From the NCBI GenBank assembly GCA_037481835.1, contig JBBFKW010000009.1:64001-128000 (forward strand): a stretch of DNA of 64,000 nucleotides. Direction: 5' to 3'. This stretch comes from Desulfosoma sp. Its GTDB lineage: Bacteria > Desulfobacterota > Syntrophobacteria > Syntrophobacterales > DSM-9756. Each line of letters begins with the position of its first letter. The first letter of the stretch is position 1. Under the pieces are notes generated by a model. That model searched no databases. It had not been told where the DNA came from and saw nothing but the letters and a program-made list of their open reading frames with translations. The position numbers were made by a program, and so were the translations under genes. Of the stretch, positions 1 to 64,000 are shown piece by piece.

Positions 1-1247
1 AGCTTGAAGGTGTGCCCCAATTCGATCCCCCGGCGGATTTCCAGCCGGCCTGTGCCACACGCGGCGCAGGGATCCCCAGAGCGCACTTCAGCGATATCGG
101 CACGGTCCAGGATCCGAAAATCCCGGCCCGGCAGCACGTTCTTCACATGGACATCCACGGCGTTGCCCCCGGCGATGTACAGGGTGCGCTCACCCACGGA
201 AGTGTCCACGACGACTCGCACGCCCGTGTCGGGAAGGTCCACGGGGGACAAGAAGCCGCCGTGCAGGCCGTGCCGCTCCAAGAGCTCTTCGGAGGCCAAC
301 TCCAGGCGCACGGCCTTCAGGTGGTTGGTGAGTTTGGTGGGAGAGACGGCGAAATCCCCGCGAACCACTCCGAGGACGAGTCGGCCGTCGGCTTCGTAAG
401 CGACGGTTTTGAGAAAATGGTCTTCGGAGGTGTGGAAGAAATCCATGAGCTGGGCAATGGTTTTGACGCCGGGCGTGGGCACTCTTTCCATGGCCGGGGG
501 ATCGGCCGAAAGATCGTCCACGGGCGGCTTCACCCCTACCGCCTTTTCCGTGTTGGCCCGATAGTCGCAATGCGTGCAGACCACGAACTGGTCTTCGCCA
601 TACATGGATTCCAGCATGAATTCATGGGACCCCGTGCCGCCCATGATGCCGGTGTCCGCCTCGATGGGCACGGCGTTCAGCCCGCAGCGCGCAAAGACTC
701 GAAGATACGCGTTATAAATCCTCGGGTAGTAGCGGTCCAGGTCTTCGAAATCGGGATGAAAGCTGTAGGCGTCCTTCATCTGGAACTCGCGCACCCGCAG
801 CAGTCCGGCTCGGGGACGGGCTTCGTCGCGGATCTTCGTCTGGATCTGATAGAGCATGACGGGGAGGTCCCTGTAGGAGCGCAGGAACTTCTTGGCGATG
901 TCTGTCACGATCTCTTCGTGGGTCATGGCCAGGACGAATTCCCTCTGGCGCCGATCGCGGATGCGAAACAGTTCGGGCCCGATGTCGAAGTAGCGCTTGG
1001 TCGCCTTCCACAGTTCCGCCGGGTTCAGCACGGGCATAGTCACTTCCAGCCCGTCGATGCCGTCCATCTCTTCCCGAATGATCTTCTTGACTTTTTCCGC
1101 CACCCGGTGGCCCAAGGGCAGCAGCGAATAGATGCCGGCCGCCGCCGGGTAAATGTAGGATCCCCGAAGCAGCAAAATGTGAGACGGTGTTTCCGCTTCC
1201 TTGGGCACTTCGTACTGCGTGTGGATAAAAGAGCGACTATAGCGCAT
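1..1247 (-). CDS. proS: Proline--tRNA ligase (bacterial type with editing insertion); 3' part runs off the window
   Basis: Absent from the ORF track because the stop is outside the window. Manual translation from ATG 1247 (GGAGG upstream): [28 protein letters not shown]...THEE...[31 protein letters not shown]...[12 protein letters not shown]. Confidence 0.95.
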
Positions 1248-1430
1248 GGGCTGGACCTCCTTTCGGGGCGGCTGAAGACTTTCCGTTATTTATTAAGGCG
1301 TTAGACATTACCACGGGAGGCGCCCCCTCACAACCTGAAAACACGGCGTGCAGTTCTCACTTGGCCGATTGCTTCCCAGTTGTTATGAAGCGGCACGTTT
1401 GGCTCACACTTCCTCGAAAGAAGGAGCTTG

Positions 1431-2396
1431 GTGAAAAGCATGACGCCTGATCGCAGCGCTTTCGAACCGACAACCGCCGACGCCCGTTCCCCCGCATCCT
1501 GGTCCAAGGAGGCATTTCGGGAAAACGTGTTGGCTTCCGTGCAGGATCTGATGCGCAACCCCGAAAACCGAGTGCCCCCGGAACGCGTGGTCCTGCAATT
1601 GACCCAGGATCCGGATTTTCAGGCCGTCCTAAAGACCTGGGATGCCATGAACGGCGCGGACCGCGTGGACGCCTGGAAAAAGGTGCTCGCTTTGGCCGAA
1701 CACCACGCGAGAGAAGTCCTGCCCGCATGCCTCATGTGCGGGGAATGCTGCCGCATGGGAAGCCCGACCCTGCATGTGGACGATCTGGAACTGCTCCAGA
1801 AAGGGGCCATCCCCTGGGAAGCGGTCTACACCCTGCGGCGCGGCGAACCCGTCCATTCGCCCTTCAAGAAGGACCTCTTCTTCTTGCTGGATGAACGGAT
1901 CAAGGTGCGGGAAAAACCCGGATCGACGGAATGCCTGTTCCTGGACGCACAAACCCAGCGCTGCCGCATCTATGAGGACCGCCCCCTCCAATGCCGCGCC
2001 CAGGCCTGCTGGGATCCGGCGCCGGCCGAAGACCTGAGCAAGCAGCCTTACCTTACGCGGCGAGACATCTTCAAGGACGTGGAGCTCCTGCTGGACGTCA
2101 TGGCCGAGCACGACCGCCGCTGCCGCTTCGACCAGCTCGCCGCCGCCTTCAAGGACATGGAAGCCACGAAAGGCGCCACGGTCGACAATGTGCTGAGTCT
2201 TCTGGCCTACGAGGAGCATTTTCGAACCTTCATGGGGGAGAAATTGGGGATTCCGGACAAAGAGCTGGAATTGGTTTTCGGCCGGAGCTTCGCCGCCCTT
2301 GTCCCCCTTTTCGGCTGCGCCGTGAAAACCGAACCGGACGGCACCCGCGTGCTCGTCCCGGACCGTGCCGACGCCTCGGACCCGCCGCAGAGTTGA
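1431..2396 (+). CDS. YkgJ-family cysteine-cluster (CxxCxxCC) putative Fe-S/Zn protein with N-terminal extension
   Basis: CLMCGECC...CLFL...CRIYEDRPLQCR motif. GTG start after AAGGAG; alternative starts at 1428 and 1440. Confidence 0.8.
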   Translation: MKSMTPDRSAFEPTTADARSPASWSKEAFRENVLASVQDLMRNPENRVPPERVVLQLTQDPDFQAVLKTWDAMNGADRVDAWKKVLALAEHHAREVLPACLMCGECCRMGSPTLHVDDLELLQKGAIPWEAVYTLRRGEPVHSPFKKDLFFLLDERIKVREKPGSTECLFLDAQTQRCRIYEDRPLQCRAQACWDPAPAEDLSKQPYLTRRDIFKDVELLLDVMAEHDRRCRFDQLAAAFKDMEATKGATVDNVLSLLAYEEHFRTFMGEKLGIPDKELELVFGRSFAALVPLFGCAVKTEPDGTRVLVPDRADASDPPQS

Positions 2397-2466
2397 TCCT
2401 GGAAGGCAGGAGCCTCGGTCCCGGGGCGTCGAAGGGCCCGGGGGTTTTGAGGGTATCGCAGCGGCC

Positions 2467-2697
2467 TTAGGCGAAGGGGTTCGCGCGGATGGCGTTTTTC
2501 TTCATCACCATGTCCGCAACCCGGCGGACGTCTCCGAGGCATCAACGTCCCAGGGGGTGGGTATCGGCACACCGGCAACCGCCGGAACGTTTTTCCTGCA
2601 GGATTTTTTCCAAGATGGTGGAACGCCCGTTCTCCAAGACGTCCCGTTCGATGTCTGAGGCGGTGTATCCGAAACAGTAGCAGATCAAATCGTCCAT
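2467..2697 (-). CDS. Small [2Fe-2S]/BFD-like (CopZ-associated-type) selenoprotein, 76 aa, UGA at 2542-2544 read as Sec
   Basis: AAAGGAG RBS then MDDLICYCFGYT...GGCRCADTHPLGR-UGA-CLGDVRRVADMVMKKNAIRANPFA-TAA. The UGA falls at the first Cys of the family's G-x-C-C motif, and a SECIS-like hairpin follows. Confidence 0.85.
2512..2529 (-). promoter_or_regulatory. Putative bacterial SECIS hairpin
   Basis: GTCCGC-CGGGTT-GCGGAC: perfect 6-bp stem with G-containing loop, starting 12 nt 3' of the in-frame UGA. Confidence 0.7.
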
Positions 2698-2792
2698 TAC
2701 GATCTCCTTTGGGATTGGGCAAAAAGCTTTTTTTCCCGTTCGTTTTGGGGCTCCCCCCTGTGATGCCGTCCTCAAGGGGGCTGTCCCGAAGC

Positions 2793-2988
2793 GGGGCGTT
2801 CCCGGGGCCGCCGGCCGGGAATGGGTCCTTCGCCCCTTCGGGGCTTCTGTTTGGCGATGGCGGCTTGCCCTCGTCCCGGGGCTTTGCCCCGGGCTCGGAT
2901 GTTTCGCCCCTTCAGGGCTGCTCTTTGTTGGCGACCGCCCCTTTTGCGGGGCGCTGCCCCGGGCAGGCATGTTTCGCCCTTTCGGGGC
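2793..2988. repeat. Three degenerate copies of a REP-like palindromic unit (GGGGC..TGCCCCGGGC....TTCGCCCC/TTTCGGGGC)
   Basis: Units start near 2793, 2878 and 2948. Each ends in the hairpin GCCCC-TTC-GGGGC or a close variant. Confidence 0.65.
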
Positions 2989-3038
2989 CAGAGCGGCGCC
3001 GACCCTTCGAGGTTCGGGGCTCGTCGGGTCGGGAACGG

Positions 3039-3590
3039 CCCCTCCGAGCCTGCAGAAGCCGACGTTCCCTCTCCCCCTTCAGGGGGAGAGGGCAGGGTGA
3101 GGGGGCCCCTTCACGCCGAAGAAGAACGAAACAGCGTGTAGCACACCCCATCGCCCACTTTGGTCGCCTTGGCCAGTTCCAAGTGCCTCAGGGCCGCAAA
3201 ATCCGCCCGGAACTCGCTTTCGTCGATGCCCAGCTTCTCCAAAATCCTTTCCAAAGGCACCGGGCCGTTCTCCTCAAGGAGCTGCAGGATCTTTTTTTGC
3301 CGATCCGTCAGCCCCCTCTGAGCGTGCGGAAGCCGACGTTCCCTCTCCCCCTTCAGGGGGAGAGGGCAGGGTGAGGGGGCCCCTTCACGCCGAAGAAGAA
3401 CGAAACAGCGTGTAGCACACCCCATCGCCCACTTTGGTCGCCTTGGCCAGTTCCAAGTGCCTCAGGGCCGCAAAATCCGCCCGGAACTCGCTTTCGTCGA
3501 TGCCCAGCTTCTCCAGGATCGCTTCCAAAGGCACCGGGCCGTTTTCCTCAAGGAGCTGCAGGATCTTTTTCTGCCGATCCGTAAGCCCCC
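3039..3590. repeat. Tandem direct duplication, period 274 bp
   Basis: 3039-3316 matches 3313-3590, e.g. GAAGCCGACGTTCCCTCTCCCCCTTCAGGGGGAGAGGG at 3055 and 3329. Few mismatches. Confidence 0.95.
3111..3316 (-). pseudogene. Duplicated 3' fragment (wHTH part) of the 3385-3753 gene, without its own start
   Basis: Encodes GLTDRQKKILQLLEENGPVPLERILEK...YTLFRSSSA, identical to the neighbour's C-terminus except A->R. It is out of frame with the parent gene (274 is not a multiple of 3). Confidence 0.7.
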
Positions 3591-3753
3591 CTTGGCCTTC
3601 TCCGGTTTTCTTGGCGCTATAGACGGCCCACGGATCACACACCTTGGGGACGGCCATGCGATCAAGGTAACAATCCTCGCACAGGGTCTGCCCCGAAAAT
3701 TCGTAACGGTCGTCATCTTGCTTTAAGGCGGCTCCACATCGGCCACAGCGCAT
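3385..3753 (-). CDS. Hypothetical protein: N-terminal Zn-ribbon/LIM-like (CxxC...CxxC, CDPWAV) plus C-terminal winged-helix-like domain
   Basis: MRCGRC...LCEDCYLD...VCDPWAV...LTDRQKKILQLL; GGAGG RBS. Confidence 0.75.
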   Translation of the reverse strand: MRCGRCGAALKQDDDRYEFSGQTLCEDCYLDRMAVPKVCDPWAVYSAKKTGEGQGGLTDRQKKILQLLEENGPVPLEAILEKLGIDESEFRADFAALRHLELAKATKVGDGVCYTLFRSSSA

Positions 3754-3882
3754 CATCGCCTCCATCCTCCTTGTCCATTCCAAAAAATTCCCATAAAATC
3801 ACTTCGCTTTCTTGCCGATTATTTCGAGTGAACTTTTTCCCTCTTAAAATAATTCCACCGTCGTCGGCACGAAAGGTTGCGG

Positions 3883-6432
3883 ATGTTGCGAACCCGAAGT
3901 TTCCTCATTTTTCTTGGGATCACGGTGTTCTTGATCCTTTCCGCGGTTCTGACCGCCCGATACACCCTGGTGACCCAGCTGGAACTGCTGGAGCGCCGTT
4001 GGGCGGACGACACTTTGAACGCCGTCCGGACCACCGTCACCGCCGAACTCAAAAAGCTGGCCGGGACGACCCGAGACTGGTCCGTTTGGGACGCCACCTA
4101 CGAGTTCATGGGCGACTTCAATCCCGACTATGTTGAAGAAAACTGCACTCTCGACGCCTTCAAAACCATTCATGTCGATGCCGCGCTCTACTACGACAAA
4201 ACCCATGCGCTTCGTCAGCAGGTGGCTTTCGATTTCCATTCCGACAGCCAAGCGACGCTCCCCGACCCCTTCGTCAATCGCATCCCCTCGGTCCCCGGTT
4301 TCTTCCCGGAAAAAGACGCTCAAGACTGCACCACCGCCCTTCTCATTGACAACGCTACCCCCATGCTTGCAGCCGCCTGCCCCATCCTGACCAGCCACGG
4401 GCAGGGACCCCGCCGCGGAACGCTCGTCTTCCTCCGGAATCTCGGAGACGAGTTTCTGGAGCAGCTCCGAGAAACCATCAACCGGCCCGTCACCCCACGG
4501 GTCATGTCCCTCGTGGACGCTTCGTCCGAAAAGCCCATGGATCTTCCGGCCCTGGATTTTACGGAGGAGCGCATCATCGGCCGGGTCGTTTTTCCCGATC
4601 TGGAGCAGCGCGCCGCCTTGGTCTTGGAAACCACGATGGAACGATCCATCCACCGCCAAGCGGTGCGATCCTTGACCTTCTTCGGCATCGCTCTCGGGAT
4701 CTTGGCCCTGTGGGCCTTGGCCGCCCAGTGGTACTTCTTGGACCGGAAGGTGCTTCGAAGAATCGCCCAGCTCCTGCGCAAGACTCGAGGGCTTTCGTCC
4801 GAATGGGCCATGCCGGAAAAAGATCAAGCGATGGATGAGATCACACTGCTGCAGCGTTCCGTGGACGGCCTGTTGAAAAGCCTGGAAAACGCCGTGGAAA
4901 AGAACCTGGAGCAGCAACGGGAAACCCTCACCATCCTGGAAACCAACCCCGTGGGAATCATCCTCGTGGATGCGGAAACGCGAACGGTTTCTTGGGCGAA
5001 CGCCAAGGCCTTGGAACTCATGGGCCGGGATCTCAAAGACATCCATGGGCGTTCCTGCAAACAACTGGTGTGCCCGTCTCAGGACAGGGACTGCCCCGTG
5101 CTGGATCACAGGCGAGTGGTGCGGGACGTGGAATGTGTCATGCCCACAAAGAACGGAGAGGGTGTGCCGGTGCTGCGCAGCATTGCAAACGTCACGTACC
5201 GTCAACGCCCTCATCTGCTGGAAGCGGTCATGGATCTTCGCCCCCAGAAGGCTCTGGAATCCCAATTGGATCGAGCCAAGAAAATGGAAACCGTCGGTCT
5301 CGTGGCGGGCGGCGTCGCCCATGATTTGAACAACCTGCTCACCACCTTGGTGGGTTATCCGGACATGCTCCTTCGCCGCATTCATGCCGACAATCCCATG
5401 CATCGGCACCTGACCCTCATCCGCGACGCGGGCCTTAAGGCCGGCGCCATCGTTCAGGACCTCCTCACCCTCACCCGGCGCGGCGTGAAGGCCACCGAAC
5501 CTTTCGATCTCGGTGAACTGGTCCTCCGTTTTCTTTCATCCTCGGAATTCGCGGCGCTTCGAAGCACCCATCCCCGCGTGCGTTTTCAAACACAGGTGGA
5601 AAGCCGCCGGTTCCCCTGCCAGGGATCTCCGATCCATCTGGAAAAGGCCTTGTCCAACCTGGTGAGGAACGCCGCCGAAGCCATTGCGGAGACGGGAACG
5701 GTGACCCTTGCCGTGGACGGCGTGACCCTTGAAGAGGCCCACAGCGGCTACGAAACGGTCCCGGCAGGCCGCTGGATCCGCATCCGGATCGAGGACACGG
5801 GGGCAGGCATTCCGGAAGAAGACCTCACCCACATCTTTGAGCCGTTTTACACGAAAAAGAAGATGGGCCGCAGCGGCACGGGGCTGGGCATGACCATCGT
5901 GTGGCACGCCGTCAAGGATATGGGCGGTTTCGTGGACGTGCAGAGCGCTCCGGGCCGAGGGACCACCTTCAGTTTGTATCTTCCCGAAGCCGAGGAACCC
6001 GCCTTAGAAGAGGCGGACCTGCCTCCCCAGGGTTTTCCAAAAGGATCCGGGGAAAGCATCCTCGTGGTCGAAGACATGGAAGACCAGAGAATCCTTGTGG
6101 AAACGATGCTTACGGACTTGGGATACCATGTCTTTACGGCAGCCAACGGTCGCGAGGCTTTGGCGCTGGCGTCCACCCGGAAGTTCGACGCCCTCGTGCT
6201 CGACATGATGCTCACCGACGACATGGATGGCCCCCAAGTCTACCAGGAGATTCTCAAAGTCAACCCCGCTCAAAGAGCCGTCGTCGTGAGCGGGGATGTG
6301 TCAGCCGATCGCGTGGAGGCCATAAAGAACCTGGGGGTCTCTCATTTCGTCCCCAAGCCCTACAGCCTGGAAAAACTGGCGGAAGCCGTCCATGCCGTGC
6401 TGCGCGGGGATTCTCCGCCGCTCCAAGGATGA
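3883..6432 (+). CDS. Hybrid sensor histidine kinase (CHASE4-PAS-HisKA-HATPase-REC)
   Basis: Two TM helices flank a DWSVWDATYEF CHASE4-like domain. H-box VAHDLNNLL, N/G boxes NLVRNA, DTGAGI, GTGLG, and a C-terminal receiver (LVVED...LVLDMM...KP). Confidence 0.92.
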   Translation: MLRTRSFLIFLGITVFLILSAVLTARYTLVTQLELLERRWADDTLNAVRTTVTAELKKLAGTTRDWSVWDATYEFMGDFNPDYVEENCTLDAFKTIHVDAALYYDKTHALRQQVAFDFHSDSQATLPDPFVNRIPSVPGFFPEKDAQDCTTALLIDNATPMLAAACPILTSHGQGPRRGTLVFLRNLGDEFLEQLRETINRPVTPRVMSLVDASSEKPMDLPALDFTEERIIGRVVFPDLEQRAALVLETTMERSIHRQAVRSLTFFGIALGILALWALAAQWYFLDRKVLRRIAQLLRKTRGLSSEWAMPEKDQAMDEITLLQRSVDGLLKSLENAVEKNLEQQRETLTILETNPVGIILVDAETRTVSWANAKALELMGRDLKDIHGRSCKQLVCPSQDRDCPVLDHRRVVRDVECVMPTKNGEGVPVLRSIANVTYRQRPHLLEAVMDLRPQKALESQLDRAKKMETVGLVAGGVAHDLNNLLTTLVGYPDMLLRRIHADNPMHRHLTLIRDAGLKAGAIVQDLLTLTRRGVKATEPFDLGELVLRFLSSSEFAALRSTHPRVRFQTQVESRRFPCQGSPIHLEKALSNLVRNAAEAIAETGTVTLAVDGVTLEEAHSGYETVPAGRWIRIRIEDTGAGIPEEDLTHIFEPFYTKKKMGRSGTGLGMTIVWHAVKDMGGFVDVQSAPGRGTTFSLYLPEAEEPALEEADLPPQGFPKGSGESILVVEDMEDQRILVETMLTDLGYHVFTAANGREALALASTRKFDALVLDMMLTDDMDGPQVYQEILKVNPAQRAVVVSGDVSADRVEAIKNLGVSHFVPKPYSLEKLAEAVHAVLRGDSPPLQG

Positions 6433-6506
6433 AAGGGCAGCTTCGCTGAGAATCCGGTTACGGCCCCGGTGCAGGCACAAGCCCCACGAGCCAGGCTTGG
6501 CTACCG

Positions 6507-7442
6507 TTACGCATGGGATCCGGCCAGGGCTTCCAGGGCGAGCATGAGCGCCTGCGTGCCTTTTCGCCCGTGGCCTTGGGCCTTGACGGCCACGTAGAGC
6601 TGACGGACCAGGGCCAGACCGGGGAGGCTCAGGTTCATGCGTTCGGCTTCCTTCAGGGCGATGCCCATGTCCTTGAGGAAATGCTCCACGTAGAACCCAG
6701 GGGCAAAGTCCCGCCGCATCATGCGCGGCACCAAGTTATCCAAAGCCCAACAGGCGGCGGCCCCTCGGCTGATGCTCCGGAGCACCTTTTCCGGATCCAG
6801 GCCCGCACGCACCGCATAAAGAAGGCTTTCGCACACGCCGATCATGGTCCCGGCGATGACGATCTGGTTGCACATCTTGGCGTGCTGCCCAGATCCGGCG
6901 GGGCCTTGGTGCACGATGTTTTTGCCTAGGATTTCCAAAAGGGGCCGAACGGCCGCCACCGCAGCTGGATCTCCCCCCACCATGATGGACAAGGTGGCCT
7001 CCCGTGCCCCCACATCGCCTCCCGAAACCGGCGCGTCCACGGCATGGGCGCCCCGCCGTTTCGCCTCCGCGTCGATGGTTTGGGCCAACTGCGGTTCCGT
7101 GGTGGTCAGGTCCACGAGGATCGTCCCTTCCCGAACGCCTTCAAAAACGCCCCCCGACCCGAAATAGACCTGGCGCACATCGTCGGGAAAACCCACCATG
7201 GTGCAGACCACATGGCTCGCCGCGGCCACCTCGGCCGCCGATCCCGCCCATTGGGCGCCGCGCCCAAGGAGCGCTTCCGCCTTGGCTCGAGTGCGCGTAA
7301 AGACCGTGACGGCATATCCGGCATCCAGGAGGTGGCCGCACATGGCCGATCCCATGACGCCGGTGCCGATCCAACCGATGCGCGTCCACGTAGGGTCGCA
7401 CGGCTTCAAAGAAACCTTGAGTGTGGAGTCGTTTTCCGACAT
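6507..7442 (-). CDS. NAD(P)-dependent oxidoreductase, 3-hydroxyisobutyrate/2-hydroxy-3-oxopropionate reductase family
   Basis: GWIGTGVMG, DAPVSGG, GQHAKMCNQ, KDMGIA motifs. Confidence 0.9.
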   Translation of the reverse strand: MSENDSTLKVSLKPCDPTWTRIGWIGTGVMGSAMCGHLLDAGYAVTVFTRTRAKAEALLGRGAQWAGSAAEVAAASHVVCTMVGFPDDVRQVYFGSGGVFEGVREGTILVDLTTTEPQLAQTIDAEAKRRGAHAVDAPVSGGDVGAREATLSIMVGGDPAAVAAVRPLLEILGKNIVHQGPAGSGQHAKMCNQIVIAGTMIGVCESLLYAVRAGLDPEKVLRSISRGAAACWALDNLVPRMMRRDFAPGFYVEHFLKDMGIALKEAERMNLSLPGLALVRQLYVAVKAQGHGRKGTQALMLALEALAGSHA

Positions 7443-7490
7443 CGGCAGTCAAAGCCCTCCGTCACGCGCCCGGTCGGGGCGCCCGAATGT

Positions 7491-8366
7491 TCAGTTCTTT
7501 CCGGGCCGGACCCACGTGCCCGTGTCTTTGTAAGCCCGGGTCACGGCCTTCAGCTGATCGCGCCGTTCCATGAAAAGGTCCTTCATGGACCGGAGCCACT
7601 CCAGATGGGCGACGGCGTCTTCGCGAGTGAGGAAGAGGGGATGTTCGCCCCGGACCGTCTCCACCCCGAAAGAAGACCCGTCCCAGCGCACCACACCCTC
7701 GCTGCTGCACGTCATGCAGCGCACCCGTGCCTCGCCGGCGGCCGTGGAATCCGATGGCGGAAGGAATCGAAAGGTGTCCCCGCCGCACAACGGACATCGC
7801 GGCATTCCGGGGTCGGGCGGCTCAGGACCGTGCTCAAGCGCATGGGCCAATTTTCGGGCGGCGGCCGGCCCCTCTTCACCCAACAGGACTTCTCCGGGAA
7901 GGGCCCCGTACACCACGTGGGATCCTCGATGGTCGGCCAGGATGAGCTTGAGGAAGCTATCCACCATAAGCTTGGTGTAGCCTTCGAGCCCCGTTACTCC
8001 GGCGATGGCCACCCCGACGGCGGGTTTTCCCCAGAGGGCGTCGATGTGAGCGTAAAAACTCAAGCCGCGATCCAAGAGGCGCTTCAGACTGGCGTTGGCC
8101 CCGAGAAAATAGGTGGGGGCGGCCACCACCACGGCGTCAGCCCGAAGCAGAGCCTCCAGGACAAGGCCCAAGTCATCCTCCTGGACGCAGCGCATGGGCC
8201 CGAAAAGGCATTGGTAGCAGGCCAGGCACGGCCGAATGTCCAGTTCGGGAAGCCTGACGAGCCGCAAATCCCACGAACCTTTCAGGCATCGGTGGATTTC
8301 CTTGATGAAGATCTCACTGTTTCCGAATTTCCTCGGGGACGCCACCACTCCCAACAGCGTTTTCAT
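7491..8366 (-). CDS. Flavodoxin-fold iron-sulfur flavoprotein (FMN reductase family) with C-terminal Zn-ribbon
   Basis: SPRKFGNS, CLACYQC...C, APTYF, then CPLC...CMTC. AGGAG RBS before ATG 8366. Confidence 0.85.
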   Translation of the reverse strand: MKTLLGVVASPRKFGNSEIFIKEIHRCLKGSWDLRLVRLPELDIRPCLACYQCLFGPMRCVQEDDLGLVLEALLRADAVVVAAPTYFLGANASLKRLLDRGLSFYAHIDALWGKPAVGVAIAGVTGLEGYTKLMVDSFLKLILADHRGSHVVYGALPGEVLLGEEGPAAARKLAHALEHGPEPPDPGMPRCPLCGGDTFRFLPPSDSTAAGEARVRCMTCSSEGVVRWDGSSFGVETVRGEHPLFLTREDAVAHLEWLRSMKDLFMERRDQLKAVTRAYKDTGTWVRPGKN

Positions 8367-8550
8367 AGAAGGACGCTCCTTTCTCTCGCACGCCCGATCC
8401 TGCACGGGGCTCCATCGTGTAAAACCTTCGTCCCATCGGGTTTTCACCATAGCGGGAACGCGGCGCGGAGGCAAACGAAGATCACGGCCCCGAGCCCTCG
8501 GGATTGTTGAATGAACGGATTCGGCCCGTTAAGGTTGAAGAAAATAGCGC

Positions 8551-8599
8551 CTTGGCGGCTTGGCGCGAGGTAAAAGAGGTCTCGCGCAAAGGCGCAAAG
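8551..8599. repeat. Imperfect inverted repeat pair (CTTGGCGGCTTGGCGCGAG / CTCGCGCAAAGGCGCAAAG)
   Basis: The reverse complement of 8551-8569 resembles 8581-8599. Lies in a divergent intergenic region. Confidence 0.45.
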
Positions 8600-8686
8600 A
8601 AAGCATCGTGATCGGAAACGGTAGCGCAGGGCGACCATGATCGTTAAGATGAGACGCTATCCCTGCAACGCCAAGGAGTGGAAGGC

Positions 8687-10015
8687 ATGGTGGAAAAAGT
8701 GATCATCATGGGCGCCGCCGGTCGGGATTTCCACAATTTCAACATCTATTTCCGGAACAATCCCCGCTACCGGGTCGTGGCCTTCACCGCCGCCCAAATC
8801 CCGGACATCGAAGGGCGGCGCTACCCGCCCGAACTGGCGGGACCCGGCTACCCGGAAGGCATTCCCATCTATCCCGAGGCGGCTTTGGCGGCGCTCATCC
8901 GCGAGCATCGCATCGACCTCGTAGCCTTTTCCTACAGCGACGTCCCCCACGTGGATGTCATGCACAAGGCTTCCCTCGTGATGGCCGAAGGGGCCGATTT
9001 CATCCTCATCGGGGCCACTTACACGATGTTGCGCGCCTCCAAGCCCGTCATCGCCGTGTGCGCCGTGCGCACCGGGTGCGGCAAGTCCCAAACCACGCGC
9101 AAGGTATGCGAAATCCTTCGATCCCGAAACGTGCGCGTGGTGGCTGTCCGCCACCCCATGCCCTACGGCGATCTTCGGTCCCAGGTCGTGCAGCGGTTCG
9201 CCCGTTACGAGGATTTCGACCGGTTCCGGTGCACCATCGAAGAACGCGAAGAATACGAGCCCCTCGTGGAACAGGGCATCACGGTCTACGCCGGGGTGGA
9301 TTACGAAAAGATCCTTGGGGAGGCGGAAAGGGAAGCGGACGTCATCGTCTGGGACGGCGGGAACAACGACACGCCCTTTTACTTTCCCGACGTCCACATT
9401 GTTGTGCTGGATCCCCACCGGCCCGGCCATGAGCGACTCTATTATCCCGGGGAGACGAACCTTCGCATGGCCCACATCGCCATCATCAACAAGGTGGACA
9501 CGGCGCCCGCCGAAGGGATCCAGGTGGTGCGGCGAAACATCCAGGAGACGGCCCCGACGGCGGACATCCTCATGGCCGAATCGCCCGTGATCGTCACGGA
9601 CCCCGAAAAGATCCGAAACAAGCGTATCGCCGTCGTGGAAGACGGGCCTACGCTCACGCACGGGGAAATGCCGACAGGGGCGGGAATGATCGCGGCGAAA
9701 AAATTCGGGGCCACCGTCGTGGATCCCAAACCCTTCGCCCGAGGAAGCCTCAGGGAAACTTACGCCCGCTACCCGCACATCGGGCCGGTGGTGCCGGCCA
9801 TGGGCTACAGCCCCCGCCAGATCGCCGACCTGGAAGAGACCCTGAACGCCGTGCCGTGCGATTTGGTGCTTTTCGCCACGCCCATTCAGCTCACCCGCAT
9901 CGTGTCCCTGAAACATCCCACGGTGCGCGTGCGCTACGAATACCGCGACCACGGCGAACCGACCCTGGAGGACGCCCTCAAGCGGCGCCTCCCCCACGTG
10001 TTCGCAAGGAAGTGA
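8687..10015 (+). CDS. arcE: ArcE-like arginine synthetase (cyclic-2,3-diphosphoglycerate-synthase-like P-loop NTPase family)
   Basis: MGAAGRDFHNFN, FTAAQIP, P-loop RTGCGKS, RHPMPYG, TIEEREEYE, WDGGNND, VEDGPTLTHG. Directly upstream of carbamate kinase. Confidence 0.75.
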   Translation: MVEKVIIMGAAGRDFHNFNIYFRNNPRYRVVAFTAAQIPDIEGRRYPPELAGPGYPEGIPIYPEAALAALIREHRIDLVAFSYSDVPHVDVMHKASLVMAEGADFILIGATYTMLRASKPVIAVCAVRTGCGKSQTTRKVCEILRSRNVRVVAVRHPMPYGDLRSQVVQRFARYEDFDRFRCTIEEREEYEPLVEQGITVYAGVDYEKILGEAEREADVIVWDGGNNDTPFYFPDVHIVVLDPHRPGHERLYYPGETNLRMAHIAIINKVDTAPAEGIQVVRRNIQETAPTADILMAESPVIVTDPEKIRNKRIAVVEDGPTLTHGEMPTGAGMIAAKKFGATVVDPKPFARGSLRETYARYPHIGPVVPAMGYSPRQIADLEETLNAVPCDLVLFATPIQLTRIVSLKHPTVRVRYEYRDHGEPTLEDALKRRLPHVFARK

Positions 10016-10083
10016 GCCGAAGCGCTGGTTGCGTCGGCGCAGTTTTTCCCGAGGAAAAACAAACACCGCCGCCGGGAGGGACC

Positions 10084-11025
10084 ATGCCCCCTGTATCCCC
10101 TCCAAAACCCGTTCTTCTCGTCGCCTTGGGCGGCAACGCTCTGATCCGAAAGGGCCAAAAAGGCACCATTCAAGAGCAATTCGAGAATTTAAGGGTGCCC
10201 ATGCGCCAAATCGCCAGTCTTACGGAATCCTTTCGGATCGTCATCACCCACGGCAACGGTCCCCAGGTGGGGAACCTCATGCTCCAGCAGGAATGCTGTC
10301 CCGAAGTGCCGCGTCTGCCTCTGGAAATCCTGGTGGCCCAGACCCAAGGACAAATCGGTTACATGATCGAATCCACCCTGGACAGCGAACTCATGGCCCT
10401 TGGGATCGTCACGCAAAAATGCCTGGTGAGCCTCATCAGCTACGTGGTCGTGGATCCCAAAGACCCCGCGTTTGCCGATCCCTCCAAGCCCGTGGGGCCC
10501 GTTTACCCGGAAGAGGCGGTGGCGTCCCTGCCGTTTCCCGTGAAAAAAACGGCCAAGGGATACCGCAGGGTGGTGGCGTCCCCCAAGCCGGTGACCATCG
10601 TGGAACAGCGCGAAATTCGTAAACTCATCGCCATGGATTTCATTGTCATCTGTTGCGGCGGCGGGGGTATTCCCGTGATGCGGGAAGGACGGGGATTTTG
10701 CGGCGTGGACGCCGTCATCGACAAGGACCTGGCCAGCGCCAAACTGGCCCGCCGGGTGGGGGTCGACATCTTTGCCATCGTCACGGACGTCCCCGGCGTG
10801 TTCCTGGACTACGGAACGCCTGGACAGCGCCTCATGAGGCACCTTGGCGTCGACGACGCCGAAGCCTACCTGGCTCAAGGCCAATTCCCCGAAGGATCCA
10901 TGGGCCCCAAGGTGGAAGCCGCCGTAGAATTCGTCCGCGCCACCGGGAAACGTGCCGCCATCGGCTCCATCGACGATATCACCGGAACCGTGGCCGGCAC
11001 TTCCGGCACTCAAATCACCCCCTAG
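10084..11025 (+). CDS. arcC: Carbamate kinase
   Basis: VALGGNAL, THGNGPQVG, TQGQIGY, RRVVASP, GGGGIPV, AVIDKD, GSMGPKV. Confidence 0.95.
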   Translation: MPPVSPPKPVLLVALGGNALIRKGQKGTIQEQFENLRVPMRQIASLTESFRIVITHGNGPQVGNLMLQQECCPEVPRLPLEILVAQTQGQIGYMIESTLDSELMALGIVTQKCLVSLISYVVVDPKDPAFADPSKPVGPVYPEEAVASLPFPVKKTAKGYRRVVASPKPVTIVEQREIRKLIAMDFIVICCGGGGIPVMREGRGFCGVDAVIDKDLASAKLARRVGVDIFAIVTDVPGVFLDYGTPGQRLMRHLGVDDAEAYLAQGQFPEGSMGPKVEAAVEFVRATGKRAAIGSIDDITGTVAGTSGTQITP

Positions 11026-11034
11026 TTCCCTCCT

Positions 11035-12153
11035 TTACGAAAAAGCCCCCGCTTCTTCCCGGCGCCGCAGGCCCCTTTCCACCGTGACGACGAAATCCTG
11101 GACGTTGGTCAGGATGGACCGGGCGGTGAGCGAGCCCCGATTGGCAAGTTTCTGCACGGCAAATTCGGACATGTCCACGGTGTAGAAAAAGACCGGCCGC
11201 ACCGTGCCGTCTTCCAGCACCCGGTAGGACGGAGCCATGTTGCCCGCGGCGATGGCATGGAGCTGGGTGGCCATGGCGACGATGGTCGTCGCGCGCCGCA
11301 CCACGGCCCTCATGCGATCCTGGGCTTCATAGACGTCAGGGACCACTTCCGGAAGGGGACCGTCGTCCCGAATGGAGCCCGCAAGCACCACGGGGATGCC
11401 GCGCCGCAAGGCCGCATGCATGATCCCGTCCGCGACCACCCCCGACGCCACGGCAGCTTCGAGGGATCCCAAGGCGCGGATCCGGTTGATGGCGTCCAAG
11501 TGATGGTAATGGCCCAAGGGCGCCAAGCGTTTGGAATAGATTTCCTGGCCCAGGGCGGTTCCATACAGAGCCGCTTCCACATCGTGTACGGCCAAGGCGT
11601 TGCCGGCAAGAAGCCCATGGACGTAGCCTCGATGGATAAGGGCGCAGAAGGCGTCCCGAGCGTCCCGGTCGAACACCAGGGCAGGCCCCAGGACCCACAC
11701 GATGAACCCATGGTTCCGCTCGTGGTTCAAGAGGTCATAGAACTCGTCATAGTCGATGGAAAAGGACGTCTCCCGAGTGAGCCGGGTTCGGAACGCGAAT
11801 TTGTCCCCCCGGGGCTCCTCTTCGGCGAAGGCCTCGGCGTGCACGTAAATGCCGTCTTCACCGTTTTCCCTTCGGCCAAGGGCCACCCGGTCTCCCACCT
11901 GCAACCGCCGAAATTCCACGACTTCCAATGGGCCATGGGATCGGCGCACGACGACACAGTCCATGCGGGATTCCCGAAGAAGCTCCCACCGGCCGGACTC
12001 CACGTGGAAATACTCGGGAAAGATGGATGTGGCATGGTAGCCTTCCGGGGCCACACCCGCGCGTTCCACTTCCGCGAAACGCACCAGAGGGGCGTCCTTG
12101 AGAGGCGGGCTGGAAAAATTCGGAGCCGTATAGCCGGGAAACCAAAACGCCAT
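11035..12153 (-). CDS. TIGR00300 / ArgZ(AgrE)-C-terminal-like putative ornithine cyclodeaminase
   Basis: GVAPEGYHATS, RMDC, LLAGNALAVHDVE, LAGSIRDDGPLP, QLHAIAAGNMAP, KLANRGS. Confidence 0.75.
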   Translation of the reverse strand: MAFWFPGYTAPNFSSPPLKDAPLVRFAEVERAGVAPEGYHATSIFPEYFHVESGRWELLRESRMDCVVVRRSHGPLEVVEFRRLQVGDRVALGRRENGEDGIYVHAEAFAEEEPRGDKFAFRTRLTRETSFSIDYDEFYDLLNHERNHGFIVWVLGPALVFDRDARDAFCALIHRGYVHGLLAGNALAVHDVEAALYGTALGQEIYSKRLAPLGHYHHLDAINRIRALGSLEAAVASGVVADGIMHAALRRGIPVVLAGSIRDDGPLPEVVPDVYEAQDRMRAVVRRATTIVAMATQLHAIAAGNMAPSYRVLEDGTVRPVFFYTVDMSEFAVQKLANRGSLTARSILTNVQDFVVTVERGLRRREEAGAFS

Positions 12154-12259
12154 GGCATCCTCCCTTTCCCCACCCGAAGGGCGCCGTAAAAATCCGAAAA
12201 CGGCCGTCGGACACAGTGGGTCCGACCAGGGCCTCCTGTGCGGCCCCCTTCCGGCAGGC

Positions 12260-12288
12260 TTGACAAGTTTTCGGCTGGACTATAGAAA
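12260..12288 (+). promoter_or_regulatory. Putative sigma70 promoter for the LysR gene
   Basis: TTGACA at 12260, with TATAGA/TAGAAA 15-17 bp downstream. Confidence 0.4.
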
Positions 12289-12337
12289 CTGTGCATTCTG
12301 TGCATTGTCAAAACCGATGAAAAACGGAGCGGGAATC

Positions 12338-13285
12338 ATGGACATCCGCCGCCTGGAAGTTTTCTGCAAGGTTGTGGAAATGGGAAGCTTCACCAAAGCC
12401 GCCGAAGCGGTTTTGCTGTCGCAGCCGACCATCAGCGAGCACATCAAGACGCTGGAAGACATGGTCGGCGAGCGGCTCGTGGACCGGCTCGGCCGGGAAG
12501 CTTTGCCCACGCCCGCCGGAAAGATTCTTTACCGATACGCCAAAAAGATCATCCAGATCAAGGACGAAGCCGTCCAGGCCATGGCGGCCTATCGGGGCGA
12601 CCTGACGGGGGCGTTGCAATTGGGGGCGAGCACCATTCCAGGAACTTACATTTTGCCCCGCCTCATCGGCCTCTTCAAGCAGCGGCATCCTGAAGTGCAG
12701 ATCAGCATTCACATCGCCGGGACCAAGGAGATTGCCGAAGCCGTGGCCGACGGCCACCATGAACTGGGCCTTGTGGGGTCGCAGTGGAAGGATCGGCGTT
12801 TGAGCTTCGAGCGGATCTTTTCCGACGAACTGGTCCTGGCCGTGCCCAAAGACCACCCATGGACGCGGCAAAGCCCCATCGCCTTGGAGCAACTGGGCGA
12901 AGAGCCCTTCATCGCCCGGCACCGGGGATCGGGCACCCGCATGGTGACTTACGAAATCCTGGAAAACGCCGGTTTTGACCCGGCACGCCTCAGGGTCGTC
13001 GCCGAAATGGGCACCACGGAAGCCGTTCGGCAAAGCATCAAGGCAGGAATCGGCGTCTCCATCCTGTCGCGACAGGCGGTGGCCGAGGATGTGGCCTACG
13101 GCGCTCTGGCCGTGGTCCCCATCCAGGGGGTGGTCTTCCGGCGCCCCTTTTATCTGGTCAAACGCAAGGGACGAGAAGCCTCCCCGGTATGCGCGGCCTT
13201 TGAAGAACACTTGAGAACCCATAACCACGAGGCTGATTTTTCGCCCGAGCCTTTTTTGGCGATTGAGGCTTCCTATCATTCGTAA
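12338..13285 (+). CDS. LysR-family regulator (selenium-metabolism-associated type)
   Basis: MDIRRLEVF...SFTKAAE...SQPTISEHIKTLE HTH and GASTIPG. Heads the yedE-selD cluster. Confidence 0.9.
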   Translation: MDIRRLEVFCKVVEMGSFTKAAEAVLLSQPTISEHIKTLEDMVGERLVDRLGREALPTPAGKILYRYAKKIIQIKDEAVQAMAAYRGDLTGALQLGASTIPGTYILPRLIGLFKQRHPEVQISIHIAGTKEIAEAVADGHHELGLVGSQWKDRRLSFERIFSDELVLAVPKDHPWTRQSPIALEQLGEEPFIARHRGSGTRMVTYEILENAGFDPARLRVVAEMGTTEAVRQSIKAGIGVSILSRQAVAEDVAYGALAVVPIQGVVFRRPFYLVKRKGREASPVCAAFEEHLRTHNHEADFSPEPFLAIEASYHS

Positions 13286-13492
13286 GTCCTTTCATTTTTC
13301 TTTCCTATTTGTTTTTCCCCTGCGGTTTTCCTTAACTGTGCGCGGGGCCCGGCTCCGGCGGCCCTCGTGGAAAAACCTTCGAATCCCTGAGGGGGGTTTT
13401 CCCAAAAAGGTGGAGCGGTGGAGCGCAGGGACCCGGGCTTAAGGGTTTCTGAGCCCGGGAGCCGATTGACGAGGCAAGAGGAGGGAGCGTTG

Positions 13493-14584
13493 ATGCCTAT
13501 GAAGAATGTGTTTGCGTCGAGGTGGGGCATTGTTGTGGTGGGGGCGGTCATCGGCATTCTCGCCCCGGTGCTTCAAAAACTGGGCAATCCGGGCAACATG
13601 GGCATCTGTGTGGCCTGCATGGAACGGGACATGGCGGGCGCCCTGGGATTGCACCGCGCCGAAGTCGTCCAGTACATGCGGCCGGAAATCATCGGCTTTG
13701 TCCTGGGATCCCTCATCGCCGCTTACCTTTTCAAGGAATTTCGGCCACGCGTGGGATCCGCCCCCATCGTCCGGTTTATCCTCGGCGTCTTTGCCATGAT
13801 CGGCGCTCTGGTCTTCTTGGGCTGTCCGTGGCGGGCCATGTTGCGCCTTGCGGGAGGCGACGGAAACGCCATCCTGGGCCTTGCGGGTTTGGCTTTCGGC
13901 GTTTGGATCGGCACCCTTTTTCTCAAAAACGGCTACACCCTGGGAAGGACTCAGTCCACCTACGCCTCCGTGGGCTGGATCCTTCCCTTGATCATGCTGG
14001 GATTTTTGGCCCTGCTTTTCGTCTTTCCCCAAGTTCCGGGTGAACCCAAAAGTGGTGTCTTGTTTTACAGTGTCAAAGGCCCTGGGGCCATGCACGCGCC
14101 CGTGGCGCTCTCCCTCGCCGTGGGACTCCTCGTGGGCTTTCTCGCGCAAAGAAGCCGGTTTTGCACCATGGGAGCCCTTCGAGACCTCATCCTTTTCCGG
14201 CATACCCATCTTTTCAGCGGCTTTGTGAGCCTCATCGTCTTCGCCTTCATCACCAACCTTGTCCTGGGCCAATTCAAGGCGGGCTTTGAGGGGCAGCCCG
14301 TAGCCCACACGCAGCATCTGTGGAATTTTCTCGGCATGGCCCTGGCCGGTTTGGCCTTCGCCTTGGCGGGCGGTTGTCCCGGCCGGCAGCTCTTTCTCGC
14401 CGGCGAAGGGGACGGCGATGCGGCCGTGTTTGTTTTGGGCATGATCGTCGGCGCCGCATTTTCCCACAACTTCGGCCTCGCCAGTTCCCCCCAGGGCATC
14501 GGCCCCCATGGGATCGCAGGCTTGGTCGTCGGCTTTGCCGTGTGTCTTTTTATCGGCTTGACCATGCGAAAAAAGGCGGCATAA
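13493..14584 (+). CDS. yedE: YedE-family putative selenium/sulfur transporter
   Basis: GNPGNMGICVAC, QYMRPEI, FLGCPWR, QRSRFC, LAGGCPGRQ; multiple TM helices. Confidence 0.9.
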   Translation: MPMKNVFASRWGIVVVGAVIGILAPVLQKLGNPGNMGICVACMERDMAGALGLHRAEVVQYMRPEIIGFVLGSLIAAYLFKEFRPRVGSAPIVRFILGVFAMIGALVFLGCPWRAMLRLAGGDGNAILGLAGLAFGVWIGTLFLKNGYTLGRTQSTYASVGWILPLIMLGFLALLFVFPQVPGEPKSGVLFYSVKGPGAMHAPVALSLAVGLLVGFLAQRSRFCTMGALRDLILFRHTHLFSGFVSLIVFAFITNLVLGQFKAGFEGQPVAHTQHLWNFLGMALAGLAFALAGGCPGRQLFLAGEGDGDAAVFVLGMIVGAAFSHNFGLASSPQGIGPHGIAGLVVGFAVCLFIGLTMRKKAA

Positions 14585-14595
14585 GGAGGATCACG

Positions 14596-14814
14596 ATGGC
14601 TACGACTGTGGACGCCCGAGGATTTTCATGCCCTCAACCCGTACTCATGACTTTGGAGGCCATTAAGAAAGGATCGCCCCAGGATCTCGTCGTTTTGGTG
14701 GATACGGACACGTCCAAGGAAAACGTCATGCGCGCGGCCCAGAGCCAAGGCTACACCGTCCGAGACGTGGCGCCCGAAGGGGAAGGCTACCGCATACACA
14801 TTGTCAAGGGTTGA
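14596..14814 (+). CDS. TusA/SirA-family sulfur/selenium carrier
   Basis: MATTVDARGFSCPQPV; AAGGAGG RBS. Confidence 0.9.
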   Translation: MATTVDARGFSCPQPVLMTLEAIKKGSPQDLVVLVDTDTSKENVMRAAQSQGYTVRDVAPEGEGYRIHIVKG

Positions 14815-15374
14815 TGTCGTCCATGCTTCGGTTCTTGAAAAAACTTGCGCCCCGAAAGGACGCCGCTCCTTCGCCGGCTCCCGATCGGGGCATACTCGTC
14901 TTCGAAAACACGAGTGACGTCATCCAGGCCGAAAAGCGGCTCAAGGCCCACGGATTTCCCATCGCCGTCAAGGGGCCGCCGCCTGAAATCCAAAAGGGAT
15001 GCGATCTCGTCATCGAATTCCCCCTCATGGAAAAACTCTCCATCGAACGCCACCTGGAGGCTGCCGGGCTGCACCCGCTGGCCGTGGTGCCGGTGACGGC
15101 CCCGCTCCTTGAGCCCGTCAGCCTCTTTTACGCGAAGGACTTCGGATCGTATCTCATGGTCCGGGCCGCGAACATGAAGATCACGGTGAACAAGGAATCT
15201 TTGCGCATCGTGAACATTTCGGGAGGGGGCTGTCCCGACGTGCCCTATCTCGCCGACCGCCTAGTCGGAAAAACCCTCAACGAGGCCCCGCAACCCAAAG
15301 AGATCGGCCATACGCTGTGCGGGTACGCTCTGCAACTGGCCTACGAGGAGCTGTGCCGTCGATGCTTGCCGTAA
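14814..15374 (+). CDS. DUF3343-like putative Se/S carrier with C-terminal Cys-containing extension
   Basis: FENTSDVIQAEK...PPPEIQKGC, followed by SGGGCPDVP...GHTLC. TGATG overlap with the upstream gene. Confidence 0.7.
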   Translation: MSSMLRFLKKLAPRKDAAPSPAPDRGILVFENTSDVIQAEKRLKAHGFPIAVKGPPPEIQKGCDLVIEFPLMEKLSIERHLEAAGLHPLAVVPVTAPLLEPVSLFYAKDFGSYLMVRAANMKITVNKESLRIVNISGGGCPDVPYLADRLVGKTLNEAPQPKEIGHTLCGYALQLAYEELCRRCLP

Positions 15375-16243
15375 TCGGAACGGTCCCCGACCCCTCTCTG
15401 CCTCTGACCACCGGGACGGCTCAGCTCAAGGATGGCAGGCTTCACACGGCCGGCGTGAGCATTCCCATCACTCGAGGCACACCCGCTCTGGCGGCCGCGG
15501 CCGTCGCGGTTGCGGAAAGGCTTTCCCGCACCGAGGTGTTCGTCTTTCTCGTGGGAGACGTGGGTCGAGGGGGCGGCAGCCGGGTCTTGTACCAATTCCT
15601 TGCCGAGAATCTTCCCGGGTTTTCCTTCGACGTCATGGTTTTTCACTATCTGCAGCCGGACGTGGACTGGCACAACAAGGTGCTGTTCGCCGTGGAGGCC
15701 TTGCCACGACGGCCTTTGCTCATCGCCGATGCGGGCTTCATGTACGCCGCAAAGATGAGCGGCCAGGCTTCAGCCTACGACATCTTCACGCCCGATATCG
15801 GGGAAATGGCCTTTCTCGCCGATGAACGCGCCCCGCACCCTTTCTACACCCGGGGCTTCGTCCTGCACGACACCCGAAACGTGCCGGAGCTGGTGGCAAG
15901 AGCTTATGCCCATGAGGATGCGCCCCGCTGGCTCGTGGTCAAGGGAGAAACGGACCATATCGCCGAGGCGGGGCGGGTCGTGGCCACGGTTCGGGAACCC
16001 GTCTGGGAGGCCATGGAAGCCATCGGCGGTACCGGAGACACCTTGACGGGAATCCTCGGGGCTCTGTGCGCCTCGGGAAAAGATCCCCTTGACGCATGCC
16101 GAACAGCCGCCTTAACAAACCGATGGGTCGGCCGCCTTGCCCGTCCCACGCCGGCCACGCAGGTGGCGGAACTCATCCCCGCCATCCCCGATGCGCTGGA
16201 ACAGGTGCAGAATCCCGTCCTTGCGGAGGAAGCGGGTGGATAA
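15362..16243 (+). CDS. Ribokinase-fold / NAD(P)HX-dehydratase-like (YjeF-C) protein of unknown function
   Basis: LIADAG, FTPDIGE, LVVKG, GGTGDTLTG anion-hole motif. Confidence 0.75.
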   Translation: MLAVIGTVPDPSLPLTTGTAQLKDGRLHTAGVSIPITRGTPALAAAAVAVAERLSRTEVFVFLVGDVGRGGGSRVLYQFLAENLPGFSFDVMVFHYLQPDVDWHNKVLFAVEALPRRPLLIADAGFMYAAKMSGQASAYDIFTPDIGEMAFLADERAPHPFYTRGFVLHDTRNVPELVARAYAHEDAPRWLVVKGETDHIAEAGRVVATVREPVWEAMEAIGGTGDTLTGILGALCASGKDPLDACRTAALTNRWVGRLARPTPATQVAELIPAIPDALEQVQNPVLAEEAGG

Positions 16244-17288
16244 GAGCGACAAAATCCGACTGACGGAAACCGTCACAGGGGCCGGGTGAGCGTCCAAGCT
16301 GGCTCCGGGGGACCTGGACCGAGCCCTGTGCGGCATGCGTTTTCCCACGGACGAAAACGTCCTGGTGGGACTGGATCGAGCCGATGACGCGGGCGTCTAC
16401 AAGGTCAGCGACGATCTCGCGCTCATCCAAACGGTGGATTTCTTCACCCCCATCGTGGACGATCCCTACTGGTTCGGCCAGATCGCCGCAGCCAACGCCC
16501 TGAGCGACGTGTACGCCATGGGGGGCGTTCCCAAGACGGCCATGAACCTGGTGGCCTTCCCGGCCAAGGATTTGGGCTTGGACATTCTGCGGGCCCTGAT
16601 CCAAGGCGGCATCGACAAGCTCGCCGAAGCCCACGTCGCCCTCATCGGGGGGCACAGCATCGAAGACAAGGAATTGAAATACGGCCTTTCCGTCACGGGC
16701 TTCATCCATCCCAACCGCATCCTCACCAAGAAAACCCTCCAGGGCGGCGATCGCCTCATTCTCACCAAGCCCCTGGGAACCGGCATCATCAACACCGCCA
16801 TCAAGGCCCGCATGGCCTCGGAAGACCTCACCGAACGCGTCACCCGCCTCATGGCTACGCTGAACCGAACGGCCGCCCAAGTCATGGCCGACTTTCACGT
16901 CCATGCGTGCACAGACGTGACGGGCTTCGGCCTGCTGGGACATTTGGCCGAAATGGTGGACGGCTCGGGAAAGAGTGTGCGCCTGGCGGCCCATTGCGTT
17001 CCGGTTTTCCCGGAAGCCGTGGAACTCGCCTCCATGGGATTGATTCCCGCCGGAGCCTACAAGAACCGCGACTTCCGAAAGGACATGGTCGCTTTCGACC
17101 CCGATGTTCCCCTGGCCCTCCAAGACATCTTGTTTGACCCCCAAACCTCCGGGGGCCTCCTCATCAGCGTGGCGCCTTCCCACGCCGAAGCGCTCCTCGA
17201 CGCCCTGCGCAGCAAGGGTGTGGAAGCAAGCGCCATCATCGGTGAGGTCCTTGACGATCCCGCCCAACGCATCACCGTGGCGGCCTAA
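16236..17288 (+). CDS. selD: Selenide, water dikinase (selenophosphate synthetase), selenocysteine form (UGA 16287-16289)
   Basis: GTG 16236 after GGAGGA gives MDKSDKIRLTETVTGAG-U-ASKLAPGDL, in frame with the ORF carrying DDAGVY, QTVDFFTP, AANALSD, GGHS, DVTGFGLLGH and DPQTSGGLL. Confidence 0.92.
16301..16325 (+). promoter_or_regulatory. Putative SECIS element of selD
   Basis: GGCTC...GAGCC outer stem with an inner CCGGG-GGA-CCTGG pairing, starting 11 nt after the UGA. Confidence 0.5.
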
Positions 17289-17330
17289 CACGCGGCCCCG
17301 CGGCAGCGCTCTTGACTCCCGCCCTGAAAA

Positions 17331-17347
17331 ATGCAAATGAGTTGCAT
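17331..17347. promoter_or_regulatory. Putative Zur operator ATGCAA-N5-TTGCAT
   Basis: Perfect 6-bp inverted repeat just downstream of TTGACT (17312) and 50 bp upstream of znuA; zur lies in the same operon. Confidence 0.65.
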
Positions 17348-17396
17348 GAAGCGAGCCCGTGGATTTCTCGGCGCGAAGTTCTTTATGGAGGGCAAG

Positions 17397-18272
17397 ATGT
17401 CAAGGCGGGAAAAAATTTTCATTTCGGTCGTTCTGGGGATCCTTTTGGGGTTGGGCGGTGCGGCCGAAGCCGCGGATCCGCTTAAGGTTTTCGTGAGCCT
17501 TCCGCCGCAAAAGCATTTTGTGGAGCGCCTGGGCGGCGATCGTGTCACGGTGACGGTGCTGGTGCCTCCCGGAGCGGACCCTCACACCTTCGAGCCGTCC
17601 CCGGCTCAGATGAAGGCGCTGTCCCAGGCGTCCCTTTACTTCGCCGTGGGCATTCCTTTCGAAAAGGCCCTTCTACCCCGAATCCGCTCCGTGAACCCGC
17701 AACTCACCGTAATTTCCACCGACCGGGCGTTGCCCAAGAGGTTCACGGCCGACCACGGCCACAGCCATGACCACGGCGACGGGGAACCCGACCCTCATGT
17801 GTGGCTGTCCCCCCCGCTGGTCATGGCCATGGCTAGAACCATGGCCCTGGCCCTCATGGATGCGGACCCAGCCCATGGAGACGGGTATGAGGCCCGTTAC
17901 AAGGATTTTCTTTCGGATGTGGCGAGTCTGGACATGGACATTTCCAGAACCTTTCGGGATGCAAAGCCGCCCCGTGCGTTTTACGTTTTCCATCCGTCCT
18001 GGGGCTATTTTGCCGACGCGTACGGGTTGGAACAGGTCGCCGTGGAATGGGAAGGCAAGGAAGCCAAACCCGCACACCTCAAGGAACTCATTGAATCGGC
18101 CCGCCGGGCCGGGGTGAAAGTTCTTTTTGTTCAGCCGCAGTTTTCCCGGCGCTCGGCGGAAATGATCGCCAAGGAAATCGGGGCGACCGTGGAAGTCATC
18201 GACCCGTTGGCCGAAAACTGGACGGAAAATCTTCGGCAGGTGAGCCGGCGTCTTCGAGAGGCCATGCCATGA
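17397..18272 (+). CDS. znuA: Zn ABC transporter substrate-binding protein
   Basis: Signal peptide, DPHTFEP, His-rich loop DHGHSHDH, DPHVWLSP, FHPSWGYF. Confidence 0.88.
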   Translation: MSRREKIFISVVLGILLGLGGAAEAADPLKVFVSLPPQKHFVERLGGDRVTVTVLVPPGADPHTFEPSPAQMKALSQASLYFAVGIPFEKALLPRIRSVNPQLTVISTDRALPKRFTADHGHSHDHGDGEPDPHVWLSPPLVMAMARTMALALMDADPAHGDGYEARYKDFLSDVASLDMDISRTFRDAKPPRAFYVFHPSWGYFADAYGLEQVAVEWEGKEAKPAHLKELIESARRAGVKVLFVQPQFSRRSAEMIAKEIGATVEVIDPLAENWTENLRQVSRRLREAMP

Positions 18273-19054
18273 GCGAGCGGGTTCCCGGGGTGGCGGCGGC
18301 CCTTAGGAGGGTCACCTACGCCTACAACAGCCATCCCGTGCTGGAAGATGTGGACTTAACGATCTACACGGGGGATTTTACCGCTGTAATCGGCCCCAAC
18401 GGCGGCGGGAAGACCACACTCCTGAAACTCCTCCTGGGCCTTCTGAAGCCTCGGACGGGGACGGTCACCCTTTTCGGCGAGGAGCCCGCCAAAACGGCGC
18501 ACCGGGTGGGCTACGTCCCCCAAGACGTTCACATCAACCGCTTCTTTCCCCTGACCGTTTTGGAACTCACCCTCATGGGGCGACTCGGCCCCGGGCACCT
18601 CTTGCGCCACTATTCCGCCAAGGACGTGGCGGCTGCGGAAGCCGCCTTGGACCGCATGGAAATGCTCGCCTACCGAAAGGCCCGCTTGGATGAACTGAGC
18701 GGAGGGCAACGGCAGAGAGTCTTTATTGCGCGGGCCTTGGCGTCGGAGCCGGAGGCGCTTTTCTTGGACGAACCGGCGGCCGGAGTGGATTCGGCGGGCC
18801 AGAAGGATCTCTACAGCCACTTGAAGGAACTCAACGACCACATGACGATCCTCGTGGTGACGCACGATCTTTTGGTTCTTTCCACGTACGTGAAATCCGT
18901 CGTGTGCGTCAACCGCTCCTTGGTCCATCACCCGTCTCCGGAAGTGACGGCGGACATGCTGCGTCTCGGATATCGATGCCCGGTGGAACTTTTGGGACAC
19001 GGGCATCTGCCGCATCGGGTGCTGCCTCTGCACGGAGACAAAGACCGTGGGTGA
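18269..19054 (+). CDS. znuC: Zn ABC transporter ATPase
   Basis: GPNGGGKTT, GYVPQ, LSGGQRQR, LDEP; C-terminal HGHLPH. Confidence 0.88.
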   Translation: MSERVPGVAAALRRVTYAYNSHPVLEDVDLTIYTGDFTAVIGPNGGGKTTLLKLLLGLLKPRTGTVTLFGEEPAKTAHRVGYVPQDVHINRFFPLTVLELTLMGRLGPGHLLRHYSAKDVAAAEAALDRMEMLAYRKARLDELSGGQRQRVFIARALASEPEALFLDEPAAGVDSAGQKDLYSHLKELNDHMTILVVTHDLLVLSTYVKSVVCVNRSLVHHPSPEVTADMLRLGYRCPVELLGHGHLPHRVLPLHGDKDRG

Positions 19055-19877
19055 ATGGCTGCAACTCGCTTTCGTCCAGAACGCCTTTGCGGCGTCCCTT
19101 TTGGCGGCCGTGCTGTGCGGCGTTGTGGGCACCTATGTGGTGGCCAACCGCATGGCGTATTTGGCGGGCGGCGTGGCCCACGCCGCCTACGGGGGGGTGG
19201 GGCTTGCCTTCTTTATGAAAATCCCCCCCATGGCAGGCATCCTGGGATTCACGTCTGTATCCGCCGTCATCATGGGCATGATCTCCCTTCGCGAAAGGCA
19301 TCGGGCCGATACGGCCATCAGCGTCCTCTGGGCTTTCGGCATGGCCCTGGGCGTCCTTTTGGTGGACCTCACCCCTGGCTACGGGGCCGATCTCATGAGC
19401 TATCTCTTCGGGAGCATCCTCACCGTGTCCCGCACTTCTCTCGCCGCCATGGCCGCCCTCACGGTGCTCGTTCTCCTTTTTACAGCTCTGTTCCACAAAG
19501 AACTGGCGGCCGTCTCCTACGATGAACACTTCGCCCGTGTGCGGGGTCTTCCCGTAACGGCGCTCTATTTGACCCTCATCGGCATGATCGCACTGACGGT
19601 GGTCGTCCTCGTGCAAGTGGTGGGGCTCATTCTCGTCATCGCCCTTCTGACCATCGCACCTTACATCGCCGAAAAGACCAGCCGGTCCTTGCAGGGCATG
19701 ATGTTTCGAGCCATCGTCCTCAACACGATCTTCGGATCCGTCGGGTTGGGGCTTTCCCTCGCCTTGAACGTCACCTCCGGTGCGGCCGTGATTTGTGTCG
19801 CAGCCGCCGGCTATCTCGTCTCTGTGAGCTTGAGTGCGCTGAAACAAAGAATGGGATACGGGCAAGGCCATGTGTGA
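19047..19877 (+). CDS. znuB: Zn ABC transporter permease
   Basis: GGVAHAAYGG, MSYLFGSIL, VGLILVIALL. Confidence 0.88.
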   Translation: MGEWLQLAFVQNAFAASLLAAVLCGVVGTYVVANRMAYLAGGVAHAAYGGVGLAFFMKIPPMAGILGFTSVSAVIMGMISLRERHRADTAISVLWAFGMALGVLLVDLTPGYGADLMSYLFGSILTVSRTSLAAMAALTVLVLLFTALFHKELAAVSYDEHFARVRGLPVTALYLTLIGMIALTVVVLVQVVGLILVIALLTIAPYIAEKTSRSLQGMMFRAIVLNTIFGSVGLGLSLALNVTSGAAVICVAAAGYLVSVSLSALKQRMGYGQGHV

Positions 19878-20307
19878 TCGCTGCAACTACAGGAAGCTCA
19901 TGGAAGAGGCGGGCATCCGAGCCACGACCCATCGCCTCGCGGTTTTGCGGATCCTGGGAAGTGCCTCGAGCCCGATGAGCGCCCAAGAAGTTTTCGACGC
20001 CCTTCAAGCCTGCCGATCCATCAATCGCGTCACCGTCTACCGCATCCTGGAATCCCTCGTGGAAGGGGGCGTGGTGGACAAGATCAGCGCGGGGGACCGA
20101 AGCTTTCGCTACGGGCTGGCCCCCAACGAAAATCATCCGCAGCACGCCCATTTCTACTGCCGTCTGTGCGGCCTCATGGCGTGCCTTCCCCCGGAAAGCC
20201 TTCCTCTGCCGTCCCGAAGTTCGTCGTCCATGATGCCGGGCATCGTGGAAAAGTGCGAAATCCGCTTGGACGGGGTGTGCCACCACTGCCGCCTGCGGCA
20301 TCCCTGA
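19870..20307 (+). CDS. zur: Fur-family regulator (Zur)
   Basis: GIRATTHR, NRVTVYRIL, HAHFYCRLCG, GVCHHC; last gene of the znu operon. Confidence 0.85.
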   Translation: MCDRCNYRKLMEEAGIRATTHRLAVLRILGSASSPMSAQEVFDALQACRSINRVTVYRILESLVEGGVVDKISAGDRSFRYGLAPNENHPQHAHFYCRLCGLMACLPPESLPLPSRSSSSMMPGIVEKCEIRLDGVCHHCRLRHP

Positions 20308-20483
20308 TCCCCCGTTTTTAGCCTTCATCGGAATCTTCGAATGTTTTAGGCTTTTTCGATCGAAACTATCTATTTGTCCCTGAACATTTGTCTTTTCTAT
20401 GCTTTCCCGGGTTTCGAACCCCGGGGCCCACAGCCCCCGGGGCTCTTCAAGAAGGGTGTTCAAGACCGCACATGGAGAAGCGC

Positions 20484-21086
20484 ATGAAGGAAGAACGGGT
20501 GGACTGTCGGGGCCTGGCCTGCCCGGCTCCGGTGCTCAAAGTGAAGGACATTCTGGATCGATCCCCTGTGGAGCGCATTACGGTCTGGGTGGACAATCCG
20601 GCATCGAAGGAAAACGTCAGCCGGTTTCTCATGCGGGCGGGGTTCCAGGTGCAGGTGCAGGAGGAGGCCCAGGGGTTTGCGGTCATCGGAAGCCGCGGGG
20701 CCCAGGAAACCTGCGAAGTCTTCGTGCCGAAAGCCGACGCCGAATCGGCCCGCATTTTGGTGCTCGTGGGCACGTCACGCCTGGGCTCGGGGGACGACGT
20801 CCTGGGGGCCAAGCTCATGGAGAATTTCTTGGGGACGCTCAAGGAAATGGGGCCCGCCCTGTGGCGCTTGGTCTTCTTAAACGGAGGCGTCCACCTTACG
20901 GTGGAAGGTTCTCCTGTGCTGGATATTTTGAAAGAGCTGGAAAGGGACAAGGTGAGCCTCCTTGTGTGCGGAACGTGCCTCAACCACTTCGGCCTATTGG
21001 AAAAAAAGGCGGTGGGAGAAACCACCAACATGCTGGATATCGTCACTTCCATGCAGCTGGCCGACCGAGTCATCAGCCTGACATAG
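20484..21086 (+). CDS. yedF: Selenium metabolism protein YedF (TusA + DsrE-like domains)
   Basis: VDCRGLACPAPV, LGSGDDVLG, FLNGGV, CGTCLNHF, TNMLDI. Confidence 0.85.
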   Translation: MKEERVDCRGLACPAPVLKVKDILDRSPVERITVWVDNPASKENVSRFLMRAGFQVQVQEEAQGFAVIGSRGAQETCEVFVPKADAESARILVLVGTSRLGSGDDVLGAKLMENFLGTLKEMGPALWRLVFLNGGVHLTVEGSPVLDILKELERDKVSLLVCGTCLNHFGLLEKKAVGETTNMLDIVTSMQLADRVISLT

Positions 21087-21174
21087 AAGCGCACGACAAA
21101 CGGGCTCCGAAACGCCAAAGGCGCCGCGCCCCGCGGCGGGAAAGGCCGGCTCACCGGCTTTTTCGCTGTAAAGA

Positions 21175-21202
21175 TTGACAAAATCGCGGGCTTTTCTAAC
21201 AT
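21175..21202 (+). promoter_or_regulatory. Putative sigma70 promoter
   Basis: TTGACA-N16-TAACAT upstream of the DAC-domain gene. Confidence 0.5.
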
Positions 21203-21243
21203 GGGGCGACCATTCATGACCGCATTTTCAGGGAGCGCGCCCC

Positions 21244-22680
21244 ATGCCCACGAAAACCTCGAAAAACCACCTCATCTTCAACGTCTTGGAAGCGCTTCGC
21301 GAAGGGTTTACCCATTTTTCGGGGCCGAGTCGGGTGGCGCTGGTCTATGCGGAAAAGCGCGACGATCCCATGAGGATCTGCGATCCGGAAGATCTCCTCC
21401 GCGGCCATGAACCGAAGTTGAAGGAACTCTATCTGGACAGCGAGGCGTGGCGCGCCGACGCGCCGGATGTGCGCGACATGAAGCGCTTCGGGCAGATTTA
21501 CCCTCTGCCGAACCTTAACCTCTCGGGGCTCATCTCCTACGGCGGCCGATCCCGATCCATTTTCTACCAGATGTGGTTTACGGAACATCACCCCGACATG
21601 TGCTCCGTCCTGCCCACAGAACGGTGGCTCGAGCACGCGGCCTATCTTCTGTCCCACGATTTCGCCACGGCCAAGACATTCTACACGGACTCGTCCCGAT
21701 ACGTCCTTCGCGAATACGCGACCCACGCCGTCCACGACGCCATTTTGGACGGGTTGAACCTCAAAGTCGGCTGGGACAGCCGGCTGCGCATTTACCCCAT
21801 CTTGGACGCCGTTCTGGAAATTTCCAAAACCCCGGAAGAAGGCGCCTGGCCCCGGGGGAAACTCGTCTTTGTGGAAGAAACGTGCCTCAAGGATGTTCCT
21901 TTCATGGCCGTGTTTCCCCAGGGGGAACGTCCAAGTATCAGCAATGCGAAACACATCCGAAAGATCCTGCTGGCGGTGGAACATTCGGAACGCTGGCTCG
22001 TCTCTGAAGGCCGTACCCTTGTGGGAATCGGCAGGGGGCCTTTGCCGGACTGCCGGATCAGCGCCGAATTTTTCGGCAGTTACGGCTTTCTTCGCTTCAA
22101 CGGCCAGCCCATGTGCAGCTTTTCGGAAGGCCGCTTCTACTCCTCGAACCGGCGCGCCAAATTGGTTCAGCTGGAAGAAACCCTCCTCACGTCGGACCTG
22201 GACCCTTCCATGGCCCATACGCTTTTTCAGATTACGGCGGCCCTCGTGCACGGCGCCCAGGAACGCAAGCACGGCTGCACCTTGGTCCTGGATCTGGGGA
22301 CCAACCCCCTTTCCATTTCGGGGCATTTGTTGGAAAACCCGCTGGACCTCCAGGACCCCGCCAATCTGGATCTGGCCAAATCCTTGTCCAAAATGGACGG
22401 GGCTCTGCACATCGGGGCGGACGCCAAACTCCATCGGTTCGCCTGTCTTCTGGACGGGCGCAGTGTGCCGGGCGAAGACCGATCCCGAGGAGCCCGTTAC
22501 AATTCAGCCCTTCGGTTCAGTGCGGAACACGATCAGGCCATCATCGTGGTCGTCTCTTCCGACCGCCCTGTCTCGGTCGTCCACGGGGGAGTAGAACTTT
22601 CGGCCCTGTGCCCTTGGAGCCCATCCTTCACGCTGAGCGGGCTGCCGCCCACCTTGTCCGATTGGATTTCCCTTGGCTAA
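21244..22680 (+). CDS. Protein with C-terminal DisA_N/diadenylate-cyclase-like domain
   Basis: KHGCTLV, SKMDGAL, RGARYNSA, VVSSD. RHR is replaced by RYN. Confidence 0.75.
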   Translation: MPTKTSKNHLIFNVLEALREGFTHFSGPSRVALVYAEKRDDPMRICDPEDLLRGHEPKLKELYLDSEAWRADAPDVRDMKRFGQIYPLPNLNLSGLISYGGRSRSIFYQMWFTEHHPDMCSVLPTERWLEHAAYLLSHDFATAKTFYTDSSRYVLREYATHAVHDAILDGLNLKVGWDSRLRIYPILDAVLEISKTPEEGAWPRGKLVFVEETCLKDVPFMAVFPQGERPSISNAKHIRKILLAVEHSERWLVSEGRTLVGIGRGPLPDCRISAEFFGSYGFLRFNGQPMCSFSEGRFYSSNRRAKLVQLEETLLTSDLDPSMAHTLFQITAALVHGAQERKHGCTLVLDLGTNPLSISGHLLENPLDLQDPANLDLAKSLSKMDGALHIGADAKLHRFACLLDGRSVPGEDRSRGARYNSALRFSAEHDQAIIVVVSSDRPVSVVHGGVELSALCPWSPSFTLSGLPPTLSDWISLG

Positions 22681-22810
22681 TCCCGCCCATGCATCAGGAT
22701 TTCCTATTGGATCGCCCATGGCCCTGGGATTATGGTCCCATGGCCACCCTGGGGGAATGTCCCCTTGGGATGGGACAACGGAGACGATCATTGGGAGGGC
22801 CTCTCAGCTC

Positions 22811-23626
22811 ATGTGGAAACCCAAACTCGCCTGCCCCAATTTCACGAGGGATCTCACGGCGCTTCGCCGTTTCGCTCTGGAATCCGGACTGGACGGCGTA
22901 GATTGGAGCTTCACCCTGCAGGAACTTCCCCAGACCCCCAAAGAGGCCTCGAGGTTGAGTCGCGAATTGGCCGATCTGCGGCCTCTGGCCGTGCGCTACC
23001 ACGCCGCCTTTCCCACCGTGGATCTGGGAGACCGCGACCCGGAAAAAGCTCAAGCCGCCTATCGAATATTCGAACAAGTGTGCCGTTTGGTTTCAAAGCT
23101 GGAAGGAGAAACCCTCACGATCCACGTGGGGCTGGGGCGAACCACCACGGAAGATCTTTCCTGGGAAAGAACGCTGGAAAACCTTTGGCGCCTGAACAGT
23201 TCGGCCCAAAGGCTCGGAATTCGGCTCTGCCTGGAAAACCTCGCCTGGGGATGGACCAGCCGCCCCGAGCTTTTCGAAAAGATGCTTCGCCGAAGCGGCC
23301 TCTGGGGCACCTTCGATATCGGCCATGCCGTGGTCAGTCCGTCTATTGTCTCTGAGCGGTTCGATGTGGAGGACTTCGTCACGCCCCACGGAGAACGCAT
23401 CCTCAACGCCCACGTCTACCACAGGGAATTCGACAATCGTCACTTCCCACCCGAATCCGTGGACGATGTGGCCCAGCGGCTGGATCTGCTTCGAGCCCTT
23501 CCCGCCTGTGAGTGGTGGGTCCTGGAACTTCGGGACGAGCCGTCTTTGCGTTCCACACTTGACGTCATCCTCAGGTATCTGGAAAAAGACAACGGAAACC
23601 TGGGGATGGTCGAATCGACCGCATGA
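22811..23626 (+). CDS. Sugar phosphate isomerase/epimerase (xylose-isomerase-like TIM barrel)
   Basis: YHA, TIHVG, LCLENL, FDIGH, NAHVY, H.PP, WVLE metal-binding motifs; GGGAGG RBS. Confidence 0.8.
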   Translation: MWKPKLACPNFTRDLTALRRFALESGLDGVDWSFTLQELPQTPKEASRLSRELADLRPLAVRYHAAFPTVDLGDRDPEKAQAAYRIFEQVCRLVSKLEGETLTIHVGLGRTTTEDLSWERTLENLWRLNSSAQRLGIRLCLENLAWGWTSRPELFEKMLRRSGLWGTFDIGHAVVSPSIVSERFDVEDFVTPHGERILNAHVYHREFDNRHFPPESVDDVAQRLDLLRALPACEWWVLELRDEPSLRSTLDVILRYLEKDNGNLGMVESTA

Positions 23627-23653
23627 AGGGCACCACCCAAGAGGAAAGCGCTT

Positions 23654-24343
23654 TTGGCCTCATCGTCCTTGTCGTGGCAGACAAAACCCACCGACCGGTT
23701 TATCCTGCGCTGGATTAAGCGCCACCTTTCGGCCCTCATGACGCCCCATCTGGCCCGCGTTCCCGGCCTCGCTCCGTGGATGGTGACGGTCACTTCTGCC
23801 GCGCTGGGCGTCCTGGCGGGTTTCGTTTTCGGTCTGGGGTGGGGCTTTACGGCAGGCTGTTTGGCCGCCGTCGCCCAGGTTCTGGACGGGGTGGACGGTC
23901 AGCTGGCACGGCTGAAAGGGACAGAAACCGCCTGGGGAGCCTTTTGGGATTCCACGTTGGATCGCTACGCCGACGGGGCCATGCTTGTGGGGATGGGCGT
24001 TTACGTCGCTCGAGAAGTCCCGTGCATTCCTTTGGGGGTGCTTATTCCCTTGGGCGCGGCAGCTGTCATCGGATGCGGTCTCATCAGCTACACCACGGCC
24101 CGTGCGGAAAGCTTGGCGCTGGACCTCGGGCCGCCCACTTTGGTGAGCAAGGGGACTCGAACCACGCTCATGATCCTTTCGGCATGGACGACGGTTTTCT
24201 GGAAAGGGGCCCCGGTGATCGCCCTCGTTGTGCTCGCGGTATGGACCAACGCCGTCGTGGCGCAAAGACTCCGGCGCGTGAAGGACAAGGGCCGGCCCCT
24301 TTCGCCAAAAGGGGGCGCTTCCGATAACGATGCCAAGGAATGA
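23654..24343 (+). CDS. CDP-alcohol phosphatidyltransferase family membrane protein
   Basis: LDGVDGQLAR...GAFWDSTLDRYAD signature and SYTTARAE. Confidence 0.88.
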   Translation: MASSSLSWQTKPTDRFILRWIKRHLSALMTPHLARVPGLAPWMVTVTSAALGVLAGFVFGLGWGFTAGCLAAVAQVLDGVDGQLARLKGTETAWGAFWDSTLDRYADGAMLVGMGVYVAREVPCIPLGVLIPLGAAAVIGCGLISYTTARAESLALDLGPPTLVSKGTRTTLMILSAWTTVFWKGAPVIALVVLAVWTNAVVAQRLRRVKDKGRPLSPKGGASDNDAKE

Positions 24344-24347
24344 CGCG

Positions 24348-24896
24348 ATGGAATACGCGGCACCGTGCGGCGTGATCCACGGACGGTTTCAGATCCTCCA
24401 CAACGATCACCTCCGCTACCTCTTGGCGGGAAAGGCCCTTTGCCGCCATCTGGTCGTGGGCATCACCAATCCGGAACCCGCGTTGAGCGCCGACGACGAA
24501 GCGGACCCAAAACGCAGTGATCCAGCCGCCAATCCGCTGACTTACTACGAAAGGCAGGTCATGGTGCGGCGGGCTTTGGAAGCCCACGGAGTTCCGCTCC
24601 AGGAATTCACCATCGTCCCCTTTCCCGTGAACTTTCCCGAGCGCTACCGGTATTACGTTCCCTTGGATGCGGTTTTCTTCCTGACCATCTATGACGAGTG
24701 GGGGAAAAAGAAGCTTCGCATGTTCCAAGCCTTGGGGCTGAAAACCCACGTGCTGTGGGAAAAGCCGCCCCATGAAAAAGGCATCAGCGCCTCGGAGGTC
24801 AGGCGCCGGATCCGAGAAGGGCTGCCGTGGGAACACCTGGTCCCAGAAACCACCGCCGAACTCGTCAAGACCTGGAAGATCGCCGAACGCCTGTAA
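24348..24896 (+). CDS. HIGH-like nucleotidyltransferase (NMN adenylyltransferase/cytidylyltransferase-like)
   Basis: HGRFQILHNDH, VGITNP, NPLTYYER, ISASEVR. Alternative start at 24330. Confidence 0.8.
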   Translation: MEYAAPCGVIHGRFQILHNDHLRYLLAGKALCRHLVVGITNPEPALSADDEADPKRSDPAANPLTYYERQVMVRRALEAHGVPLQEFTIVPFPVNFPERYRYYVPLDAVFFLTIYDEWGKKKLRMFQALGLKTHVLWEKPPHEKGISASEVRRRIREGLPWEHLVPETTAELVKTWKIAERL

Positions 24897-24973
24897 GCGC
24901 CCGCAGGTTCGTGGAAGCGGCTCAGGCGGTTTTTCATGGAAAGGGCTCCGGCTGCCGTGAAAGCAAAGCCGAC

Positions 24974-25345
24974 TTAACCCCTTCCCGAAGGAACTTCCCA
25001 GAGCAAATCCTTGTCCAAATCCCGGAACAAATCTTCCAGCCGGTACAAGAATTGGTCCAGCGCGCGCAATTCCCGCCCAAGGAGCGCCTCGCGGGCCTTG
25101 TCCCGGCACTCGATCAGGTGCGGCACGTGTTTTTCCAAAACCTTTTTCCACAGGCCGGAGACGTTCGGGTCCCTGGCCGTGCGGGCCAACTCTTCCACAA
25201 GATGGTAAAGGGTGAGCGGCTCATCGACGAGGCGCTTCTTGCCCACGTCCCGAAGGAGGGCACTGCAGCCGGGATACTGCTTGGCAAAACCTCCCTCGTC
25301 ATAAACAGGAACCAGTCGGATGTCGATCTGCATGGTGCGACTCAT
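24974..25345 (-). CDS. Hypothetical protein
   Basis: 123-aa ORF with AAGGAGG RBS; no recognisable motif. Confidence 0.65.
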   Translation of the reverse strand: MSRTMQIDIRLVPVYDEGGFAKQYPGCSALLRDVGKKRLVDEPLTLYHLVEELARTARDPNVSGLWKKVLEKHVPHLIECRDKAREALLGRELRALDQFLYRLEDLFRDLDKDLLWEVPSGRG

Positions 25346-25510
25346 GGAAAGTCCTCCTTTCTTGCCAATGGCGAAAGAATGTGTTCAAGATGCGCGGCCA
25401 TTGCGCCGAATTCTCTTGTGGGCTCATACCCCGGTGCACCGAGGTGCGGAAGAACCGCGCAGCCATAGGGTGACGCACAGCTCACGCGCTGAAATGGAGC
25501 CATAGAAGTC

Positions 25511-25987
25511 ATGGACACGCTGAAAGTCTTCGCCACCGAGGATGGGAAAGGAATGATCGTCTGCCCTCAGTGCGGGTTTGCCCGTCAGGTGGATGTCGCC
25601 CGCTTCCTGCCTCAAAACAAACAGGTCAAGGTTCGGTGCCCATGCGGCCATTCTTTCCGGGTCTCCTTGGAAATCCGAAGGACATACCGAAAGTCGGTCT
25701 TCCTCTTTGGAGAATACCGAAAAAAGGCGGACGATGCCAGCAGCCCCTATCGGCAGATGATCGTCCAAGACATTTCGCTGGGTGGCTGCCGTTTTCAAAC
25801 CCCCTTGGCCCACGGCCTAAAGATCGGGGATTTGGTCCATCTTGAATTCCCCTTGACCGATGAACGAAAGTCCCTTGTGAAAGCCGTCGGCGAGGTTCGC
25901 CGCGTGGAAGGAAAAAGCGTCGGCGTCACTTTCGTCAATTTCGACTCCGGCTCCGAAAAAGCCCTCTATTTTTTCCTCTTGCCCTAA
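25511..25987 (+). CDS. PilZ-domain protein with N-terminal Zn ribbon
   Basis: CPQC...CPC, then RRTYR (RxxxR) and DISLGG (DxSxxG). Confidence 0.88.
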   Translation: MDTLKVFATEDGKGMIVCPQCGFARQVDVARFLPQNKQVKVRCPCGHSFRVSLEIRRTYRKSVFLFGEYRKKADDASSPYRQMIVQDISLGGCRFQTPLAHGLKIGDLVHLEFPLTDERKSLVKAVGEVRRVEGKSVGVTFVNFDSGSEKALYFFLLP

Positions 25988-26240
25988 ACGACCATGAGTT
26001 TCCGGAGTCGCCCGAACCGGTCGGCGGCTTTCGGGCGGGCTCCCCATTTCTCAATGGGCGTCTTGACCGCCTTTCCCTCTTTGCGATAAGGTTTGTAAAA
26101 ATTCTCACGCATCAGTGCCGGCAGGGCGAATCGGACGGCTTTACGGCCACCGGAGGGACCGTCATGAAGGCGGGCGAGACGGCACGCGATGGCAGCACAA
26201 AAGCTCTTGCCACAGGGCATGGGCCGGTGATTCCCCTTTC

Positions 26241-26256
26241 TGTCGGGAGAGCGGCA
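26241..26256. promoter_or_regulatory. Possible CooA/CRP-FNR-type site upstream of cooS
   Basis: TGTCG-N6-CGGCA, one mismatch from the TGTCG-N6-CGACA palindrome, about 125 bp upstream of cooS. Confidence 0.3.
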
Positions 26257-26380
26257 CCCCAAACCCCGGCGCCGCTCGCTCCGGAGCCGTCTTGTCTCAG
26301 CTTACCTGTTTTTGTCCGTTTTTCGCGTCCGTTCCCAGGGCTGAGAGATCCGAAGATCTTTCATGAGGAGGGCAGAAGCC

Positions 26381-28264
26381 ATGATGCTCACAAAGGATGA
26401 GATACAGGCGCGCACCATCACCGAAGACGGCCGGGTTTTTCTCGAAAAGGCCGCCCGAGACGGCCTTGAAACGGTTTGGGACCGCTACGAAGCCCAAAAG
26501 CCGCAATGCGGCTTTTGCGAACTGGGGCTGAGTTGCCGCAATTGCTCCATGGGGCCGTGCCGGATCGACCCCTTCGGGGACGGGCCGCAGCGCGGCGTGT
26601 GCGGCGCCGATGGGGACATCATCGTAGCCCGGAATTTGGGGCGCATGATCGCCGCCGGATCGGCGTCCCATTCCGATCACGGCCGGGACCTGGTGGAAGT
26701 GCTCCGAAAAGTCGGTGAAGGCCGCGCTCCGGGATACACCATCCGCAGCCCGGAAAAGCTCAAGAAGGTGGCCGCGGAATTTGGGATCCCCTCCGACGGC
26801 AAGACGCCCGAAGCCCTGGCGGTGGAGCTGGCCCATGCCATGGAGGAGGAATTCGGCACCCGCAAGAAAGCCCTGACGTTTCTCGGCAGGCTCCCCGAAA
26901 AGCGGCGGGCCCTCTGGGAAAAACTGGGGATCACCCCCCGGGGCATCGATCGGGAAACGTCGGAAATGATGCACCGCACCCACATGGGTGTGGACAACGA
27001 CTGGCAAAGCCTGCTCTTGCACGGCTTGCGCAATGCCCTTTCCGACGGGTGGGGAGGATCCCTCATCGCCACGGAGGTTTCCGATATTCTGTTCGGCATC
27101 CCGCAGCCGGTTTCGTCCGAAGTCAACCTGGGCGTGTTGAAACCGGACCAGGTGAACATCATCCTTCACGGCCACAACCCCATCGTCTCTGAGATGATTT
27201 TCGAGGCGGCCCAGGATGGGGAACTCACGGCGCTGGCGTCTCAAAAGGGGGCGGCCGGCATCAACCTGGCCGGCCTGTGCTGCACGGGCAACGAACTCCT
27301 CATGCGCCGAGGCATTCCCATGGCGGGCAACCACCTCATGACGGAACTGGCCTTGAGCACCGGGCTTGTGGACATGATGCTCGTGGATTACCAGTGCATC
27401 ATGCCGGCCCTGGGAGAAATCGCCAGGTGTTACCACACGCTCATGGTCTCCACGAGCGACAAGGCCAAGTACCCGCACATGGTTCACCACGAGTTCCATC
27501 CGGAAACGGCCCGGGAAAAGGCTCGGGACCTGGTGCGGCAAGCGGTGGAAAATTTCACTCGGCGCATCCCCGCCAAGATCCTCACCCCGCCCAACACCCC
27601 GACGAAAATGATGGCCGGATTCAGTGTGGAAGCCATCCTGGCGGCTCTCGGCGGAAGCCCGACCCCGCTGATCGAGGCCATCAAATCCGGAGCGGTCCAG
27701 GGCGCCGTCGGGGTCGTGGGGTGCAACAACCCCAAAATCCGACACGACTTCGGCCATGTGACCCTGACCCGACGGCTGATCGAAAACGATATCCTCGTCG
27801 TGGACACGGGCTGCGCCGCCGTCGCCCATGCCAAAGCCGGCCTCAAGGTCCCCGAAGCCGCGGCTCAGGCGGGACCGGGCTTGCGGCAGGTGTGTGCGGC
27901 CCTGGGCATCCCGCCGGTCCTGCACATGGGCAGCTGTGTGGATAACGTGCGCATCCTGGACTTGGCCGCCGCCCTTGCCAACACCTTGGGGACGGACATT
28001 TCGGACCTTCCCTTGGCCGCCGCCGCCCCCGAATGGTACTCGGAAAAGGCCGTCTCGATCGCCTGTTACGCCGTGGCCTCCGGCGTGTTCACGGTGCTCG
28101 GCACCCCACCGCCCATTTTCGGCAGCCCCAAGATCGTCAAGCTCCTCACGGAAGATATCCGGGGCCTTCTGGGCGCCTCCTTCGCCGTGGAACCCGATCC
28201 GGAAAAAGCGGCGGGCCTCATCGTGGACCACATCCGCCAGAAGAGGAAAGCTCTCGGGCTTTGA
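26381..28264 (+). CDS. cooS: Anaerobic [NiFe] carbon-monoxide dehydrogenase catalytic subunit
   Basis: QCGFCELGLSCRNCSMGPC, HSDH, HGHNP, CCTGNE, DYQC, GCNN, TGC, GSCVDN, SEKA; all C-cluster ligands present. Confidence 0.97.
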   Translation: MMLTKDEIQARTITEDGRVFLEKAARDGLETVWDRYEAQKPQCGFCELGLSCRNCSMGPCRIDPFGDGPQRGVCGADGDIIVARNLGRMIAAGSASHSDHGRDLVEVLRKVGEGRAPGYTIRSPEKLKKVAAEFGIPSDGKTPEALAVELAHAMEEEFGTRKKALTFLGRLPEKRRALWEKLGITPRGIDRETSEMMHRTHMGVDNDWQSLLLHGLRNALSDGWGGSLIATEVSDILFGIPQPVSSEVNLGVLKPDQVNIILHGHNPIVSEMIFEAAQDGELTALASQKGAAGINLAGLCCTGNELLMRRGIPMAGNHLMTELALSTGLVDMMLVDYQCIMPALGEIARCYHTLMVSTSDKAKYPHMVHHEFHPETAREKARDLVRQAVENFTRRIPAKILTPPNTPTKMMAGFSVEAILAALGGSPTPLIEAIKSGAVQGAVGVVGCNNPKIRHDFGHVTLTRRLIENDILVVDTGCAAVAHAKAGLKVPEAAAQAGPGLRQVCAALGIPPVLHMGSCVDNVRILDLAAALANTLGTDISDLPLAAAAPEWYSEKAVSIACYAVASGVFTVLGTPPPIFGSPKIVKLLTEDIRGLLGASFAVEPDPEKAAGLIVDHIRQKRKALGL

Positions 28265-28288
28265 AGAATTCCGCTGAGGGAGTCCGCT

Positions 28289-28834
28289 ATGGAACAAAGC
28301 GTGAAAGAAAGGGTGATGGTGCGACTGGAGCGGTGCGTCGGGTGCCGTTCGTGCGAAATGGCATGTCGGGTGGCTCATTCCCGAGGCGGCACCCTTTTGG
28401 CCGCCGTGTGTGAGGAACCCAGACCCTCACGGCGGATCTTCGTGGAACAGGCGGCGGACAGCCCGGTCCCTTTTCTCTGCCGCCATTGTGAAGATGCGCC
28501 GTGCGTGCGCTGCTGCCCCACGGGGGCCTTGGCCTTCGACGAAGACAGCCGCCTGGTAATCTACACGGGGCAGCGGTGTATCGGCTGCCATGCGTGCATC
28601 ATGGCCTGTCCATTCGGAGTCATCCAAACCGGTGGAGGCGACGGGTACGTGGTCAAGTGCGATCGATGTCCGGGACGGGATCTGCCGGCGTGCGTGGAAG
28701 CCTGCCCCACCCAGGCTTTGGTGTTGGAAGGCCGCTTCGTTTCCGATCGGCGCCGCCGCACTGCGGCCCGGTTCGTGGAGGCCGCCCGCGGGGCCCCGCA
28801 CGTGGAAGACATGCTCGCGTCAGGGAGCCCTTAG
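28289..28834 (+). CDS. cooF: 4x[4Fe-4S] electron-transfer protein (CooF)
   Basis: CVGCRSCEMAC, CRHCEDAPCVRCCP, CIGCHACIMACP, KCDRC...CVEACP; directly after cooS. Confidence 0.9.
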   Translation: MEQSVKERVMVRLERCVGCRSCEMACRVAHSRGGTLLAAVCEEPRPSRRIFVEQAADSPVPFLCRHCEDAPCVRCCPTGALAFDEDSRLVIYTGQRCIGCHACIMACPFGVIQTGGGDGYVVKCDRCPGRDLPACVEACPTQALVLEGRFVSDRRRRTAARFVEAARGAPHVEDMLASGSP

Positions 28835-28839
28835 ACCCC

Positions 28840-30906
28840 ATGAACGCCGCGCCCCCCGTTCGCACCGTGTGCCCGTACTGCGCCGTCGGCTGCCACCTGG
28901 ACCTTCTCGTGGAAAACGGCCGGGTCGCCGGGTTGGAACACGCCGTGGATTCCCCCGTGAACGGCGGCCGTCTTTGCGCCAAAGGCCATGCAGCCTTGGA
29001 AATTGTCAACCACCCCGATCGGCTGCAGAACCCCCTGCAGCGGTCGGCTTCCGGATGGGTGCCCGTTTCGTGGGACCGCGCCTTGGATACGGCGGCGGAA
29101 CGAATCCGGAACATCCTGGCCGCCCATGGCCCTGAGGCTCTCGCTTTTTTGTCCACGGCCAAAGGGTCCAACGAGGAAAACTATCTGGTCCAAAAGCTCG
29201 CCCGAGCTCTCGGGTCCAACAATGTGGACCACTGCGCCCGACTGTGCCATGCCAGCACACTTACCGGCCTCGGGCCCATGCTCGGCATGGGGGCGGCGAC
29301 CAATGCGCTGTCGGATCTTCGCCAATCCGAGTGCCTCTTCTTTGTGGGATCTAACCTGGCCGAAAACCACCCCGTGGCCTTCCGATGGGTGCAGGAGGCC
29401 AAGGACAGAGGAGCGCGGATTCTCGTGGCCGATCCTCGGCGCACCCCCACCGCCTGGATCGCGGACCTTCACCTGCCGCTCAAACCCGGAACAGACCTCG
29501 CCCTTCTCGCCGGCATGCTCCATGTGATTTTTCAGGAAGGGCTTCAAGACGACGCCTTCATCGCCCGTAGGACTCGAGGCGTGGAGGCCCTGCGCGCTTC
29601 CGTTCAGCACACCGACCCGCTGTGGGCGGCGCGCATCACGGGCGTGCCCGCCCGCGACATCGTCCGGGCCGCACGCCTGTATGCCAAAGCCCGCCGAGCG
29701 TCGCTTATCTATTGCATGGGCGTGACCCAACATGTGCACGGCACCGAAACCGTCCGCGCCTGCGCCGATCTCGCTTTGGTCACGGGTCACATAGGCCGGG
29801 CGGGATCGGGCCTGTTTCCGGTGCGCGGTCAGGACAACGTCCAGGGGGCGTGCGACATGGGCGCTTTGAGCGGCCTGCTGCCCGGCTATCGGCCGGTAAC
29901 AGATCCGGACGCTCGCACTTTCTTCGAAAAAGCCTGGGGATTGCCCTCCGGAACCTTGGCCGCCGCCCCCGGCCTTACGGTGACCGAAATGGAACAGGCC
30001 GCGGGGCACAGGGTTCGCGGCCTCATCGCCATCGGGGAAAACCCCGTGGTGACCAGCCCGGATAGCCGAAGGACCAGGGAAAACCTGAAGCGCTTGGATT
30101 TCCTCCTGGTCGTGGACCTCTTTTTGACGGAAACGGCCGAACTGGCCCACTTGGTGCTCCCAGCCGCCGCCTGGGCGGAAAAAAGCGGTTCCCGGACCAA
30201 CACGGATCGACGCGTCCAATGGTCGCCGAAAGCCGTCGATCCTCCTGGGGAAGCCCGACCCGACTGGAAGATCATCACGGACCTGGCCCACCGACTGGGA
30301 TGGGACTCCTTTTTCCCGTACGGTTCTCCGGAAGACATTCTCGAAGAAATCCGCCGGGTGGTGCCCGCTTACGGGGGCATGAGCCCCCGGCGGCTTGCGA
30401 CGGCCGCCGAAGGCATTCCCTGGCCGTGTCCGGATGAGACCCATCCCGGCACGCCGGTTCTCCACGAACATCGTTTCGCCACGGAAGACGGCTTGGCCCG
30501 TCTTTACCCCATAGAGTTCCTGGAGGCGCCCGAGCTTCCCGACGCCGATTTTCCCTATTGCCTGACCACCGGCCGTGTGACCCTCCATTACAACAGCGGC
30601 GCCATGACCCGGCGCAGCCCCAGCCTGGCGTCCCGCTCCCCGTACCTTTTCGTGGAAATCCATCCGGAAGACGCCGCACGGGAAGGGCTCCACCATGGAG
30701 ACCGGGTGCGCGTCGTGACCCGCCGAGGCGCCCTGGAAGCGCAGGCGCACATCACCGGCAGCGTCAGCCGTGGTGTCGTCTTCGCGCCTTTTCACTTTCC
30801 CGAAACCAATGCCCTCACCCAGAACGTGCTCGATCCGTCCGCCAAAATCCCCGAATTTAAAACCGCGGCCTGCCGACTGGAAAAAGTGAAAGGGGCCGGA
30901 CCATGA
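28840..30906 (+). CDS. fdhF: Cytoplasmic Mo/W formate dehydrogenase alpha subunit (FdhF type, Cys form)
   Basis: CPYCAVGC...C cluster, NNVDHCARLCH active site, GVTQH, RGQDNVQG, C-terminal molybdopterin-binding domain (TTGR...PEFK); no Tat signal. Confidence 0.9.
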   Translation: MNAAPPVRTVCPYCAVGCHLDLLVENGRVAGLEHAVDSPVNGGRLCAKGHAALEIVNHPDRLQNPLQRSASGWVPVSWDRALDTAAERIRNILAAHGPEALAFLSTAKGSNEENYLVQKLARALGSNNVDHCARLCHASTLTGLGPMLGMGAATNALSDLRQSECLFFVGSNLAENHPVAFRWVQEAKDRGARILVADPRRTPTAWIADLHLPLKPGTDLALLAGMLHVIFQEGLQDDAFIARRTRGVEALRASVQHTDPLWAARITGVPARDIVRAARLYAKARRASLIYCMGVTQHVHGTETVRACADLALVTGHIGRAGSGLFPVRGQDNVQGACDMGALSGLLPGYRPVTDPDARTFFEKAWGLPSGTLAAAPGLTVTEMEQAAGHRVRGLIAIGENPVVTSPDSRRTRENLKRLDFLLVVDLFLTETAELAHLVLPAAAWAEKSGSRTNTDRRVQWSPKAVDPPGEARPDWKIITDLAHRLGWDSFFPYGSPEDILEEIRRVVPAYGGMSPRRLATAAEGIPWPCPDETHPGTPVLHEHRFATEDGLARLYPIEFLEAPELPDADFPYCLTTGRVTLHYNSGAMTRRSPSLASRSPYLFVEIHPEDAAREGLHHGDRVRVVTRRGALEAQAHITGSVSRGVVFAPFHFPETNALTQNVLDPSAKIPEFKTAACRLEKVKGAGP

Positions 30907-31442
30907 ACGCTTTTCTTCACGTGGACTTTCGGCGCTGCACGGGATGTTTCGCCTGCGAGGCGGCTTGCCGAACGGCCCATGGCGGCGCCTGCCGCGTTCA
31001 CCTGGCCTTCGCCGACGGGCTTCCCGTCCCTCTCATGTGCCGCCAGTGTGAAAACAGTCCCTGCGCCGCCGTGTGCCCGGAAGAGGCCCTGGTTTGGGAT
31101 AAAACCCATGGAGTGGTTCTCCTCGTCGAACGATGCACCCGATGCGGCCTGTGCGCCGTCGCCTGCCCTTTCGGGGTATTGAGCGTCGATCCTTTTGGTC
31201 GGCCGAACGTCGTCAAGTGCGACCTGTGCCTGGGTCGCCGCGCCGAAGGAAAACGCCCGGCCTGCGTGCTCACTTGCCCGACGGAGGCCATCACCGACGA
31301 ACCGGACCGTCCTCTGAAGCGCCGTCGCCTCGCCGGGTCGGTTCCGCCTATCGCCGCGCGTCCGTTTTCCGAGAGCCTCCCCGCTCCGATGGGAAAGGAA
31401 GGCGGGGTTCAGGGAGGCTTCAGGGGGAAAAATCCGCGATGA
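30903..31442 (+). CDS. 4x[4Fe-4S] protein (FdhB/HycB-like)
   Basis: Four ferredoxin-type Cys clusters; ATGA overlap with fdhF. Confidence 0.9.
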   Translation: MNAFLHVDFRRCTGCFACEAACRTAHGGACRVHLAFADGLPVPLMCRQCENSPCAAVCPEEALVWDKTHGVVLLVERCTRCGLCAVACPFGVLSVDPFGRPNVVKCDLCLGRRAEGKRPACVLTCPTEAITDEPDRPLKRRRLAGSVPPIAARPFSESLPAPMGKEGGVQGGFRGKNPR

Positions 31443-31897
31443 AAGAGACTCCAGCCGATCGACGGCTCATCATCGATTTGGAAAAATGCTTCGGGTGTTT
31501 TGCGTGCGCCGCTGCATGCCCGGAAAAGCACATCGCTTTTACGGACCATGAAGGGCTGCGGCGTTTTAGGGCTCCGAGCTTGTGTGGCGCGCAATGCGAC
31601 GCATGCCGAAAGGCCTGTCCCGTGGACGCCATCGTTTTGGAAGAGGTGGCTTCCGAAGAGCCACGACCAGCTCTGATCGAGCTCACATGGGGTCTTCCTT
31701 TGACGCGGTGCCGCACGTGCGGTGAGGCGTTCACCACGGAAAAGATCCGCCAAAGCCTCTCGGACAAACTGGCCGCGCTCCTGGGATCCGCGGACCTTGC
31801 CCTCGACCGGATCCCCCTGTGCCCTTCGTGCCGTCGCGACGATGAAGCCCAACGGATGCGATCCGCCACGCGAACCTTGCCCGATCCCCTGCCCTGA
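31439..31897 (+). CDS. [4Fe-4S] dicluster protein with extra CxxC...CxxC site
   Basis: MKETPADRR...CFGCFACAAACP...CGAQCDACRKACP...CRTC...CPSC; ATGA overlap with the previous gene. Confidence 0.85.
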   Translation: MKETPADRRLIIDLEKCFGCFACAAACPEKHIAFTDHEGLRRFRAPSLCGAQCDACRKACPVDAIVLEEVASEEPRPALIELTWGLPLTRCRTCGEAFTTEKIRQSLSDKLAALLGSADLALDRIPLCPSCRRDDEAQRMRSATRTLPDPLP

Positions 31898-32194
31898 AGT
31901 TTTGAGTTTCGTTTTTTGCTGCCTCCGACACACGATCTCGGACACGCTCCCAGGAGCCTGTCCGAGAAGGGCTTTTCCCCTGAAAGGGGCAGGAAGGGCG
32001 CATCGGTTTTCGCGGCACCGTGCGCGAGAGCGGCCCCATGGACTACGGGCGTCGCGCCCGCCTCTTATGCCGACAGTTGGACACACTTCATGCCGCGCAT
32101 GGCATCACTTCTTCCTCAATGCGCCTATGGCAAAACCACCTCCCATGGCGTTGCGGGGCTCAGAGGTGCGTGCAGGAAGAATGCGGCGCTTGGC

Positions 32195-32219
32195 GGGCGG
32201 GGATAAACCCCGCCCCTAC
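32195..32219 (-). repeat. GTAG-type REP-like palindrome
   Basis: Minus strand reads GTAG-GGGCGGGG-TTTAT-CCCCGCCC. Confidence 0.6.
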
Positions 32220-32347
32220 CCAAGAACCGTTCTTGTACCCCTTCCCAAGACCTCAATATGTTCTCGTACGGACAGGCTTTATGCGCTTCCCAAGATCTCA
32301 ATCCTTTCTCATTGGCGGTCGGGTTTTGTGCCCGCCCCAGAATGGGC

Positions 32348-32376
32348 TTGACACGGCCGCTTTCATTTTCTACTTA
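32348..32376 (+). promoter_or_regulatory. Putative sigma70 promoter of the IclR-kce-liv operon
   Basis: TTGACA-N17-TACTTA. Confidence 0.5.
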
Positions 32377-32430
32377 GCAGAACCAGTGCTTGCATCGCGA
32401 AATTTTGTGGACTCTGAGGGAGTAAAACCA

Positions 32431-33261
32431 ATGGCGCCGAAGCTGTCGATCGTCGAGGATCCATCCAGGACCTTCATCCAGTCCCTATCCCGGGGCATGG
32501 CGGTCTTGGAAGCCCTGTCCCAGGCCGAACGGCCCCTCAACCTCACGGAAATCGCCGACGCCGTGGGGCTCAACAAGGTGACCGTCTCCCGGTTTTGTTA
32601 CACCTGGGTGCGCCTGGGCTACGTGCACCGAACGCCGGACAAGCACTACCAGTTGGCCCCCAAGATGCTCAGCCTCGGCTATGCGGCCTTGAGCCGCATG
32701 GACATCCGGCAGGTGGGAGAGCCTTACCTCCAGGAGTTGTCCCGGCGACTGGGCGAAACGGTCAACATGGCCGTCCTGGACGGTCTGGACATTCTCTACG
32801 TGGACCGTTACGTCACGGAGCCGATCATGAAGCACCCCCTGCACATCGGGGCGCGGCTTCCGGTCTATTGCACGTCCATGGGCAAGGCCATGGCAGCCTT
32901 TCTTCCGACCAAGGAGCGGGAGGACCTTATCAAACGCCTCCATTTTTATGCCCTGACCCATCGCACGATCCTGTCCGCGGAAGCCTTCCGCACCGAGCTG
33001 GAGTTGGTGCGAAGCCGCGGCTATGCCGTTAACGATGAAGAACTTTCCGTGGGGCTGCGTTCCATCGCCGTCCCCGTTTTGAGGCGGGGATATCCTGTGG
33101 CGGCCGTCAACGTGGCCGTGCCGACGATCCGCTACACGGTGGACCAGCTCGTGGAACGATGCCTGCCGGCCCTCAAGGAAACGGCCCAGACCATTGCGGA
33201 GCTTTTGAGCAAGCAGCTTGTCGTTAAAAGGGTTTCCCGACGTTCCGAGGTCGCCCGATGA
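32431..33261 (+). CDS. IclR/PcaR-family transcriptional regulator
   Basis: FIQSLSRGMAVL HTH, GETVN, GARLPVYCTSMGKA, GYAVNDEE. Confidence 0.92.
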   Translation: MAPKLSIVEDPSRTFIQSLSRGMAVLEALSQAERPLNLTEIADAVGLNKVTVSRFCYTWVRLGYVHRTPDKHYQLAPKMLSLGYAALSRMDIRQVGEPYLQELSRRLGETVNMAVLDGLDILYVDRYVTEPIMKHPLHIGARLPVYCTSMGKAMAAFLPTKEREDLIKRLHFYALTHRTILSAEAFRTELELVRSRGYAVNDEELSVGLRSIAVPVLRRGYPVAAVNVAVPTIRYTVDQLVERCLPALKETAQTIAELLSKQLVVKRVSRRSEVAR

Positions 33262-34079
33262 AGAAGCTCGTCATCACTGTCGCCCCGACGGGTTCTTTGC
33301 CCACCAAGGCCAAAACGCCCCACGTGCCCATTACGCCTCAGGAAATCGTCGAGTGCGCGCTGCGCTGTGAATCGGCGGGAGCGGCCGTTGTGCACGTCCA
33401 CGTTCGCGATCCCCAGACCCAGGCCCCTTCGCCGCGTTACGACCTGTTTGAGGAAGTTATGGAAGGGCTTCGGGCCCGATCCCGGCTGATCGTCCAGATT
33501 TCTACCGGCGGACGGGCAGGAATGGGCTATGAGGAACGCAGCGACCGGTTGAGGCTGCGCCCCGAAATGGCGAGCTTGACCACGGGGTCCGTCAACTTTC
33601 CCGATTCCGTCTATATCAACGGCCCCGATCTCATCGATAAACTGGCCGCCGACATGCTCCGATACGGCATCAAGCCGGAGATGGAAATCTTCGATACGAG
33701 CATGATCGCCAACGCGCTGGACCTGGCGGCTCGGGGGCTGGCTCGCCTGCCTCTCCATTTCAATTTCGTCATGGGCCTCAAGGGCGCCATTCCGGCCACG
33801 GCGGAAAATCTCATGCATCTTAAGAGCAGCATTCCGTCCGACGCCACCTGGACCGTATCGGGCATCGGCGCCGCGCAGTTGCCCATGAATGTTTTGGGCA
33901 TCGTCCTGGGAGGTCACGTCCGCGTCGGTCTGGAAGACAACATTTACTACCGCAAAGGGGAACTGGCCTCCAACGAACAGCTGGTGGAACGGATCGTGCG
34001 GATCGCCCGGGAAGTGGGCCGCGAGGTGGCCACACCCGATGAGGCGCGATCCATTCTCGGGTTGGGTATGACATCGTGA
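33258..34079 (+). CDS. Beta-keto acid cleavage enzyme (Kce/DUF849 BKACE family)
   Basis: ITVAPTG, PITPQEI, GAAVVHVHVRD, STGG, PEMASL, KPEMEIFD, HVRVGLEDN. Confidence 0.9.
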   Translation: MKKLVITVAPTGSLPTKAKTPHVPITPQEIVECALRCESAGAAVVHVHVRDPQTQAPSPRYDLFEEVMEGLRARSRLIVQISTGGRAGMGYEERSDRLRLRPEMASLTTGSVNFPDSVYINGPDLIDKLAADMLRYGIKPEMEIFDTSMIANALDLAARGLARLPLHFNFVMGLKGAIPATAENLMHLKSSIPSDATWTVSGIGAAQLPMNVLGIVLGGHVRVGLEDNIYYRKGELASNEQLVERIVRIAREVGREVATPDEARSILGLGMTS

Positions 34080-34147
34080 GACGCGTTGTGGGGTGTGGGA
34101 TTCCTCGCACCCCTTTGTGTGTAGGCCCATAAGGAAGGAGGTTTGGG

Positions 34148-35338
34148 ATGGTCTGGAAAAAAGTGTTGACGGTGCCGGTGGTTCTTGGGCTGTGCCTGGC
34201 AGGTTTTTTTTCCGCGCAGGCGGCGGAGACGATCAAGGTCGGGGTTGTGGGGCCGCGCACGGGGCCGGCGGCGGCCACAGGCACCGCTTTTGAAGAAGGA
34301 ATCGCCCTCGCCCTGGATGTGATCAACGGCGAACAGGGCGGCGTTCTGGGCAAGAAGATGGAAGTGGTCTTTGAAGATACGGGCGGCACCCCGGAAAAGG
34401 CCGCTTCTGGTTTTGAAAAGCTTATCACTAAGGACCAGGTGGTGGTGACCGTGGGCGAAAGCCATTCGTCGTGCGCCCTGGCGGAAGTGCCCATCGCCGA
34501 CCGTTACAAACACCCGCTCATCATCGCCGAAGCCTGGGCCGACGACATCACGGCCAAGAATTCCCGCTACGTCTTTCGAGCCGGCCCGTGCAACAGCGGC
34601 GTCGTCAAGGACAATCTGCTGGGCTTCGTCAAGGATTACGGCTTCAAGCGCGTGGCCATCGTGGCGGAAAACACCGATTGGGGCCTGGGCATCAAGAAGC
34701 TGGCCGAAGACGGCCTCAAAGCCATGGGCGTGGAATACATGACGGTGGAAACGGAGCGCCAGAGCCAGGATCATTACACGGAACTGAACAAGATCGCGGC
34801 GTTCCAGCCGGATCTCGTTTTGGCTTTCATTTATGGGTTCGGTGTCCATTATTTCATCGCCCAAGCCAACGAAACGGGCCTGTTCCCGAAAAAAGCCCTG
34901 ATTCTCGAAGGAGCCGGCCCGCCGAGCCTGTGGCCCGAGTTCTGGCAGAACGTGGGGGATGCGGGCAATCTGGAGCTTTTCCTGTCCCGGATGCACGCCA
35001 AGGTGGACTTTAACCCGGTGTCGAAAAAATTCCGGGAGGCCTACACGAAGAAATTCGGGAAAGAGCCCACCGATTACAAGTCCCGCTCCATTTATGACGT
35101 GCTGCTCGTCGCCGCTGATGCGCTGCGTCGAGCCGGATCCACGGACAGCGAAAAGGTCGTGGACGCTCTGGAAAAGACCAAACTGGAAGTGGGCAGCGGC
35201 GTGGTCCAGTTCGGTTTGGAAAAGGGCGATTATCGATACCACCAGTGGCAGCCGCCCATGCTCATCGTGCAATGGCAAAACAAGGAGCAAGTGGTGGTCT
35301 ATCCCACGAACGTCAAGACGGGTGAGCTGAAAAAGTAA
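34148..35338 (+). CDS. Branched-chain-amino-acid-type ABC transporter substrate-binding protein
   Basis: Signal peptide, IKVGVVGPRTG, INGEQGGVLG, ENTDWG. Confidence 0.9.
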   Translation: MVWKKVLTVPVVLGLCLAGFFSAQAAETIKVGVVGPRTGPAAATGTAFEEGIALALDVINGEQGGVLGKKMEVVFEDTGGTPEKAASGFEKLITKDQVVVTVGESHSSCALAEVPIADRYKHPLIIAEAWADDITAKNSRYVFRAGPCNSGVVKDNLLGFVKDYGFKRVAIVAENTDWGLGIKKLAEDGLKAMGVEYMTVETERQSQDHYTELNKIAAFQPDLVLAFIYGFGVHYFIAQANETGLFPKKALILEGAGPPSLWPEFWQNVGDAGNLELFLSRMHAKVDFNPVSKKFREAYTKKFGKEPTDYKSRSIYDVLLVAADALRRAGSTDSEKVVDALEKTKLEVGSGVVQFGLEKGDYRYHQWQPPMLIVQWQNKEQVVVYPTNVKTGELKK

Positions 35339-35548
35339 GGGCGCTCGGGCGGGCGGCGCGCCCGCCCGTCCCCACCCGGCGCACCGTCATGGCCGGCGTA
35401 GGGGAATCGCAGCCGAGGTTGTGCCCACAGGTTCACATCCTAGGGCCGGCTTGCCGGCCCTAGGGTCCGCGGCCAAGGCCGATCCGACAAACAGCCACCA
35501 AGAAGGCTCTTTCGCGTTCAATCGACGGTTCGCAGAGGAACTTCGCGC

Positions 35549-36412
35549 ATGCAGGATCTCCTTCTCTACTGCACCAACGGCCTCCTGCTCGGCGTCATCT
35601 ATGCCCTGTCCGCTCTAGGGGTTTCCCTTGTTGTGGGCATCATGAACGTCATCAATTTTTCCCACGGGGAACTCTATGTTCTGGCCGGCTATTTCAGCGC
35701 GCTGTTCGCCAGGGCTCTGGGCTTTCCCGTAGTCGTTGCCGCAGCGCTCGCCGTCCTTCTGGTTTTCCTCTTCGGCCTGCTCGTAGAACGCACCCTCATT
35801 CGAAACACGTACGGCAACGACATGGCCTCCCTGATCATCACCTTCGTCCTGTCCATCGTCTTGCAGAATGCCTACCTGCTTATCTTCGGCCCCTACCCTC
35901 AAAAACCTCCCAATTGGGTGGACGGTTCCACGCACCTGTTCGGCTTGTTCTACTATGGCAACCAGCGCTTGGCCGCCTTGGGGGTCGGAGCCGCCGTCAT
36001 CGCCGGGCTCTTTGTCGTAGTGAAGAAAACCTGGTTCGGCAAAACGGTGCGTGCGGTGGCCCAAGACCGGGAAATGGCCGCCATGGTTGGGGTCAACCCC
36101 GACGGGGTCAACATGTTTTCCTTCGCCTTGGGATGTGCTCTGGCCGCTGCGGCCGGCGTCATCCTGGCGCCGATCTTCCCCGTCACCCCCACGGTGAGTG
36201 TGGGCGTGAGTCTGACGGCTTTCATTGTGGTCGTGCTGGGAGGCATGGGCAGTCTCGGCGGCTGTGTCATCGGAGGGCTCATCCTCGGATTGGTCCAGAA
36301 TCTGGGTTCCGCGTATGTGTCTTCGGGCTACAAACACTTTTTCGGGTTTTTCATTCTCCTGCTGGTCTTGACCATCCGCCCCACGGGGCTTTTCGGCCGA
36401 AAACAGCTCTAG
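35549..36412 (+). CDS. livH: Liv-type ABC permease
   Basis: VINFSHG, RAVAQD, VVVLGGMGS, RPTGLFG. Confidence 0.88.
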   Translation: MQDLLLYCTNGLLLGVIYALSALGVSLVVGIMNVINFSHGELYVLAGYFSALFARALGFPVVVAAALAVLLVFLFGLLVERTLIRNTYGNDMASLIITFVLSIVLQNAYLLIFGPYPQKPPNWVDGSTHLFGLFYYGNQRLAALGVGAAVIAGLFVVVKKTWFGKTVRAVAQDREMAAMVGVNPDGVNMFSFALGCALAAAAGVILAPIFPVTPTVSVGVSLTAFIVVVLGGMGSLGGCVIGGLILGLVQNLGSAYVSSGYKHFFGFFILLLVLTIRPTGLFGRKQL

Positions 36413-36439
36413 GGGCTGAGTCTCACAAAGGAGTTTCTT

Positions 36440-37363
36440 GTGCCGCGCCGTTGGACCCCAGCCTTCCAAATCCTCATGGTCGTCGGGCTCTGCGTCTTTC
36501 CCTTTCTCGCAGGGGAGTACTGGCTGCATACGGGCATTCTTTGCCTTTTTTACATCATGATGGCCTCAAGCTGGAACCTGCTGGCGGGATACACCGGCCA
36601 GGTCTCTTTCGCCCACGCCGCCTTTGCCGGCGTCGGCGCTTATGTCTCCGGCCTGGCGGCCATTCATTTTCATCTGCCGCCGCTTCTCGGGGCCCTTTTG
36701 GGCATGGCCGTCGCCGCCTTTCTCGGACTCCTGCTCGGGGTCCTGTGTATCCGCATGGGCGGCATCTACCTCTCACTGACGACTCTCGCCTTTTCCGAAA
36801 TGCTGCGCATCATCATCGACAATGAATATGAATTCACGCGCGGCACCATGGGCCTTTCGGTTCCGTTCCTCCTTCCCGTTTATTCCAAAACCGCCGCCTA
36901 TTTCCTCATGGGGCTCGCCACCCTTGCCGTGCTCTACGCCATCCGCGTCATCGTGCGCTCCGATCTGGGCACGGCCTTTCGAGCGGTCCAGAACGATGAA
37001 ACGGCCGCGGCGTCTTTGGGCATCCACGTGGTCAAGGTGCGCCTGGCCGCCTTCGTCATCTCAAGCACCATGGCCGGCCTGGCCGGCGCTTTATACGGCC
37101 ACTACCATCAGCTCATCACCCCCGAAATTCTTTCGCTCAACCTCATGTTTTTCGTTTTGGCCATGACGGTTATCGGAGGGATGGGCACCTTCGTCGGTCC
37201 GATCGTCGGCGCCGTCTTTCTCGAGTTTCTGTCCGAATACATCCGCATCTACGGCCAATTTCACGTGCTCCTTTTCGGCCTCATCGCCCTCGCCGTCTGC
37301 CGGTTCGCCCCTCAGGGCCTGATGGGCCTGTGGCAGCGGCGCGTGCGGGCTCTGCCTTCGTGA
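36440..37363 (+). CDS. livM: Liv-type ABC permease
   Basis: WNLLAGYTGQVSFAH, YLSLTTLAF, VIGGMGT, PQGL. Confidence 0.88.
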   Translation: MPRRWTPAFQILMVVGLCVFPFLAGEYWLHTGILCLFYIMMASSWNLLAGYTGQVSFAHAAFAGVGAYVSGLAAIHFHLPPLLGALLGMAVAAFLGLLLGVLCIRMGGIYLSLTTLAFSEMLRIIIDNEYEFTRGTMGLSVPFLLPVYSKTAAYFLMGLATLAVLYAIRVIVRSDLGTAFRAVQNDETAAASLGIHVVKVRLAAFVISSTMAGLAGALYGHYHQLITPEILSLNLMFFVLAMTVIGGMGTFVGPIVGAVFLEFLSEYIRIYGQFHVLLFGLIALAVCRFAPQGLMGLWQRRVRALPS

Positions 37364-37366
37364 GGA

Positions 37367-38096
37367 ATGTCCATGGCGTTCTTGGAAGTTCAGGATGTGG
37401 TGAAACGCTTCGGCGGTCTTGTGGCCGTCGCCGGCGTGCGTTTCGAGATCGAAGAGGGCCGCATTGTGGGGCTCATCGGGCCCAACGGCGCCGGGAAAAC
37501 GACGCTCTTCAACCTCATCGCGGGGACTTTCCCTTGTGATGAAGGCGCCATCCGGTTTTGCGGGGAAGACATCACCGGCAGCAAACCCTACCACGTGTGT
37601 CGCAAGGGCATTGCCCGAACTTTTCAAATCACGCGGCCCTTCAACGACATGACTTGTTACGAAAACGTGGTGGTGGGTCTCATCGGCCGCGACGGCTTTA
37701 CCGGGGAGACGGCGGCCCGGCGTCGCCAGGTGGAAGAGCTCCTGGAGTTCGTCGGCCTGAAAGACTTCATCCACACAGAAGCCCGCCACTTGAACCTTAT
37801 CCACAAGAAGCTTTTGGAAATCGCCAGGGCTTTGGCCACGCGCCCCAAGCTCGTCCTTTTGGACGAGGTCCTGGGCGGCCTGAACACCGGGGAAATTTTG
37901 AAAGCCTTGGATCTCATCCGCGCCATTCGGGACCGTTTCGGAGTCACCATCCTGTGGATCGAACACGTCATGGGCGCACTCATGCAGGTTGTGGAAAAGC
38001 TCTTGGTGCTCGATCGCGGGCGGCTGTTGTGTGAGGGAGAACCGGCGGCCGTGGTGAACGATCCCCGCGTGATCGAGGCCTATTTGGGGGAAGCGG

Positions 38097-38104
<8 letters not shown>
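37367..38104 (+). CDS. livG: Liv-type ABC ATPase
   Basis: KRFGGL, GPNGAGKTT, IARTFQ, LLDE, IEH, EAYLG. Confidence 0.88.
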
Positions 38105-38798
<694 letters not shown>

Positions 38799-39032
38799 TC
38801 AGCCGCCTTCCAGGGGAGGGAAAAAAACCAGCGAGTCGCCTTCCCGAAGAACGGTTTGCGGCGTCCGCGCCCTGCCGTTTACCAGGAGAATCTTCGGGGC
38901 GTCCTCCGGAACGCCCAGCAGGGCCAGCACCTCGGCCACTCGGGTCCCTTCCGGGACGTCCATGGACTTGTCTTCGGGAAGGCTTCGCGTATAGGCTCGG
39001 TATGTGGCAAAACTTTCGACTCGAATCTTCAT
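38799..39032 (-). CDS. MoaD/ThiS-family sulfur carrier
   Basis: 77 aa with LVNG and C-terminal FPPLEGG; divergent from the AOR gene. Confidence 0.88.
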   Translation of the reverse strand: MKIRVESFATYRAYTRSLPEDKSMDVPEGTRVAEVLALLGVPEDAPKILLVNGRARTPQTVLREGDSLVFFPPLEGG

Positions 39033-39151
39033 GGTTCCGCTGGGCTCAACGCTCTCGGCACGGGGACACGGATCCGGCGAGGCCTGTGAAAGCCCTGTTA
39101 GATTAAACGAAAAATCCTGAAAAATCGAGCTGCAAGCGCTGGAGGACGGTT

Positions 39152-40981
39152 ATGGGATGGATGGGAAAGATCCTTCGGGTCGACCTGACGGCGGGAACGA
39201 CCGCCGTGGAACCTTTGGACCGGCAAAAGGCGGTGGATTACGTGGGCGGACGGGGCCTCGGGATCCGGATGCTGCTTGATGAAGTCCCGCCCACAGTGGA
39301 TCCCTTTTCTCCGGAAAACAAGCTCATTTTCCTCACGGGCCCCCTTACGGGAACCGGAACCCCCACCGGCGCCCGTTACATGGTCATGACCAAGTCGCCG
39401 CTCACGGGAGCGCTGACCTGTTCCAACGCCGGGGGGCAGTTTCCCACCATGCTCAAGAAGGCGGGATTCGACGGGATCATTTTCGAAGGCCGTTCCCCCG
39501 AACCCGTGTATCTCTGGGTCTGCGAAGGGGTGGCGGAACTTCGCAAGGCTGGGCATCTGTGGGGAAAAGACACCCATGAAACGGATGGGATCCTGCGCCG
39601 AGAAACCCGAGACGATGCCAAGACGGCCGTGATCGGCCCTGCGGGGGAACGCCGTGTGCTCTTCGCCGGCATCATGAACGACAAGGATCGTGCAGCGGGC
39701 CGATCGGGAGTGGGCGCCGTCATGGGATCAAAGAATCTCAAAGGGGTCGTCGTGTTCGGCACCCAGAAGGTTCCCATTCACGACCCCGAAGCGTTCAAGA
39801 AGCTCCTGAAGGACATCATGGCCGGCTTCAAGGAAGCCACCAAGAAAGGGCCTTTGCCCCTTCGGGTCTACGGGACGGCCATCACCTCCACAGGAACGCA
39901 AAACGTGGGCGCCTATCCCACGCGGAATTTTCAGCAGGGCACCTTTGAGCACTGGAAGGATATCGGCGGAGAGGTCCTCACCGAAAAATACCTGGTGCGG
40001 ACCAAATCCTGTTACAGCTGCCCCATTTCCTGCGGCCGGGTGACCCGCGTGGCCGAAGGGCCTTTCCAAGGGGAGGGCGAAGGGCCGGAATACGAGACGG
40101 TGTACGCCCTGGGCAGCAACTGCGGCGTGCGGGACTTGGCCGCCGTCATCAAGGCCAACTACATTTGCAACGAAATGGGCATGGATACCATTTCCGCAGG
40201 GGCGACCATCGCCTGTGCCATGGAAATGTACGAACGGGGCATCCTGGACCAAAAGACCATCGGACGGCCGCTGCCTTTCGGGGACGCTCACGGCCTGGTG
40301 GAAATGGTCCGCAAGACGGCGCTTCGCGAAGGCTTCGGCAACGAACTGGCCGAGGGGAGCCTGCGGCTGGCCACTCGTTACGGGTGTCCCGAACTGGCCA
40401 TGGTGTCCAAAGGACAGGAATTCGCCGGCTACGAACCCCGGGCGGAAAAGGGCATGGGATTGGCCTATGCCACGTCGCCCATCGGGGCGAGCCACATGCG
40501 CGGAGATCCCGCCTATATCGAAATTCTCGGGGTGCCCGTCCTCATAGATCCGCTCACCTGGGAAGACAAGCCCCAGATCGTCAAAGACTGGCAGGACGTC
40601 TTCGCGTTGATCGATTCGGCCGGCCTGTGCGTGTTTTTCTCCGTAAGAAACCTGGTGAGCAAGACCAAAGACATCCGCCCGGTGCGGATTTTGGAGCTCC
40701 TGAACGCGGTGACGGGAGCCGGCTACACCATGGAGAGCCTGCTGACCGCCGCAGAACGGATCATCAACGCGGAACGGCTCTTTTTGGTCAAAGCGGGCTT
40801 CGACGCCAAGGACGACACGCTGCCTCCGCGCATCACGCGAGAACCCATGCCCGTCGGACCCGCCAAGGGGCAGGTGTGCGAACTGGAAAAGATGCTGCCC
40901 GTCTATTACAAGCTGAGGGGATGGGACCCAGCGGGTCGCCCCACCCCCGAACTCTTGGAACGATTGGGCCTTTCAAGCTGA
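39152..40981 (+). CDS. aor: Tungsten-dependent aldehyde:ferredoxin oxidoreductase
   Basis: GKILRVDL, KSPLTG, AAGRSGVGAVMGSKNLK, CYSCPISC, EGPEYET, GMDTIS, DSAGLC. Confidence 0.93.
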   Translation: MGWMGKILRVDLTAGTTAVEPLDRQKAVDYVGGRGLGIRMLLDEVPPTVDPFSPENKLIFLTGPLTGTGTPTGARYMVMTKSPLTGALTCSNAGGQFPTMLKKAGFDGIIFEGRSPEPVYLWVCEGVAELRKAGHLWGKDTHETDGILRRETRDDAKTAVIGPAGERRVLFAGIMNDKDRAAGRSGVGAVMGSKNLKGVVVFGTQKVPIHDPEAFKKLLKDIMAGFKEATKKGPLPLRVYGTAITSTGTQNVGAYPTRNFQQGTFEHWKDIGGEVLTEKYLVRTKSCYSCPISCGRVTRVAEGPFQGEGEGPEYETVYALGSNCGVRDLAAVIKANYICNEMGMDTISAGATIACAMEMYERGILDQKTIGRPLPFGDAHGLVEMVRKTALREGFGNELAEGSLRLATRYGCPELAMVSKGQEFAGYEPRAEKGMGLAYATSPIGASHMRGDPAYIEILGVPVLIDPLTWEDKPQIVKDWQDVFALIDSAGLCVFFSVRNLVSKTKDIRPVRILELLNAVTGAGYTMESLLTAAERIINAERLFLVKAGFDAKDDTLPPRITREPMPVGPAKGQVCELEKMLPVYYKLRGWDPAGRPTPELLERLGLSS

Positions 40982-41105
40982 AAGGGCCCGCCTTTTCCGA
41001 ACAGGTCGGGAGCGCGGGGCGTTTCGTCGGCACGGCCTGCGGGCCTCACGCCCGCGCTCCCAAGGCACAGTTCCGTTCAGTCGACGGGCGATTGTGGGCC
41101 GCCCT

Positions 41106-42308
41106 CTATTCCCGCGCGACAAGGGTCGCCATGCCCATGCCGCCCCCCACGCACAAGGTGGCCAAACCCACGGAAAGATCCCGCCGAGCCATTTCATAGA
41201 CGAGGGACACCACGATCCGCAACCCGGTGCATCCCACGGGATGGCCCAGCCCGATCCCGCTTCCGTTCACGTTGGTGATGGAGCGGTCCAGTCCTAATCC
41301 GCGTTCGCAGGCAATGTACTGGGCGGCAAAGGCTTCGTTGAGTTCGATCAGTTGGATGTCTTTCAGGGACATGCCGGTTTTCTTGAGTATCTTTTCGGTC
41401 GCCGGAACCGGGCCGTAGCCCATGTATTCAGGGTCCACGCCCGCCGCCGCCGTGGCGATCACGCGAGCCATGGGGTGAAGCCCCAATTCTTTCGCCTTGG
41501 CGCGGCTCATGACCAAAGCCGCCACCGCCCCGTCGTTCAAGCCCGACGAATTGCCCGCTGTCACCGTGCCGTCTTTTTTGAACACGGGTTTGAGCCGCAC
41601 CAAGTCGTCCATGGTCAGGCCGAACCGCGGATGTTCGTCCTGTTCGAACAAGGCGCTCTTGCCTTTGGGGCCCGGAATTTCTACGAGAACGATTTCGTCC
41701 TTGAACCTGCCTTCCTTGATGGCCGCTTCGGCATTGCGGTGACTGCGAAGCGCCACCTCGTCCTGATCTTGTCGGGAAATGCCGTATTTTTCCGCAAGGT
41801 TTTCCGCCGTCACCCCCATGATCATGGGATTGCCCAGAAGGCGGCTCCCGGAATGCAGCATTTCCCACACGCTGTCCACCACCTCGTGGTTCATGAGGCG
41901 CATGCCCCACCGGGCGTTGGGCAGGTAATACGGCGCCGAGCTCATGGATTCCACCCCGCCCACCATGACCACGTCGGCATCCCCGGCTTTGATCATCTGG
42001 GCCGCCGCCGCCAAGGCCTGCATGCTGGAAGCGCACTGGCGTTGAATGGTGTGGGCCGGAATGTCCACGGGAAAACCGGCTCGAAGCATGGCCGTGCGGG
42101 CCGTGTTCGCCTCATCGAAACACTGGACGCAGTCTCCGGTGACCACTTCGTCGAGAAGGTTCGGCGAGAGATTCCCCGCCCGTTTCAAGACTTCCGTCAT
42201 CACATGGGCCAGTAAGGCCGACGCCCGCACGTCCTTTAAGGACCCACCGAATTTGCCGATGGGTGTGCGGGCCGCCGCCACAATCACCACGTCTCGATCC
42301 CTGTTCAT
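41106..42308 (-). CDS. Acetyl-CoA C-acetyltransferase (thiolase)
   Basis: RTPIGKFGG, QCASS, TAGNSS, ELNEAFA, GHPVG, LCVGGG. Confidence 0.95.
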   Translation of the reverse strand: MNRDRDVVIVAAARTPIGKFGGSLKDVRASALLAHVMTEVLKRAGNLSPNLLDEVVTGDCVQCFDEANTARTAMLRAGFPVDIPAHTIQRQCASSMQALAAAAQMIKAGDADVVMVGGVESMSSAPYYLPNARWGMRLMNHEVVDSVWEMLHSGSRLLGNPMIMGVTAENLAEKYGISRQDQDEVALRSHRNAEAAIKEGRFKDEIVLVEIPGPKGKSALFEQDEHPRFGLTMDDLVRLKPVFKKDGTVTAGNSSGLNDGAVAALVMSRAKAKELGLHPMARVIATAAAGVDPEYMGYGPVPATEKILKKTGMSLKDIQLIELNEAFAAQYIACERGLGLDRSITNVNGSGIGLGHPVGCTGLRIVVSLVYEMARRDLSVGLATLCVGGGMGMATLVARE

Positions 42309-42323
42309 CGAATCCCTCACACC

Positions 42324-43181
42324 CTACTTGGAGTAATCGTAAAACCCGCGGCCGCTCTTTCGCCCCAAATAGCCCGCGCGGACCATCTTGCGCAGCAGCG
42401 GCGCCGGCCGATACTTATCTTCCCCCAGTTCCTTGTGGAGCCCTTCCAAGACAAAAAGGAGCGTGTCCAGGCCCACCATATCGGCCAGAGCCAAGGGGCC
42501 GATGGGATGATTGGCGCCCAGGGTCATGGCCCGGTCGATATCTTCCGCAGAGGCGATCCCTTCCGAATAGACGAAAATGGCCTCGTTGATCATGGGGCAC
42601 AAAATGCGGTTGACCGCAAAACCCGGCGCTTCTTTGACTTCAATGGGCACCTTGCCGATCTTTTCCACCAAAGCTTTGGTCTTTTGGTAAGTGTCGTCCC
42701 CCGTGGCCAAACCGCGGATGATTTCCACCAGCTTCATCACCGGAACGGGGTTGAAGAAATGCATGCCGATGACCTTATCCGGTCGTTTGGTCACGGACGC
42801 CATTTCGGTGATGGAAAGCCCCGAGGTGTTGGAGGCCAGGATCGCTTGCGGCGGACAGAGGGTGTCCAGTTCCTGAAAGACCTTGCGTTTGAGGTCCATG
42901 TTTTCGATGACGGCTTCGATGACGAAATCGGCTCCGGCAGCCGCTTGGGCCATATCCGTGGTCCCGTGAATGCGACCCATGACGGCCTCGGCTTCGGCCG
43001 CATCCATTTTCCCTTTGGCCACGGCACGATCCAAATTCCCCTTGATCCCGCTCAGGCCTTTGTCCACGAACCGCTGCTCGATATCCCGCAAGGCCACCTC
43101 GTACCCGGATTGAGCCAGCACTTGGGCAATGCCCGACCCCATGATGCCGGCTCCCAACACGCACACTTTTTTCACGTCCAT
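42324..43181 (-). CDS. hbd: 3-hydroxybutyryl-CoA dehydrogenase
   Basis: [39 protein letters not shown]. Confidence 0.93.
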
Positions 43182-43252
43182 AACCCTCTCCTTAGAATTT
43201 TCCAGTATGTCTCCGATCGGCCCGCCCCCCCGGAATCGGGCCGGGTTTCCCG

Positions 43253-43924
43253 CTACGGCGGGTCGTCTCGAAACCGCTCCTTCAAAGCGCCTACGGTCCG
43301 GCGGTAATCGGATCCTTGAAAGACGGCTGATCCCGCCACGAAAACATCCACGCCGGCCTCCACCAGATGGTCCACCGTGTCCACGCTGACCCCGCCGTCC
43401 ACCTGGAGGAGCACGGGAAGGGATCGCTCGTCGATCCACCGGCGCATTTCGCGAATCTTGGGCAGCACCGAAGGAATAAACCTTTGCCCTCCGAAGCCGG
43501 GATTGACGGTCATAAGGAGGACCATGTCCACGTGGGGCAGAATGGGTTCCACGAGACACAGGGGAGTGGCCGGGTTGACCGCCACCGCCGCCTTGGCACC
43601 CAATTCCCGGATGCGCTGCACCGTGCGATGCAGGTGCACGCAGGCTTCCACATGCACCCCGAGCCAATCGGCGCCGGCTTCCACGAAGGCGTCCACAAAG
43701 CGATCGGGTTCCGAAATCATCAGATGGACGTCCACGGGAAGGGTCGTCGCCCGGCGCACGGCTTTGACCACATCCGGCCCGATGGTGATATTGGGCACGA
43801 AATGGCCGTCCATCACATCCACGTGAATCCAGTCGGCACCGGCCTTTTCCACGGCCCGGATTTCTTCGGCAAGTCGGCCGAAATCCGCCGACAAGATGGA
43901 TGGGGCGAGTTTTTGCTTTCCCAT
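43253..43924 (-). CDS. rpe: Ribulose-phosphate 3-epimerase
   Basis: [35 protein letters not shown]. Confidence 0.97.
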
Positions 43925-43931
43925 AACTCTC

Positions 43932-45287
43932 CTAGAGGCGGCGCCACCGGGCTGCGAAAAAGCCGTCCGTACCGTGCCGGTGGGGCCACGTGGCCAGATA
44001 CGGCCCATCGGTCATGGCCCGGCACGATTCTGGAAGAACCTCCGCCGCCGACTCCAACACCCAATCGGGAAAATCCCTGGAAAAACCTTCGGCCACCCCC
44101 TCGTTTTCCAGCTCGAAGACCGTGCAGGTGGCGTAGACCAAAATCCCGCCCCTTCTAACAAAACGAGCCGCCTGGCGCAAGAAGGCCTTTTGGGTGAGGC
44201 TCGCCCGGTAAGGGGATCGAGCCGCACGGCGCCATTTGATGTCGGGATTTCGTCGAAGCACTCCGAACCCTGTGCACGGGGCATCCACGAGCACGCGATC
44301 GAAGAGGCCCATCTTCGCCGGTTCCAAGTCAAGGGCGTCCGCCGCCGTCACCGTGATGCATCGGATCCCCTGCCGGTCGGCGTTTTCTTGGAGTGCCTCA
44401 AGCTTCCACGCCTCCCGGTCCACGGCGACCACTTCGCCCTCATCGCCCATGAGTGCCGCACAATGGGTTGTTTTTCCGCCGAAACCGGCGCACAGATCCA
44501 AGATGCGTTCCCCCGGCTTGGGATCCAACACGAGGGACACCATCTGGGACGCCTCGTCCTGGACCTGAATCCATCCCTGCACAAAAGGCTCACAGGCGCC
44601 CACATCCATGCGAAGGGCTCCCAGCCGAACGGCCTCCGGTACAAGCGGCGAAGGCTCCACGGCCATATCCCTTTCCCGAAACCAGCGGATGACCTCGTCC
44701 CGACGGGCTTTCAGGGGATTAACCCGGCAGGTCGTCCCTGCCGGCGCGTTGTTCGCCTCCAGGACGGCGCGAGCCTCCTCGAATCCCCATCGTTTCAAGG
44801 CGTATTCGGCGAACCATTCCGGATGCGAGGTCATGACGGACAAGTACGCCACGGGATCTTGCCGAGGATCCGGCCACGGCCATGCATCGCCGAAGCGAAG
44901 GGCTCGGCGCAACACCGCGTTGACGAATCCCACCACCCGCTTTCCGTGGGCGGTCTTGGCCACTTCCACCGTCTCATGCACCGCCGCATGGGCCGGGATC
45001 TTCCTCAAAAAAAGGATTTGATAAAGGCCCAGCCGAAGGAGGACCAAAACATCCGCATCGATTTTTTCCCGTTCGCTGAGTACCCGGGCATGCCAGTCCA
45101 AACGCCGGCGCCATCGCAAAACCCCGTAGACAAGTTCGGTGAGGAGGGCGCGGTCCCGAGGGTCCAGGAGAGGGTTTCGACCCAGAGCCACCCGAAGAAG
45201 TCGATCGGGATGGGCCGGCCTCTTATCCATCTGCAGCAGAAGGCGATAGGCGAGGGATCGCACATCATCCATGGCCGACTCCGTCAT
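43932..45287 (-). CDS. rsmB: 16S rRNA m5C967 methyltransferase (NusB-like N-domain)
   Basis: VQDEAS, DLCAGFGGKT, DAPCTG, YATC, DGFF. Confidence 0.93.
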   Translation of the reverse strand: MTESAMDDVRSLAYRLLLQMDKRPAHPDRLLRVALGRNPLLDPRDRALLTELVYGVLRWRRRLDWHARVLSEREKIDADVLVLLRLGLYQILFLRKIPAHAAVHETVEVAKTAHGKRVVGFVNAVLRRALRFGDAWPWPDPRQDPVAYLSVMTSHPEWFAEYALKRWGFEEARAVLEANNAPAGTTCRVNPLKARRDEVIRWFRERDMAVEPSPLVPEAVRLGALRMDVGACEPFVQGWIQVQDEASQMVSLVLDPKPGERILDLCAGFGGKTTHCAALMGDEGEVVAVDREAWKLEALQENADRQGIRCITVTAADALDLEPAKMGLFDRVLVDAPCTGFGVLRRNPDIKWRRAARSPYRASLTQKAFLRQAARFVRRGGILVYATCTVFELENEGVAEGFSRDFPDWVLESAAEVLPESCRAMTDGPYLATWPHRHGTDGFFAARWRRL

Positions 45288-46048
45288 TTCCCTTCGAGAA
45301 GACGCGCGAGGACCGATCGAACTTCACTCAAGGGGACGTGGGTGTCCACACACGGTCCCCTGGGTCGTTCGTTGAAAATCCCGTAGACCGGCAATGGCAG
45401 CGTGTCCTGAATCCCGCTCACCAAATCCCGTTCGCACGCCACGGCCACGATGAGGTCAGGCCGCGTTTGCACGACAATGCGCCGCGCGATGGTCCCCCCC
45501 GTCGCCACCGCCAGGTCGACCCCGTACCGTTCCTTGATTTCCAAAAGCTCGGCGATGGGACAACGGCCGCACCGCTTGCAATTTTCCACCTCAAAGGTGA
45601 TGCGCACCCCGCACTGGGAAAGCTGGATGCAGTGGGGCATGAGCAGCAGTACGTTCCGGGGTTTTTTCCCCGAACGAAAGGACGCCATGACCAGTTCGTT
45701 GTTCACCCCCACAAAGGCGTGCTGCACGGCCTTCTTGGGCACGCCCAAGAGTCGCCCTACGGCGATGAGGAGGGGCAGCAGGCCTTTAGCGCTGATGCGG
45801 CGCAAAAAGGCGGAAAAGGGTACATCCCGGCCGAGCACGACGGCCGCGATGAGAAGAGAGACGGCGGCAAGGTGCGCCGCCATGAGGAACGCGAAAAAAA
45901 CCCCCGCAATGCGGGGAAGGATCGGGTGAATGCGCTCAAACCCCCAGTAGGGGACCACGAAGAGCAGCCCCAGGGTCACACTGACAAGCAGGCCGGCCAG
46001 AACCAGCAGCATCACCATCAAGGATTTTTCGGAAGGTACGAAGCGCAT
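45284..46048 (-). CDS. DUF116-domain membrane protein
   Basis: PHCIQ...CKRCGRC, ATGG, VACERDL; lies between fmt and rsmB. Confidence 0.85.
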   Translation of the reverse strand: MRFVPSEKSLMVMLLVLAGLLVSVTLGLLFVVPYWGFERIHPILPRIAGVFFAFLMAAHLAAVSLLIAAVVLGRDVPFSAFLRRISAKGLLPLLIAVGRLLGVPKKAVQHAFVGVNNELVMASFRSGKKPRNVLLLMPHCIQLSQCGVRITFEVENCKRCGRCPIAELLEIKERYGVDLAVATGGTIARRIVVQTRPDLIVAVACERDLVSGIQDTLPLPVYGIFNERPRGPCVDTHVPLSEVRSVLARLLEGK

Positions 46049-46146
46049 GGCGACGGTAAGCCTTCACGGTTCATGGGAGAGTGAGCCGCACATGACCGTG
46101 AGCGGACCCATATGGGGAGGTGGGTTTTTCGGACCCAGGGCGCATG

Positions 46147-47094
46147 TCAGTGAAACACCGAGCCCACGGGAAGATCGTGCCCTCGCAGGAAGGCTTCCGC
46201 CGGTACCGGTTTCCTCCCTTCCAGCTGGAGCGTCCCGATGACCACGGCCGTGCCGTCCCCGGCACGCACAAGCAGGCCGTCCCGCGTCAAGCCGAGCACT
46301 TCTCCGGCAACGCCTTCCGTCGCATAGGAAGACATTCGGGCGTCAAAGAACTTGATCCGGGACGATCCGTGGTAGCCGTAGGCACCGGGCCACGGGTCGA
46401 AGGCCCGAATCCGACACCACACGGCAGAAGCCGGTTGGTGCCAATCCACATGGGTTTCTTGCTTTTGGACGGGAGAAGCCGGCACGGCTCGGCTGTGGTC
46501 CTGCGGCACGGGGCGACACAGGCCGCGACGCCAGGCATCCAAGGTGCGACATAAGAGCCGCGCGCCGCGGCGGGCCAACGTGTCGTGCAAGGTTCCGAAG
46601 GTATCCTCGGGACGGATGGGCACCGGTTCCGCGGCCAAAACGGGCCCGGTGTCCATGCCCTCGTCCATGAGCATGATGCAGACGCCGGTTTCCGTATCCC
46701 CATTGAGGATGGCTCTCTGGATAGGGGCCGCCCCGCGGTACCGGGGGAGCAAGGAAGGGTGCACGTTCAAAGCGCCCAAGGGAAAGGCATCGAGGAGAGC
46801 CTTGGGCAATAACTGCCCGTAAGCCACAAGGACGAGACAATGGGCATCGAGAGATGTGAGGGTGCGGATCACTTGGGGATCCCGAATCCGTTCCGGTTGG
46901 ATTACGGGCAGACCCAACCGTTCTGCCGCCGTCTTGACCGGCGGCGGGCTCGGTTTGCGGCCTCGGCCCTTCGGCCGATCAGGCTGGGTGACCACCCGTA
47001 GGATGTGCGCACCGCTTCGATGAAGTTCTTCCAGGGTGGGCACGGCGAAATCCGGCGTGCCGCAAAAGACCACCCTTACGGGTTCCTCCGTCAC
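46147..47094 (-). CDS. fmt: Methionyl-tRNA formyltransferase
   Basis: GTPDFA, TQPDRP, NVHPSLLPRYRGAAP; GTGA overlap with def. Confidence 0.96.
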   Translation of the reverse strand: MTEEPVRVVFCGTPDFAVPTLEELHRSGAHILRVVTQPDRPKGRGRKPSPPPVKTAAERLGLPVIQPERIRDPQVIRTLTSLDAHCLVLVAYGQLLPKALLDAFPLGALNVHPSLLPRYRGAAPIQRAILNGDTETGVCIMLMDEGMDTGPVLAAEPVPIRPEDTFGTLHDTLARRGARLLCRTLDAWRRGLCRPVPQDHSRAVPASPVQKQETHVDWHQPASAVWCRIRAFDPWPGAYGYHGSSRIKFFDARMSSYATEGVAGEVLGLTRDGLLVRAGDGTAVVIGTLQLEGRKPVPAEAFLRGHDLPVGSVFH

Positions 47095-47603
47095 GCCGAC
47101 GCCTCGAGAAGCCGCTTCTTCCATTTTCTTTTGAACATGTCCCGCTTGATGGGATTCAGATGATCGATAAAAAGGCGCCCGTTCAAATGGTCGATTTCAT
47201 GCTGGAGCACGACGGCGAGCAATCCGTCGGCGCGGATCTCCACCGGCTTTCCGTCCGCGTTCAGGCCGCGCACGACCACGTTTTCATGCCGCTGGACCTG
47301 GGCAAAGAATTCGGGGACACTCAAACACCCCTCTTCCCATATGAGCTCGCCGCTTGCCTCGATGATTTCCGGATTGACGAGCATGATCAAGCCGTGCGGG
47401 TCTTCTTCCCTTTGAAGGTCGATCACGATGAGCCGAACGGGCCGTCCCACCTGATTCGCCGCCAGACCGATCCCCGGGGCGTTGTACATGGTTTCGGCCA
47501 TATCGTCCATGAGCTTTCGCACGGCGCCGTCCACGATATCGATGGGGCGGGCCTTTTCACGAAGGACCGGATCCGGGTATACGCAAATGTCGAGAACAGC
47601 CAT
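47091..47603 (-). CDS. def: Peptide deformylase
   Basis: GIGLAANQ, EGCLS, HEIDH. Confidence 0.97.
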   Translation of the reverse strand: MAVLDICVYPDPVLREKARPIDIVDGAVRKLMDDMAETMYNAPGIGLAANQVGRPVRLIVIDLQREEDPHGLIMLVNPEIIEASGELIWEEGCLSVPEFFAQVQRHENVVVRGLNADGKPVEIRADGLLAVVLQHEIDHLNGRLFIDHLNPIKRDMFKRKWKKRLLEASA

Positions 47604-47719
47604 TTTCCGCCTCGCCACGAGTCAGATGGGAAAACGGACACCAAAGATGTCCAAGTGACTTCACAGTAATGGTCCACTGAGGAATTTGCAAGCTTCGGGA
47701 AAACGAGCACGCTTTGTTT

Positions 47720-50191
47720 TCACAGGCTCGAGACGGGATCGCGATCCACTGCAACCCGGACGCCGTGAAAATCGGCGGCCTTCGAAACGCCCAGCAGGGT
47801 TTTTTCCAAAAAAGCCTGGAGGTCTTCGGCACGCCAGGCTTTCACGTAGAGATTGTAACGGAAGCGGTTTTTCAACTTCTGGATAGGAGCGGGAGCCGGA
47901 CCCAGGACCGCCAGAGAGATGCCCTGGGATTCCAGAGCGGTTTTTGTTTCCCGGGCGACCCGCCCGAGTTCTGCAGCGGCTTGGGCGGCCGTGGTTTGTT
48001 GGGGCCCCGTGACCAGCAACCGGGCCATCCTCGTAAACGGCGGATACTGGAGCGTTCGGCGGGTGGCCAATTCGTGTTTGCAAAAATGATCATAGTCTAA
48101 CGCGGCCGCCGCTCGGATGACGTAATGGTGCGGGTTGTACGTCTGGATGACGACCCGTCCCGGCTTTTCGCCTCGGCCGGCCCGGCCCGCCACCTGCATG
48201 AGAAGTTGGGCCGTGGTTTCGCCCGAACGAAAGTCGCTGATCTGCAACGACGTATCCGCGTTGATGACCCCCACCAGGGTGACGTTGGGAAAGTCATGCC
48301 CCTTGGTAATCATTTGCGTCCCCACCATGACATGGGCCTTCCGGGAACGAAAGGCGTCGAGGGTGCGGACAAGCTTGGCCGGGCATGTCATGGCGTCCCG
48401 GTCCACGCGAAGTGTCTTCACATGAGGGAATTTCTGCCTCAGCTCCTCCTCGACCCGCTCTGTCCCGAACCCGAAAGGAATCATCACCCCCTTGGCACAC
48501 AGAGGGCAGGTTCCCGGCACGGGTTCTTCATGGCCGCAATAATGGCACAGGACTCGCTGCAGGCTTTGGTGATAGGTGAGGCTTACGGCGCAATGGGGAC
48601 ATTGGAGCACTGCGCCGCACGTGCGGCACAAAAAAAAGGAAGCGAACCCTCGACGGTTCAAAAAAAGCATGGCTTGGCCGTCGTCTTCCAGCGTCTCTTC
48701 AAGGGCCTTGTGCAATTCGGGGGAAATCACTCGAAAGGGACCCCGATGGCGCCTCATGTCCACAATATCGATGAGCGGCAACGGGCGGTCTTCCACTCTC
48801 TTCAAAAGCGTCACCAAGGCGTAGCGGCCCGCGCAGGCGTGATGGAACGATTGGAGCGACGGGGTGGCGGACCCCAGGATAACGGGAACGTTTGCGATCC
48901 TGGCGCGCATGACGGCCACATCCCGGGCGTGGTAGCGGAGCCGCTCTTCCTGCTTGTAGGAGCTGTCGTGTTCTTCATCCACGATGATCAACCCCAGGTT
49001 TTTCACAGGACTCAAGACCGCCGACCGCACTCCGAGGATCACCGCGGTGCGCCCTAAAGTCATTTTGCGCCACTGGTCGTCCCGCACCCCTGAAGCCAAG
49101 GCGCTGTGCCAAACGGCGAGGGACTCACCGAACCGTGCCCGGAAAAGCCCTTCCAGCTGGGTGCTCAGCGCGATTTCGGGAACCAAGACAAGAGCGGTTC
49201 GTCCCAGGCGGACCGTTTCTTCCACGAGTCGCAGGTAAATTTCTGTCTTCCCGCTTCCCGTGACCCCATAGAGCACAAAGGGCTTAAAGGACGGCGAGAG
49301 CACCGCCCCTTCCATCGCCTCCATGGCCGCCTTCTGCTCCGGAGTCAGCTCGTAGGGCGGGCTCGGCTCCAGCTCCTGCGCCATGGAGGATTCCCGCAAA
49401 ACCTCCCGTTCTTCAAGGGCAATGAAACCCTCGGCGGCAAGCTTCCTGACCCAATAGGACGCCTGGGGCACCTGACGGCGAAGATCCGAAAGGGGACACG
49501 CCCCGCCCGAATCCCGTAAAACCGTCACAAACCGCCGAAGATGGGGGCTTGCGGACAATCTCTTTTCCGGCGGATCTTCTTTCAGAATGACGACCTTCAC
49601 CCTCTTTGCGGAAGGCTCCAAAGACGGCCACGCGTACTCCCACGCGACCCACCCGAGGGATTCCAGGCGCTTGATGTGGGCCTTCCAGCCTTTAGGGAGT
49701 GTTTCCAGGTCCTTGAAGTCGAGCGCATCCTTATCCAGAAGGGCTGACTCCAAAGCTTGAGCGCCCAGTGTCTTTGGCCCTTGGCGCGGCCCTTGAAGGA
49801 GCGCGGTACGCCCCTCGACCGTGAGGCGATACCGCCTTTGGGGATGAGCCAAAAGGCTCGAGGGCAAGACGGCTTCCAGAATAGACGGCAGCGGATGGAA
49901 ATAATAGGAGGACATCCAGCGGCACAGCGCGAGCATATCCGCCGGGAGAAGAGGTTCATCGTCCACCACGGCGCGGATGTCCTTCAGCCCTCCCCGGATG
50001 TTTTCCTCGGGACCCCGATCGTCCAAGGCCACGACAAGAGCCACGGCTTCGCGATGCCCCAAAGGGACCAAAACCCGCCGGCCCACAAGGTCCGCCCCGA
50101 CCAACCCCTCGGGAACGCGATAATGCAAGCAGGTGGACGGGCCTCTCAGGACCGCGCACAAAGCCAAGGGCTCATGGGAGGAAGACAGCAT
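47720..50191 (-). CDS. priA: Primosomal protein N' helicase
   Basis: GVTGSGKT, VPEIAL, DEEH, Cys-rich region CRTC/CPHC/CHYC/CPLC, QVAGRAGR. Confidence 0.96.
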   Translation of the reverse strand: MLSSSHEPLALCAVLRGPSTCLHYRVPEGLVGADLVGRRVLVPLGHREAVALVVALDDRGPEENIRGGLKDIRAVVDDEPLLPADMLALCRWMSSYYFHPLPSILEAVLPSSLLAHPQRRYRLTVEGRTALLQGPRQGPKTLGAQALESALLDKDALDFKDLETLPKGWKAHIKRLESLGWVAWEYAWPSLEPSAKRVKVVILKEDPPEKRLSASPHLRRFVTVLRDSGGACPLSDLRRQVPQASYWVRKLAAEGFIALEEREVLRESSMAQELEPSPPYELTPEQKAAMEAMEGAVLSPSFKPFVLYGVTGSGKTEIYLRLVEETVRLGRTALVLVPEIALSTQLEGLFRARFGESLAVWHSALASGVRDDQWRKMTLGRTAVILGVRSAVLSPVKNLGLIIVDEEHDSSYKQEERLRYHARDVAVMRARIANVPVILGSATPSLQSFHHACAGRYALVTLLKRVEDRPLPLIDIVDMRRHRGPFRVISPELHKALEETLEDDGQAMLFLNRRGFASFFLCRTCGAVLQCPHCAVSLTYHQSLQRVLCHYCGHEEPVPGTCPLCAKGVMIPFGFGTERVEEELRQKFPHVKTLRVDRDAMTCPAKLVRTLDAFRSRKAHVMVGTQMITKGHDFPNVTLVGVINADTSLQISDFRSGETTAQLLMQVAGRAGRGEKPGRVVIQTYNPHHYVIRAAAALDYDHFCKHELATRRTLQYPPFTRMARLLVTGPQQTTAAQAAAELGRVARETKTALESQGISLAVLGPAPAPIQKLKNRFRYNLYVKAWRAEDLQAFLEKTLLGVSKAADFHGVRVAVDRDPVSSL

Positions 50192-50649
50192 GGGCGGGCG
50201 ACCTCCGTTCGCCTTTGTGTCGGAGAAACCGCGGAACGAACTTTAGGGAACGTTGGAGTTCCCGGAAGAAGCGGTTTTTCACCTAACACATCCTCAAAGA
50301 ACCCGTCAAAACAAAGGGGACCGACCCCGGGCTCACCGACGCCGGTCTCCGCGCGGCATTCCCGCCTCATGGAAACCCTTCAGCTTAAGATCCTGTTTTT
50401 TCATCATTATTTTTTATAGAAACCGACCCGGCTTTCCCACGAAGACGGCCCTTTCAAAAAATTCTTGATTCCATGCGGTTTTTCAGCGATTAATCCCTTG
50501 CCAAGGGCACTTCGGCCGCTATAATTGCCCTGACTTTGTGAACCTTCAGCCCCCGTGGAATGAGTGCCATAAAGCTTTTCGGTGTTTCCCTTTGGTATGT
50601 TGCCGGGAGTGGGGTGAGGCTTGAATCATAAATCTTAGAGGAGGAGAGC

Positions 50650-50922
50650 ATGACGAAGGCGGATCTTATTTCCAAAATGGCCGACGAGGCAGGAATCACC
50701 AAGGCCGCGGCGGAGAAGGCGCTCAACAGTTTCGTGGCCGCCGTCGCCGACAGTTTGGCCAAGGGGGACAAGGTGACTTTGGTGGGCTTCGGCACCTTCA
50801 GCGTCGCCGAAAGGGCCCAGAGGGAAGGCCGGAACCCGCGCACGGGCGAAACGATCACCATCGCCGCCAGTAAAACCATCAAATTCAAAGCGGGCAGCAA
50901 GCTCAAAGACGCTCTCCAATAA
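50650..50922 (+). CDS. hup: DNA-binding protein HU
   Basis: MTKADLI...GFGTF...GRNPRTG...FKAG; GAGGAG RBS. Confidence 0.96.
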
Positions 50923-50946
50923 CTCTCCTTCACTCACAGGCTGGAC

Positions 50947-50996
50947 GGGAGAACCTGGCGCTCGGCAAAACGAACGCCAGGTTCTCCCTTTTGTTT
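50947..50996 (+). terminator. Rho-independent terminator after HU
   Basis: GGGAGAACCTGGCG / CGCCAGGTTCTCCC 14-bp stem followed by TTTTGTTT. Confidence 0.85.
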
Positions 50997-51022
50997 ATGA
51001 GCCCCCAAGGGCCGTGCGCTTC

Positions 51023-51748
51023 ATGGAAAAAGCCGTACCCAAAGCCCTCATCGAGCCCGCACGATCCAAGAAGGACGTTCCGCTGCCCGCCGACGCCTTC
51101 CTTGTGTTCACTGCCGAGGACATGAAACTCATGAAGGCTCAATGGGCTTCGTGCCGTCGCGCGCAACGTTTGTTTCTGAGCGATGTGATCCTCTGCACCG
51201 GCGACGGACCCCCCGCCGCACTTGTCGGTCCCCTGATCGGTGCGCCGCAAGCCGTCTTGGTCCTGGAAAAGATGATCGCCCTGGGGGTTCGCCGGGTGAT
51301 CGCCTACGGATGGTGCGGTTCCCTGCAACCTCAGGTCGCCATCGGCCATGTGGTGCTGCCCGAGGCGGTCCATTCCGAGGAAGGGACCTCGGCCCATTAT
51401 CCCATCCCCGGCGCTCCCGGCCCTTCCCCCGAACTGTTCCGAAGGCTCGAAGCCGCCCTGCGCTCCGACCCACATCTTACGGTCCACAAAGGGTCCGTTT
51501 GGTCCACGGACGCCCCCTATCGGGAAACGGAAGAAAAAGTCCGATTTTTCCAGGAACGGGGCGTTCTCGGGGTGGACATGGAAATGTCCGCGCTCTTCAC
51601 GGCGGCCGCGTTTCGAGGAATCGACCTGGCCGGTGTGTTGGTGGTCTCCGACGACCTTTCGCGCCTGACGTGGCGTCACGGATTCCGAGACCCTCAATTC
51701 CAGGAAACGAGAAACCGCCTGCCCGAGCGGCTCCGCCGTCTTTTCTAA
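51023..51748 (+). CDS. Nucleoside phosphorylase (PNP/UDP family)
   Basis: GWCGSL, EEGTSAHY, WSTDAPYRET, VDMEMSA, VSD. Confidence 0.88.
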   Translation: MEKAVPKALIEPARSKKDVPLPADAFLVFTAEDMKLMKAQWASCRRAQRLFLSDVILCTGDGPPAALVGPLIGAPQAVLVLEKMIALGVRRVIAYGWCGSLQPQVAIGHVVLPEAVHSEEGTSAHYPIPGAPGPSPELFRRLEAALRSDPHLTVHKGSVWSTDAPYRETEEKVRFFQERGVLGVDMEMSALFTAAAFRGIDLAGVLVVSDDLSRLTWRHGFRDPQFQETRNRLPERLRRLF

Positions 51749-52100
51749 AACCGCGCCTCCGCCCTTGCTCCCGCCCTGAAACACCGTGTATTTTGAACGG
51801 CGAGGGGAAACACGCCCCTGGCCGTCACACCGGTCGAGAAAGGGCGGCAAGCCCTTTCCATGGCTAGAGCCTCATCTCCCAACTCTTTGGCCGGACTTGT
51901 GCGCGCTTCGGGAATCCAAGAGGGCCGGCAGGGACATTGAAAAATTACCGCGCATGAGCGCGAATGAATATATCCGGGCGCAGATGGATTCGGGAGGGCA
52001 TTAGGAACGGTTCTGGCCGCGACCCGAATCGTCGGCATATCGGCTTCACCAGAAGGGGCGCATGCACGGCGGACTCTTTTATGGATGCGGAGGAGACCCC

Positions 52101-55180
<3,080 letters not shown>

Positions 55181-55226
55181 GCCTGAGCCGGGCGGACCAC
55201 GCACTCAGGGATGGAAAGGAACTGGG

Positions 55227-55511
55227 ATGGAAAAGAAACGCGTGCATGTGTGGATTTCCGGCAGAGTCCAGGGGGTCTTCTACAGGGCCTACACCCAGGA
55301 CGCCGCACGAAGTCAGGGGGTCACCGGCTGGGTGCGCAATCTTCCGGACGGCCGGGTGGAAGCGGTCTTCGAAGGGGACGCCCGGGCCGTGGACGCCATG
55401 GTCCAATGGTGCCATCGAGGAAGCCCCCTGAGCCGCGTGGATCGGGTGGATGTGCAAGAAGAACCTTACCAAGGGGAATTCGCCGACTTCGGCGTGCGCT
55501 CATGGAGATAA
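55227..55511 (+). CDS. Acylphosphatase
   Basis: GRVQGVFYR, GWVRNLPDGRVE. Confidence 0.93.
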   Translation: MEKKRVHVWISGRVQGVFYRAYTQDAARSQGVTGWVRNLPDGRVEAVFEGDARAVDAMVQWCHRGSPLSRVDRVDVQEEPYQGEFADFGVRSWR

Positions 55512-55515
55512 AGCT

Positions 55516-55848
55516 ATGAAAGAAACCTGGGACGCGGTTGTGGCCTTCCTGAAGGAATACAACATGACCAAAGCCGGCGAAGCGCTGCGCAACGTGGACT
55601 GGACGAAACTCCTCCACGAACCCCTGGTATGGCTTGCCATCATTTTCTTTCTCGGATGGGTGGTCTGGAAAAAAGCCCTGCGAAGCCTCCTCGTCGTCTG
55701 CTCCATTATCGCTTTCGTCGTCCTGCTCCACTACACCCTGCCGCCCGCCGGGGAAGCTTTCTCACTGGGGAAACTCCTGCCGTTCGCCGGAGGATGCCTG
55801 GGACTGCTTGCCGTGAATATTTATTTTCTCATCATTCGGAACGGCTAA
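55516..55848 (+). CDS. Small membrane protein (3 TM)
   Basis: GGAG RBS and hydrophobic segments. Confidence 0.7.
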   Translation: MKETWDAVVAFLKEYNMTKAGEALRNVDWTKLLHEPLVWLAIIFFLGWVVWKKALRSLLVVCSIIAFVVLLHYTLPPAGEAFSLGKLLPFAGGCLGLLAVNIYFLIIRNG

Positions 55849-57257
55849 CCCAGAGGCTTCCATTGGATTTCCAGCACCGTTCGGGTCCGATCGCTCACCT
55901 TAACGCGATCATCCATGCGATACCCGACGACCCAGCAGATCTTTTCGCGGTCGCACACGAGAGGAACCCGGGGTCGCGTTGTGCGCGGCACTTTGGCGTC
56001 CGTGAAAAAATCCTGGAGTTTTTTCGATCCGGGGCCGCCTAAAGGGCGAAAGCGGTCACCGGCCCGGAAGGTGCGCACTTTCAGAGGCCAAAGGACGGCT
56101 TGGGCGTCCAGTAGCGCAGTCCAAGGATCCGCACCCGGGATCCGCACCTCACGGACCGCGCGCTCCCGGATCGTGATTTCCGCTTGGAATTCAGGCACCG
56201 CATGCCCGCCGAGCCCGAACATCTCCCGGCTTTCCACCAAGGGCGGCTCTTCGGCGCGCTTTGTCAGCACAATCCTTGAGCCTTCCCGAAACACACGAAC
56301 TCCTGCAGGCAAGATCACCTGCCGCCCCGAAGGGGCTTGCCGAAGGAGCCGTTCCAGAGCCTTAAGGTGCACGGCAAAGATTCCCGCGGAAAAACCGATT
56401 CTCTCCAGGGCCCGCCGAAACAGGCGGGAGGACAGGGCGCCGTGGAGGGCCTGCATCCCCAAAGCGTCAAAAACCACGGTGTCGATCCCTTCGGCGCAAA
56501 CCACGCGGCCCCACGCCTCATCGATCTGGCCGGCCCAATAGTCGTCGTCCTCGGCCGCAAGGTCCGCATGGCGGCATAGCACCCGCCGCACCGTTGGGTG
56601 GAAGATCTTTTCCAAAAGAGGCAAAACCTCGCGTCGGACTCGATTTCTCTGGCAAAAGCCATCCAGGTTCGTGGCGTCCTCGCGAAAACTCCGGCCCGTA
56701 TCACCGAGATAATGCAAGATTTCGGCACGGCTCGCCCACAAAAGAGGCCGAATGAAGCCTCCCGCCGTGTGCGCCCGCATGCCCCTAAGGCCCCCCGGGC
56801 CCGTGCCACGGCATAACCGCAGGAGCACCTCTTCGGCCTGGTCGTCCGCCGTATGGCCCAGGGCAAGTCGCTGGAGGTTCCGACGATGCATGGCCTCCAC
56901 GTAGAAGGCCCGCCGGCACAACCGCGCCGCCATCTCCAAAGAAACTCGGTGATCTCTTTGAAACCCACGCACGTCCCCACGGCCGACGAGGATCTCGCAC
57001 CCCAGCCGCCCGGCCAGTTCTTCAACGAAACGGCGATCGGCCGAGGAATCCTCGCCTCGAAGGCCGTGATCATAGTGAAGGACGACCAGCGATTCGATGG
57101 AAAGGAGCGGCCTAAGGGCGTGGAGGGCGTAAAGAAGGGCCACCGAATCCGGGCCTCCGGAAACGGCGACACCCAAGGACAGGCCGATGTGGCACAATCC
57201 GGTGCGCCGCATGGCATCCAGGGTTTTTTTTTCGAAGGGGTGAAGCAATCCCGTCAC
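55845..57257 (-). CDS. tilS: tRNA(Ile)-lysidine synthetase
   Basis: AVSGGPDS, DHGLR, GHTADDQAE, RPLL, RNRVR, TilS C-terminal domain. Confidence 0.95.
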   Translation of the reverse strand: MTGLLHPFEKKTLDAMRRTGLCHIGLSLGVAVSGGPDSVALLYALHALRPLLSIESLVVLHYDHGLRGEDSSADRRFVEELAGRLGCEILVGRGDVRGFQRDHRVSLEMAARLCRRAFYVEAMHRRNLQRLALGHTADDQAEEVLLRLCRGTGPGGLRGMRAHTAGGFIRPLLWASRAEILHYLGDTGRSFREDATNLDGFCQRNRVRREVLPLLEKIFHPTVRRVLCRHADLAAEDDDYWAGQIDEAWGRVVCAEGIDTVVFDALGMQALHGALSSRLFRRALERIGFSAGIFAVHLKALERLLRQAPSGRQVILPAGVRVFREGSRIVLTKRAEEPPLVESREMFGLGGHAVPEFQAEITIRERAVREVRIPGADPWTALLDAQAVLWPLKVRTFRAGDRFRPLGGPGSKKLQDFFTDAKVPRTTRPRVPLVCDREKICWVVGYRMDDRVKVSDRTRTVLEIQWKPLG

Positions 57258-58072
57258 GTGTTGCAGTCGGGAGCCGGCGCGTGGGGAAGGGCTTCCTGGC
57301 TGGACATCGGTGAGGAACTCTCCGGAGTCACGTCAAGGAGCGGCACAGCATCCTTCCATTTCTTGCCGCGAACAAGGAGCTTTCCGTCCCGATTGAGGAC
57401 CGTATTGTCTTCAAGAATGACCAACCCGTAGCGTTCGGCCACTTGCGATTTATAGTGGTATTCCATGGAGCGCTTACGAAGCTTGTAGTTGAGGATGAGA
57501 AAAACCAAAGCGAAAAAGCACGTCACAGCCAACAGGGTTCCACCGGCCATGAGGGCCACGCGCACGGTTTGTTCTCCAATTTCTCCGATGACGCGCAGCA
57601 CCACATCCAGGTGGTAGACCACGCCGATGGCGGCCGCCAAGAGTATCAGGAGCCCCAGGTAGGGAAGTTTTTGCAACCAGGCAATGGCCGCAGTCAGTCT
57701 GTAGCTTTTGGCTTCTTGGGGCGCGATTCGGGACAGGTCGTCTGTGGCGTCCTCTGCGGGATGGACCCCGCCGGAGCCCCCAAAATACCGGTTGAAACCC
57801 ACAACGACGGTTCCCAAAAGGAAGGTGACGGCCACAGGAGAAAGAAAGGCCACAAGGAAGTAGACCTTCCATGGGAAATGGCGCTCCACGGGCCCGAAAC
57901 GGTCGTAGCCGTCCGTTCCCAGCTGGTAGAGCCAGCAGCCGATGAAAATGGCCACTTCCAGCCACCCGAGAAAAATCAGATACTTGCGAAACAGCTCCTT
58001 GCGTTCCGTGTCGTCGAACAAGGCGGCCACACCACCTGGGGTTCTCTTGACTTTCTGCTCTTCTGCATTCAT
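57254..58072 (-). CDS. Hypothetical membrane protein (about 4 TM)
   Basis: ORF with four hydrophobic segments; overlaps the tilS start (GTGA). Start uncertain. Confidence 0.7.
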   Translation of the reverse strand: MNAEEQKVKRTPGGVAALFDDTERKELFRKYLIFLGWLEVAIFIGCWLYQLGTDGYDRFGPVERHFPWKVYFLVAFLSPVAVTFLLGTVVVGFNRYFGGSGGVHPAEDATDDLSRIAPQEAKSYRLTAAIAWLQKLPYLGLLILLAAAIGVVYHLDVVLRVIGEIGEQTVRVALMAGGTLLAVTCFFALVFLILNYKLRKRSMEYHYKSQVAERYGLVILEDNTVLNRDGKLLVRGKKWKDAVPLLDVTPESSSPMSSQEALPHAPAPDCNT

Positions 58073-58329
58073 GGTCGCGCCCACAGTTATACCCTCATCA
58101 ACAAGCCTGAATCCCCGCATGCCGCACCTTACCAAAACCCTCTCGGAACGGTCAACTCGGAAACAGGCCCGGAAGGCCCCCCATGTCCGCTGTGGCCATT
58201 TCCGGACGGCCGTGCCTTATCCACGAAAGCGTGTACAATAAACGGGACACGGGGATGACGGCACTGCCACGGGAAAATAGGGGCGGGCGCTTTCCACCAG
58301 CTTTCGGTTCTTCGATGCGGGAGAAAAGC

Positions 58330-59151
58330 ATGGATGTTTCTCATGAGAAGGTGATTCGGCTGGGTTGTTTTGCGGGGGCCTTAGTGATCATGGCCCTCCT
58401 GGAAGAGATCTTCCCGCGGCGTCCCAGAAGCCGCCCCAGGAGAGAGCGATGGCCTGCGAACCTGGCCATGGTCGTGTTGGGAGCGGTCCTTGTGCGGGGA
58501 GCGCTGCCGCTGGTGCCCGTGGAGGCCGCTGTGCTGGCGGCGCGAAAAGGCTGGGGCCTTTTGAACACGACGGCACTTCATCCGGTCTTGGCTTGGGGGG
58601 CCGCCGTCGTAATCCTGGACGGTGTGATCTACCTGCAGCATGTGCTCACCCACGCCGTGCCCACCCTCTGGCGGCTCCACATGATGCACCATGCGGACCT
58701 GGATCTTGACTGCACCACCGGCGTGCGCTTTCACCCGGTGGAGATCCTCCTTTCCGCAGGACTCAAGACGGCTGTCGCAGCGTCTCTCGGAGCGCCGGCA
58801 GGGGCGGTCGTCCTTTTCGAAATTCTTCTTAACGGCACAGCTCTCTTCAATCATGCCAACCTGAGACTGCCGATCCCGCTGGACGGACTGGTGCGGTTCG
58901 TGCTGGTCACCCCGGACATGCACCGGGTGCACCATTCGGTGATCATCCGGGAAACCCACAGCAACTTCGGCTTCTGCCTGTCCTGGTGGGATCGTCTCTT
59001 CGGGACCTACAAGGACCAGCCGGAAAAGGGGCACCTCGACATGACCATCGGCCTCAGCCAGTTTCGGGACCCGACCCAACTTACCCTGTTCAAACTTCTA
59101 ACCCTTCCGGTCACGGGCGATCCCGGCCGTCAGCCCATCAACCGGCACTGA
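58330..59151 (+). CDS. Sterol desaturase/fatty acid hydroxylase family
   Basis: His boxes HVLTH, HMMHH, HAN, HRVHH, and WDRLFGT. Confidence 0.88.
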   Translation: MDVSHEKVIRLGCFAGALVIMALLEEIFPRRPRSRPRRERWPANLAMVVLGAVLVRGALPLVPVEAAVLAARKGWGLLNTTALHPVLAWGAAVVILDGVIYLQHVLTHAVPTLWRLHMMHHADLDLDCTTGVRFHPVEILLSAGLKTAVAASLGAPAGAVVLFEILLNGTALFNHANLRLPIPLDGLVRFVLVTPDMHRVHHSVIIRETHSNFGFCLSWWDRLFGTYKDQPEKGHLDMTIGLSQFRDPTQLTLFKLLTLPVTGDPGRQPINRH

Positions 59152-59446
59152 CCGGGCCTTTGCAGGCATCAGCCCCAAAGATGCCATGGGAAGGGGTCGC
59201 TCAGGACGCGCCGATGCCGTTTAGGGCGGCGTGGGCATGCCTGTTCCTCTGGATATGGAGGCTTTTTCGGGATCGATCCGGTCGTAACAAGTCACGGCTT
59301 TTCAGAGAACCGGGGAAAAAGCTTTTTGATCTTTGGCGGCGCATGGGGCCTGTGGTAAGAAATCGTGCGTCGGTGAGTCCGGGCAATCGCGGGCGCTCTT
59401 GCCCTCTATCCAAGCTTGAAAGGGTCCCGACGGACGCGACGCTTTC

Positions 59447-59496
59447 GGAGGAGCCGGTTTCTTGGCGGTGGGGATCACGGCCAAGGCCGCTCCTAC
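59447..59496. repeat. GTAG-type REP-like element with a degenerate inverted partner
   Basis: Minus strand 59496-59474 reads GTAGGAGCGGCCTTGGCCGTGAT; degenerate GGAGGAGCCGGTTTCTTGGCGG on + from 59447. Confidence 0.5.
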
Positions 59497-59563
59497 ACAC
59501 CGGCGAAAGCTCTGTGCCTGCACGTTACTCGGCGAGAATCGAATGATTGTTGAGGAGACTGCC

Positions 59564-60463
59564 ATGCCAAATCCGACTCTTTTCGAAACCCACTTCCCAA
59601 CCCTGGCGCTCAAATCCCGAGGGAAAGTCCGCGACATTTACGATCTCGGAGACTCCCTGCTCATTGTCGCCACGGATCGCATCTCCGCCTTCGACGTGGT
59701 CATGCCTACGCCCATTCCCGATAAAGGTAGGATCCTTACGGCGCTTTCCCTTTTTTGGTTCGATTTCTTAAAGGATACCGTGCCCAATCACCTCCTCGGC
59801 ACGGACGTGGCCGCCTTTCCCGAGGCGTGCGCCCCCTATGCCGCCACACTCTTCGGCCGGTCCATGTGGGTGCGCAAAGCCGAACCGCTGCCCGTAGAGT
59901 GTATCGTCCGCGGATACTTGGTGGGTTCGGGATGGAAAGATTACCAGAAGACCGGTGCCGTGTGCGGCATCCCTCTTCCCAAGGGTTTGAAACTGGCCGA
60001 AAGGCTTCCCGAACCCATCTTCACCCCGTCCACCAAGGCGGAAAAAGGGGCACACGACGAAAACATCAGCTTTCAGGAAATGGTCGATCGGATCGGCGCC
60101 GATCTGGCTTCCCGGGTTCGGGACATGACCTTGGCCATCTACGAAAAGGCAGCGGCCTACGCCTTGGAAAAAGGCATCATCCTCGCCGATACCAAATTGG
60201 AATTCGGCCTTGCCGATGGTCGGCTCATCCTCATCGATGAAGTTCTGACCCCGGATTCCAGCCGCTTCTGGCCGGCGGACCGATACCGCCCTGGATCGAA
60301 TCCGGAAAGCTTCGACAAACAGTACCTTCGGGATTACCTGGTGGATATCGGCTGGAAGACGGAACAGCCGCCGCCGGAATTGCCGGAAACGGTCGTCCGA
60401 AACACCAGATCTCGGTACCTGGAAGCTCTGGAACGGCTTACAGGCCGGGGCTTGGACGGGTGA
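59564..60463 (+). CDS. purC: SAICAR synthase
   Basis: [45 protein letters not shown]. Confidence 0.96.
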
Positions 60464-60469
60464 AACTTT

Positions 60470-61492
60470 ATGCTTTGCCGAGAGCTCAAGGCCGTCCCTC
60501 TGGCCGCCATCGACTGGGACGATGAGGGGTTCGCCATTCCCGGTGCTGTCCCCGATGAATCCCTCTTTCAGTCCCTGGACGCCGTGGGGATCCTCCATCC
60601 GCCTCTCTTGTGGGAAAAAAAGCCGAACCGTTTCACCATCGTGGATGGGTTTAAGAGGCTTTCATGGCTTCGGTCCCGATCTCCCTACGTGGACGCCCTC
60701 GTGTTTCCGGAAGATGCGGATGCGGCACGGCTTCTAGCCATGCGCCTTGAGACCAAAATGTTTTCCGGAGGGTTGAACCGCGCGGAGAAGGCCCAGATCC
60801 TGGCGCGATACGCCGCACTCACGTCCCACGAGGACCTTCGGCGAAGAATCTGCCCGGCTTTGGGCATTTCATCGCAGACCGAAAGCCTTGCCTTGTGGCG
60901 GTCCATCGCCGCATGGCCCGCTCGGCACCTGGAGGCTCTCGCCCGGGATTTCATCGCCGAAAAGACGGCCCTGGCTCTGGCTCCCCTGCCTGAAAAAGAC
61001 CGGGAATCTTTCCTGGAGCTCCTGAGCGCCCTGCGATGCAGCTCGAGCCTCCAGCTGGAAATTCTCGAGCGGTGCGTGGACATCGCGCGACGCGACGGCA
61101 TAACGCTCCGTAGCGTGGTGGAATCCCCCGAAATGCAGGCGATCCTCCAAGACGAAAACCGCAACCGCCGCGAAAAGACGGCCGCGGTCAGAGAGCTTGT
61201 GCACCGACGCCGGTTTCCCAGACTTCATGAAAGAATGGAAGGGCTTGAGCGCGCCATGGCCAAGGTGAAAATGCCCTCGGCCTTTTCCCTCCTCCCGCCT
61301 CCTCATTGGGAAGGGGACGTATGGGAACTGCGGGTGCGCTTTCGAACGCCGTCGGAGCTGGCCGCATATCTGGCGGAAGCAACAAATCTGTGCACGGCGC
61401 CTCAATTTCAAGGCGTTTTCGATGCCTTCGAAAACGCCTCTGCTGTGTCACCACCCGCGCCGACGTCTGTCCCGCCCCATGCGGCGGCGTGA
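60470..61492 (+). CDS. ParB/Srx-like N-terminal domain protein
   Basis: SLDAVGILHPPLL...IVDGFKRL and LNRAEKA helix. Confidence 0.7.
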   Translation: MLCRELKAVPLAAIDWDDEGFAIPGAVPDESLFQSLDAVGILHPPLLWEKKPNRFTIVDGFKRLSWLRSRSPYVDALVFPEDADAARLLAMRLETKMFSGGLNRAEKAQILARYAALTSHEDLRRRICPALGISSQTESLALWRSIAAWPARHLEALARDFIAEKTALALAPLPEKDRESFLELLSALRCSSSLQLEILERCVDIARRDGITLRSVVESPEMQAILQDENRNRREKTAAVRELVHRRRFPRLHERMEGLERAMAKVKMPSAFSLLPPPHWEGDVWELRVRFRTPSELAAYLAEATNLCTAPQFQGVFDAFENASAVSPPAPTSVPPHAAA

Positions 61493-61496
61493 ATCC

Positions 61497-62621
61497 ATGA
61501 TTCCCCGCCTTAAGAACCCTATAAGAAACGTGGTGGTTGAACGGGCTGTCTCCGGGAGCCCTGTGGTGGCCGCCCTACGGGAACGACTCCCCGGCGTTTC
61601 CTTTTCTCTTGTGGACAAGGTTCCCGAAAACCCCCGGAGAATTCCGGGGCTCCTGGAAGTCGTGCATTTCAAGGGACGGTTTTGGCGATCGTGCCCGGGC
61701 ACCAAGATCTACGACTGCTGCGGATACCAGATCGTGCATATCGGCACCCAGTGCAGCCTGGAATGCACCTACTGCATTCTTCAATCCTATTTCGAAAGCC
61801 CCAACTTGAAAATCTTCGGCAATATTGATGACCTTACAGCCGAAGTCCGGCAGGTGCCGGCCTCGGCACCCCACAGGCTTTTCCGGGCCGGAACAGGAGA
61901 ATTTACGGACTCCCTGCTCCTGGATCCCTGGACGGGATTGTCCAGCCATCTCGTTCCCCTCTTCGCCCGCTTTCCCAATGCCGTCCTGGAACTGAAAACG
62001 AAAACGGATCATGTGGCTCAGCTGGAAAAACTGGATCACGGCGGTCACAGCATCGTGTCCTGGTCGCTGAATGCGGAGGACCTGATCCGATCGGAAGAAC
62101 CGAAATCCGCCCCCTTGGAAGCGCGGTTGCGCGCCGCCCGGCGCTGCGCGGACTGGGGCTATTTCCTCGGATTTCACTTCGATCCCATGATCGAATATCC
62201 CGGCTGGAGGGACGGATACCGGCGCACGCTGCATGCTCTTTTTGATGCCGTAGACCCCTCACGAGTGGTGTGGATCAGCCTAGGAGCTTTCCGGTTCATG
62301 CCCGAACTCAAAGGAATCATCGAACGGCGCCATCCCAAGAGCCGAATCGTCACGGGGGAGTTCATTCGCGGTTTAGACGGTAAGATGCGCTATTTCCGAG
62401 ATATACGCTGCGCGCTGTACACCCAGATGGTGGACGAAATCCGGGCCTGGGATCCCGCCCTGTGCGTCTACTTGTGCATGGAAGGCCCCTGGATCTGGAA
62501 GCGGGTCTTCGGGTTCGAACCTTCGGAAAAAGGAGGACTTCCGGCCATGCTGGATAAAGCCGTAAGGGAACGCATGGGAATCGGGGGATCGCCCCAAGGA
62601 GAGGAAGATGCCTTTCGATGA
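61497..62621 (+). CDS. SPL-family (spore-photoproduct-lyase-like) radical SAM protein
   Basis: CPGT...CC, CSLECTYC (CxxxCxxC), GTGEFTDSL, ELKTK, SWSLN, HFDP, YLCME. Confidence 0.82.
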   Translation: MIPRLKNPIRNVVVERAVSGSPVVAALRERLPGVSFSLVDKVPENPRRIPGLLEVVHFKGRFWRSCPGTKIYDCCGYQIVHIGTQCSLECTYCILQSYFESPNLKIFGNIDDLTAEVRQVPASAPHRLFRAGTGEFTDSLLLDPWTGLSSHLVPLFARFPNAVLELKTKTDHVAQLEKLDHGGHSIVSWSLNAEDLIRSEEPKSAPLEARLRAARRCADWGYFLGFHFDPMIEYPGWRDGYRRTLHALFDAVDPSRVVWISLGAFRFMPELKGIIERRHPKSRIVTGEFIRGLDGKMRYFRDIRCALYTQMVDEIRAWDPALCVYLCMEGPWIWKRVFGFEPSEKGGLPAMLDKAVRERMGIGGSPQGEEDAFR

Positions 62622-63654
62622 ACACGAAAGACGGACCGTGAGGGCGTGGGCCGCCCATGTGCAGGGAAAAATCCCCTTGGTTCTGGAAACCACGCGTGAC
62701 CGACGCAGCGGCGTGCTGCAGACTTTCGCTCAAGAATTGACCGCTGTGGCGCCCCAAATCGTCCTGGACCTTCTGTTCAGGGAAAACGACGACCCGCCGG
62801 CTTTTTTCCCGGGCCACGGGTGGATATGGCATGCGGCTCCCACGGGGGCGGAACTTCGACCTTTTCTCGAAATCTTGGACATCCACGGCGAACGCTCCGC
62901 GTCGTCTCGAAAGCCTGCGGATGCGCAAGAGGCGGATTCCAGGAAGACGGTCCCAAATCTGCGTGTGTCGCCCCAGTTGGCATCACTTCTTGAAACGATC
63001 CAAAGCCCCCGGGAACTCGCCGTCTTTACAACGCCCCAATGCCCCCATTGCGCCCATATGCTCCTGGAACTGGCCCCCATCCCTTTTGTGGCGCCGTATC
63101 TCGTCATCCGGGTCTTTGACGCCACCCTTTTCCCTGAAAGAGCCCACGCGGCGGGCATCCGTTCCGTGCCCACCGTGCTTTTTGGGGACGATTTTCGTTG
63201 GACGGGCCGCGTCGACATCCAGCACATTTTCGAAGTGGTGTGCCGGGGCGAACACACGGCGCTTTCCGCCGCAGCCGCCATCCGCGTGCTCAAAGAGGGC
63301 AAAGCCCACGAACTCGCCCGTCTTATGCTCGCATCCCCCACAATGTGGAACGATTTCACTGCGGTGCTCAGCCATCCCGATTGGTCCGTCCGACTCGGGG
63401 CCCTAGTCGTCCTGGAAGAACTGGCGGAAAAGGATCCAGCCAAAGCCGGCGCCTACCTTCCCGTTCTCTGGGAAAAAATGGAGGCCCTCCCCACACCCGT
63501 CCAAGGGGACGTGCTCTATGCGACAGGAATCGTCGGAGACGCCTTGTGGAAGGACAAGGTCGTCCAGTGGATGGAAACCCGCAAAGACGATCCCGACCTT
63601 CGGGAAGTTGCCGAAGAAACCCTGAAAAAACTGGAAGCGGCCGGCTGCCGGTAA
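62608..63654 (+). CDS. Thioredoxin-fold (AhpF-N/PDO-like) protein with C-terminal HEAT-like repeats
   Basis: FTTPQCPHC, IRSVP cis-Pro, then WSVRLGA-type helical repeats. Confidence 0.75.
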   Translation: MPFDEHERRTVRAWAAHVQGKIPLVLETTRDRRSGVLQTFAQELTAVAPQIVLDLLFRENDDPPAFFPGHGWIWHAAPTGAELRPFLEILDIHGERSASSRKPADAQEADSRKTVPNLRVSPQLASLLETIQSPRELAVFTTPQCPHCAHMLLELAPIPFVAPYLVIRVFDATLFPERAHAAGIRSVPTVLFGDDFRWTGRVDIQHIFEVVCRGEHTALSAAAAIRVLKEGKAHELARLMLASPTMWNDFTAVLSHPDWSVRLGALVVLEELAEKDPAKAGAYLPVLWEKMEALPTPVQGDVLYATGIVGDALWKDKVVQWMETRKDDPDLREVAEETLKKLEAAGCR

Positions 63655-63763
63655 ATGCCCAGGAATTTGTGTTGTCCTCCGGTCGAGAATCCATTATATT
63701 TGGTAAAAATCTGAGCGCGACTTTCGCAATGGTGCCTCTGAGTCAGCTTTTGGGAAACAAGCC

Positions 63764-64000
63764 ATGACGGCCGTTACGGATCTCATTCGCCGCCTTGAAG
63801 AAGCTTCTCCGGATATCCAAGATATCCGAACGGCTGTGCTTTTTATTCTCCAGCAGTGGGAAACCCTGAAACAACACGAAGACCTGGGACAAAAACTCGC
63901 AGATTTGACGGATGCCGTGCGCCAATCGAATAGGGCGCAATCGCGAACCGACGAAGTTCTCCTGCAGTTGGCCGAGGCCCAAAAACGCACTGAAGAGAGC
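63764..64000 (+). CDS. Partial coiled-coil protein of the 'LAEAQKRTEE' repeat type; runs off the window
   Basis: Manual translation MTAVTDLIRRLEE...RAQSRTDEVLLQLAEAQKRTEES, open to the window end. Confidence 0.65.
   Translation, partial: MTAVTDLIRRLEEASPDIQDIRTAVLFILQQWETLKQHEDLGQKLADLTDAVRQSNRAQSRTDEVLLQLAEAQKRTEES

Follow-up and report, generated by a model that had tools for sequence, protein, structure and literature searches.

E. coli FHL-1 (7z0s/7z0t) possesses an FdhF-HycB-HycF arm together with the HycG/HycE [NiFe] hydrogenase and the HycC/HycD membrane arm, and the Cys quartet of HycF is described in PMC9474812 as binding one metal near FdhF. In the HDCR of Thermoanaerobacter kivui and Acetobacterium woodii (7qv7), FdhF is accompanied by two HycB-type subunits that lie between the catalytic subunits, the second of which is the [FeFe] hydrogenase HydA2; the enzyme is soluble and carries neither flavin nor membrane modules. 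CooS with a four-cluster CooF serves as the CO-oxidising donor in the CooS-CooF-ECH systems of Rhodospirillum rubrum and Carboxydothermus hydrogenoformans (CODH-I) and in free-standing cooF-cooS pairs of Desulfobacterota. CODH and FDH have been connected in the synthetic CFOR of Thermococcus onnurineus, in which 4x[4Fe-4S] proteins, an engineered fusion of two naturally non-interacting Fe-S subunits, join the two enzymes for CO-driven formate production (Lim et al. 2022, PMC9166738).

Both Lim et al. and a 2026 review refer to CODH and FDH as having no native interaction. Our literature search returned no natural cooS/fdhF/hycB cluster and no report on CODH and FDH in Desulfacinum, and the relevant CODH-FDH and CFOR papers were engineering studies only. 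An initial sequence-only reading of the DNA studied here had stated that such coupling is known mainly from engineered systems, and these sources agree, naming no natural direct coupling. The CODH neighbourhood classes given in PMC8776680 (citing Inoue et al. 2019) are WLP, CooF, FNOR, ECH, ABC transporter and metallochaperone, and a context survey in eLife 2026 pools FDH under 'one carbon pool' genes and does not appear to single out this operon, although its supplementary tables or files may include such cases. The gene cassette reported here falls outside all classes of PMC8776680 and as a module has probably been undescribed until now; with a natural version of the coupling, the recognised genomic contexts of Ni-CODH would gain an FDH class.

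The window analysed is a stretch of 64,000 nucleotides from Desulfosoma sp. ORF calls placed five co-directional genes on its plus strand at 26381-31897, namely cooS, cooF, a Cys-type fdhA (fdhF) and two genes for Fe-S proteins, FeS1 and FeS2. The successive junctions were a 24-bp gap, a 5-bp gap and two ATGA overlaps, exactly the layout that had been proposed at first sight. The identical succession of five genes was met again in other genomes and on metagenome contigs, which places the arrangement beyond chance. The operon is flanked by PilZ upstream and by IclR, BKACE and ABC transporter genes downstream (14.8 to 42.3 kb of the window), and an aldehyde:ferredoxin oxidoreductase is encoded 7 kb downstream. 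Neither the operon nor these flanks encoded a hydrogenase, ACS, NAD-binding flavoprotein, membrane redox subunit or cooC, and the N-terminus of FdhA, MNAAPPVRTVCPYC, lacked a twin-arginine (Tat) signal. The absences listed in the sequence-only reading, which did not include cooC, thus held for the operon and its flanks.

Comparison with curated families and solved structures established the identities of the genes. The product of cooS (26381..28264, +; TIGR01702, Pfam Prismane) is a predicted Ni-CODH catalytic subunit: it matched the curated equivalog TIGR01702 over its full length with 690.8 bits (cut-off 478), and its closest solved relative was 6b6v_A (815.9 bits, residues 12-633), the end-to-end alignment taking in the conserved N-terminal Cys motif CGFCELGLSCRNCSMGPCRI. 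The neighbouring cooF (28289..28834, +) encodes a HydN/HycB-like electron-transfer subunit (Fer4_11) for four [4Fe-4S] clusters, whose 16 Cys residues in four cluster motifs were all invariant across 17 orthologues. Its solved relatives include HDCR HycB4 (7qv7_B, E 3.2e-24), the closest HycB type. Among its distant relatives in a 401-genome sample of the phylum (44-53% identity), 18 of 21 adjoined cooS and the remaining three were on short loci; the protein is a true member of the CooF family.

The 688-aa product of the third gene, fdhA (28840..30906, +), is identified as a cytoplasmic formate dehydrogenase of the Cys type with Mo/W-bisPGD, and it reached an equivalog-level score against TIGR01591 (775.6 bits, cut-off 666.25). 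The best solved relatives were 9t1s_L (F420-dependent FDH), 7qv7_S (HDCR FdhF), 7bkb_D and 1aa6_A (FdhH). DHCARLCH aligned with the Sec/Cys-His position of solved FDHs, the cassette enzyme carrying Cys at the Sec position, and PVRGQDNVQG aligned with the conserved Arg motif, so that both motifs claimed earlier for a Cys-type FdhF were located against known structures. The product is accordingly a predicted alpha subunit of a metal-dependent formate dehydrogenase using Mo or W. The metal ligand was of the Cys type in all 20 FdhA sequences linked to cooS; unlinked sequences of known context comprised 28 of the Sec type and 10 of the Cys type.

FeS1 (30903..31442, +; Fer4_11) overlaps the fdhA stop with its start (ATGA) and encodes a HycB-like subunit for four [4Fe-4S] clusters, with 16 Cys invariant across 16 orthologues. 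Its solved relatives were 8c0z_C, 9mqx_E, HDCR HycB3 (7qv7_A, E 3.8e-19) and FHL HycB (7z0s_B), and by sequence it is closest to HycB3/HycB. FeS2 (31439..31897, +) encodes a soluble HycF-like protein, for which the sequence profile indicated two [4Fe-4S] clusters and a weak HycF match. Twelve Cys were invariant across 18 orthologues (C17/20/23/27, C49/53/56/60 and C91/94/128/131), the last four forming a C-terminal CxxC-x33-CxxC metal site. The top fold match of its AlphaFold2 model (pLDDT 85.3) was E. coli FHL HycF, 7z0s_F (Foldseek E 1.9e-8, TMq 0.69, 143 columns), and the modelled fold identifies FeS2 as a predicted HycF homologue, Cys4 metal site included. An apparent natural fusion of FeS1 and FeS2 in one genome was ruled out by an in-frame stop between the two genes.

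The cassette thus resembles the FHL-1 arm in combining an FdhF-type protein with a HycB-like four-cluster and a HycF-like two-cluster protein, and HycF and FeS2 share the C-terminal CxxC...CxxC single-metal site. It differs in that FeS2 lacks the N-terminal extension of HycF, its matches beginning near HycF residue 37-38, and in that neither the [NiFe] hydrogenase nor the membrane arm is encoded in the operon or its 14.8-42.3 kb flanks; at the position of the hydrogenase, CooF and CooS are encoded instead. HDCR had been taken as the model in the first reading. The likeness of CooF and FeS1 to HycB4 and HycB3 speaks for this comparison, as do the two HycB-type subunits beside FdhF and, judged here from genes, a soluble make-up without flavin or membrane modules. 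However, the cassette has an extra HycF-like subunit, and HydA2 is absent from the operon and from the whole genome, in which PF02906 found no [FeFe] hydrogenase (99.4% complete). The FHL arm with its Cys4 site fits more closely, and the FDH half is closest to FdhF-HycB-HycF, HDCR alone not being the best model.

A structure model was computed for FeS1 and FeS2 with CooF as partner. CooF scored an ipSAE of 0.69 against FeS1 plus FeS2 (runs 0.73, 0.67 and 0.69), and the best of three controls scored 0.38. Among 157 solved complexes, 116 attained the mark applied to ipSAE, as did 2 of 215 mismatched pairs; the CooF model departs from this calibration in using custom alignments and three chains. 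The runs agreed in at least 60% of contacts, the partner pLDDT was at least 79, and the interface placed the Cys-motif region 47-53 of FeS1 against region 95-111 of CooF. CooF is therefore predicted by the model to dock on the Fe-S proteins of the FDH side. The multimer modelling suggested at the outset thus gave a CooF contact that passes its controls, although the high score may be a memory of the solved HDCR (7qv7) and FHL (7z0s) complexes.

From the gene identities, the cluster-binding residues, the synteny described below and this predicted CooF contact we infer a physical complex, with an order of subunits in the wire, a direction of electron flow and a physiological role as follows. The CooS Ni-CODH dimer would pass electrons to the four clusters of CooF, which would act as the adaptor linking CooS to the FDH arm by docking on the pair formed by the HycF-like protein (two clusters and the Cys4 metal) and the HycB-like protein (four clusters). 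This pair would in turn supply the [4Fe-4S] cluster and the Mo/W centre of FdhA. The chances that the five genes encode one such soluble redox machine, CooS to CooF to the HycF-/HycB-like pair to FdhA, seem to us evenly balanced. It would amount to the FdhF-HycB-HycF arm of FHL freed from its membrane partners, in which CooF-CooS takes over from the [NiFe] hydrogenase, and a diffusible carrier would be unnecessary. The CO2/CO potential lies about 90 mV below that of CO2/formate, and the favoured net reaction would therefore be CO + H2O to formate + H+. Formate made in this way might feed the methyl branch of the Wood-Ljungdahl pathway, or it might undergo oxidation elsewhere.

With conserved synteny and the predicted CooF-FeS1/FeS2 interface, a natural CO:formate oxidoreductase is a plausible reading of the cassette. 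The proposed chemistry, direct CO-driven formate formation, is that of CFOR, deduced here from genes alone; unlike that fusion, the cassette encodes its subunits in individual natural genes of a conserved operon and includes a third one of HycF type, and it differs from the CooS-CooF-ECH systems in that the acceptor encoded beside CooS-CooF is an FDH arm. We assign a probability of roughly 40% to the full version of this reading, in which an FHL-type arm with its hydrogenase exchanged for CooF-CooS works as a natural, carrier-free CO:formate oxidoreductase on an apparently mobile cassette in thermophilic sulfate reducers and distant uncultured lineages.

The distribution of the cassette was determined in genomes and metagenomes. 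Seven of nine genomes in the family of the window (Desulfacinum plus a sister genus) carried it, and the order PilZ-cooS-cooF-fdhA-FeS1-FeS2 was kept in 4/4 genomes of the window's genus and 3/3 of the Desulfacinum genus. Among 80 metagenome fdhA loci, 43 had at least 2600 bp of upstream sequence and could be judged; cooS-cooF lay directly upstream of fdhA in 10 of these, and one additional locus was a partial case. The linked loci made up 4/4 at FdhA identities of at least 75%, 5/14 at 50-75% and 1/25 at 40-50%. Some cassette-bearing metagenome FdhA proteins showed only 48-55% identity, and the flanking genes were unlike one another from lineage to lineage. One distant uncultured carrier has archaeal-looking neighbours. 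In GTDB genomes the arrangement was rare: of the nearest cooS loci, 65 had at least 1500 bp downstream, and two of these showed it. In the 401-genome phylum sample it was confined to the window's own family. All 20 cooS-linked sequences of the FdhA tree, in which two genomes were counted twice, fell inside one clade of 29 (SH-like support 89; 20 linked, 7 unlinked and 2 of unknown context). In the cooS tree the linked genes occupied two places, requiring two changes; independent recruitment of cooS was dropped because a single linked clade was not rejected (AU p 0.086). The cooS-cooF-fdhA synteny sought from the start was thus recovered in the family and in metagenomes, and the gene orders support the five genes acting as one conserved, self-contained cassette, a module that comparative evidence indicates is real.

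The FDH arm also occurs without a neighbouring CODH gene. In five genomes of a sister family (f3), cooF-fdhA-FeS1-FeS2 was found without adjacent cooS, two to three cooS lying elsewhere in each genome, and a wider sister clade carried fdhA-FeS1...FeS2 alone. The arm must therefore have another electron partner in these organisms, probably ferredoxin. This tempers the original proposal that CODH replaces the hydrogenase in the wire, for which the conserved cassette, the true CooF, the modelled docking and the lack of an [FeFe] hydrogenase still speak. It also fits a second reading, in which CooS and FdhA sit on a common Fe-S scaffold, each oxidising its substrate, CO or formate, to CO2, and the electrons leave to a soluble ferredoxin or another unlinked acceptor rather than crossing between the active sites. 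Such a double dehydrogenase would suit a reverse Wood-Ljungdahl pathway that oxidises acetate: Desulfacinum-type bacteria oxidise acetate completely, the organism is related to Desulfacinum, and ACS is encoded in its genome. The aldehyde:ferredoxin oxidoreductase downstream of the operon implies that a ferredoxin pool is in use, and HDCR-type enzymes are stated to accept ferredoxin as well (Lim 2022, PMC9166738). Against it, no cassette examined encoded an exit module such as a ferredoxin or flavoprotein, and a common soluble pool would not need the tight conservation of cooS-cooF with this FdhA clade. We regard the double dehydrogenase as unlikely, though it is the strongest competitor of the CO:formate wire.

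The position of cooF bears on whether the two halves belong together at all. CooS-CooF and FdhA-FeS1-FeS2 could be co-regulated but separate ferredoxin-linked enzymes, sharing an operon only for C1 metabolism. The cooF-cooS pair is free-standing in most relatives (among the 80 nearest cooS loci, cooF stands upstream in 70 and fdhA downstream in two), and the contact between the halves comes from a structure model. In D. hydrothermale, cooS still has an upstream cooF in addition to the downstream one. On the side of a single complex, the window and D. infernum have the downstream cooF only, the usual upstream copy having been lost, and in metagenome loci with enough sequence cooS was present in 10/10 cases where a cooF-like gene immediately preceded fdhA. 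Moreover, f3 keeps cooF with the FDH genes despite having no adjacent cooS, which points to CooF as part of the FDH assembly; the five-gene order has been held at about 50% identity amid unrelated flanks, and the CooF-FeS1/FeS2 model passes its controls. Separate enzymes are thus quite improbable. Operation of the wire in reverse, with formate oxidation driving CO2 to CO at very low CO to feed ACS or to serve as a redox valve on formate, is more improbable by far, because formate to CO costs about 17 kJ/mol under standard conditions and ACS is normally supplied with CO by its own CODH subunit. General reversibility of both enzymes, as described in eLife 2026 and the FHL paper, and the presence of ACS in the genome speak in its favour.

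Besides a second CooS, the genome carries two further true FDHs, a periplasmic Sec FdnG-type enzyme and a NuoG-fused Sec FdhA, indicating that the operon FDH is not required for the Wood-Ljungdahl pathway by default. Its [NiFe] hydrogenase matches were on other contigs. A role in formate cycling had also been suggested; this is weakened, as PF01226 detected no FocA-type formate channel in the genome (99.4% complete). If the CO:formate reading is true, the cassette would provide a third natural way of CO disposal or assimilation beside H2-evolving CODH-ECH and CODH/ACS, and would suggest a new route by which sulfate reducers and related anaerobes use or detoxify CO. The electron arm of FHL would be a portable unit, able to work with another catalytic partner. 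Direct conversion of CO to formate is a target of C1 biotechnology, for which a natural thermophilic version with its wire subunits would be a ready-made design. Two cultured strains carry the operon (Desulfacinum infernum DSM 9756 and D. hydrothermale DSM 13146), making the idea directly testable.

Signals around the operon were also scanned. No sigma-70-like promoter site was present in 25400-32600, and the six weak terminator-like hairpins of this region were fewer than in shuffled sequence (mean 8.3). The sole match of an Rfam scan of 25400-32300 was a chance-level snoRNA (E 0.76), with no Moco riboswitch. The longest cooS ORF begins at an upstream ATG at 26363, which is the less likely start; a Shine-Dalgarno sequence, GAGGAGG, lies at 26365-26371, leaving a spacing of 9 nt to the ATG at 26381.

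The cooS-cooF-fdhA-FeS1-FeS2 operon lies on the plus strand at positions 26381-31897 of the window. cooS (26381-28264) is followed after 24 bp by cooF (28289-28834) and after a further gap of 5 bp by fdhA (28840-30906), and ATGA overlaps join fdhA to FeS1 (30903-31442) and FeS1 to FeS2 (31439-31897). The longest cooS ORF begins at 26363; the start at 26381 was chosen by the Shine-Dalgarno sequence GAGGAGG (26365-26371), 9 nt before that ATG. CooS scored 690.8 bits against the equivalog TIGR01702 (cut-off 478) and aligned over its full length, N-terminal Cys motif included, to the solved CODH 6b6v_A (815.9 bits). FdhA scored 775.6 bits against TIGR01591 (cut-off 666.25); its nearest solved relatives were the F420-dependent FDH 9t1s_L, FdhF from hydrogen-dependent CO2 reductase (HDCR, 7qv7_S), 7bkb_D and E. 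coli FdhH. In the alignment to solved FDHs, DHCARLCH coincides with the Sec/Cys-His position, and the conserved Arg motif reads PVRGQDNVQG. By profile search, the cooF and FeS1 products were of the HydN/HycB type, and FeS2 was a ferredoxin domain for two clusters that weakly matched the iron-sulfur subunit of formate hydrogenlyase (FHL). Neither catalytic subunit, CooS or FdhA, carries a twin-arginine leader, and no hydrogenase, ACS, NAD-binding flavoprotein or membrane redox subunit was found between 14.8 and 42.3 kb of the window. The sequence-only reading had listed the same five co-directional genes, gaps, overlaps and coordinates: a Ni-CODH, CooF, a Cys-type FDH (HCARLCH and RGQDNVQG, both present) and two Fe-S proteins, here of four-cluster (FeS1) and two-cluster (FeS2) type, with no hydrogenase, ACS, membrane subunit, NAD-binding flavoprotein or Tat signal. 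Its sequence observation was correct at every point that could be checked.

Ortholog alignments showed 16 invariant Cys in each of CooF and FeS1, enough for four [4Fe-4S] clusters per protein. The closest solved proteins by sequence were 9mqx_E and HDCR HycB4 for CooF, and 8c0z_C, 9mqx_E, HDCR HycB3 and FHL HycB for FeS1. FeS2 has 12 invariant Cys, comprising two ferredoxin-type motifs and C91xxC94...C128xxC131, and its AlphaFold2 model (pLDDT 85.3) matched E. coli FHL HycF (7z0s_F) over nearly its full length (Foldseek E 1.9e-8, TMq 0.69, 143 columns). According to the available text of PMC9474812, the C-terminal quartet of HycF (C117, C120, C155, C158) binds a single metal ion beside the FdhF interface, and the FeS2 quartet has the same spacing. 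FeS2 differs from HycF in lacking its N-terminal extension, the matches beginning near HycF residue 37-38. With HycB- and HycF-type proteins beside FdhA, the FDH half thus corresponds to the FdhF-HycB-HycF arm of FHL without the hydrogenase and membrane parts. From the genes and the predicted structure we propose, at roughly even odds (about 50%), that the five subunits would form a soluble complex and that CooS, by oxidising CO, would drive the reduction of CO2 to formate at FdhA.

The gene order was surveyed from both catalytic subunits, with genes in foreign loci called by tblastn and simple ORF rules. Among the 80 nearest cooS loci in species-representative genomes, cooF lay upstream of cooS in 70 and downstream in only 3. 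fdhA was downstream in only 2 of the 65 loci with at least 1500 bp of downstream sequence, those of Desulfacinum infernum (DSM 9756) and D. hydrothermale (DSM 13146), which share the operon and are also the nearest named relatives by CooS identity (86% and 84%). The third locus with a downstream cooF, from a Syntrophobacteraceae MAG, reads cooF-cooS-cooF (64% identical) and then reaches the contig end. The canonical upstream cooF is kept besides the downstream copy in D. hydrothermale (L002:7324-7887) and in one further locus (L009:393-929); in the window and D. infernum it has been lost and the downstream cooF is present.

Within 96 genomes of the order, FdhA orthologues of at least 67% identity occurred only in the window's genus (4/4, own genome included) and in Desulfacinum (3/3), and all seven genomes have PilZ-cooS-cooF-fdhA-FeS1-FeS2. 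Two family genomes remain: in one, the contig start cuts inside fdhA; in the other, the best locus, the single one examined, has an FdhA of 48% identity and no other cassette genes nearby. A sample of 401 genomes of the phylum contained the cooS-cooF-fdhA order nowhere outside the window's own family. A metagenome search with FdhA returned 80 loci, 43 of them judgeable by at least 2600 bp of upstream sequence, and cooS-cooF was directly upstream of fdhA in 10 of the 43 (4/4 at FdhA identities of at least 75%, 5/14 at 50-75% and 1/25 at 40-50%). An additional locus (L137) has a partial cooS at the contig end. The distant metagenome cassettes have CooS proteins 47-64% identical to that of the window; one is flanked by a restriction-modification pair and an MFS transporter, another by lipoate ligase and a geranylgeranyl-reductase-like gene. 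The rarity in genomes and the divergent metagenome cassettes with differing flanks indicate a rare yet recurring, self-contained unit across deep divergence. The synteny called for by the sequence-only reading is therefore kept, in 7 family genomes and 10 of 43 judgeable metagenome loci. Among these ten, L143 has a cooS (5048-6396) that, compared with its counterpart in the nearly identical L139 (4540-6396), is 5'-truncated or rearranged; this could reflect a decaying copy or a difference in assembly. Over the 16 kb covered, the metagenome contig L201 has as neighbours a TYW2/Trm5 methyltransferase, a GvpD/KaiC-like ATPase and F420-type oxidoreductase-like genes, which look archaeal and hint at a cassette crossing domains. 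Two distant cassettes have an MFS transporter gene nearby (L139:11061-12272 and L201:3365-3988), for which the carriage of formate or oxalate is conceivable.

Parts of the cassette also occur alone. All five genomes of sister family f3 have cooF-fdhA-FeS1-FeS2 (cooF 50-58% identical) without an adjacent cooS, each with 2-3 cooS elsewhere; fdhA(Sec)-FeS1...FeS2 stands alone in many metagenome loci and in two family-f2 genomes. In the FdhA tree (FastTree, 95 rows), all 20 cooS-linked rows, in which two genomes are counted twice, fell within one clade of 29 rows (20 linked, 7 unlinked, 2 unknown; SH-like support 89), and the 18 rows of its sister clade have no cooS. Linked FdhA were Cys-type in 20/20 rows; unlinked rows with known context comprised 28 Sec-type, 10 Cys-type and 3 unmatched. 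Relatives of the window's cooF in other parts of the phylum (44-53% identical) adjoin cooS in 18 of 21 cases, the other 3 being on short loci, and all 10 judgeable metagenome loci with cooF directly before fdhA have cooS. The window's gene is a bona fide cooF. We read fdhA-FeS1-FeS2 as the probable old core and CooF-CooS as the added partner. The f3 loci, which retain CooF with the FDH genes and no longer have cooS adjacent, suggest that CooF forms part of the FDH assembly itself. The occurrence of the FDH arm without adjacent cooS favours a shared scaffold on which CooS and FdhA both oxidise their substrates and the electrons exit to ferredoxin, a reading that we consider possible but unlikely.

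On the CooS tree, linked cooS stood at two places and a one-group constraint was not rejected (AU p 0.086), so a claim of independent recruitment was dropped; the trees came from FastTree or short IQ-TREE searches, and for unlinked cooS the sampling was confined to the window gene's nearest relatives. In f3 genome G092, cooF-fdhA-FeS1-FeS2 is directly followed (L121:4111-7130) by a Trm112-methyltransferase fusion and a 29%-identical second molybdopterin oxidoreductase with no match to the N-terminal Fe4S4 domain.

Contact between the two halves was assessed by predicting a complex of FeS1, FeS2 and CooF, the last being the partner scored, from an ortholog alignment for each chain. The ipSAE was 0.69 (runs 0.73, 0.67 and 0.69), compared with 0.38 for the best of three controls; in the calibration, from which the three-chain set-up and custom alignments used here differ, 116 of 157 solved complexes passed the mark, as did 2 of 215 mismatched pairs. 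Contact agreement among runs was at least 60% and partner pLDDT at least 79. The lowest-error contacts joined FeS1 47-53 (second Cys motif) to CooF 95-111 (third Cys motif), and the C-terminal helix of FeS2 also touched CooF in the model. The prediction supports binding of CooF to FeS1/FeS2, and its pass may partly reflect memory of the solved HDCR HycB3-HycB4 and FHL HycB-HycF complexes. That the two halves are distinct enzymes sharing only their regulation appears improbable.

In the proposed CO-driven formate synthesis, CO would be oxidised at CooS and the electrons would enter CooF, then pass through HycF-like FeS2 and HycB-like FeS1 to FdhA, which would reduce CO2 to formate, giving net CO + H2O -> formate. 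Taking the textbook potentials, about -520 mV for CO2/CO and -430 mV for CO2/formate, the reaction is downhill by about 17 kJ/mol; formate-driven CO formation is very improbable.

In HDCR and FHL, FdhF is likewise wired to a second catalytic subunit through HycB-type proteins. The cassette falls outside both, since their defining hydrogenase is absent from the operon and the [FeFe] type was not found by profile search of the whole genome. The suggested HDCR analogy holds for the HycB-type wiring; the FDH half, with its HycF-like FeS2, is instead the FHL arm. We class the cassette as a modular FDH complex in which the partner enzyme is new. Its concept matches the synthetic CO:formate oxidoreductase as presented in the available text of Lim et al. 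2022 (PMC9166738). That text states that no natural enzyme directly couples CO oxidation to formate and that direct CODH-FDH electron transfer is not found in nature, in agreement with the earlier remark that such coupling is known mainly from engineered systems. CODH gene neighbourhoods have been classed as WLP, CooF, FNOR, ECH, ABC transporter and metallochaperone in the part of PMC8776680 available, and an alternative survey (2026), in its available part, puts FDH among 'one carbon pool' genes. No description of the operon was found in the literature searched, which lay outside subscription journals; the supplementary tables of the 2026 survey may list such operons.

The window belongs to contig C9 of a 3.63-Mb genome of 38 contigs, which also encodes a second CooS (C14; TIGR01702 729 bits, 36% identical to the window's), ACS alpha/beta and gamma subunits (C15), a periplasmic FdnG-type Sec-FDH with beta subunit (C5), a NuoG-fused Sec-FdhA beside Mrp/NuoLMN-like genes (C16), and a periplasmic [NiFe(Se)] hydrogenase with further partial [NiFe] matches. 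The cooS-linked enzyme is one of three true FDHs and is thus not obviously the housekeeping Wood-Ljungdahl enzyme. Its formate could enter the methyl branch of that pathway, or the other FDHs could oxidise it; the formate cycling suggested earlier is weakened, because profile search of the whole genome found no FocA-type channel for export. The C16 Sec-type FdhA (~12070-14830; L244:8071-10833) has a NuoG-like N-terminal Fe-S domain and directly follows four Mrp/NuoL/M/N-like antiporter subunit genes, and may form a membrane-bound FDH-antiporter module with them.

Upstream of cooS is a PilZ gene, with a spacer of 375 bp to the ATG at 26363 or 393 bp to the preferred start. The palindrome AGATC-CGAA-GATCT (26346-26359), just 5' of the Shine-Dalgarno sequence, gave no Rfam match; it is kept in the closest relatives, occurs in the compensated form AGATT..AATCT in G007/L129 and as GATGG..CCATC in G006, and may form a hairpin in the 5'-UTR or serve as a binding site for a regulator. 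Downstream of the operon are IclR, a BKACE enzyme and a branched-chain ABC transporter; beyond this block, 7 kb downstream of the operon, is an aldehyde:ferredoxin oxidoreductase (AFOR_N + AFOR_C; 39152-40981, plus strand), and an AOR is also found near the cooF-fdhA module of f3 genome G095 (L119:872-2644). Elsewhere in the window, Se/S-carrier-like, NAD(P)H-hydrate-dehydratase-like and AIR-synthase-family (SelD-like) proteins followed by ZnuA/ABC/Fur genes (14811-17288, plus strand) may form a selenium-handling cluster in this genome with several Sec-FDHs. A further gene (21244-22680, plus strand) encodes DACND and DACNH sensor domains followed by a DisA-type diadenylate cyclase domain.
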